From Candidatus Methylomirabilis limnetica (GTDB lineage: Bacteria; Methylomirabilota; Methylomirabilia; Methylomirabilales; Methylomirabilaceae): a stretch of 24,320 nucleotides of DNA. The notes below the pieces were generated by a model that did no database searches, was not told the origin of the DNA, and worked only from the letters and a program-made list of their open reading frames with translations. The position numbers were made by a program, and so were the translations under genes. Positions within the stretch are counted from its first letter, which is position 1. Every line of letters starts with the position of its first letter. Shown here in pieces: positions 1 through 24,320 of the stretch. Location of the stretch: the NCBI RefSeq assembly GCF_003044035.1, contig NZ_NVQC01000027.1, positions 1 to 24,320 on the forward strand, written 5' to 3'.

Positions 1-124
1 GGGTTATCCAACGCCGTGCGTATGGGCTGCGGGATGAAGAATATCTGAGGCTGAAAATACTCACGTCCATGCTCCCGGCACTCTGAAAAACATGAAATTC
101 ACCCACTCGATTACGCGAAGAGCC
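1..124 (+). mobile_element. Right-hand end of an ISL3-family insertion sequence (partial; the body lies upstream of the window)
   Basis: Reading frame 3..86 ends a transposase-like ORF (see next feature). The reverse complement of 94..124 reads GGCTCTTCGCGTAATCGAGTGGGTGAATTTC. It begins with GGCTCTTC, which I recall as typical of ISL3-family terminal inverted repeats (e.g. IS31831). The IS end is therefore placed at 124. Confidence 0.55.
3..86 (+). CDS. ISL3-family (IS204/IS1001/IS1096/IS1165) transposase, last 27 codons only; the 5' part lies outside the window
   Basis: The translation VIQRRAYGLRDEEYLRLKILTSMLPAL* resembles the conserved C-terminal ..KRxAYGFR..E.F.LRIL.. motif of DDE_Tnp_ISL3 transposases. 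Stop TGA at 84..86. Confidence 0.5.
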   Translation, partial: VIQRRAYGLRDEEYLRLKILTSMLPAL

Positions 125-243
125 TTTATATTGACCTTCTACCTCTTTTTGACGCACAATTCGCGCGCATCGGACACCGCAATGTGTGTAGTTTCAGGGG
201 GCGTTTTGGGGGCAATGGTTTTCGAAGACCATAGCGCGATTCG

Positions 244-2490
244 GTGACTGAGCATACCTTGCCGCCGCAGCCTGAAAGGCTGGATCTGGGACAGCGCCCA
301 CTGACTGCGGGGGGTGTGGCATCGGTACGGTATTACCAGGCCGTCATGGTACTCACCATCGCGGTCTATCTGTACTACCTCGCCTACCGGCTCTTGTACA
401 CGATCAATTGGGATGCGCCGACATTCTCCCTTCTCTTTTATTACGCAGAATTCCACGGATGCCTTTCCCTGTTTCTCTACTTCTTCCAGATGTGGCATCC
501 ACTCCAGCGAACACCGCCTCCTGTTCCGCCCGGCTTGCGGGTAGACGTCTATATCCCCACCTACAAGGAAGACGTCAGCCTCGTCAGGAAAACGGTATTA
601 GGCTGTATCCACATGGCCTATCCCCATAAGACCTACATTCTGGACGACGGGAATAGGCCTGAATTTGCCGCGCTCGCAGCGGAACTGGGGTGCGCATATG
701 TGACGCGGAGAGAGCGGGCCCATGCGAAAGCCGGAAACATGAACCATGCCATGTCGATCTCCGATGGTGACTTTATCGTGGTCTTTGACGCGGACTATGT
801 CCCTCAACCCGATTTCCTCGACAAGACGCTCGGGTACTTCACGGACGAGAAGGTAGCCTTCGTCCAGACACCACAAAATTACTATAACGTCGAATCGTTC
901 TCATTTCGATTCAAATTTGAGAAGAGAGAAAAGTGGAACGAAGGGGATATGTTCTATCGCCTCATGATGCCGGCAAGGGACTACTGGAACGCCGCCTTCT
1001 TCGCCGGAACATCGGCGGTAATACGAAAGAGAGCGCTCGATGAGATCGGCGGGTTTGCGACAGAAACGATCACGGAAGACCTCCACACCAGCGTTCGACT
1101 GTGCAAGGCGGGGTGGCAAGGCGTGTACCACAATGAACTGTTATCCAGTGGGCTCGCTGCTACCGATCTCAAGAACTATCACATACAGAAACTCCGCTGG
1201 GCCGAGGGAAATATCAGTCTCCTCTTTGCCGATAACCCGCTGTGGACCAAAGGCTTGACCCTGCCGCAGCGGATCTGTTTCTTTGCCACGGTATTTGGCT
1301 GGTTCATCGGACTGCCAAAACTTATCTACTTCAGCACGCCGGCAATCATGCTGCTGACCGGGTGGTACCCCATCTTTCCCTTTAACTGGTCGTTCATGTG
1401 GCGGTACGCGATATTCCTGGCAGTGGTCATTATGAGTATCAAGATTGTCGGTCGGGGGCAGGGTCGGATCCGTGAGGATGAGATCTACAACATGATGAAC
1501 TTCTTTGTACTGTCCAAAGCCGTGGTCAGGGCTCTGTTGCGGTGGAAGTCTCAGTTCATCGTGACAGCGAAAGGGGCCGGCGAGGCGGTCAGCCTGTCGG
1601 CGCTCCTCCCCCAGTTGACGATCATCCTCTTGGGCGTCACTGCCATCGAGTGGGGGGCACTGAAATGGGCCTATGGCGTCTCGCATAACGGGCTGGGATT
1701 GGGCATCGGCATGTTCTGGAGCGGCGTCAACGGATACCTGGCCTGTGTGGTCGTAGCGACTGTGACCTCTCCCTTGCACCGCCGAAAGGAGTCTCGGTTC
1801 CTTGGCGGTCTACCTGTCTGGTACGAGGCCGGCGAGGGTGAGCGCGTGGCGAGCGGCCTGGGCATAGCCACGGATCTGAACGAGGATGGTATAGCGCTGG
1901 CGACATTCTCCGCCCTTCCTGTCGGGGAACTGGTGAAATTGAGGTTATATCTGGGCTCCAGGGTCATGACGTGCAACGGAGTCGTCCTGTATATCAACCG
2001 GAGCACGGCAATGGAGGGGGTCTTTCGATATGGCGTGAAATTCGCCGACCTGAGCAGGGAGGACAAGGATGCGATAACGGAATTCTGTTTCAGTCGGATG
2101 CTGCCAGCCTTCATGAACCGATTCGACGTCAGGCCGTCGCCGCTGACCAGGTTTGTGCTAGCCTATTATGACCGGCGGCAAATCAAGCGGAGGGCGAAAC
2201 GTATGGAGATCAGTCTGCCGATGATCCTGCGCGGCGACCCGCCACGCTACACGGTGACGGAGGATATCAGCATAGGCGGCCTGGCGTTCATGGTCACTTC
2301 TCCGATGGTGGCTGGTGCGCATGCCCCGATCACGCTGGTCACGCCGTTCGGAAGGCTGGATGCCGAGATCGAGATTCGCAATTGTCGGGAGGTGGCGACC
2401 GGACGGTCATACCGGGTCGGCGCCACGTTCGTAGAGCCGCTGGGACCATCCCTCAAGATCCTGGCGCAACTCTGCGAGACAGGCCACTGA
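244..2490 (+). CDS. bcsA: Cellulose-synthase-like processive family-2 glycosyltransferase with two C-terminal PilZ (c-di-GMP receptor) domains
   Basis: 748-codon ORF. BcsA-type motifs appear in the canonical order: YIPTYKED, ILDDGNRPEF, KAGNMNHAM, VFDADYVP (DxD), VQTPQNYYN, FFAGTSAVIRKRAL, TITEDLHTSVRL (TED) and QKLRWAEG (QxxRW). Hydrophobic helices lie before and after the GT domain. There are two PilZ signatures: RRKESR...DLNEDG and RRAKR...DISIGG. The GTG start at 244 is taken from the ORF track and is not verified. Confidence 0.85.
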   Translation: MTEHTLPPQPERLDLGQRPLTAGGVASVRYYQAVMVLTIAVYLYYLAYRLLYTINWDAPTFSLLFYYAEFHGCLSLFLYFFQMWHPLQRTPPPVPPGLRVDVYIPTYKEDVSLVRKTVLGCIHMAYPHKTYILDDGNRPEFAALAAELGCAYVTRRERAHAKAGNMNHAMSISDGDFIVVFDADYVPQPDFLDKTLGYFTDEKVAFVQTPQNYYNVESFSFRFKFEKREKWNEGDMFYRLMMPARDYWNAAFFAGTSAVIRKRALDEIGGFATETITEDLHTSVRLCKAGWQGVYHNELLSSGLAATDLKNYHIQKLRWAEGNISLLFADNPLWTKGLTLPQRICFFATVFGWFIGLPKLIYFSTPAIMLLTGWYPIFPFNWSFMWRYAIFLAVVIMSIKIVGRGQGRIREDEIYNMMNFFVLSKAVVRALLRWKSQFIVTAKGAGEAVSLSALLPQLTIILLGVTAIEWGALKWAYGVSHNGLGLGIGMFWSGVNGYLACVVVATVTSPLHRRKESRFLGGLPVWYEAGEGERVASGLGIATDLNEDGIALATFSALPVGELVKLRLYLGSRVMTCNGVVLYINRSTAMEGVFRYGVKFADLSREDKDAITEFCFSRMLPAFMNRFDVRPSPLTRFVLAYYDRRQIKRRAKRMEISLPMILRGDPPRYTVTEDISIGGLAFMVTSPMVAGAHAPITLVTPFGRLDAEIEIRNCREVATGRSYRVGATFVEPLGPSLKILAQLCETGH

Positions 2491-2912
2491 TGCCGAAACA
2501 CATGAACGGTATCCAACTGATCCGAAACGGATGGTTCGTCGGCGTAGCCGGCCTGTTGTATGGCGTAGCGGTCTGGGGTAGTTTTCAATGGATCTACACG
2601 GCCGAGATCGTGCTGGAACGGCTGGAGCAGGCGGTGGAAGCGCCGGATCCGGCGGCGGCAATGCGCGTGTATGAGCAGATCGCGCGCTCGCGAGTAAGGC
2701 GGGATGATCTCGATTCCTTTGTGAAGCTCGGACAGGTCCTTGAACGGGCTGAGCGGAGGGACGCGGCGATCGAGATCTGGCGGCGCGTTGTTGCCGTGGT
2801 CCCTGAGGACGAAGGGCTGAGGATGCGACTCGCGCTAACGCTGCACAATGCAGGCCGATATGCGGAAGCAGAGCCGCACTTCGCCGCACTGCTGAGGGAG
2901 GGACCGGAATAG
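2490..2912 (+). CDS. Small membrane-anchored TPR-like repeat protein (140 aa)
   Basis: The ATG at 2490 overlaps the bcsA stop (TGATG), suggesting translational coupling. An N-terminal TM helix (WFVGVAGLLYGVAVWGSF) is followed by helical TPR-like repeats. The C-terminus LRMRLALTLHNAGRYAEAEPHFAALL is paralogous to the end of the next ORF. The longer track ORF starting at 2382 would overlap bcsA by 108 nt, so I prefer 2490. Confidence 0.7.
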   Translation: MPKHMNGIQLIRNGWFVGVAGLLYGVAVWGSFQWIYTAEIVLERLEQAVEAPDPAAAMRVYEQIARSRVRRDDLDSFVKLGQVLERAERRDAAIEIWRRVVAVVPEDEGLRMRLALTLHNAGRYAEAEPHFAALLREGPE

Positions 2913-2914
2913 GG

Positions 2915-3418
2915 ATGACCAGACACATGACGCGGTGGACAGCGATCCTGCTGGCGGTAGCGCTGATAGGTGTAGCCTTCACCGCGCTGGCTCAGGAGCG
3001 GGAGTCACGAATTGACGAGAACTTCCTCCTACTGATGGGGGCAAGGAACGCGGCGAAGTCGGGCAAGCACGACACGTCGGTGCGACGCTACCGGAGGCTA
3101 CTGGAAAGGGACCCGCGGCTCAACGACGCACGAAACGAGCTCGGATGGGTGCTGATCGCAGCCGGCAGGGTTGCAGAAGCGCAAGAGGAGTTTCGGGTAG
3201 CCCTGCATGCAAACCCCAAGGACGCGGAGGCCTGGAAGGGGATTCTGGAGGCGCTGCGGAAGACCGATCAGAAGGACGAGTTTCTGAAGGTGCTGGATCA
3301 ACTGGTTGAGCTTGAGCCTGCACGAAAGGACCTGAGGATGCAGCTTGCGCTCGAGCTCCACAACCGTGGCCGGTTTACGGAGGCCGAAAAGCACATTGTT
3401 GTGCTGCTGGGAGAGTAA
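2915..3418 (+). CDS. Secreted TPR-repeat protein (167 aa), paralog of both flanking genes
   Basis: Signal peptide (WTAILLAVALIGVAFTALAQE). The N-terminal half (LLLMGARNAAKSGKHDTSVRRYRRLL...NELGWVLIAAGRVAEAQEEF) parallels the N-terminus of the porin ORF (LLLGARNAWRLGAYEQAITRYRSAI...TELGWLLLEAERRFEALAQF). The C-terminus LRMQLALELHNRGRFTEAEKHIVVLL parallels the preceding ORF. Confidence 0.75.
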   Translation: MTRHMTRWTAILLAVALIGVAFTALAQERESRIDENFLLLMGARNAAKSGKHDTSVRRYRRLLERDPRLNDARNELGWVLIAAGRVAEAQEEFRVALHANPKDAEAWKGILEALRKTDQKDEFLKVLDQLVELEPARKDLRMQLALELHNRGRFTEAEKHIVVLLGE

Positions 3419-3432
3419 GAAAGGGGTGCCGG

Positions 3433-4953
3433 ATGCGCCACCGACTCACCGTTCGGGTCCTGATTTTGGGCGTATTCATTGCTTGGGCCGCGACCATCGC
3501 GGGGGCCCAAGAGCCCAGCGAGCGAGAGGTGTTGCTGCTTGGAGCGAGGAACGCCTGGAGGCTCGGAGCGTATGAACAGGCGATCACCAGATACCGATCG
3601 GCAATCGCGCTCGCCCCAACACAGTGGGATGCCATTACTGAGCTTGGATGGCTGTTGCTTGAGGCGGAACGTCGTTTTGAGGCTCTCGCACAATTCGAGG
3701 CTGCCGCAACGCTCGCGCCTGATGATCTCACGGTATGGCGAAACAAAGCCGGGGCGTACGGCTGGACATTCCAGCATGAGCGCGCCCTGGCCGAATTTGA
3801 TGCGATCCTCAAACGGTTTCCGGATGATGTGGCCACGGTGCTGGAACGCGACGGTAAGGCATCGTTGTGGCTGGGGCGACTGAGACGGGCCAAGACTGCT
3901 TTCGAACTACTGGCCGAGCTGGAGCCACAGAACAGCGAGGCACTGTTCGATCTGGGGCAGATCGCTACGCTGGGTGGGCGGCCATCCGAGGCGCAAGCGG
4001 CGTACCGCCAATTGATGTCCGTCGTGCCGGGACATCGGCAGGCCGAGCTGGCATTGGATCTCAGTGAACTCTCCCAACGGCCGCTTCTCACGCTTGGCTA
4101 CAACTATATAGATCAGAAGGGCTTCGATGACAAGCGGTCAATCAGGTACGGACTGGCCAGCGCAGAGGGACGAGTTCGAATGTCGGACGACGTATCGGCC
4201 CGCGTCAGGTACGAGAATGTACAGTTCCATTTCGGACGCAAACACCTGTTGACCAATGTGGGAACCGTGGGGTTGCGCTACAGTCCGAACGGCTATTTCC
4301 ATATGGATGGATTCGTGAGCGAAATCCACTATAACGAGATCGGACGGGACCGCCTTAATGTCGGCGTTGGCGTGTCGTACGAGATGCCGTCCGGAACGAG
4401 GGTGCGAGTTGACTTCGAGCGGAAGGACCTGTGGGAGAACCAGACAACCGTCCTGAATGGGATTACCGTCAATAGACTCTCGGCAAGCGTGAGCGGAGCG
4501 CTCGAACGGCGCGTCGACTGGGCGATACAAGGCAACTACGCGAACTACTCCGATAACAACACCAGGGTCGGGGGCGAGTTTCTCGCGTCGTATCGTCTAC
4601 TCTGGTTTCCGAAGGCGTTTCGTCTCATCTACCGTGTAAACGCCTACGGGTTCCAGCGAGAGCGATCGTATTTTTCGCCGGGCGCATACGCCACGAACAC
4701 GGTAGCCGTGGAGTTTCAACGCTGGTTGGGCTATCCGACGAAAGAGGACTATCTGGCGGAGGCACCGCGCAACCACTATACCGCCTATTACGGGATCTCC
4801 ATGGATAGTAACGGGAAGTTGTTTCACGAGTGGCAAGGGAAGCTCGCCTATGCGCTGGCGCGCCAACTCGATGTCGGTCTGTCGCTGAAGGCGATTCGGT
4901 CGAGCGTGTATGATGAATGGAACGCGGGGGTACTGATCGACTACAGGTTCTAA
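3433..4953 (+). CDS. Outer-membrane exopolysaccharide export protein: N-terminal TPR domain fused to a C-terminal beta-barrel (BcsC/PelB/PgaA-like or YaiO/DUF560-like)
   Basis: The signal peptide ends ..IAGAQE. About 200 aa of TPR repeats are followed by about 270 aa rich in Y/G/N/R with alternating hydrophobic residues. The terminal residue is aromatic (..VLIDYRF*), the usual OMP barrel signature. AAAGGGG RBS about 6 nt upstream. Confidence 0.75.
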   Translation: MRHRLTVRVLILGVFIAWAATIAGAQEPSEREVLLLGARNAWRLGAYEQAITRYRSAIALAPTQWDAITELGWLLLEAERRFEALAQFEAAATLAPDDLTVWRNKAGAYGWTFQHERALAEFDAILKRFPDDVATVLERDGKASLWLGRLRRAKTAFELLAELEPQNSEALFDLGQIATLGGRPSEAQAAYRQLMSVVPGHRQAELALDLSELSQRPLLTLGYNYIDQKGFDDKRSIRYGLASAEGRVRMSDDVSARVRYENVQFHFGRKHLLTNVGTVGLRYSPNGYFHMDGFVSEIHYNEIGRDRLNVGVGVSYEMPSGTRVRVDFERKDLWENQTTVLNGITVNRLSASVSGALERRVDWAIQGNYANYSDNNTRVGGEFLASYRLLWFPKAFRLIYRVNAYGFQRERSYFSPGAYATNTVAVEFQRWLGYPTKEDYLAEAPRNHYTAYYGISMDSNGKLFHEWQGKLAYALARQLDVGLSLKAIRSSVYDEWNAGVLIDYRF

Positions 4954-4971
4954 CCTTGACGGCGTGACGGT

Positions 4972-6147
4972 ATGACTAGCGGCATTTGGATCATAAGAGT
5001 AGTCGGGGTAATAAGCTTACTCGTGGTCACCTGTACGGCGTCGGCCTACGGTCCCAGGGTTGAGATCGATCCGGCGGTCGATCTGATCGCCAGGGCCTGG
5101 AGCGGGTACGGCAAGCGGTTCATTCAACAGGACGGGCGTGTCCAGCGTCCTCGGAACGGTGGGGATACGGTATCCGAGGGGCAGGCGTATGCGTTACTCA
5201 TCGCTTCGCTGCTCGACGACCGAAAGACATTCGACAGGGTATTGGACTGGACGGAACGACACCTCTCGCGGAAGGGTCGCACCGGCGACCATCTGCTTGC
5301 CTGGCATTGGGAGCCAGGCAAGGGCGTCACTGACTGGAACAGCGCGTCCGATGCCGACCTCGATTATGCCCTCGCGCTGATTACGGCCTCCGCCCGCTGG
5401 CGCGACGAGCGCTATGCCCGGAAGGCGCGATTGGTCATGAGCGATCTACTCAACCTGGAAACAGAGGTGATCAATAGGCGGAGGTATCTCATGCCTGGAA
5501 GCTGGAGAAAAGGGCGCGCCTCCTACATCATTAACCCATCCTATTCGTCGCCGGCCCACTTCCGGATATTCTTTGCGTGTACCGGAGACCCGCGTTGGAA
5601 CGACCTGATCGAGGGAAGCTACCACCTTATTGAGACAGTCTCTAAGGGCTTTGCCGGAGTCCCTGGCGTGGGGTTAGTGCCGGACTGGCTGCTCCTCACA
5701 GCGGACGGAGCCCTGATGCGCGCCACGGGATTTTCGGATCGGTTTAGCTGGGATGCCATTCGAACCCCGTGGCGACTCGGAATGGATGCGCTGTGGTTCG
5801 GGGAGGATCGGGCAAGGCAATACCTCGACGGCATGAGCGATTTTTACACGCGAGAGTGGGAGAGGCACGGTGGTCGATTCTTCGCCGAGTACACGTACGA
5901 GGGCACACCGGCCCAGAGGTATGAACGCGTAGCCGCCTATGCCATGAGCCTATCGGCGCTGGCGAGGTCGAACAGCCCTGTCTTGCCTGGCGTTCTCGTT
6001 AAGCTACGTAACGCCTTCAACAAGGAAGCGTCCCTCTTCGAAGGCAGCGACGACTACTATACGAACAGTCTCGTACTGCTTGCGCTGATCTTCTATCGCG
6101 AGGGGACACTGCCGACCCTCGATCCCAGGAATATCAGTTGCCGATGA
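4972..6147 (+). CDS. bcsZ: Glycoside hydrolase family 8 endoglucanase (BcsZ-like)
   Basis: Signal peptide present. SEGQAYALLIA matches the catalytic Glu region. ASDADLDYALALITASARW is a one-mismatch match (Y where I/M is expected) to the GH8 signature A-[ST]-D-[AG]-D-x2-[IM]-A-x-[SA]-[LIVM]-[LIVMG]-x-A-x3-[FW]. Confidence 0.85.
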   Translation: MTSGIWIIRVVGVISLLVVTCTASAYGPRVEIDPAVDLIARAWSGYGKRFIQQDGRVQRPRNGGDTVSEGQAYALLIASLLDDRKTFDRVLDWTERHLSRKGRTGDHLLAWHWEPGKGVTDWNSASDADLDYALALITASARWRDERYARKARLVMSDLLNLETEVINRRRYLMPGSWRKGRASYIINPSYSSPAHFRIFFACTGDPRWNDLIEGSYHLIETVSKGFAGVPGVGLVPDWLLLTADGALMRATGFSDRFSWDAIRTPWRLGMDALWFGEDRARQYLDGMSDFYTREWERHGGRFFAEYTYEGTPAQRYERVAAYAMSLSALARSNSPVLPGVLVKLRNAFNKEASLFEGSDDYYTNSLVLLALIFYREGTLPTLDPRNISCR

Positions 6148-6207
6148 GGCACAATATAGCTGATCCATGGTCAGTAATGCCGGGCCCCTGCGGAGGCTGC
6201 CGGCCGG

Positions 6208-7017
6208 TTATCGCGTGCCCGGTTCCCGGCGGTAATGCTGCGACGCCTCGGGAAGCCATGCCTCGATCTGGTGGATGCGGGTCGCCTCCGCCGGGTGGGT
6301 GGAGAGGAACTCTGGGGGACGGCCCTGACCTCGGGATGCCTCAGCCATACGGATCCAGAGGTCGCGGGCTGCGCTGGGGTTGTACCCTGCCTTCGCCATG
6401 TAGATGAGCCCCAAGTGGTCGGCCTCGGATTCCTGACCGCGACTCCAGGGGAGCACCAGCCCCACGGCCGCGCCGGCGCCCAGCAGGGAACTCACCGTCT
6501 TAACGGTCTGTGGATCCCGGTTCGAGAGCGCTGCCATGGTACCGGCCAGTCCCATCTGCACAAGTAGATTCTGGCTCACGCGTTCGGCGCCGTGTCGCGC
6601 GACGGCATGAGCGACCTCATGCCCAAGGACGGCGGCCAGACCCGCCTCATCCCGCGTGATGGGAAGTATGCCGGTATACACCGCCACCTTACCGCCAGGC
6701 AGAGCAAACGCATTGGCCTGCGGATCCTCAATGACCGTAAACTCCCATTGGAAGTCTGTCCGACCGGTGGCCGCCGCGATGCGAGTCCCAACACGCTTGA
6801 CCAGGTCGTTGGTGACGGGGTCTTTCGAGAGCTTGGACTTCTGAACGACCTCCCGATAGGATTGGATCCCCATCTGCATCTCATCCGCTTCAGAGAGTAA
6901 CAGGAGCTGGGACCGGCCCGTGATGGGAACAGTCTGACATGCGGCAATGCCGATGCAGGCAAGCACGATAAGCCAGGAGGCAAGCGACCATGTCCTCAGA
7001 ACGTAGCGTTCAGCCAT
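6208..7017 (-). CDS. M48-family zinc metallopeptidase lipoprotein (YcaL/LoiP-like)
   Basis: Lipoprotein signal with lipobox (..LACIGIAAC). GHEVAHAVARH provides the HExxH motif, and ESEADHLG the downstream ligand region. LPGGKVAVYTGIL is typical of this M48 subgroup. Confidence 0.85.
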   Translation of the reverse strand: MAERYVLRTWSLASWLIVLACIGIAACQTVPITGRSQLLLLSEADEMQMGIQSYREVVQKSKLSKDPVTNDLVKRVGTRIAAATGRTDFQWEFTVIEDPQANAFALPGGKVAVYTGILPITRDEAGLAAVLGHEVAHAVARHGAERVSQNLLVQMGLAGTMAALSNRDPQTVKTVSSLLGAGAAVGLVLPWSRGQESEADHLGLIYMAKAGYNPSAARDLWIRMAEASRGQGRPPEFLSTHPAEATRIHQIEAWLPEASQHYRREPGTR

Positions 7018-7028
7018 CAGCGCTCAGC

Positions 7029-7063
7029 CGTAGGTCGGGTTAGCGTAGCGTAACCCGACAACT
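7029..7063. repeat. REP-like hairpin, family 2, copy 1 (CGTAGGTCGGGTTAGCG-N-AGCGTAACCCGACAACT)
   Basis: A 9-bp stem GTCGGGTTA/TAACCCGAC (7034-7042 / 7051-7059). It differs at one base from the 35-nt copy at 12039..12073. Both copies lie 3' of a minus-strand stop codon. Confidence 0.7.
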
Positions 7064-7071
7064 CGTCCAAA

Positions 7072-7163
7072 CCCCCCCCACCTTCATCCCCCCCATCCGA
7101 GGGGGGAGGAGCCCATGTGAGGTGTCCCTTCCCCCCCATGAGGGGGAAGGTGAGGGTGGGGGG
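7072..7163. repeat. G/C-tract double-hairpin repeat, family 1, copy 1
   Basis: The sequence is CCCCCCCCACCTTCATCC-[CCCCCC atccga GGGGGG]-AGGAGCCCATGTGAGGTGTCC-[CTTCCCCC ccatga GGGGGAAG]-GTGAGGGTGGGGGG. The outer arms are complementary and two internal C-run/G-run hairpins sit between them. A near-identical layout occurs at 11578..11667. It is followed by the CCGTTTCGTGC flank. Confidence 0.8.
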
Positions 7164-7251
7164 ATGCCGTTTCGTGCACAATAGTGCGGCCGCATGAGGT
7201 TGTTCCCTCAAAGCGTAAACACGCCGAGCTCGCGATCTGCCTACTTATGGG

Positions 7252-7941
7252 TCAACAACCACTTCTCGTGCCGCCAAGGGCGGTCCGAAACTGGGCCATG
7301 GTGGCCGCGTAGTCGGGGGTCCCGAAGATGGCGGAACCTGCCACAAAGGTATCGGCTCCAGCCTCCGCAATGCGGCGGACGTTCTCCACCTTCACGCCGC
7401 CGTCCACCTCCAGATCGATCGCCTTCCCAGTAGCATCAATGCGCCGGCGAATGGCCGTGATCTTCGGCAGCACATAGTCGATGAAACTCTGGCCGCCGAA
7501 CCCGGGGTTCACGCTCATCACCAGCACCAGGTCCAACCGCTCCAGCACGTAGTCCAGCCAGGCGATGGGACTCGCCGGATTAAGGGAGACCCCGGCCCGA
7601 CACCCAAGGCTCTTGATAAGCTGGATAGTCCGATCCAGATGGCGGGTCGCCTCCGGATGAACGGTGATGATGTCGGCCCCGCTTTTGGCGAAGTCTGGAA
7701 TGATGGCGTCCACCGGTTCAATCATCAGGTGGACATCCATCAGCTTTTGGGTGTGGGGCCGGATTGCGGCGACCACGGCCGGCCCAATGGTGAGATTGGG
7801 CACAAAGTGATTATCCATCACGTCGACGTGTATGTAGTCGGCGCCGGCCGCATCCACGGCGCGAACCTCTTCACCCAGCCGGGCAAAGTCGGCGGACAGG
7901 ATCGATGGGGCGAACTTATAAGTGGTCACGGCCCTTACCAA
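7252..7941 (-). CDS. rpe: Ribulose-phosphate 3-epimerase
   Basis: [49 protein letters not shown] and LEVDGG motifs. The track start at 7941 is a TTG. An in-frame GTG at 7929 (giving [15 protein letters not shown]) is equally plausible. Confidence 0.9.
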
Positions 7942-7959
7942 GCCTTCACTGGAGCCATG

Positions 7960-9024
7960 CTAGTTGACATGCGGATCGAGTTCGCCCTTGGCGTAGCGGT
8001 GGGCCATATCGTCCAGAGAGATCGAACGGATCTTGCTTGCGTTACCGGCGCTCCCCAACTGTTCATAGCGGTCTTTACAGATTTGCCGCATGGCCTTCGT
8101 GGCCGCCATCAGAAACTTGCGCGGATCAAAGTTCTTTTTGCCTTGCGCCAGATCCTGCCGGATGGCGCCGGTTGCCGCCAGGCGCAGATCGGTATCGATG
8201 TTCACCTTCCGCACCCCATGCTTGATCCCAAGCTGGATCTCTTCGATCGGAACCCCGTAGGTCTGCGGCATGTCGCCACCGAACTCTCTGATGATCTTCA
8301 GCCACTCCTGAGGAACGCTTGAGGAGCCGTGCATGACCAGGTGGGTGTCCGGAATGCGCGCATGGATCTCCTTGACCCGCTCCATCACGAGGACATCGCC
8401 TTCAGGCTTCTTAGAGAATTTATAGGCGCCGTGGCTGGTGCCGATAGCAATAGCGAGGGCATCCACCTTGGTCGCCTTGACGAACTGGGCGGCCTGCTCT
8501 GGATCGGTCAGGAGCTGATCCCGTGAGAGCGTCCCCTCGGCGCCGTGGCTGTCTTCCTTCTCGCCGGTGCCGGTTTCGAGGGACCCCAGGCAGCCGAGCT
8601 CCCCTTCCACCGACACGCCGATCGCGTGGGCAACCTCAGCAATATGGGCCGTTGTCGCGACATTATACTCATACGTTGAAGGGGTCTTACCGTCTGCGAA
8701 GAGTGAGCCGTCCATCATGACGCTGCTGAAGCCGGAGCGAATAGAAGCGATACACACCCCAGGGGATGCGCCGTGATCCTGGTGAATAACCACCGGGATG
8801 TCAGGGTACATCTCAAGCGCCGCCAGGAACAGGTGGCGGAGGAACGGTTCGCTGGCGTACTTGCGCGCGCCGGCGGAGGCCTGCATGATCACAGGACTGT
8901 CCACCTCATGAGCCGCCTCCATGATGGCCTGGATCTGCTCCATGTTGTTCACGTTAAAGGCGGGGACGCCATAACCATACTCGGCGGCGTGGTCGAGTAA
9001 CTGTCGCATCGAAATGAGTGCCAT
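7960..9024 (-). CDS. fba: Class II fructose-1,6-bisphosphate aldolase, Calvin-cycle (CbbA) subtype
   Basis: The N-terminus [30 protein letters not shown], together with [19 protein letters not shown] and a length of 354 aa, matches the CbbA-type class II aldolase. AGGAGG RBS about 5 nt upstream of ATG 9024. Confidence 0.92.
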
Positions 9025-9061
9025 TCCTTCCTCCTGTGCCTCTCTATGCCCTATGCCCGTC

Positions 9062-10075
9062 CTAAGCCTCGCTACACGACCCGATGGTCCTCACTTTGTC
9101 TATGCAATGTTCTGCCTGAATCGTGCGCCTGGTCCGGCTCTTACCACGCATGACGATCGAGTGGGTCGTCGAGCCGCCGTCCGTGTATCGTACACCTTGC
9201 ATCAGCAGGCCATCAGTAATTCCAGTGGCCGAGAAGAACACGTCATCGCTGGCTACAAGGTCGCACTCGGTGAGAACCCGATCGATATCGATACCGGCAG
9301 CGAGCAGCGCCTCACGTTCTTCGGGTTTCTGAGGGGCCAGTTGGCCCAGCATCGCCCCACCCAGCGCGCGAACAGCACAGGCGGAGATGACGCCTTCCGG
9401 CGTACCGCCGATACCCATCAGAACATCCACCCCGGAGCCTGGCGTAGCAGCCATCAGCGCACCGGCTACGTCGCCATCGGTGCGCGTCAGCACGCGCGCG
9501 CCGGCGGCCCGCACATCGGCGATCAGCCTGCTATGTCGGGGCTTGTCGAGTACGAATACTGTCAGGTCTGCCACGGCTTTATGCTTCGCCTTACCGATGG
9601 CCGCGAGTAACTCAGCCACGGGCAGAGCGAGACTAGCCGAGGAGATAGCCTCCCGCGCCTCACGCCCGACCACCAGTTTATTCATGTAAAAGCCAGGGCC
9701 AGGGGACCACATCGTGCCCCGTGGCGCCACACCGATAACGGCGATCGAATCAGGCCGGCCATGGGCCAGCAGACTGGTACCCTCCACCGGGTCCACCGCT
9801 ATGTCCACGGCTGGTCCTTGGCCGGTTCCAACCGCCTCGCCATTGAAGAGCATCGGCGCCTCGTCTTTCTCGCCTTCGCCGATGACAACCACACCGTCGA
9901 TATCGACCGTCCCGAGCATTGCCCGCATGGCATGAACGGCCGCCTCGTCGCCCGCGTCCTTCTGCCCGCGACCCATCCACCGGCCGGCAGCCAACGCGGC
10001 AGCCTCGGTCACGCGGACCAGATCAAGCGCAAGATCACGCCCCAGACACTCATTCATCGTCAACACGCTGCTCAT
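9062..10075 (-). CDS. glpX: Class II (GlpX-type) fructose-1,6-/sedoheptulose-1,7-bisphosphatase
   Basis: [41 protein letters not shown] and [12 protein letters not shown] motifs. I place the start at ATG 10075 (MSSVLTMNE..), which is preceded by GAGGGGA. The track's ATG at 10105 would put that RBS inside the ORF. Confidence 0.88.
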
Positions 10076-10176
10076 AGGTATCCCCTCTATGATGTGAGAA
10101 CTCACCGGAGGCTAGATTAAAACAAAAACGCCATCAGAGGTCAAGAGACCCCAGAAGGCGTAGTGCTATGGCGAGA

Positions 10177-10205
10177 AATATTCCATACACGCTCTGCAAT
10201 GTCAA
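10177..10205 (-). promoter_or_regulatory. Candidate sigma70-type promoter for glpX-fba-rpe
   Basis: The minus strand reads TTGACA (10205-10200), a 17-nt spacer, then AATATT (10182-10177), about 100 nt upstream of the glpX ATG. The -35 is perfect; the -10 matches 4 of 6 positions. Confidence 0.3.
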
Positions 10206-10337
10206 CTCTTTCTCGTGCCCCTTTTCGGCCAGACCAGCGCCGTGGCAACCCTCGCCCTCCCACCAAGACAAAGGGATCAGGAATTTTTCGCCTGGTCTGG
10301 CCCCTTCATCTCATCTAACCGGAGCGGAAGCAACGGG

Positions 10338-10562
10338 CTATCCGATGGTGCCAGCGGCGTCTCTGTAGTGCACATCCACCCAGTAGCGCGGCAGACACTC
10401 GCCAGAGGGAAAGATCAAATCGGACTTGTCAAAGCCGGTGGGATCTTGCATCTCCTCTCCGGCATGGATTCGGCCCTTCACAACTGACTGAAGTGGATCA
10501 AACAGCGCGCAAAGGTCAAGAACCTCTACCAGGTGACCGGCCTGCTTATCTTTCAGAAACAT
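10338..10562 (-). CDS. Small conserved hypothetical protein (74 aa)
   Basis: AAGGAGG RBS 7 nt upstream of ATG 10562. The sequence (MFLKDKQAGHLVEVLDL..GEEMQDPTGFDKSDLIFPSGECLPRYWVDVHYRD) recalls a small conserved family I have seen in other bacteria. No function can be assigned. Confidence 0.6.
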   Translation of the reverse strand: MFLKDKQAGHLVEVLDLCALFDPLQSVVKGRIHAGEEMQDPTGFDKSDLIFPSGECLPRYWVDVHYRDAAGTIG

Positions 10563-10604
10563 TTCAGCTCCTCCTTACATCATTAGCATCATCTGCTGTA
10601 GTGA

Positions 10605-11147
10605 CTAAAAGGGAGTTAGGCCAAACAGCATGCCCAGCCAGACGATGGCCCATATTACAAGAGCAAACACTGCTATCACGGCCACAAAAAGGGCTGGCCT
10701 GTTGAGAAAATGGCGCGACGTCCCGACCGAAACCGAACTGACATACTCAAGACGAACCTCCTGATCAGGTCTAATCCGGCCTTGAAGAGCCTTCGCGAAA
10801 TCATAGGCCTGTTCGCGATGCCACGGCCAGCCCTTCATTATCTCTCGGTTCCCGTCCGTGGTGTTGACAATAACAGTTGGGGTACCCTTGAGGAGGCAGT
10901 AGCCAAACAGGATAAACATAACACCGACAAGAATCAGCATCGTGGGTACCCCAATCAGAATAAGAAGGATCCCATTGCTGAAGCTGCGGGATATTACAAA
11001 TTCTACCGACGCGATATGGCTGAGGGGCGCTTTCTCCTCGCGCCCTTCTGTCAACCAACCTCTATTCGGGTGGTAGACGACCCGTTCGTCTGTGACCGAC
11101 CCGAATATGTTGTCGACGTAGGTCGTTTCCGCTTCCGCCTCGGGCAT
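10605..11147 (-). CDS. Hypothetical membrane protein (180 aa, about 3 TM helices)
   Basis: GGGGAGG RBS about 8 nt upstream of ATG 11147. Hydrophobic helices are ILLILIGVPTMLILVGVMFILFGYCLL and ALFVAVIAVFALVIWAIVWLGMLFG. G+C is lower than in the neighbours (about 48% in a hand-counted 60-nt sample). No family recognised. Confidence 0.65.
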   Translation of the reverse strand: MPEAEAETTYVDNIFGSVTDERVVYHPNRGWLTEGREEKAPLSHIASVEFVISRSFSNGILLILIGVPTMLILVGVMFILFGYCLLKGTPTVIVNTTDGNREIMKGWPWHREQAYDFAKALQGRIRPDQEVRLEYVSSVSVGTSRHFLNRPALFVAVIAVFALVIWAIVWLGMLFGLTPF

Positions 11148-11335
11148 GCCTCAACCTCCCCTCACCCTGACAGGACCAGCGCCACTCTGAGTTAGTAGCG
11201 AATCAATTTTATGCTCGACAAATCGATAGATGTTCGCAAAGAAATCCGATACCAACGGTCGCTACGCTCACATACATATCCCATGTCAGACTACTTCCAC
11301 AGCTAGTGTAGTGTCTCGTAAATAGCTTTACATGT

Positions 11336-11414
11336 CCCGTTCGCCCTGAGCTTGTCGAAGGGTCAATGCTTTCAATGCGTTTCGCCTATGGTTCGACAGG
11401 CTCACCACGAACGG
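11336..11414. repeat. Inverted-repeat element, family 6 (CCGTTCGCCCTGAGCTTGTCGAAGGG ... GGTTCGACAGGCTCACCACGAACGG)
   Basis: The 5' arm (11336-11362) and the reverse complement of the 3' arm (11390-11414) are similar (CCGTTCG..TGAGC.TGTCGAA), with a 27-nt spacer between them. This is the widespread type that would translate as ALSLSKG / FDRLTTNG. It is intergenic. Confidence 0.7.
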
Positions 11415-11577
11415 AATGTTGATGAATTTATGAAATACTACACCAGAGCCCATAGAACCGCCTGACGATTGAGTAGGCTTGTCAGCCTAGCCTGTTCTAA
11501 GACCTTCTACAACTGCTACGATTCTCTAGCCTCTCAGTGGACTTGTCAAGGTCCTGGGTGGCCTATCCTCAGGAAAT

Positions 11578-11667
11578 CCCCCCACCTTCATCCTCCCCCA
11601 CGTGGGGGGGGAGGAGTCCGCGTGAGGTGCCCCTTCCCCCCTTGTGGGGGAAGGTGAGGATGGGGGG
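11578..11667. repeat. G/C-tract double-hairpin repeat, family 1, copy 2
   Basis: The sequence is CCCCCCACCTTCATCC-[TCCCCC acgt GGGGGGG]-AGGAGTCCGCGTGAGGTGCC-[CCTTCCCCCC ttgt GGGGGAAGG]-TGAGGATGGGGGG. It is collinear with 7072..7163. Differences concentrate in the two hairpin loops. It is followed by GCCGTTTCGTGCGCCGTGG. Confidence 0.8.
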
Positions 11668-11718
11668 TGAAGAGGCCGTTTCGTGCGCCGTGGAGCTGAC
11701 CGCTGAAAGCTAATGGCT

Positions 11719-11994
11719 TCATTCTTCGGCGGTTGTGGGATCGATCATCGACCTGATCTCCGACACGCGATTCGCCGGAAAGCCGCCATGGCGGGCGTGC
11801 TCCAGGACCATTTCGACGTTCGGCGCGATGTAGACACAGTAAACCTTCTCATCGGTCACGTAGCTGTGGACCCACTGAATCTGCGGTCCCAGCTTGCCGA
11901 GCACGCCGCACGACTTCTGCGAGATGGCCTGAAGCTCTTTAGCCGAAAGCTGCCCCGCCCCAGGGATGTCACGCTCAATCAGATACTTCGGCAT
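11719..11994 (-). CDS. DUF4242-family small protein (91 aa)
   Basis: MPKYLIERDIPGAG..ELQAISQKSCGVL..IQWVHSYVTDEKVYCVYIAPN..EHARHGGFPANRVSEIRSMIDPTTAE matches the DUF4242 family as I remember it. AAGGAG RBS 7 nt upstream of ATG 11994. The track start at 12000 is a TTG two codons upstream. Confidence 0.8.
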   Translation of the reverse strand: MPKYLIERDIPGAGQLSAKELQAISQKSCGVLGKLGPQIQWVHSYVTDEKVYCVYIAPNVEMVLEHARHGGFPANRVSEIRSMIDPTTAEE

Positions 11995-12038
11995 TGTCAA
12001 TCTCCTTCATAAATAGCCTTCAGCCGTCGGCCTTCAAA

Positions 12039-12073
12039 CGTAGGTCGGGTTAGCGCAGCGTAACCCGACAACT
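12039..12073. repeat. REP-like hairpin, family 2, copy 2
   Basis: CGTAGGTCGGGTTAGCGCAGCGTAACCCGACAACT differs at one base (in the loop) from 7029..7063. It is preceded at 12013-12038 by TAGCCTTCAGCCGTCGGCCTTCAAACG, which resembles the right arm of the family 4 element. Confidence 0.7.
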
Positions 12074-12118
12074 ATCAGCTTCGTAAGTAGTGTCCGCCAC
12101 GACTTTCAGGTGAGTCCG

Positions 12119-13093
12119 TTATTGTTGGATGGCGACGGCGAACGGCATCTTCCCGACGGGGACGGTGGCGATCACCTTCTCGGTCGCGACGTCGATGACC
12201 GAAACCGCGTCGCTGCGACCACACGCAACATAAAGACGCTGCTCGTCCGGCGTAAAGGCCAGATACCAGGCCCGCTGGCCCACGGGGATCTTCTTGGTGA
12301 TGGTCAAGGTGCGGGCATTGATCACATATACGGCATTGGTCCGCCCATGCGCCACATAGAGGCGGCGGCCGTCTCGTGTCACGACCACCCCAACGGGCCG
12401 TTCGCCAACCGGGATGGTCTTGATCACCCGGTGCTTGGCCACATCAATCACCGATAAGACGCCGGGGTCGGCCTGCTCGCTTGTCACGTAGGCATATCTA
12501 CCATTCGGGCTGAAGGCAATTCCACGCGGGTTCTTCGCAACCGGGATGGCGGCCACCACCTTGAGGGCCGAGGTATCGATGACCGAGATGGTGCTAGATG
12601 TCTCGTTGGACACGTAGGCAATCTTTCCATTCGGGCTAATCGCAATCCATTCAGGCTCCACCTGGACCTCAATGGTGGCAATCACCGTACCGGTCTTAGT
12701 GTCCATCACCGTAACCGTTCCGCCGTTCTCGTTCACCGCGTACAGACGAGCCCCGTCAGGACTGAGCGCTACCCCCTCGGGATCCACCCCAGCGGGCCAC
12801 GTCGCCACAACCTTGCCGGCCTCGGCATCAATGACACTGATATCGTCGGAATTACCATTGGCAATGTACACGCGACGTCGGTCCAGCGAGATCGCGATTC
12901 CTCTCGGGCGCTTGCCAACCGGGATCGAGTTGACAACTGTATTGTTTGTGGTGTCGATGACTGAGACATCATCCGATTTCTCATTCGTCGCATAGGCCAT
13001 CGGCCCAGCCGAGGCGGCCGACGAGATATGGGCAAACCACAACAGAAGCGCCATTACAAGAGCCCACCCGCCCCGGCATCGTCCGTCTCGCAT
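12119..13093 (-). CDS. Secreted YVTN-family 7-bladed beta-propeller repeat protein
   Basis: Signal peptide (ALVMALLLWFAHISSAASA). Seven blades of about 42 aa each carry the YVxN..x..VSVID pattern: AYATNEKSDDVSVIDT, VYIANGNSDDISVIDA, LYAVNENGGTVTVMDT, AYVSNETSSTISVIDT, AYVTSEQADPGVLSVIDV, LYVAHGRTNAVYVINA and LYVACGRSDAVSVIDV. GAGGAG RBS 8 nt upstream. Confidence 0.85.
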   Translation of the reverse strand: MRDGRCRGGWALVMALLLWFAHISSAASAGPMAYATNEKSDDVSVIDTTNNTVVNSIPVGKRPRGIAISLDRRRVYIANGNSDDISVIDAEAGKVVATWPAGVDPEGVALSPDGARLYAVNENGGTVTVMDTKTGTVIATIEVQVEPEWIAISPNGKIAYVSNETSSTISVIDTSALKVVAAIPVAKNPRGIAFSPNGRYAYVTSEQADPGVLSVIDVAKHRVIKTIPVGERPVGVVVTRDGRRLYVAHGRTNAVYVINARTLTITKKIPVGQRAWYLAFTPDEQRLYVACGRSDAVSVIDVATEKVIATVPVGKMPFAVAIQQ

Positions 13094-13256
13094 TATGTAT
13101 TCTCCTCATCCCACAATGGATCGTGCGTTTGCCCCACCCAAAATGGATGCAGCAGGCAGCACCCCTTCGTTATTGCGGCAATGTGAGGATTTCCTATCAC
13201 AGATCGGAAGGGATGTCCATCACGAAGGCAGGTCCCAAGAGCAGCAATAGAAAGTT

Positions 13257-13333
13257 GTCATTGCGAACGAAGTGAAGCAATCTCGCATTATTGCACTGGG
13301 ATTGCCGCGCACCCAACGGGCGCTCGCAATGAC
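13257..13333. repeat. Inverted-repeat element, family 3 (GTCATTGCGAACGAAGTGAAGCAATC ... GGGATTGC ... CGCTCGCAATGAC)
   Basis: The outer arms GTCATTGCGAACG (13257-13269) and CGCTCGCAATGAC (13321-13333) are complementary at 12 of 13 positions. The inner arms AAGCAATC / GGATTGC also pair. A half-copy in the opposite orientation lies at 24051..24078. Confidence 0.7.
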
Positions 13334-13450
13334 GGGAAGAATCGAGTGACTGCGAAGTCTATCGCTGTTCTTGAGATAGTCACTCCGCTTAACCATCCCC
13401 TTCCGAATGCGTCGGCAGGGCAGCCCAGGCGTAAGTCCGACATTTCGACG

Positions 13451-13480
13451 TTGCCAGCAGGGTGCGACAGCGACTATAAT
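13451..13480 (+). promoter_or_regulatory. Candidate strong sigma70-type promoter for the peroxiredoxin gene
   Basis: TTGCCA (13451-13456), an 18-nt spacer, then consensus TATAAT (13475-13480). The predicted transcription start is around 13487, immediately before the family 4 repeat, giving a leader of about 180 nt to ATG 13665. Confidence 0.45.
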
Positions 13481-13488
13481 GCATCAAA

Positions 13489-13608
13489 CAGGTAGATAGA
13501 CTGAAGACTAAAGGCTTTTAGGGGCAGGAGACGAGAGGATCGGAAAGGGTTTGATTCGGCCTTGCGAGAGAATGTATAGCCTTCGGCCTTCAACCTAAAC
13601 ACCTGAGT
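13489..13608 (+). repeat. MITE-like / structured repeat, family 4, short copy (120 bp)
   Basis: The left arm CAGGTAGATAGACTGAAGACTAAAGGCTTTTAGGGG and the right arm TTGATTCGGCCTTGCGAGAGAATGTATAGCCTTCGGCCTTCAACCTAAACACCTGAGT match the two ends of 18675..18874 in the same orientation. The arms are imperfect inverted repeats of each other. Confidence 0.65.
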
Positions 13609-13664
13609 CGTGACAATCATCGTATCGATACCATGGAATTAACCCACACAAACACGGAGGAGTG

Positions 13665-14267
13665 ATGAGCGTACTCGTTGGTAAGTTCGCACCCGATTTT
13701 ACTGTAACCGCCGTCATGCCGGATGGCAGCTTCAAAGATAACTTTATGTTGGCCGACTACAAGCACACCAAGTATGTTGTGCTCTTCTTCTATCCCCTCG
13801 ATTTTACCTTCGTCTGCCCTTCAGAGATTATCGCCTTTGACCACCGCGTGGCTGAGTTCAACAAGCGCGGCGTACAGGTTGTCGGTTGCTCCGTAGATTC
13901 ACAGTTCACCCATTCCGCATGGCGCGGCACCCCTGTCAATAAGGGGGGCATCGGTCCGGTCGGCTATCCACTGATAGCTGACCTTAAAAAGGAATTCGCT
14001 TGCGCATACGACGTACTGCTGTCGGGCGGAGTGGCCCTGCGCGGATCCTTCCTGATCGACAAACACGGCATCGTCCAGCACCAGGTTATCAACAACCTGC
14101 CGCTCGGGCGCAATGTGGATGAGATGCTTCGCATGGTGGATGCGCTCCAGTTCCACGAGGCCCATGGAGAGGTCTGCCCAGCCGGATGGACAAAGGGGGC
14201 CAAGGGAATGCAACCTAACGCCGAGGGTGTTGCAAGCTACCTGACCAGCGAGGCTGCAAAGCTGTAA
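13665..14267 (+). CDS. Typical 2-Cys peroxiredoxin (AhpC/Prx1 family)
   Basis: FTFVCPSEI peroxidatic-Cys motif and EVCPAGW resolving-Cys motif, 200 aa. GGAGGA RBS at 13656-13661. I prefer ATG 13665 over the track's GTG 13662. Confidence 0.9.
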   Translation: MSVLVGKFAPDFTVTAVMPDGSFKDNFMLADYKHTKYVVLFFYPLDFTFVCPSEIIAFDHRVAEFNKRGVQVVGCSVDSQFTHSAWRGTPVNKGGIGPVGYPLIADLKKEFACAYDVLLSGGVALRGSFLIDKHGIVQHQVINNLPLGRNVDEMLRMVDALQFHEAHGEVCPAGWTKGAKGMQPNAEGVASYLTSEAAKL

Positions 14268-14411
14268 GGATCATGGTGATTGGGGTGGTCGCGCCATGCA
14301 GGTTAGGATTTCCGCCTGCGCCGGCCACCCTAGACTTCCTTGTGCGACGGTATAACCCTGCCCTTCCTCGTTATTCGGTCGCCACCTACCTGTAAGGTAA
14401 ACCTCAGGCTG

Positions 14412-15878
14412 ATGCGGTACACCGAATTTCATTCCGGCTTTATCTGGGCATCGTTGACAACGGCGATCGTCGCGGGATTTGCGTTCGGCGCCTACCTGGC
14501 TGTGGTCATTGGCTACGGCTTTCCCGTGGGGCAGGGATTCTACTCCCTTATCCAGACACACGGGCATCTGCAACTCGTTGGCTGGGTAGGGCTATTTATC
14601 ATGGGCGTCAGCCTTCATTTCATTCCCCGGCTGGCCAGCTTCCCCATTCCTCACCCCGAACGGATGAACCGGATTCTTTGGTTGATGGCTCCTGGGCTCC
14701 TCCTCCGGGCGGTCGGAGGGACGGTCCTAGCCTACATCGAGGGTAGTCCGATCTTCGTTCCTCTGAGTTGGCTGGTAGTTGCCTCGGGGGTACTGGAAGG
14801 AGGCGCGATTATCCTGTACGTGTCACTCCTAATTGAAACCATACGCGGAAGCGATAAGGCCAGAAGGCTTCCAGCGTTGAGCGCGGTCAAACCGTATTTC
14901 GGCATGATGGCGGTCGGCTGGGTCCTCTATGCGTGTCTCAATCTGTTCTTGGTGCTTCATATGGCGCTGAACAGTACTACTACCGTGGACACCGCCTGGA
15001 ATGAGTTTGCCAATACCACCTTCATGAGTCTCGTGCTCCTGCCTGTGGCCTTCGCCCTTTCGGTTCGCCTCTTTCCGCTGTACCTGGCCTTGCCGGCTCC
15101 GGATTGGCCGGTCTTCGGGACAGGATACGCGTATCTCCTGGCTGTATTCCTGCAAGTGGTCCCCGCGGCGCCTCCCCTGGCAGGACTCGCGCCGGAGGCC
15201 ACCAGGTTGGTTGTCGCCCTGGGAACGCTACTGAAGGGGGGCGTTATCCTCTGGTTCGTGTGGCAACTGGATCTACTCACTCGCCGCCGGCCCCTAGGTC
15301 GCCATGCCCGCTTTCTGGATACTGGGCCGGATCGCCCGCCCACGCGACCGGGCTTACCGGATTATGGAGAGTTTGGCCGATTCGAACGCCTGGTCTACGC
15401 CGCCTACACGTGGCTTGTCCTTGCCGCGTTCGTCGAACTCCTTTGCGGTGCTGCAATCTTGTTAGGCTATTCGATCTCGATCGGCACAGACGCGATCCGT
15501 CATATGTATCTACTCGGCTTCATCACCCACCTCATTTTCGGCGCGTCCGTCCGTATGCTGCCTGGCTTCCTGAGGAAGAAACGTGTGGCCAGTACCTCGT
15601 TAGTTGACACCACCTTTTGGTTGGGCAGTACGGCGGCGGTTTGTCGCGTGGTGCCATTACTTCTGCCATCTTGGCTATTTGACGAGCTTCCTGCTGGCGT
15701 CATGCTTACCCAAACTGCCTTTGCGATCTCAGGATTACTCGGGTGGGGAGCCGTCCTGTGCCTCGCGATGAATTTGCGCCAGACTCAAAGTAATTGCTAT
15801 CAGGAAGCAACTGGACAACGTCCCCCGGCTGGTCGCGGTCCGGGAAATGCCCTGACAGAGGGTTATCGTGAGCGCTGA
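14412..15878 (+). CDS. nnrS: NnrS-like polytopic membrane protein (about 12 TM helices; putative heme/copper NO-response protein)
   Basis: Highly hydrophobic, with about 12 helices. The His-containing motifs THGHLQLVGWVGLFIMGVSLHFIPR (early helix) and IRHMYLLGFITHLIFGASVRMLPGF (late helix) resemble the NnrS H-x-H-E-M-x-F-G-F signature and its pseudo-repeat. It is a clear paralog of the core of 16878..18707 (AHGHAQVFGFAALFIMGVAYHVIPRF / GRHAFTLGFLTQIVVGVAARLIPVF). The start is placed at ATG 14412; the track's 14340 is a TTG with a non-hydrophobic extension. The RBS is weak. Confidence 0.7.
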   Translation: MRYTEFHSGFIWASLTTAIVAGFAFGAYLAVVIGYGFPVGQGFYSLIQTHGHLQLVGWVGLFIMGVSLHFIPRLASFPIPHPERMNRILWLMAPGLLLRAVGGTVLAYIEGSPIFVPLSWLVVASGVLEGGAIILYVSLLIETIRGSDKARRLPALSAVKPYFGMMAVGWVLYACLNLFLVLHMALNSTTTVDTAWNEFANTTFMSLVLLPVAFALSVRLFPLYLALPAPDWPVFGTGYAYLLAVFLQVVPAAPPLAGLAPEATRLVVALGTLLKGGVILWFVWQLDLLTRRRPLGRHARFLDTGPDRPPTRPGLPDYGEFGRFERLVYAAYTWLVLAAFVELLCGAAILLGYSISIGTDAIRHMYLLGFITHLIFGASVRMLPGFLRKKRVASTSLVDTTFWLGSTAAVCRVVPLLLPSWLFDELPAGVMLTQTAFAISGLLGWGAVLCLAMNLRQTQSNCYQEATGQRPPAGRGPGNALTEGYRER

Positions 15879-15980
15879 ACTGGACTTCATTAGTGGTTAT
15901 ATGGAGCGAGTCAACCCTGGCAACCAAGGGGTGTGCGGGGCCACGCGGAGCAGGAGAAGTAAAAGGGAGGTCATAAAAGC

Positions 15981-16445
15981 ATGAGGGCAATATTGATCGG
16001 AATCTGTGTGGGCGCGGTGGGAATGATCGCCATCGGGTTCTTCGGTAGCTCCGCTGCCGCCCCACCCCACGAATCCTCAACCGACACGCGGCAACGGCTG
16101 ATTTTTGCCCCTACCCAGCGAGACATGATGCTTACCGAGATGCGTCAGATGCTCGGGTCTGTTAGCGGGATCGTACAGGGCCTGGCGGCCAATGATCTCC
16201 CTGCGGCGGAGAAGGCAGCCCGCGCGGCTGGCATGATGCACGCAGCCGACGTTGATCCACAGATCCAGAAACTGCTTCCCCAACAGTTCCTGGGGCTGGC
16301 AATGCAAACTCACATGGGGTTCGACAAACTTGCCGACCAGATTAAAGCCGGTAATAGCCGTGATGACACCCTCCGCGGGCTCGCGACGCTGACAGGCAAC
16401 TGCATGGCCTGTCACGCCATGTACCGGCTCGACGAAGCACGCTAA
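15981..16445 (+). CDS. cycP: Cytochrome c' (class II c-type cytochrome, four-helix-bundle type)
   Basis: A signal/anchor peptide (ILIGICVGAVGMIAIGFFGSSAAA) is followed by a helical mature part of about 125 aa. A single CxxCH lies near the C-terminus in LATLTGNCMACHAMYRLDEAR. That is the class II cytochrome c pattern, comparable to ..GGTCKACHDDYR.. in Rhodobacter cytochrome c'. GGGAGG RBS about 10 nt upstream. Confidence 0.75.
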   Translation: MRAILIGICVGAVGMIAIGFFGSSAAAPPHESSTDTRQRLIFAPTQRDMMLTEMRQMLGSVSGIVQGLAANDLPAAEKAARAAGMMHAADVDPQIQKLLPQQFLGLAMQTHMGFDKLADQIKAGNSRDDTLRGLATLTGNCMACHAMYRLDEAR

Positions 16446-16482
16446 TCATATACTTTCTTCCGGGTTTTCCGTGGGTACCCTG

Positions 16483-16532
16483 ACCTTCCAGCATCCCCTC
16501 CCCCCACCGAGGGGGAGGGCGCGGGTGGGGGG
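16483..16532. repeat. G/C-tract hairpin repeat, family 1, truncated copy 3
   Basis: ACCTTCCAGCATCC-[CCTCCCCC caccga GGGGGAGG]-GCGCGGGTGGGGGG. It has the same left arm, first hairpin and right G-run as copies 1 and 2 but lacks the second hairpin. Confidence 0.6.
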
Positions 16533-16656
16533 CTTCAAAGCAAGACACATCGAAAAAAGTCACCGCCATTGCTTAAAGTCGCCTTCGATCTGGCGCCAAG
16601 AACTGGATATAGCCATTCGGATCGGCTCAGTGCCTGCTTACGTCTTCACGTTCCCC

Positions 16657-16685
16657 TTGACCTCCCCTGCCGCTTCAGCTATATT
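16657..16685 (+). promoter_or_regulatory. Candidate strong sigma70-type promoter for the ScdA_N-NnrS-DUF1858 gene
   Basis: TTGACC (16657-16662), a 17-nt spacer, then TATATT (16680-16685). It is followed by a leader of about 185 nt before ATG 16878. Confidence 0.45.
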
Positions 16686-16877
16686 TTTTGACAGGCAGGA
16701 GTGGAGCCGCCACATTGGCGCGGGGCCCTCACCTGGGCCCTCAGACCCTACACAAGCGGTCTGATGCGCCGCCAATCTGCCCCTTAGAAGCTTTCCAATT
16801 TCTTCCTTTGAGGTAGGTTGGCGTAGTGGGTGACGTATGCCCAGTCATTGTATAGATTTTGCACGATGAGCCGGTAA

Positions 16878-18707
16878 ATGGGCGCACACCAGTTCACGAG
16901 TGCAACGACGGTTGACGATGTCGTGCATGTTAACCCGGCTCTCAGCCGGATCCTGAATACGCACGGGATCGACACATGCTGCGGGGGTAGTGCCACGCTC
17001 GCCGAGGCCGCACACGTGCGCGGCATCGATCTCGGCGCGTTGCTCGCGAGTTTGAACCGAGAAGGCGAGCCGCGTAAACAAACCGCTGCCATCGCGACAG
17101 AGCCTGCGGGCCGTTGCGTCGCACCCGCTTGTGAGGTATCGGCCCCATCTGCGTACCCACCACGCGTGGCTGTCATAGTTCCCGCAGTTCCACGGCCGAC
17201 GCGCTACGTCCGGTTCTTCACTGCCAGCTTGTTCTTTGCGCTCACCTTCGGTAGTACGCTCGGCGCGTTGACGCTCGCCACCCTCACGCTTCCCTGGAAC
17301 TTCCTCGGTGGACTGCCGACGGCCTCTGCCAAAGTGGCGCACGGACACGCGCAAGTCTTCGGTTTCGCCGCCTTGTTTATCATGGGCGTCGCCTACCATG
17401 TCATTCCGCGCTTCAAGGGGGCGCCGCTTGCCGCACCGGGCGTGGCCTCGGCGTCATTCTGGTTGCAAGTGGGTGGCGTACTGGCTGTCGCCGTCGGCCT
17501 GCTCGTCGGACCGCCGGTGGTTGGGCCAATGCGATTCATGGGGGCCATTGCGCTGCTTACGGCGGCGTTGAGTTTCGGATGGGTCGTACATCATAGCTTG
17601 GCTGCCGGTGCGCCGACAACCGAGCGCTTCGAGCGCTATCTACGCGCCGGATGTGCATGGCTGGCGGTTGCGGCCGCATTAGCCGTCGCCACGGCGGCCG
17701 GCATTGATCCGCTCCAACCGGTGGTATGGGAGGCGGCGCTGTGGGGTTTCGCGGCCTCGTGGATCCTCGGCATGAGTTTGCGCATCGTGCCGGTCTTCCT
17801 GGGCCTGCTACCGTCACCTCAACGCGGAAGCAGCGCGCTGTTCGCCGGCTATCAACTGGCCGTGTTGGCATGGGTGATCATATCCGTCATTGAAGTGTGG
17901 ACACTGCTTCCAATCGCGCGCGCACTTGCCGGGGTAGCGCTGGCGCTCGCGGCTGGAGCATTCGTCCTGCGGCTTGGCATCCTCGGGCCGTGGGAGAGTC
18001 AGGGTAAAGTGGGCGACCGTGGCTACGAAAAGTTTATGGTCGTCGCCTATGCATGGTTGATTGTCGCGCTCGTATGTGTACCCGCTTGGAGGGCGGCGAC
18101 GGCACTCGTAGGCAGCCCTATGCCCGCGCTGGTCCTGGACTTCGGTCGCCACGCGTTCACTCTCGGATTTCTGACGCAGATTGTCGTTGGTGTCGCCGCG
18201 CGCCTCATCCCGGTATTTGCCGGCACGCCACTATGGAGCAAGGGTTGGCGCGACGTCACCTTCTATCTGCTCAACGCGGCAGTGGTGGCGCGCGGTCTCG
18301 AGGTGCTGGTTGAGGTCGTCGGCCTGTCCGGCGTATGGCCATACATCTCCCTCTCCGGTCTACTGGGCGTGGGCGCATTTGCCGCTTTTACTGCAAACGT
18401 ATTCATGACCGTACGTGCGCGTCCGCCTGCCGTGGCGCCCACACCGGAAGAGGGAGAATCGATGGCGGACAACGTCGTCGCCGATATCCTTACCATCCCG
18501 GGCGCCCTCGAGCTGCTCGTGAGCCGCGGTTTACGCCCGCTCCAGAACCCGGAAATGCGCGCGGCGATGGCCCCCACTGTGACGCTGCGACAGGCGTGCC
18601 GGATTCATAGCATCGAGATTGAACCGCTGCTGGCCGAGCTGTCCAAGCTGGCGGCGATGTCGCGTGGTAACACTCAGGTAGATAGACTGAAGGCTGAAGG
18701 CTTTTAG
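16878..18707 (+). CDS. Three-part fusion protein: N-terminal ScdA_N (DUF542, RIC/YtfE N-domain-like), a 12-TM NnrS-like core and a C-terminal DUF1858 domain
   Basis: The N-terminus TTVDDVVHVNPALSRILNTHGIDTCCGGSATLAEAAHVRGIDLGALLASLN fits the ScdA_N pattern (..P....vf...giDfCCgG..tL.ea....g.d...ll..L). I count 12 hydrophobic helices, carrying the NnrS-like motifs AHGHAQVFGFAALFIMG and GRHAFTLGFLTQIVVG. The C-terminus VVADILTIPGALELLVSRGLRPLQNPEMRAAMAPTVTLRQACRIHSIEIEPLLAELSKL fits DUF1858 (L.nP.mR......Tl.qAa...g.....Ll..L). The last roughly 11 codons and the TAG stop (18705-18707) lie inside repeat 18675..18874. Confidence 0.75.
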   Translation: MGAHQFTSATTVDDVVHVNPALSRILNTHGIDTCCGGSATLAEAAHVRGIDLGALLASLNREGEPRKQTAAIATEPAGRCVAPACEVSAPSAYPPRVAVIVPAVPRPTRYVRFFTASLFFALTFGSTLGALTLATLTLPWNFLGGLPTASAKVAHGHAQVFGFAALFIMGVAYHVIPRFKGAPLAAPGVASASFWLQVGGVLAVAVGLLVGPPVVGPMRFMGAIALLTAALSFGWVVHHSLAAGAPTTERFERYLRAGCAWLAVAAALAVATAAGIDPLQPVVWEAALWGFAASWILGMSLRIVPVFLGLLPSPQRGSSALFAGYQLAVLAWVIISVIEVWTLLPIARALAGVALALAAGAFVLRLGILGPWESQGKVGDRGYEKFMVVAYAWLIVALVCVPAWRAATALVGSPMPALVLDFGRHAFTLGFLTQIVVGVAARLIPVFAGTPLWSKGWRDVTFYLLNAAVVARGLEVLVEVVGLSGVWPYISLSGLLGVGAFAAFTANVFMTVRARPPAVAPTPEEGESMADNVVADILTIPGALELLVSRGLRPLQNPEMRAAMAPTVTLRQACRIHSIEIEPLLAELSKLAAMSRGNTQVDRLKAEGF

Positions 18708-18874
18708 GGGTAAATCATGCGTGATCACACAAAACCGGGCATTTGAGGTGGCTGATGGAGTAGCAATGTCGGTTTATCGGGTTGAACTAAAGATCGTAGA
18801 AACTGAGAAGGTCTTGAATAGCTTGATTCGTGCCTTGCGAGATAATTTAGAGCCTTCAGCCTAAACACCTGAGT
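18675..18874 (+). repeat. MITE-like / structured repeat, family 4, long copy (200 bp)
   Basis: The left arm is (ACT)CAGGTAGATAGACTGAAGGCTGAAGGCTTTTAGGGG. The right arm is TTGATTCGTGCCTTGCGAGATAATTTAGAGCCTTCAGCCTAAACACCTGAGT. The reverse complement of the right end (ACTCAGGTGTTTAGGCTGAAGGCT) matches the left end (ACTCAGGT...GCTGAAGGCT), so the termini are inverted repeats. Both ends are shared with 13489..13608, but the interior differs. Confidence 0.65.
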
Positions 18875-18896
18875 AGTTATATCGCGTGACGTATTA

Positions 18897-18961
18897 GAGA
18901 TGGACACAACCGTTATGAGCATGGATAAGAGGAGGATACAACCGTTATGAGCATGGATAAG
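18897..18961 (+). repeat. 32-nt tandem duplication of the translation-initiation region of the downstream gene
   Basis: GACACAACCGTTATGAGCATGGATAAG (18903-18929) and GATACAACCGTTATGAGCATGGATAAG (18935-18961) match at 26 of 27 positions with a 32-nt period. The preceding bases are also related: AGAGATG before unit 1 and AGAGGAG before unit 2, the latter being the better RBS. Confidence 0.8.
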
Positions 18962-19591
18962 CCGACGTCACGTGAACAATTCACACTTTCGTTGCGGGTA
19001 CGTCCGGAACCGATTATGGTGCGCGACCCCTTTCTCGAATTCTTGGGATTAGTCGGTCCTGAGGAGCCGATCGCGGTCGGCTTTGAAGAGTTGGTCAAGG
19101 CGGCGGGCCATATGTGTCCGACTGTAGCGGGCGCGTATCTCGTCTTGCGGCATGGGCTTAAAGCCCTGTACGGTGATGAGCCGGCCGTCCGCGGCAACGT
19201 ACAGGTGACGGCCTACGGCGGACCTACGGATTTCGGGTATGGGCCGATCTCGCAACTGGTGAACCTGGTCATCGGCGCCGCGTCTGAGACCGGTTTTGGG
19301 GGGTTGGGGGGCGGGCGCTTTCGCCGACGCGACCTCTTCGTCTTTCGGAGCGATGATCTGCGCCATAGCGAGTTCGACTTTGCGCGCCTCGATACCGGGC
19401 GCTCTGTCCATGTCACGTACGATCCGGGGGTGGTGCCGACACCTAAAGATCTCTCAGCAGCCATCGGCCCCGCGCTCTCTAACGGTGATGCCGCCTCGGT
19501 AGCTCGTTTCCGCAGCCTCTGGAATGGGCGCGTAGAAGACATCCTCGAGGCCGACGCGCGCGCCGTTCGCATCCAGCCCGCCGGCTCATAG
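18947..19591 (+). CDS. Hypothetical protein, possibly an FmdE-like domain (214 aa)
   Basis: GAGGAGGA RBS about 8 nt upstream of ATG 18947, and coding-like codon usage throughout. VKAAGHMCPTVAGAYLVLRHGLKAL resembles the GH-x-CP-G-x-x-x-G motif of FmdE-family proteins. There is no C-terminal Cys-rich zinc ribbon. The functional call is weak. Confidence 0.65.
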   Translation: MSMDKPTSREQFTLSLRVRPEPIMVRDPFLEFLGLVGPEEPIAVGFEELVKAAGHMCPTVAGAYLVLRHGLKALYGDEPAVRGNVQVTAYGGPTDFGYGPISQLVNLVIGAASETGFGGLGGGRFRRRDLFVFRSDDLRHSEFDFARLDTGRSVHVTYDPGVVPTPKDLSAAIGPALSNGDAASVARFRSLWNGRVEDILEADARAVRIQPAGS

Positions 19592-19618
19592 AAAACAGCA
19601 CCAGCACTTCGATAGGGC

Positions 19619-19674
19619 GTAGGGGCGGGCCTTGTGCCCGCCCGTGAGGCGTGAGGGGATCCCCCCTCACGCCT
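19619..19674 (+). terminator. Two tandem GC-rich hairpins between convergent genes; likely the terminator of the + strand block (also REP-like, family 5)
   Basis: Hairpin 1 is GGGCGGGC cttgt GCCCGCCC (19623-19643). Hairpin 2 is a perfect 12-bp stem, AGGCGTGAGGGG atcc CCCCTCACGCCT (19647-19674), followed by TTCGTTTCACGTTTTACG. Confidence 0.5.
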
Positions 19675-19770
19675 TTCGTTTCACGTTTTACGCCTGGCGC
19701 TGAGAGCTGATCGCTTGACCCGCACAATATTTTCGTGCGCCGTGGTGCGGCAGCGCCTCATGGTGTGTTG

Positions 19771-21789
19771 CTAAAAAAACGCCTGGATCGTGAACAGCAT
19801 ATCGTTATCATGATCTCTATGATTATATTCGAGCCGAAGCGCCCAGTTTTGCGACAGCGCGTAGCGTGACCCGACAACCCATCGAACATCATCAGATTTT
19901 TCGCCCAGCGCATACTTCAGATACGTCCCGGTAGCCATGAGTTTCCAGCGCTCGGTCAGGTCGGCCAGCATCCCGACTGTTCCACCTCCTCCGATACGAT
20001 GCCGCTCTTCGTAGGCGCGACTATAATTCCCCTCTGCTTCCGCAAACGCGAACAGGACCTCCCGGTTCAGCAGTCGAGACTCGAAGGCTCCCCCGATGCC
20101 GCCGTTGATGACCCCATTACTGCAAAGCCGGCAGTCATGGCGAGTGATTGTCTGCATCCCGACATTGATTTTCCACGACGGGGCATGGAACACCGAGTCA
20201 ACAGGTGAGAGGGACAAGATATTGGCGAGCGTCGCCCGTTCAATTCGTGTCTGGTCGACCCGATTGTAATGGCGGGCTGTAACGGACGCGATTTCGATCT
20301 GGGCATCGGGGGTGTATCCCACCTCCGGATCAAGCAGATCGTGATAACCTGCGCGCACTGTGACTTCTTCAAACGTATCATTGTTCCGCCAGCCGCTCCC
20401 CACACTGACGCGCGAGGTCTTGTGCCCTAACTCTGGCTGTTTCGCAAACGGCGCCACCATAAAATCCTCAGACGGAATCCGGAGTTGGCTACGGGCTGTC
20501 AGTGCCGCCCTGTTTCGCTCTTTTAATTCAGACGGTGGCTCATCAGTTGTATCGATTCGATATCGCAAGTAGTCCGAAACGAGATCGAGCAGGAATGCTT
20601 GGCGTGGAGGACTCAATTGGACAAAAGCTTGTAACGCAAGCTCGCCCAGATCTTTTGTCGTTCGATGGGCCAATGCACGATCTTCGGATGATAGGGATTC
20701 ACGTTTGCGCCGGATCACGTTGCTGCGAGAGGGACGATAGGTAATCCCAGAGACCAACCCCGGTTTGGACGCAATGAGTCTGACCGTATCAGCCGGAACG
20801 GTCCAGAAAAGAAACTCGTCCGTCAGATGCAACGTTGGATCTGCATAATCGAGAAGCGTCAAAAGATGATAGGAACAGTTTTCCTTGAAGAAAAAATAAT
20901 CAAAAGAGGCGTTCCCCAATTCCCACGCATGCATCAGGAGGCGCTGGACTTGTTGATCGGTAAAATTGAGACGGTACTCCCAGATATCACGATTTTCGAT
21001 GTCGCGATATTCCCGCACCTTCAAATAGTACGGAATAGTCGAAAAATATCCCTTATAGAGTCCGAAGATCCCGCGAATCGGATAGGCAATGCCGGCATCG
21101 GGCGGTACGTCCGCCGCATAATTGATGGTGTAGGCGAGGATTCTTGTCTGCTCGGTCTGGCCCTTCTGATCGACTCGCAGCAACGTATGTCCGAACATTG
21201 ATGCCGGATTATTCACAAAGGCCGAAGGAAAAATCAGCGTAATAGACCGGGCTTCAAAATCTACAAACCACCGATCGAACCGTTCGCACGCCATCTTCGG
21301 CAAGCGCGAATCGTCGAAGTGCAATTGCTGCCTCAACCAGTGATAGCGCGCAATGAACGCGCATTGCGCCGGCTGTTTAGACCGTCCCACTAGCTCCGAC
21401 GAGAAGAACTGCGCCAGTGTCGCATCTAGCTCCGCTTGAGGATTGGTCTTCCCGTCCGACGAGAGAAAAAACCCTGGATCGTCTTGTTCGCTTTCGTATC
21501 CGCCGAAAAGACGAGGACGATAATGGAGGAGCAAATGCCACTCGCGGTCGTCCGCGAGTTTACTTGCACGCGCTTTGACCTCTAGTTCGGACAGATATGC
21601 ACTAGTAGTGAGAGGCTCTGCACTGGCGGGTGGGGAGGCGAGGAAGGCAACAGAGAAAACAATCCAACTAAAAAGAAGCAATATCCGAAAGAAAAAATAG
21701 AACGGGCCCTGACCATGAGGCCAGGACCCGTTCATAGTATTATCGAGAAGAGGCTTTGGCGAGCACCGGATGACCGGCAATGGCTTCAT
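19771..21789 (-). CDS. DUF4105 (Lnb N-terminal periplasmic domain)-containing protein with a C-terminal outer-membrane beta-barrel-like region
   Basis: Signal peptide (ILLLFSWIVFSVAFLASPPASA). The FGHTLLRV region matches DUF4105 as I recall it. The C-terminal ~230 aa show beta-strand alternation and end ..MLFTIQAFF* (OMP-type terminal Phe). ATG 21789 has a GAAGG RBS but overlaps the upstream gene by 50 nt. The alternative ATG 21735 lies 4 nt after that gene's stop. G+C is low. Confidence 0.8.
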   Translation of the reverse strand: MKPLPVIRCSPKPLLDNTMNGSWPHGQGPFYFFFRILLLFSWIVFSVAFLASPPASAEPLTTSAYLSELEVKARASKLADDREWHLLLHYRPRLFGGYESEQDDPGFFLSSDGKTNPQAELDATLAQFFSSELVGRSKQPAQCAFIARYHWLRQQLHFDDSRLPKMACERFDRWFVDFEARSITLIFPSAFVNNPASMFGHTLLRVDQKGQTEQTRILAYTINYAADVPPDAGIAYPIRGIFGLYKGYFSTIPYYLKVREYRDIENRDIWEYRLNFTDQQVQRLLMHAWELGNASFDYFFFKENCSYHLLTLLDYADPTLHLTDEFLFWTVPADTVRLIASKPGLVSGITYRPSRSNVIRRKRESLSSEDRALAHRTTKDLGELALQAFVQLSPPRQAFLLDLVSDYLRYRIDTTDEPPSELKERNRAALTARSQLRIPSEDFMVAPFAKQPELGHKTSRVSVGSGWRNNDTFEEVTVRAGYHDLLDPEVGYTPDAQIEIASVTARHYNRVDQTRIERATLANILSLSPVDSVFHAPSWKINVGMQTITRHDCRLCSNGVINGGIGGAFESRLLNREVLFAFAEAEGNYSRAYEERHRIGGGGTVGMLADLTERWKLMATGTYLKYALGEKSDDVRWVVGSRYALSQNWALRLEYNHRDHDNDMLFTIQAFF

Positions 21790-22249
21790 TGATCGCCTTC
21801 ACCATAGCCACCGGAGAAGCTTCACCCGCCTTGACCAGTGAAGTGTAACGCTCTTGGGTCATTGCAAAGAAGGCACCGTGCTGATCAGTCGGTATGCCCA
21901 TCAAGGTCGCCAGTGAGGCGAGGTGCTCCCCCTGACCACGGGCCATCTCCTGGGAGAGATTCTCGAAGTTCAATTCGGCGAACATGATCGTCTTGCTGTC
22001 AGCCATTATCTTGCCATCATTGGTACAGCCGGAGGTCCCCGAGCTGATACCGAACGTTTGGCTGCCGAAGGTCCCGTTGGTCGTCGCCATCATGACCTGC
22101 GGGGCAATGTTCTTCTGGTTACGGTAGTCGTTCCAGGCGAGCTTGCCCAAACCACATCCTGGTCCGTTGTCGGAATTGGCCGCTATCGCAAGACCTGCCT
22201 GCATCCCAAACAGCACTGCGACCGCCACCATAATCGCTTTCTTCACCAT
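21740..22249 (-). CDS. DUF3015-family secreted protein
   Basis: Signal peptide (AIMVAVAVLFGMQAGLAIAA). The GPGCGLG ... TTNGTFGSQTFGISSGTSGC motifs are characteristic of DUF3015. GAAGGAGG RBS about 5 nt upstream of ATG 22249. Confidence 0.8.
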   Translation of the reverse strand: MVKKAIMVAVAVLFGMQAGLAIAANSDNGPGCGLGKLAWNDYRNQKNIAPQVMMATTNGTFGSQTFGISSGTSGCTNDGKIMADSKTIMFAELNFENLSQEMARGQGEHLASLATLMGIPTDQHGAFFAMTQERYTSLVKAGEASPVAMVKAINEAIAGHPVLAKASSR

Positions 22250-22352
22250 AAGTCCTCCTTCGTGTGAGTGAACAACGACTCGCTACCTGTTCTCCGCAAC
22301 GGGCGTATTATAGCTGAAACGACCCGTGATGTTGAGAATAATTATCCGGATC

Positions 22353-22781
22353 TCACGGCGGGACTATGGACACCACCACGCGCGTCGGCGTGGCCTCAAC
22401 GATGCGCCACGTCATCGCTTGTTCGCGATCGGTCGCGGGCAGCTCGACCAAGATACCCTTCGACGTCGCGCGCCACCGCCCAGCCCGCGGCACGGGCCTA
22501 TCGTCGGCGCCGCCCACGAACACCCGAGCGGCGCCTCCAGCTTGGAGCTCAAGTCGTTCACGCGGGCGACGCGCAAGCGGGATCTGGTCGGTTTCCGGAT
22601 AGAAGACGGCCCCGGCCCCGGTGTCCTGCTCGAACGCGTGGATCCACCTGATGCCACAGATCGTGGACGGATCCACGCGCGCCTTCCTTGGCGAGAGAAT
22701 CATGGCGTAGATACCCTTCGGATACGAGAGCACCCCGTCAATCACGGGCACTCGGCCAGGGCGGGCACAGCCGAGCACCAT
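22353..22781 (-). CDS. Hypothetical protein (142 aa, or 116 aa from ATG 22703)
   Basis: This is the only ORF in this very GC-rich stretch that is co-directional with its neighbours. It starts 8 nt after the M43 stop. The segment IRWIHAFEQDTGAGAVFYPETDQIPLARRPRERLELQAGGAARVFVGGADDRPVPRAGRW resembles small conserved hypotheticals (W..s.E......vyrP....pp.R.R..leL..dG...) seen in high-GC bacteria. The competing + strand ORFs are Arg-rich shadow frames. Confidence 0.5.
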   Translation of the reverse strand: MVLGCARPGRVPVIDGVLSYPKGIYAMILSPRKARVDPSTICGIRWIHAFEQDTGAGAVFYPETDQIPLARRPRERLELQAGGAARVFVGGADDRPVPRAGRWRATSKGILVELPATDREQAMTWRIVEATPTRVVVSIVPP

Positions 22782-22789
22782 CGCTGAGC

Positions 22790-23668
22790 CTACTTCAGTC
22801 CATTCCGACTCGTATCGAGTGCCGCTCGCATTCGCACCGCCTGCTGGGTCGTCAACATGAACATTGCTGCGTCGTCGGTATAGTCCATGTAATTGACGAA
22901 CATGTCGCCATTGGGCCCGTTGCCGCAGCTAATCTTCGGGAAGGTGGGCGTGCCGAAGTTCGGTCCGGCGCAGTTCGGTGTATCGGCCACCATGTCCGAA
23001 CCGCTGCAGTCCGGAGTGTCGCCCCAGATGTGGCGGAGGTTGAAATAGTGTCCGACCTCGTGCGTGGCCGTGCGTCCTTTGTTGAACGGGGCTTGCGCCG
23101 TCCCCATGGTGCCGAATGCCTGAAAGTTGATGACGACACCATCCGATGACATCGGCCCACCAGGGAACTGCGCATAGCCAAGCAGCCCACCGCTCAGGGC
23201 GCACACCCAGATGTTCAGATGCGTCTTCGGCGTAATCGGCGCGATGCCACCGGTCGAGGCATTCTTGACTTTGTCGTCGTGCGTGAACGCGGCGATGCTG
23301 GTCTTCGTGCGCGTGACCTGGACGAGCTTGAACTGGACGCGCGAATCGGCTACGAGGCCATTCCACGGCGCCGGCACACCGGCTTTATCCGGATTGGTGG
23401 CCCGGAAATCCCGCTTGAGTGCGGCGATTTGACTCTTGATCTGGGCGCTCGAGATATTCTGCGCGTCGGTATTGTAAATGACGTGGACGATCGTCTTTAC
23501 GGTAACAATCGGAATGGCCTTACCGTCAAACGCCACTTGACGCCGCCTGCCCGTGACACCTTCAAGGCGCATCTGGTTGGCGCGGAATGCTGGAAACGTC
23601 TCCAGCAACATCATGTGCGCGGCCATCGCGCCGCAACTGCGACGGAGCTGAGCCTGTTTCTTCGCCAT
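22790..23668 (-). CDS. M43-family zinc metallopeptidase (ulilysin/pappalysin/cytophagalysin type)
   Basis: HEVGHYFNLRHIWGD gives the HExxHxxGxxH motif in an M43 context. It is followed by the Cys-rich DTPDCSGSDMVADTPNCAGP. The N-terminal RRSCGAMAAHMMLLE resembles the conserved R-x-C-G-T-M pro-segment of M43B enzymes. AAGGAGGG RBS about 4 nt upstream. No classical signal peptide. Confidence 0.85.
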   Translation of the reverse strand: MAKKQAQLRRSCGAMAAHMMLLETFPAFRANQMRLEGVTGRRRQVAFDGKAIPIVTVKTIVHVIYNTDAQNISSAQIKSQIAALKRDFRATNPDKAGVPAPWNGLVADSRVQFKLVQVTRTKTSIAAFTHDDKVKNASTGGIAPITPKTHLNIWVCALSGGLLGYAQFPGGPMSSDGVVINFQAFGTMGTAQAPFNKGRTATHEVGHYFNLRHIWGDTPDCSGSDMVADTPNCAGPNFGTPTFPKISCGNGPNGDMFVNYMDYTDDAAMFMLTTQQAVRMRAALDTSRNGLK

Positions 23669-24050
23669 GTTCCCTCCTTGGTGTCAGAGTGAAGCTCTCG
23701 GGCCTCCGATCGCTTCCATGCGCCGAGCGACAACGGATAACTGCATCCATCTCGAACGTGGGCCGGGACATCGGCGGCGGCCTCGTCAGGCGCCGCAGCC
23801 CTCAGATTCTGCTCACACGGGGGAAGCTATCAGCGGCCGGAGAGGAAGTCAAGACAAAGACGCAGGCTCGAAAATGTCGGATCAAGGGGCGGTTCGCCAC
23901 CGCGCGCAGCGTCTCCTGGCGTACTTGACCCTTCCTGGTGCGCCGGGCAGGAAGAGCGAGATCGGCTTCATCCAGGGCAGGTCATCGAAGACGGATTCGC
24001 AGATCAACTCCCTGAGGCCGGCGCCCTTGGACAATCTCACCGCAAAAAGC

Positions 24051-24078
24051 GGGATTGCTTCGCTACGGTCCCAATGAC
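24051..24078. repeat. Family 3 repeat, half-copy in reverse orientation
   Basis: The reverse complement of GGGATTGCTTCGCTACGGTCCCAATGAC is GTCATTGGGACCGTAGCGAAGCAATCCC. This aligns with GTCATTGCGAACGAAGTGAAGCAATCTC at 13257. Confidence 0.55.
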
Positions 24079-24134
24079 ACATCCCAATCTCTTGGGACGT
24101 AACCATTCAGTTACGGGTAGAAAATCTCCCCTAG

Positions 24135-24187
24135 CCCCTCTTTTACAAAGAGGGGGACTAACTGTTTCCCCCTTTGAAAAAGGGGGA
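24135..24187. repeat. Two tandem C-run/G-run hairpins (variant related to family 1)
   Basis: CCCCTCTTT tac AAAGAGGGG (24135-24155) and TCCCCCTTT gaa AAAGGGGGA (24167-24187). Each has a perfect 9-bp stem and they are 11 nt apart. Confidence 0.6.
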
Positions 24188-24320
24188 TTAAGGCAATACC
24201 GTCCGGCACATAATTTGCCCGGTTTGATTAAGGATCATATCTGAAGGTGGGGAAAAAGCAACAGCAACAGGATTTACCGGTTACGAAGGATTGCGGAGGG
24301 GTTTCGTCAGGAGTATAGAT

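Follow-up and report, generated by a model that had tools for sequence, protein, structure and literature searches.

The five genes at positions 13,451 to 19,591 of the window (the whole stretch of DNA that was analysed, 24,320 nucleotides) are best explained as a chromosomal block, organised as two transcription units, of a bacterium of the Methylomirabilis type (NC10). The conserved core of this block is an undescribed haem-type membrane protein with two cysteine-domain caps (ORF4), together with a small metal-binding-type partner (ORF5). This core was found beside known nitric-oxide (NO) defence genes in many bacterial phyla, and the present host, a methane oxidiser, lives on NO. We see about an even chance that the block acts as a membrane NO-protection module with a thiol relay, in which ORF4 and ORF5 form one complex. 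The five genes are co-directional on the + strand, as the earlier note on this DNA said. Unit 1 would run from promoter P1 and comprise prx (ORF1), ORF2 and ORF3, while unit 2, the evolutionarily conserved part of the block, would run from promoter P2 and comprise ORF4 and ORF5. The features are as follows.

12119-13093, - strand: YVTN propeller, divergent neighbour
13451..13480, + strand: P1, sigma-70-type promoter TTGCCA-18-TATAAT upstream of prx (scan 11/12)
13489..13611, + strand: MITE-like repeat, short copy (aligns to the long copy), within the 5' leader of prx
13662/13665-14267, + strand: ORF1, typical 2-Cys peroxiredoxin (AhpC/Prx1 type), cytoplasmic, from Pfam and motifs
14340-15878 (start probably 14412), + strand: ORF2, divergent 12-TM membrane protein of the NnrS superfamily, from COX1, hhalign, AF2 and Foldseek
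15981..16445, + strand: ORF3, exported or anchored class II c-type cytochrome (four-helix-bundle type), from a weak PF01322 match and the family profile
16497..16520, + strand: putative G+C-rich hairpin CCCCTCCCCC-ACCGA-GGGGGAGGG after the ORF3 stop, read from the sequence
16657..16685, + strand: P2, sigma-70-type promoter TTGACC-17-TATATT upstream of ORF4 (scan 10/12)
16878..18707, + strand: ORF4, fusion of ScdA_N, NnrS core and DUF1858 (three Pfam domains), 609 aa
16905..17060, + strand: ORF4 ScdA_N domain with vicinal Cys34-Cys35 (DTCCGG), residues 10-61, PF04405 E 4.3e-16
17205..18422, + strand: ORF4 NnrS-type 12-TM core, residues 128-509 (PF05940), from alignment to the ORF2 12-TM model
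18477..18629, + strand: ORF4 C-terminal DUF1858 domain, residues 534-584, PF08984 E 2.1e-12
18667..18888, + strand: long copy of the MITE-like repeat at the ORF4 3' end, TIR CTCAGGT/ACCTGAG
18947..19591, + strand: ORF5, divergent FmdE-fold protein with invariant AGHxCP and TGFGGLG, from fold and intermediate sequences

The fusion proposed for ORF4 is real, since all three Pfam domains exceeded their gathering scores (ScdA_N 58.7, NnrS 39.4 and DUF1858 47.4 bits). No description of this architecture was found in the literature searched. It is not rare, being the commonest form in its clade (38 of the 78 sampled species-level genomes (cores), in many phyla). In the family alignment H155, H174, H425 and C574 were invariant and C34 and H577 nearly so, and none of the three invariant histidines fell within TM6 or TM7. 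Across the wider NnrS-type family only two histidines were universal, one in TM2 and one in TM10; the family matched qNOR with an hhalign E of 0.01-0.07, at which these two residues cannot be equated by sequence with the haem ligands of heme-copper oxidases (HCO). The ScdA_N domain is probably cytoplasmic, and the predicted topology would give ORF4 related cysteine domains, ScdA_N and DUF1858, at its cytoplasmic ends. A DUF1858 gene that stands alone depends strongly on NnrR (PMC6710368). NO regulons have dnrN/ytfE and nnrS among their core members, and the literature describes NnrS as a membrane protein of the heme-copper kind (PMC1274295). 

The gene neighbourhoods of the ORF4 family were counted at 66 non-NC10 loci. 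RIC (ScdA_N plus hemerythrin) lay within 5 kb at 16 of them, and the other recurrent neighbours were Crp/Fnr (12), hemerythrin (10+6), radical SAM (9), MFS (7), qNOR (7), Rrf2 (6) and Mo-oxidoreductase (6). In the fusion-bearing genomes RIC/YtfE, hemerythrins, Rrf2, Crp/Fnr, σ54 activators, qNOR and NarK-like genes adjoined repeatedly. These neighbourhoods, spread over many phyla, lend independent support to the NO link for the ORF4 family.

ORF4 followed by ORF5 is a unit conserved across lineages, the two genes being adjacent in NC10, Binatia and Poribacteria and at L003. ORF5 lay downstream of ORF4 at L001, L003, L005, L006 and L013, and about ten more pairs of homologs had both members on contigs of equal length. 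In Binatia the two are fused in P0045 (829 aa), in which residues 622-823 share 73% identity with ORF5. Most ORF4-family loci have no ORF5, which is thus not essential to the family, and no NnrS linkage was found for more distant FmdE relatives. The linkage of prx, ORF2 and ORF3 was genus-specific and consequently gives no independent functional evidence.

It is very unlikely that the block is a chance neighbourhood of unrelated housekeeping and stress genes in one genus, with the NO theme an artefact of annotation names. The five-gene order occurred only among close relatives, along with unrelated flanks (rpe-fba-glpX and Lnb), Prx is a general peroxidase, and ORF3 and ORF5 fell below Pfam thresholds. 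However, ORF4 and ORF5 repeatedly adjoin each other in different phyla and also occur fused into one gene, which already largely refutes this explanation for these two genes; the frequency of RIC near ORF4 is far above chance, and ORF2 and ORF4 are paralogs 1 kb apart.

The NO-protection reading was also weighed against an NO/redox sensor, in which the NnrS-type core detects NO and the Cys domains and ORF5 signal to transcription factors with no protective chemistry. At L003, L005, L006 and L022, PAS-sigma54 activators, canonical -24/-12 promoters and palindromic sites were found upstream of ORF4, and the Binatia-type ORF4-ORF5 loci lie directly 3' of such an activator and its promoter. Rrf2 and Crp/Fnr regulators are common beside the ORF4 family, and ORF2-family genes often adjoin histidine kinases and response regulators. 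We nevertheless regard a sensor as improbable: ORF4, ORF5 and the 829-aa fusion have no output domain (kinase, HTH or cyclase), adjoining regulators more simply regulate the gene itself, and ScdA_N is an electron relay within an enzyme (PMC9052748). The window is without any regulator, and neither a regulator nor an operator of NO-responsive type was detected in it.

The promoters in the window, moreover, look constitutive. The two near-consensus promoters of the earlier note were found at their positions and are conserved; the scan by itself was not significant, because three promoter-like sites were observed in the region against 2.8 in shuffles. P1 and P2 are the best-conserved blocks of their own intergenic spacers in Methylomirabilis contigs, the spacers otherwise ranging from 120 to 675 bp. 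The -35/-10 block of P1 was kept in L002, L084, L086, L087 and L114 despite indels immediately downstream, and P2 was kept in all seven aligned Methylomirabilis contigs, including those with spacers reduced to 120-140 bp. The ORF4 loci of relatives have σ54 promoters in place of the sigma-70-type ones.

An exact 18-mer of the short copy of the MITE-like repeat is found again at position 18675, giving 2 matches where 0.01 would be expected, and the short copy is missing in L086 and L114. The long copy, a 222-bp repeat that contains a strong hairpin and is flanked by a 7-bp duplication (tcgcgtg at 18660-18666 and 18882-18888), is missing in all five aligned relatives. Its insertion alters the C-terminal residues of ORF4 (609 aa vs 598 aa), so that 240 bp instead of 28-42 bp now lie between ORF4 and ORF5, and it may disturb the co-expression of the two genes. 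Apart from the window, only L082 and L083 had the putative hairpin after ORF3.

ORF1 was confirmed as a 2-Cys peroxiredoxin by Pfam (AhpC-TSA E 1.8e-33, 1-cysPrx_C E 1.8e-11), by a 281-bit match to PRK15000 and by the FVCP and VCPAGW motifs in its translation, from which the typical 2-Cys type follows. A GGAGG conserved in Methylomirabilis contigs stands 5 nt upstream of its ATG.

ORF2 probably starts at the ATG at 14412, because its homologs have 470-490 aa. Its sole Pfam match was COX1 (38.3 bits vs a gathering score of 34.8) and Pfam NnrS gave no match, so that its naming as NnrS holds at the level of the superfamily: ORF2 aligned to the ORF4 family over 399 columns with an hhalign probability of 99.9% (E 9e-35), and the two are divergent NnrS paralogs as proposed. 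In its AF2 model (pTM 0.82) the top 37 Foldseek PDB matches were all HCO/NOR subunit I, with TM 0.62-0.69 to cbb3 CcoN and cNOR NorB. Only H50, H52, H69 and H364 are invariant histidines in its family. Over its full length ORF2 is a paralog within the NnrS superfamily; it has the fold of heme-copper-oxidase subunit I and lacks the catalytic set of histidines.

The ORF3 sequence has a C-terminal CMACH motif, and Met54 is invariant. Its Cytochrom_C_2 (PF01322) score of 19.5 bits was below the gathering score of 26.5, and 28 of 30 family members gave weak matches; the family profile matched b562 (E 5e-5) and Rps. palustris cytochrome c' (E 3e-4). Judged by the invariant Met at the distal/axial position, the haem may be six-coordinate. 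Because of this Met and the sub-threshold score, a classic NO-binding cytochrome c' is not established.

The fold of ORF2, its passing COX1 score and the adjoining c-type cytochrome gene would suit a catalytic heme-copper enzyme, a minimal NO reductase or dismutase in which electrons pass from ORF3 to ORF2 and from thiols to ORF4, in a host that relies on NO turnover (PMC6094997). Such an enzyme is highly improbable, since the ORF2 and ORF4 families have not kept the six histidines that ligate the low-spin haem and the binuclear centre. Moreover, NnrS of V. cholerae does not clear NO, its effect being to shield the iron pool against the formation of DNICs (PMC9246220), and Methylomirabilis already has NOD, qNOR, sNOR and gNOR (PMC6094997).

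For ORF5, the FmdE-like assignment held by fold and intermediate sequences (37-45% identity to PF02663-bearing proteins) and not by Pfam score (14.3 bits, E 0.044). The AF2 model had a pLDDT of 92, and its significant PDB fold matches were FmdE structures only (2gvi, 2glz and 3d00). The FmdE core binds its metal by FHGHxC plus a Cys (PMC2954224), and ORF5 retains one His and one Cys, half the ligands.

A role unspecific for NO would be the traffic or insertion of Cu, Fe or haem destined for membrane enzymes, among them the many heme-copper enzymes of the host. Genes of the FmdE family commonly lie close to metal-ion transporters, with Zn/Ni bound by the FmdE core (PMC2954224), CopD-like and chlorite-dismutase/HemQ-family genes recur at ORF2-family loci, and NnrS is reported to contain haem and copper (PMC1274295). 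We hold this role to be unlikely, as the recurrent ORF4-family neighbours are NO-specific (RIC, qNOR, Rrf2 and hemerythrins) rather than metal transporters or HCO operons, half of the metal site is lost in ORF5, and the window has no HCO, NOD or transporter gene.

The guess that the host is a nitrite- or NO-metabolising autotroph was right. Named Methylomirabilis genomes carry ORF4 homologs at 77-81% identity, and in this organism NO is an obligate intermediate and CO2 is fixed via the CBB cycle (PMC6094997). Synteny of the full five-gene block plus flanks is confined to close Methylomirabilis relatives, beyond which only ORF4-ORF5 stays paired, so the five genes are not one conserved unit. 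An island of acquired DNA is likewise unsupported, because the rpe-fba-glpX and Lnb flanks are syntenic, no tRNA or integrase was found at the block in the window, and the composition is unremarkable. The YVTN neighbour is a propeller (best match TIGR03866, PQQ-associated propeller, 284 bits vs a cutoff of 287), and its link to cd1 found no support. Overall, the earlier interpretation was partly upheld: the NO link, the host and the fusion stood, and the five-gene unit, the island, the classic cytochrome c' and the cd1 link did not find support.

In the membrane NO-protection module, ORF4 and ORF5 would form one complex guarding the cell against NO. The membrane core of ORF4 would bind NO, or accept electrons, where NO is most concentrated, and its cytoplasmic thiol domains would work with ORF5 at the inner face as an electron relay and/or in handling labile metal (iron-nitrosyl species). 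Less of the cytoplasmic iron would then be nitrosylated, an effect that has been reported for NnrS of Vibrio cholerae. In unit 1, electron exchange is probable between ORF3 and a bis-His haem that the TM2 and TM10 histidines would hold near the outer face of ORF2. Since NO is always present as an intermediate in the metabolism of Methylomirabilis, the protection module would there be run from conserved sigma-70-type promoters, and in relatives under NO-type inducible control.

Compared with known systems, ORF5 has the fold of FmdE but lacks half of its metal ligands, and the NnrS-type core of ORF4 has the fold of heme-copper oxidases but lacks the catalytic binuclear-centre histidines. In YtfE the vicinal pair Cys30/Cys31 of ScdA_N delivers electrons to the metal centre and caps an NO channel (PMC9052748), and Cys34-Cys35 of ORF4 is its equivalent. 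ORF4 would in effect be a membrane-anchored counterpart of RIC/YtfE, with an NnrS core in place of the hemerythrin domain.

The candidate NO-handling block of the earlier note was confirmed with several corrections, and the explanation that fitted best is that ORF4-ORF5 would form a membrane-anchored analogue of RIC, the protein that combines ScdA_N with hemerythrin. The five co-directional ORFs claimed for the + strand were present between 13.6 and 19.6 kb of the window. Pfam and NCBIfam scans of the window proteins gave the following identifications for these ORFs and for the divergent neighbour of prx.

12119-13093, minus strand: YVTN beta-propeller with signal peptide; best match TIGR03866, 284 bits against a cutoff of 287
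13665-14267, plus strand: ORF1, typical 2-Cys peroxiredoxin (AhpC/Prx1); AhpC-TSA with E 1.8e-33, and 1-cysPrx_C
14340-15878 (probable start ATG 14412), plus strand: ORF2, divergent NnrS-type protein; COX1 38.3 bits against a gathering score of 34.8
15981-16445, plus strand: ORF3, c-type cytochrome; Cytochrom_C_2 (PF01322) 19.5 bits against a gathering score of 26.5
16878-18707, plus strand: ORF4, ScdA_N-NnrS-DUF1858 fusion; all three domains above gathering score
18947-19591, plus strand: ORF5, FmdE-like protein; FmdE (PF02663) 14.3 bits against 22.9, E 0.044

The peroxiredoxin call for ORF1 was borne out by the AhpC-TSA and C-terminal Prx domains and by the FVCP and VCPAGW motifs, the translation having its peroxidatic Cys in FTFVCPSE and its resolving Cys in GEVCPAGW, as in typical 2-Cys peroxiredoxins. 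The start of ORF2 was probably the later ATG, since its homologs are 470-490 aa long. The YVTN gene had been weakly linked to cd1 nitrite reductase, which was not supported: its best model, TIGR03866, is the "PQQ-dependent catabolism-associated beta-propeller", and profile scans of the propeller found nothing that ties it to cd1 nitrite reductase maturation. The gene also partly matched hydrazine synthase beta and lactonase-type NosZ models. At the left end of the window, a cellulose-synthase-like operon (244-6147, plus strand) comprised a GT2 and PilZ protein (244-2490), three TPR proteins and a GH8 glycosyl hydrolase (4972-6147); beyond it, on the minus strand, come an M48 peptidase and then CBB-type rpe, class II fba and glpX.

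Homologs of ORF4 were 77-81% identical in Ca. Methylomirabilis oxyfera/oxygeniifera, M. lanthanidiphila and other MAGs of the NC10 lineage, and 92% identical on metagenome contigs; the homologs of ORF2 and ORF5 followed the same pattern. In the metagenome contigs L084, L086 and L087, the entire left flank (rpe, fba, glpX, a 180-aa ORF, a SCO4226-like gene and the YVTN propeller) and the right flank (an Lnb-like gene) were collinear with the window. Because of these identities and the conserved flank order, the window is, as judged from sequence, core chromosome of a Methylomirabilis-type bacterium. The term island, in the sense of acquired DNA, was therefore rejected: the flanks are syntenic, the composition is unremarkable, and the tRNA scan detected no tRNA. 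The window also gave no match in an Rfam scan. The speculation that the host is a nitrite- or NO-metabolizing autotroph was right, given the homolog identities and the metabolism described for the genus, in which nitrite is reduced to NO, NO is thought to be dismutated to N2 and O2, and CO2 is fixed via the CBB cycle (PMC6094997). That comparative genomic study lists NOD, qNOR, sNOR, gNOR and Cco, with no mention of the genes studied here. Some local variation was observed as well: 1.8-2.4 kb of extra sequence separates the YVTN gene from prx in L086 and L087, and in the compared locus L002 about 1.9 kb (3385-5285) lies between prx and ORF2 and contains a DUF488 gene (3543-3968).

The window proteins were compared by tblastn and HMM searches with 78 genome loci carrying ORF4 relatives and 80 metagenome loci carrying ORF2 relatives. 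The five genes did not prove to be a conserved neighborhood, as their complete order was restricted to close Methylomirabilis relatives. Outside NC10, no Prx, ORF3-like or ORF5-like gene was found by these searches near ORF2-family genes, the single exception being an ORF3-like gene in L089, encoded on the opposite strand. The sole linkage that persisted beyond the close relatives was ORF4->ORF5. This pair occurred in L003 (ORF5 at 69% identity), in Binatia (L005 and L006) and in Poribacteria (L013), and about ten more pairs of ORF4 and ORF5 homologs were matched through contigs of identical length. Moreover, the Binatia protein P0045 (829 aa) contains ORF4 and ORF5 in one chain, its residues 622-823 being 73% identical to ORF5. 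Chance adjacency, by which the genes would merely happen to be neighbors, fits less well than the RIC-like explanation of ORF4-ORF5.

The ScdA_N-NnrS-DUF1858 fusion proposed for ORF4 is real. Its core scored 39.4 bits against PF05940 (gathering score 28), and its N-terminal ScdA_N domain (PF04405, E 4.3e-16) carries the vicinal Cys motif DTCCGG, of which C34 is present in at least 90% of sequences. The Pfam scan gave no match to the hemerythrin domain PF01814 in ORF4, and TIGR03652 was matched over only its first 57 positions. In a census of 78 NnrS-type cores from species-representative genomes, 35 had both an N-domain and a C-domain, 17 an N-domain only, 3 a C-domain only and 3 a doubled N-domain, while 20 were bare. 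The fusion is old and widespread, with occurrences in NC10, Binatia, Acidobacteriota, Planctomycetota, Armatimonadota, Gemmatimonadota, Poribacteria, Tectomicrobia and others. Neither the fusion nor the presence of these genes in NC10 was described in the literature that could be searched. The homologs with a doubled N-domain (L010, L012 and L016) carry two tandem ScdA_N/DUF1858-type domains, and come from two Acidobacteriota MAGs and a MAG of Candidatus Scalindua, an anammox bacterium; NO is an intermediate in anammox bacteria too.

The ORFs within 5 kb of ORF4-family genes were then clustered in 66 non-NC10 loci, and the recurrent clusters were annotated with Pfam. The commonest neighbor was RIC, present in 16 of the 66, followed by Crp/Fnr regulators (12), two clusters of hemerythrin-only proteins (10 and 6), radical SAM proteins (9), NarK-like MFS proteins and qNOR (7 each), and Rrf2 regulators and molybdopterin oxidoreductases (6 each). 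These cross-phylum neighborhoods are independent evidence by which the predicted membership of the ORF4 family in NO defence was strengthened. The NO interpretation gained strength for ORF4-ORF5 and is a candidate reading for ORF1-ORF2-ORF3 (unit 1).

The FmdE-like assignment of ORF5 was upheld at the level of fold, with a Pfam score below the gathering score and half of the metal site. The close homologs of ORF5 have no Pfam domain, and among those at 37-45% identity many contain PF02663 and are annotated as FmdE family proteins. Since sequence searches of PDB chains with the ORF2 and ORF5 family profiles returned no meaningful matches, fold comparison was used for both proteins. The ORF5 model was confident (pLDDT 92), and its only significant Foldseek matches in the PDB were the FmdE structures 2GVI, 2GLZ and 3D00 (E 1.2e-4 to 3.6e-4, probability 1.00). 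The canonical FmdE metal site consists of FHGHxC and a distal Cys (PMC2954224). In the ORF5 family a remnant AGHxC is left (H55 and C57), the first His being replaced by Ala53 and the second invariant Cys being absent, and therefore the family keeps half an FmdE metal site compared with two His and two Cys. Metal or cofactor trafficking as the role of the NnrS-type proteins and ORF5 fits less well than the RIC-like explanation. More distant FmdE relatives, in Sulfurimonas (L079) and a deltaproteobacterial MAG (L080), showed no NnrS linkage at their loci; from the loci compared, NnrS linkage is specific to the ORF5 subfamily.

The two divergent NnrS paralogs of the earlier note stood at the superfamily level: in the Pfam scan ORF2 had no PF05940 match and matched only COX1. 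Alignment of the ORF2 family (A2) with the ORF4 family (A1) by hhalign gave a probability of 99.9% (E 8.8e-35, 399 columns), so that the two are homologous across the whole core. A few ORF2 homologs carry PF05940, and in the JGI annotation ORF2 homologs bear the COG name of NnrS, "involved in response to NO". Because of this alignment and these few homologs, and with its own PF05940 match absent, we assigned ORF2 to NnrS at the superfamily level only. The AF2 model of ORF2 (pLDDT 79, pTM 0.82) has twelve long helices, with which the ORF4 core was collinear in profile alignment. All of the top 37 Foldseek matches in the PDB were catalytic subunits (subunit I) of heme-copper oxidases (HCO) and NO reductases (NOR), including cbb3 CcoN (E 6.5e-9, TM 0.66-0.69) and cNOR NorB (TM 0.62-0.67). 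The COX1 (PF00115) score, above threshold in ORF2, was only 21.4 bits in ORF4.

HCO and NOR proteins have six conserved His, one in TM2, one in TM6, two in TM7 and two in TM10, which bind the low-spin heme and the binuclear centre. The invariant His were H50, H52, H69 and H364 in the ORF2 family and H155, H174 and H425 in the ORF4 family, and neither family has one in TM6 or TM7. Therefore the ligand set of the binuclear centre, which defines oxidases and NORs, is absent, and ORF2 was not filed as either. A catalytic NO enzyme, for which the shared fold might speak, fits less well than the RIC-like explanation. Among plainer NnrS proteins, universal conservation is limited to the His of TM2 and the "RH" His of TM10. 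From helix boundaries and the positive-inside rule, we inferred that the TM2 and TM10 His lie near the outer face, suited to one predicted bis-His heme, and that H69/H174 would lie near the inner face. Profile-profile alignment of the ORF2 and ORF4 families with qNOR from the loci was not significant (E 0.01-0.07) and was ambiguous, the TM2 "HGH" being paired with either the TM10 "HGH" or the TM2 His of qNOR; for this reason no equivalence of heme ligands to qNOR is claimed.

Other features of the ORF2 family were also observed. The cytoplasmic TM8-TM9 loop (window 15277-15378, ORF2 residues about 289-322) contains a nearly invariant signature, PTRPGLPDYGEFGRFE, conserved above most of the membrane helices, and its ORF4 counterpart GYEKF is weaker. 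Outside NC10, a gene of the chlorite-dismutase family (PF06778) and small CopD/DUF4149 membrane proteins recurrently adjoin ORF2-family genes, as do histidine kinase/response regulator pairs (L090, L091, L103, L129 and L145, also L073; L089, L124 and L143). HtrA is a further neighbor of ORF2-family genes, and this context is unlike that of the ORF4 family.

The call of ORF3 as cytochrome c' held in its CxxCH motif and its profile similarity to c' and b562, and fell short in its PF01322 score. The family comprised 867 relatives at E ≤ 0.001 among 50%-identity representatives, with M54, P100, H111, C141, C144 and H145 invariant. PF01322 was weakly matched by 28 of 30 members (best E 8.6e-6), and the family profile gave matches along almost the entire length to cytochrome b562 (E 5e-5) and to Rps. 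palustris cytochrome c' (E 3e-4). By these profiles ORF3 is a class II four-helix c-type cytochrome with a predicted N-terminal signal or anchor. Since the invariant Met54 aligns with the distal/axial position of the Rps. palustris protein, a six-coordinate electron carrier with Met/His ligation is no less likely than a five-coordinate, NO-binding c'.

Two promoters had been proposed. Both exist as motifs, P1 at 13451-13480 (11/12) and P2 at 16657-16685 (10/12); the promoter scan by itself was not statistically significant, with a count of 3 versus 2.8 in shuffles, and footprinting alone supports them. When the spacers were aligned across Methylomirabilis contigs, TTGCCA-18-TATAAT and TTGACC-17-TATATT were the best-conserved blocks, a result that held also for contigs in which the ORF3-ORF4 spacer has contracted from 675 to 120 bp. 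On account of this conservation P1 and P2 are taken as real, predicted promoters of two transcription units, ORF1-ORF2-ORF3 and ORF4-ORF5. The two spacers of the window showed neither a sigma54 promoter nor an obvious palindromic operator, and there is no regulator gene in the window. Elsewhere, in the ORF4-ORF5-type loci L003, L005, L006 and L022, a gene for a PAS-sigma54 activator lies immediately upstream of the ORF4 homolog, and canonical -24/-12 promoters (TGGYACG-N4-CTGC) stand 20-30 bp before it (L003 3305, L005 2396, L006 9971 and L022 9876), with TGTCTC...GAGACA palindromes farther upstream. The activator has a CGHGC motif in its PAS region. A sensor role for the block fits less well than the RIC-like explanation. 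The apparent change from inducible control elsewhere (sigma54, Rrf2 and Crp/Fnr) to conserved sigma-70-type promoters in the block offers a mark of permanent exposure to NO that can be tested.

A MITE-like repeat, whose terminal inverted repeats are CTCAGGT/ACCTGAG, was observed within the block in a long (18667-18888) and a short (13489-13611) copy, and as a fragment between ORF5 and Lnb in L002 (10118-10143). The long copy (222 bp, predicted fold -66.9 kcal/mol) is inserted at the 3' terminus of ORF4, together with a target duplication of 7 bp, tcgcgtg, and is missing from all aligned relatives. It alters the C-terminal residues of ORF4 (609 aa versus 598 aa), and with it the distance between ORF4 and ORF5 grows to 240 bp, compared with 28-42 bp in relatives. 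The short copy, which lacks about 85 bp, lies in the 5' leader of prx and is missing in L086 and L114. In addition, a 32-bp tandem duplication spans the start of ORF5 (about 18905-18970), where acaaccgttATGAGCATGGATAAG is present in two copies; of the two ATG codons, the one at 18915 leads into a dead-end frame of 11 codons, and the one at 18947 is preceded by AGGAGG. It is shared by the window, L082 and L084, and is not found in L001, L002 and L086.

Published work on the separate parts bears on how such proteins might act. The vicinal Cys30/Cys31 of ScdA_N pass electrons to the di-iron site of YtfE and cap a hydrophobic NO channel (PMC9052748), and in Bradyrhizobium a stand-alone DUF1858 gene is among the most strongly NnrR-dependent genes (PMC6710368). 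NnrS has been described as heme- and copper-binding, and dnrN/ytfE and nnrS as two hypothetical core members of NO regulons (PMC1274295). In V. cholerae, NnrS does not remove NO and shields the iron pool from dinitrosyl-iron complexes (PMC9246220). In ORF4, a dnrN module that keeps its Cys-Cys at 34/35 is joined to an nnrS core. In the membrane-anchored analogue of RIC, a heme-bearing NnrS core would sit in the membrane, its inner face served by two thiol domains and an FmdE-fold partner, which might relay electrons and/or handle labile metal, with less iron nitrosylation as the outcome. As a variant, the ScdA_N domain of ORF4 might dock a separate hemerythrin protein; hemerythrin genes lie downstream of ORF5 in L005 and L006. 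In unit 1, Prx would contribute the removal of peroxide and peroxynitrite, and the second NnrS-type protein, ORF2, might be served from the periplasm by the ORF3 cytochrome.

We consider it unlikely that ORF4-ORF5, and in NC10 also ORF2-ORF3, represent an unrecognized class of redox enzymes derived from the HCO fold that processes NO-derived species. Such an enzyme would connect a single membrane heme with vicinal-thiol domains in the cytoplasm and with a composite metal site of His and Cys shared by the FmdE-like protein (H55 and C57) and DUF1858 (C574 and H577). Its substrates, for example dinitrosyl-iron complexes or S-nitrosothiols, would be met at the inner membrane face, and in Methylomirabilis it would be constitutive and integral to an NO-dismutating life. 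If true, this would finally supply a mechanism for NnrS, which has been a core NO-regulon member for over twenty years and for which, to our knowledge, no mechanism is established.

In many phyla, an NnrS core with the HCO fold carries in the same chain the Cys domain by which RIC/YtfE relays electrons, as well as a second Cys domain; in one clade its partner is an FmdE-fold protein, at times within a single fusion. Such fusions in nature show the partners of the NnrS core and give concrete residues to mutate. The host here, a methanotroph of the NC10 lineage, lives on NO and O2 that it generates internally and must avoid poisoning itself.

Compared with known systems, ORF2 and ORF4 share the 12-TM topology, the TM2 His and the TM10 "RH" His with NnrS (PF05940/COG3213) of Rhodobacter sphaeroides and V. 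cholerae (VC2330). ORF2 differs in being too divergent for PF05940, in its extra invariant His (HGH) and in its strongly conserved DYGEFGRFE cytoplasmic loop. The characterized NnrS proteins are bare membrane cores, whereas ORF4 adds ScdA_N, DUF1858 and an FmdE-like partner that is sometimes fused; and while the NnrS family occurs in NO regulons with regulators nearby, the window has sigma-70-type promoters and no NO regulator. With subunit I of HCO and NOR (cbb3 CcoN, cNOR NorB and qNOR), ORF2 has in common the 12-helix fold (TM about 0.62-0.69), but it lacks the canonical six-His set, and homologs of subunit II, NorC and CcoO are absent. ORF3 resembles the class II cytochromes c (c' and c-556) and b562 in its C-terminal CxxCH, its length and a profile similarity over nearly the whole protein, and departs from cytochrome c' in scoring below the PF01322 threshold and in the invariance of Met54 and His111. 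ORF5 shares the core fold and the GHxCP motif with FmdE, without the zinc-finger C-domain and the distal Cys ligand, and is linked or fused to an NnrS-type protein instead of to formylmethanofuran dehydrogenase or metal transporters. Finally, ORF4 and the RIC/YtfE/ScdA/DnrN proteins have the ScdA_N Cys-Cys pair at a nearly equal position (C34/C35 versus C30/C31 in YtfE); ORF4 has no hemerythrin/di-iron domain and carries a related second Cys domain, DUF1858, at the opposite end, and the NnrS membrane core would be its metal-centre partner.

Follow-up and report, generated by a model that had tools for sequence, protein, structure and literature searches.

An NnrS-type membrane protein joined to two RIC-type small domains in Candidatus Methylomirabilis limnetica

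The gene at positions 16878..18707 (+ strand) of the window, the 24,320-nt stretch of Candidatus Methylomirabilis limnetica DNA analysed here (contig NZ_NVQC01000027.1), is genuine and intact, and combines an NnrS-type membrane core with two RIC-type small domains. The host is a methane oxidiser of the NC10 group that produces NO. The 609-aa ORF has an ATG start and encodes, from the N- to the C-terminus, a ScdA_N domain, a linker, a core of 12 transmembrane (TM) helices with an NnrS/haem-copper oxidase (HCO) fold, and a DUF1858 domain. It is well supported that the protein belongs to the NnrS family and carries two homologous four-helix caps, on a face predicted to be cytoplasmic. For its function we favour, tentatively, a membrane haemoprotein of the NO-stress response, with cytoplasmic caps that would couple the core to soluble metalloproteins and, in the clade of the window, would include a dithiol relay, a mechanism that we infer.

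All three parts gave Pfam matches above the cut-off, which bears out the three-part architecture that an earlier note had read from the letters of the window. The N-terminal ScdA_N domain (DUF542; residues 10–61, 16905..17060, +) scored 58.7 bits (cut-off 32.5, E 4e-16) and contains the motif GIDTCCGG at residues 30–37, with the vicinal pair Cys34-Cys35 encoded at nt 16977–16982. It is followed by a disordered, Pro/Ala-rich linker (residues 62–106, 17061..17195, +) with a pLDDT below 50 across residues 68–103 of the AlphaFold2 model and with a sequence and length that differ between homologues. The core (residues 107–513, 17196..18416, +) matched NnrS (PF05940) with 39.4 bits (cut-off 28, E 6e-10) over residues 128–509 and profile positions 13–364 of 371, and includes the motifs AHGHAQVFGF (154–163) and GRHAFTLGF (423–431). 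The C-terminal DUF1858 domain (PF08984; residues 534–584, 18477..18629, +) scored 47.4 bits (cut-off 32.2, E 2e-12). The RIC profile TIGR03652 covered residues 12–68 only (41 bits, cut-off 204.7), and no hemerythrin domain was matched anywhere in the window. An assembly or frameshift artefact is ruled out by more than 20 full-length orthologue clusters, which are 73–92% identical and share the same three domains, and by comparison with other NC10 genomes.

The AlphaFold2 model of the protein (pLDDT 87, pTM 0.79) is most confident in the core (pLDDT >95), where it has exactly 12 long helices (107–137, 148–180, 187–210, 215–242, 252–273, 277–308, 318–338, 345–366, 382–411, 417–448, 455–481, and 484–513), consistent with the hydropathy profile and with the even helix count given earlier. 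The core is built from three repeats of four TM helices, and the internal repeats were detected with 94–98% probability. The loops contain seven Lys and Arg residues on the predicted cytoplasmic side and none outside, a bias that fits an N-in/C-in topology. Together with the even helix count, it suggests that both end domains lie in the cytoplasm, as the earlier note had presumed.

The two end domains are homologous to each other, aligning in hhalign with 96.6% probability (E 5.6e-10), in agreement with the kinship of ScdA_N and DUF1858 proposed before. The family profile of the N-domain matches Staphylococcus aureus ScdA (9r7j, E 1e-8) and that of the C-domain matches PDB 2fi0 (E 8e-11); in some relatives, three or four copies of this fold are present. 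The Cys-Cys motif had been called a hallmark, and it is indeed present in the 609-aa protein, but it turned out to be specific to a clade: among the 76 N-terminal domains scored (71 loci), only nine have the vicinal pair; another 57 contain GCGG with one Cys, and the 10 anammox-type domains lack any such Cys. The caps can thus not in general serve as a dithiol relay. The pair is strictly conserved in the members from NC10, Binatia, and those labelled Deltaproteobacteria, where it co-occurs with an FmdE-fold partner protein bearing an invariant His-x-Cys. The C-terminal copy never has a Cys pair, and in the DUF1858 domain of the 609-aa protein there is a single Cys573.

Foldseek matched the model of the core to the cbb3 oxidase subunit CcoN (probability 1.0, E 4e-8, TM-score 0.71–0.74) and also to NorB, COX1, ba3, aa3, and bo3, with CcoN, NorB, and COX1 all at probability 1.0 over ~470 colinear columns. 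The link to the haem-copper oxidases needed the structure model, because sequence searches of the PDB returned the small domains only and profile searches added no more than a weak match to NorB (E 0.88 in A1 and E 0.0016 in A2). The Pfam COX1 (PF00115) score of the window protein is below the cut-off (21.4 against 34.8 bits), and some relatives exceed it (such as P0081 with 46.4 bits and P0086 with 48.4 bits). Profile-based mapping of residues was misled by the three-fold repeat within the core, such that TM2 of the query was aligned to TM10 of NorB and FixN; this was settled through separate alignments of the repeats, with individually weak E-values (0.0006–0.04), and the colinear Foldseek match.

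The invariant core residues are H155 (nt 17340–17342), Q159, H174 (nt 17397–17399), R178, R302, P305, R424, H425 (nt 18150–18152), R442, and P445, and H155, H174, and H425 are the sole invariant His in the family alignment. In bovine COX1, NorB, and FixN, the residue aligned with H155 (TM2) is the haem His of TM2, and H425 (TM10) is aligned with the second His of the HxH motif in TM10 of FixN. Of the six His ligands of an HCO (two for the low-spin haem, one for the high-spin haem, and three for CuB/FeB), these two low-spin haem positions are the only ones that align, and haem binding by H155 and H425 is a prediction from alignment. The HxH position of TM10 reads G-R-H, which places G423 where the high-spin ligand would be. 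In the alignments, the core has no counterpart of the high-spin haem His or of any of the three CuB/FeB His, and no His is conserved in TM6 or TM7. Of the "haem/copper" module of the earlier note, only the haem half would be retained, with two candidate haem ligands; there is no CuB-type His or copper-site motif in the sequence. It is well supported that the core is a stripped-down relative of HCO subunit I with a predicted low-spin haem near the outer face only.

The fusion gene is accompanied in the window by several genes on the same strand. A paralogous NnrS/HCO-fold core (14412..15878, +) is 26% identical to the 609-aa protein over 488 aa (BLASTP E 1e-17), scores 38.3 bits with Pfam COX1, has neither end domain, as had been noted, and is syntenic in three NC10 loci (L001, L002, and L010). 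Between this paralogue and the fusion gene lies a probable class II c-type cytochrome, membrane-anchored or exported, with a C-terminal CMACH (15981..16445, +); its Cytochrom_C_2 match is weak (E 0.002, below the cut-off), and the gene is syntenic in NC10. A candidate sigma-70-like promoter upstream of the fusion gene (TTGACC-17-TATATT, 16657..16685, +) agrees with the consensus at 10 of 12 positions in a pattern scan. At the 3' end of the fusion gene, a MITE-like insertion of ~210 nt (18667..18878) with 24-nt inverted repeats (18672–95 and 18851–74) and a flanking 10-nt direct repeat replaces the last few residues after DUF1858 and parts the gene from its downstream partner. The element is missing at the same position in three other NC10 genomes, and a second MITE-like copy is present at 13489–13611. 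Neither an NO-type regulator nor a hemerythrin adjoins the fusion gene in the window, and no binding site for such a regulator was identified.

The downstream partner gene (18947..19591, +), which the earlier note had passed over together with the NO-regulon context, encodes a 214-aa FmdE-fold protein with an invariant GHxCP motif (H55, C57). The protein is 63–87% identical to the one encoded directly downstream of the fusion gene in L001, L006, and L007, and in Binatia it makes up the C-terminal part of an 829-aa protein (P0045), on one polypeptide with the NnrS-type core. Its AlphaFold2 model (pLDDT 95.9) matches 2gvi, 2glz, and 3d00 with probability 1.0 in Foldseek. The Pfam FmdE (PF02663) score of 14.3 bits is below the cut-off of 22.9; relatives with 37–46% identity carry PF02663, and distant ones are named FmdE family. 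The partner is restricted to the closest clade (four of the 80 loci considered below).

Homologues of the 609-aa protein form 97 clusters, of which the closest are from Ca. Methylomirabilis/NC10, and the following counts were taken over the best 80 species-level loci. An end domain is present on both sides of the core in 66 of these, from Acidobacteriota, Planctomycetota (including anammox bacteria), Verrucomicrobiota, and other phyla. The layout, earlier described as unusual, is thus the norm in the clade and widespread rather than rare, and such proteins already have an NCBI name, "DUF542 domain-containing protein". Literature searches for a fusion of NnrS with DUF542/ScdA/DUF1858 found no description. 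A tblastn search of the core against the PLSDB plasmids gave no match. Genes of the HCO/NOR type occur in 16 of the 80 loci, as detected with a profile that does not split NO reductases from oxidases, and hemerythrins in 26. In one Hydrogenedentota operon (L062), Rrf2, a relative of the fusion gene, qNOR, and a bona fide RIC (TIGR03652, 249 bits) follow one another. A general "split RIC", with a membrane-bound ScdA_N and a free hemerythrin, was weakened as an explanation, since the resemblance of the neighbouring hemerythrins to the di-iron domain of RIC is weak, some operons contain a complete RIC gene in addition, and most N-domains have no Cys pair.

Several known systems share parts with the 609-aa protein. 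Like NnrS of Rhodobacter sphaeroides, Sinorhizobium meliloti, and Vibrio cholerae (PF05940), it has 12 TM helices, an above-cut-off Pfam score, and, in relatives, neighbouring genes of a probably NO-responsive kind. Our canonical reference was the NnrS of S. meliloti pSymA, fetched by coordinates (Pfam 380 bits), to which the protein is 18% identical in the alignment. VAHGHAQVFGF aligns with AWHAHEMLFGF and GRHAFTLGF with VMHVLTVGA, so that the two share the H-x-H...FGF motif of TM2 and the His of TM10; H155 and H425 are both invariant in the family and common to the reference, which bears out the two NnrS-like His motifs first noticed. However, canonical NnrS has ~400 aa and no soluble domains, whereas the 609-aa protein has a cap at each end (ScdA_N and DUF1858) as well as an FmdE-fold partner, and the triad H174/R302/R442, invariant on the cytoplasmic side in its family, is broken in S. 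meliloti NnrS by a Thr at the H174 position. With HCO subunit I (CcoN, NorB, COX1; PF00115), it has in common the 12-helix fold, the three-fold pseudo-symmetry, and the TM2/TM10 His that align with low-spin haem ligands, but not the high-spin haem ligand, the CuB/FeB ligands, or the partner subunits. RIC/YtfE/ScdA proteins (TIGR03652) likewise start with a ScdA_N domain containing D-x-C-C-G-G and belong to the NO-stress gene set, yet they are soluble and continue with a hemerythrin-like di-iron domain instead of a membrane core; relatives of the 609-aa protein have hemerythrin at most as a separate neighbour, or a complete RIC in the operon. Stand-alone DUF1858 or "hybrid-cluster-protein-associated redox disulfide" proteins (PF08984, TIGR03980; PDB 2fi0, 2k5e, 2k53) have the same small helical fold, but these are free proteins of 70–80 aa, and the 609-aa protein carries one such fold at each terminus of its membrane core. 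The partner, finally, shares the fold and the GHxCP motif of the FmdE family (PF02663; 2gvi, 2glz, 3d00), but is unlinked to formylmethanofuran dehydrogenase genes and is found beside or fused to an NnrS-type protein.

Studies of these systems provide a frame for the possible mechanism. NnrS shields the pool of iron against forming dinitrosyl-iron complexes without removing NO (PMC9246220). In YtfE, the Cys pair of ScdA_N supplies electrons to the di-iron centre and the domain caps a hydrophobic channel, to which its position governs the access of NO, and the physiological reductant is unknown (PMC9052748). The RIC gene dnrN and nnrS belong to the core of NO regulons (PMC1274295), and a stand-alone DUF1858 gene beside nnrR in the NnrR regulon of Bradyrhizobium diazoefficiens showed a 29-fold drop in an nnrR mutant (PMC6710368). 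In the reading that we tentatively favour, the 609-aa protein would not reduce NO itself and, like V. cholerae NnrS, would limit the damage by NO to cytoplasmic iron. Its link to NO draws on the gene neighbourhoods among the 80 loci, with Rrf2, Crp/Fnr, or sigma-54 regulators in 34, the HCO/NOR-type genes, the hemerythrins, the L062 operon, and the nos clusters around L005, L006, and L007, and on NC10 and anammox hosts in which NO is an intermediate. By analogy with the ScdA_N of YtfE, the caps would cover the openings of the core towards the cytoplasm and connect it with soluble metalloproteins. Within the clade of the window, where the N-terminal cap would retain a redox-active Cys-Cys pair, the coupled partner may be the FmdE-fold protein encoded immediately downstream, and in relatives the hemerythrin-type di-iron protein that is often next may serve as well. 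Caps and partners would then pass on electrons or NO as a RIC-like thiol/metal relay anchored in the membrane. Against a relay, electrons from a single outer-face haem would have no evident route over the ~25 Å to the caps. The small share of N-domains with the Cys pair, the restriction of the FmdE-fold partner to the closest clade, and the lack of a hemerythrin or NO-type regulator beside the gene in the window also weigh against the favoured reading.

Other explanations read the same features differently. The caps could be lids, gates, or stabilisers of the NnrS core that have no redox role and transfer neither electrons nor NO, with the Cys pair as a leftover or a regulatory switch; we consider this unlikely. 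Most family members are without the Cys pair, the YtfE precedent for position-controlled access of NO fits a lid, and core-only relatives with 50–55% identity indicate that the core can stand alone, whereas the strict conservation of the pair throughout one clade and its co-occurrence with the FmdE-fold partner argue for selection on thiol chemistry. A catalytic HCO-type enzyme, i.e., a new NO reductase or the NO dismutase sought in Methylomirabilis, would suit the subunit I fold, the paralogue and c-type cytochrome encoded next door, and a host that both makes and consumes NO, but the core has none of the ligands of a binuclear centre and is thus not an NO reductase or oxidase, which makes this reading highly improbable.

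The missing catalytic centre would suit a membrane NO/redox sensor, in which the core haem senses membrane-dissolved NO and the cytoplasmic domains signal to adjacent regulators. Genes for Rrf2, Crp/Fnr, or PAS-sigma-54 regulators do occur within 1.5 kb in 34 of the 80 loci, often ~100 nt upstream on the same strand. This arrangement is, however, usual for a regulated target rather than a co-sensor, and the regulators have sensory parts of their own (the Fe-S cluster in Rrf2 proteins such as NsrR, and, in L003 and L006, the PAS domains of the sigma-54 activators), while the fusion protein has no recognisable output domain and a bis-His six-coordinate haem would presumably bind NO poorly. We regard a sensor as quite improbable. 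Also very doubtful is a metal-trafficking or cofactor-assembly factor that delivers iron, copper, or Fe-S to N-oxide reductases with the FmdE-fold protein as chaperone. It draws on the nos clusters that flank L005, L006, and L007, with ApbE and NosL near the fusion-gene relatives there, on FeS_assembly_P and DUF2249 genes next in the Binatia operon, and on the Pfam description of FmdE as a non-catalytic gene of a metalloenzyme operon. Against it, nosZ is found in only two of the 80 loci, for which reason a reading as a nos accessory gene was dropped, and near none of the genes in NC10 bacteria, the window included, and the invariant columns of the core contain no conserved Cys/Met/His cluster typical of metal transporters.

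Few members of bacterial NO regulons are as widely conserved as NnrS and RIC (YtfE/ScdA), and to our knowledge no molecular mechanism has been established for NnrS. The fold match also places NnrS as a haem-copper oxidase relative without the catalytic centre. The natural fusion of a RIC-type N-domain to an NnrS core, recurring across phyla with qNOR/RIC/Rrf2 operons, is Rosetta-stone evidence that the two cooperate physically. The energy metabolism of NC10 and anammox bacteria passes through free NO as an intermediate, so that the protection of iron enzymes is a real question for these organisms. A further proposal, which we think distinctly unlikely, is that NnrS-type proteins are degenerate HCO subunits with the low-spin haem only, joined in this lineage with the thiol caps and the FmdE-fold metalloprotein in a membrane-bound complex not recognised before, and feed electrons to, or take NO from, RIC-type chemistry. 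Were such a complex real, the ScdA_N dithiol relay would have in NnrS its "missing" physiological redox partner, and RIC and NnrS would act along one pathway.

The 609-aa ORF (16878..18707, forward strand, ATG start) is genuine, and Pfam recovered all three domains named in the earlier note, i.e., ScdA_N at residues 10-61 (58.7 bits, cut-off 32.5), an NnrS-like core at residues 128-509 (39.4 bits, cut-off 28) and DUF1858 at residues 534-584 (47.4 bits, cut-off 32.2), together with a below-threshold COX1 match at residues 111-342. Because the NCBIfam models for RIC (the YtfE/ScdA/dnrN di-iron iron-repair proteins) match through only their first ~60 residues, TIGR03652 reaching 41 bits where 204.7 is the cut-off, the gene does not encode a RIC. 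A chimera or artefact was rejected, as more than 20 full-length orthologue clusters share the same three domains at 73-92% identity, several of them named Candidatus Methylomirabilis or NC10. In an AlphaFold2 model (50 homologues as input, pLDDT 87, pTM 0.79), each end domain is small and helical, linker residues 68-103 are disordered (pLDDT <50) and exactly twelve long helices occupy residues 107-513, the number given in the earlier note. The even helix count behind the proposal that both soluble domains share one side therefore stands, while their cytoplasmic placement is predicted from the twelve helices; loops predicted to face that side carry seven Lys+Arg and those outside none.

For the core, a Foldseek search of the PDB returned only subunit I chains of haem-copper oxidases (HCO), headed by cbb3 CcoN (E 4e-8, probability 1.0, TM-score 0.71-0.74, ~470 colinear columns) and followed by NorB, ba3, aa3 and bo3. 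Some relatives pass the Pfam COX1 cut-off with nearly the whole model covered, e.g., the homologous protein P0081 (46.4 bits). The core comprises three 4-helix repeats still detectable by sequence (repeats 1 and 3, 98.3%, E 2e-14; repeats 2 and 3, 98.1%; repeats 1 and 2, 94.3%), in agreement with the pseudo-three-fold symmetry for which subunit I is known. Invariant in 50 family members are H155, Q159, H174 and R178 in TM2, R302 and P305 in TM6, and R424, H425, R442 and P445 in TM10. H155 aligns with the haem His in TM2 of bovine COX1 (bovine sequence identical to 1occ_A) and of S. meliloti NorB and FixN, and H425 with the second His of the FixN TM10 H-x-H motif, in single alignments that are weak (E 0.0006-0.04) but mutually consistent and matching the colinear structural alignment; in solved structures of those enzymes, the two positions bind the low-spin haem. 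G423 stands where the high-spin haem ligand would be, and no conserved His was found in TM6 or TM7 of the family alignment. The expected conservation of His ligands holds for H155 and H425, which are common to canonical S. meliloti NnrS from pSymA (Pfam, 380 bits); H174 is not. Of the heme/copper module suggested earlier, the copper part lacks sequence support, leaving two candidate low-spin haem His, and in our reading the core would hold one bis-His haem b close to the outer face, without a catalytic centre. Between nnrS and norB on S. meliloti pSymA lies a 452-aa membrane ORF (L089:28235-29590, reverse strand) that matches no Pfam family but does match the core profile (hhalign 71.6%, E 3.5e-5) and has a Tyr aligned at the conserved haem-ligand His position in TM10; this ORF of a classic denitrification island may represent a further degenerate relative of the NnrS/HCO kind.

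The suspected kinship of the two end domains was upheld by profile-profile comparison (96.6% probability, E 5.6e-10, 56 columns), which identifies them as copies of one fold. The family profile finds 2fi0, a DUF1858 protein of solved structure (E 8e-11), as well as 9r7j, the ScdA N-terminal domain from S. aureus (E 1e-8). In the C-terminal copy, a P-L-x-N-P-x-x-R insertion replaces the D-T-C-C-G-G loop and a single Cys is kept. The GIDxCCGG hallmark is present in the fusion protein but is not general to the family: of the 76 N-terminal domains that were scored (71 loci), 9 have the clade-specific Cys pair, 57 a single Cys within G-C-G-G, and 10, of the anammox type, no Cys. Some relatives (loci L005, L016, L022, L023, L026, L055) carry two tandem N-terminal domains, CC-type then GCGG-type, and L055 has two C-terminal copies besides, so that the number of caps ranges from 0 to 4.

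The architecture had been called unusual, but the same layout is not rare: at least 458 genomes, scanned at one per species, contain a relative; clusters at 50% identity number 107 at E <1e-30 and 355 at E <1e-10. Among the 80 best species-level loci, 61 encode N-domain, core and C-domain and 5 have two tandem N-domains before core and C-domain, with the C-domain missing in 5, the N-domain in 3 and both in 6. Hosts include Acidobacteriota (among them cultured Pyrinomonas methylaliphatogenes K22), Planctomycetota (among them Brocadiaceae), Verrucomicrobiota, Chloroflexota, Hydrogenedentota, Omnitrophota, Myxococcota and Binatia. In four Acidobacteriota loci (L060, L064, L076, L086), the fusion-type genes have no C-terminal domain, and another core paralogue follows within ~1 kb downstream (opposite strand in L060), echoing the pair in the window. 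In databases, proteins of this type already go by the name "DUF542 domain-containing protein"; we found no description of the fusion in the literature.

The next ORF (18947..19591, 214 aa), overlooked by the earlier note, shares 63-87% identity with the product of the gene that immediately follows the fusion in metagenomic loci labelled NC10, Deltaproteobacteria and others, and its conservation exceeds that of the membrane protein. In 829-aa Binatia proteins, its homologue is fused as the C-terminal 244 residues. The model (pLDDT 95.9) matches only the FmdE-like structural-genomics proteins 2gvi, 2glz and 3d00 (probability 1.0), relatives at 37-46% identity carry the FmdE family name, and G54, H55 and C57 are invariant. 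Within the species-level loci, this partner is confined to the CC-type clade and one Brocadia locus, there 2.7 kb downstream; in three metagenomic loci it is followed by a hemerythrin that resembles the RIC di-iron domain only weakly. A tandem 32-nt duplication (18893-18956, 88% identical) covers the ribosome-binding site and start codon of the partner gene, and the close homologue P0001 seems to read through the equivalent stretch into a longer C-terminus.

Profiles built from sequences gathered here gave neighbour counts over the 80 loci that are rough because the profiles are crude and many contigs short: within 1.5 kb, Rrf2 regulators occur in 18 (typically ~100 nt upstream, same strand), Crp/Fnr regulators in 11, sigma-54 activators in 5 and at least one of the three in 34, and anywhere in the locus, hemerythrins in 26 and haem-copper/NOR-type genes in 16. 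Pfam and NCBIfam spot checks bore out the Rrf2, Crp, hemerythrin and qNOR assignments. The operon in a Hydrogenedentota locus (L062) has the order Rrf2, fusion gene, qNOR and bona fide RIC (TIGR03652, 249 bits), and metagenomic relatives stand at the head of nos clusters or divergent from them. Comparative genomics has placed this gene set in NO regulons, whose core members include dnrN (RIC) and nnrS (PMC1274295). In B. diazoefficiens, a stand-alone DUF1858 gene adjoining nnrR drops 29-fold when nnrR is mutated (PMC6710368).

Upstream of the fusion gene, an NC10-specific syntenic block (13662-16445) encodes an AhpC peroxiredoxin (13662-14267), the NnrS/HCO-fold paralogue without end domains (14412-15878; above the Pfam COX1 cut-off, no Pfam NnrS match) and a 154-aa protein whose N-terminus bears an anchor and whose C-terminus bears a CMACH haem-c motif, with a weak match to cytochrome c'. 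Directly after the cytochrome gene, a G+C-rich inverted repeat (16494-16525, CCCCTCCCCCCACCGAGGGGGAGGG...) lacks a T tract and was not called by the terminator scan. A MITE-like element of ~210 nt (18667-18878; 24-nt terminal inverted repeats, 10-nt flanking direct repeat) sits in the last codons of the fusion gene at a site empty in three other NC10 genomes; a shorter copy (13489-13611) lies between a promoter-like site and ahpC, and MITE-end-like pieces lie downstream of the partner gene in loci L001, L002 and L010. The window further holds a cellulose-synthase-type operon (244-6147) of a BcsA-like GT2 + PilZ protein (244-2490), TPR proteins (2915-4953; in the second, the PgaA barrel is weakly matched) and a GH8 glucanase (4972-6147). 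A 324-aa beta-propeller protein on the reverse strand (12119-13093) matches YncE-like, lactonase and cytochrome d1 haem-domain propellers and may be akin to nitrite-reductase accessory propellers.

With architecture, fold, ligand pattern, cap homology, conserved partner and NO-gene neighbourhood established, we infer that the fusion protein is the NnrS of its lineages, acting in NO stress. V. cholerae NnrS guards the iron pool against dinitrosyl-iron complexes but does not remove NO (PMC9246220), and by analogy the fusion protein would do likewise. The ScdA_N domain of YtfE covers a hydrophobic NO channel, and its Cys pair hands electrons to the di-iron centre, the physiological reductant being unknown (PMC9052748); on this model, the caps would close over the core's cytoplasmic openings and link the core to soluble metalloproteins, in the window's clade possibly by way of a Cys-Cys relay that leads to the FmdE-fold partner. 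Against such a relay speaks that the Cys pair is not general in the family, and against cap coupling that the lone haem would lie near the outer face with no obvious electron route to the caps, which might instead be passive lids. The protein could also be an NO sensor or a metal-assembly factor; a catalytic oxidase-type enzyme is disfavoured because the ligands are missing.

Measured against known systems, the fusion protein agrees with NnrS and DUF1858 in every respect that could be compared. It has the fold of HCO subunit I but not its ligands; of the two halves of RIC, it has ScdA_N and lacks the di-iron part. It connects NnrS to the N-terminal domain of RIC in the manner of a Rosetta stone, places NnrS as an HCO relative with a low-spin haem site only, and brings in a hitherto unrecognised FmdE-fold partner.
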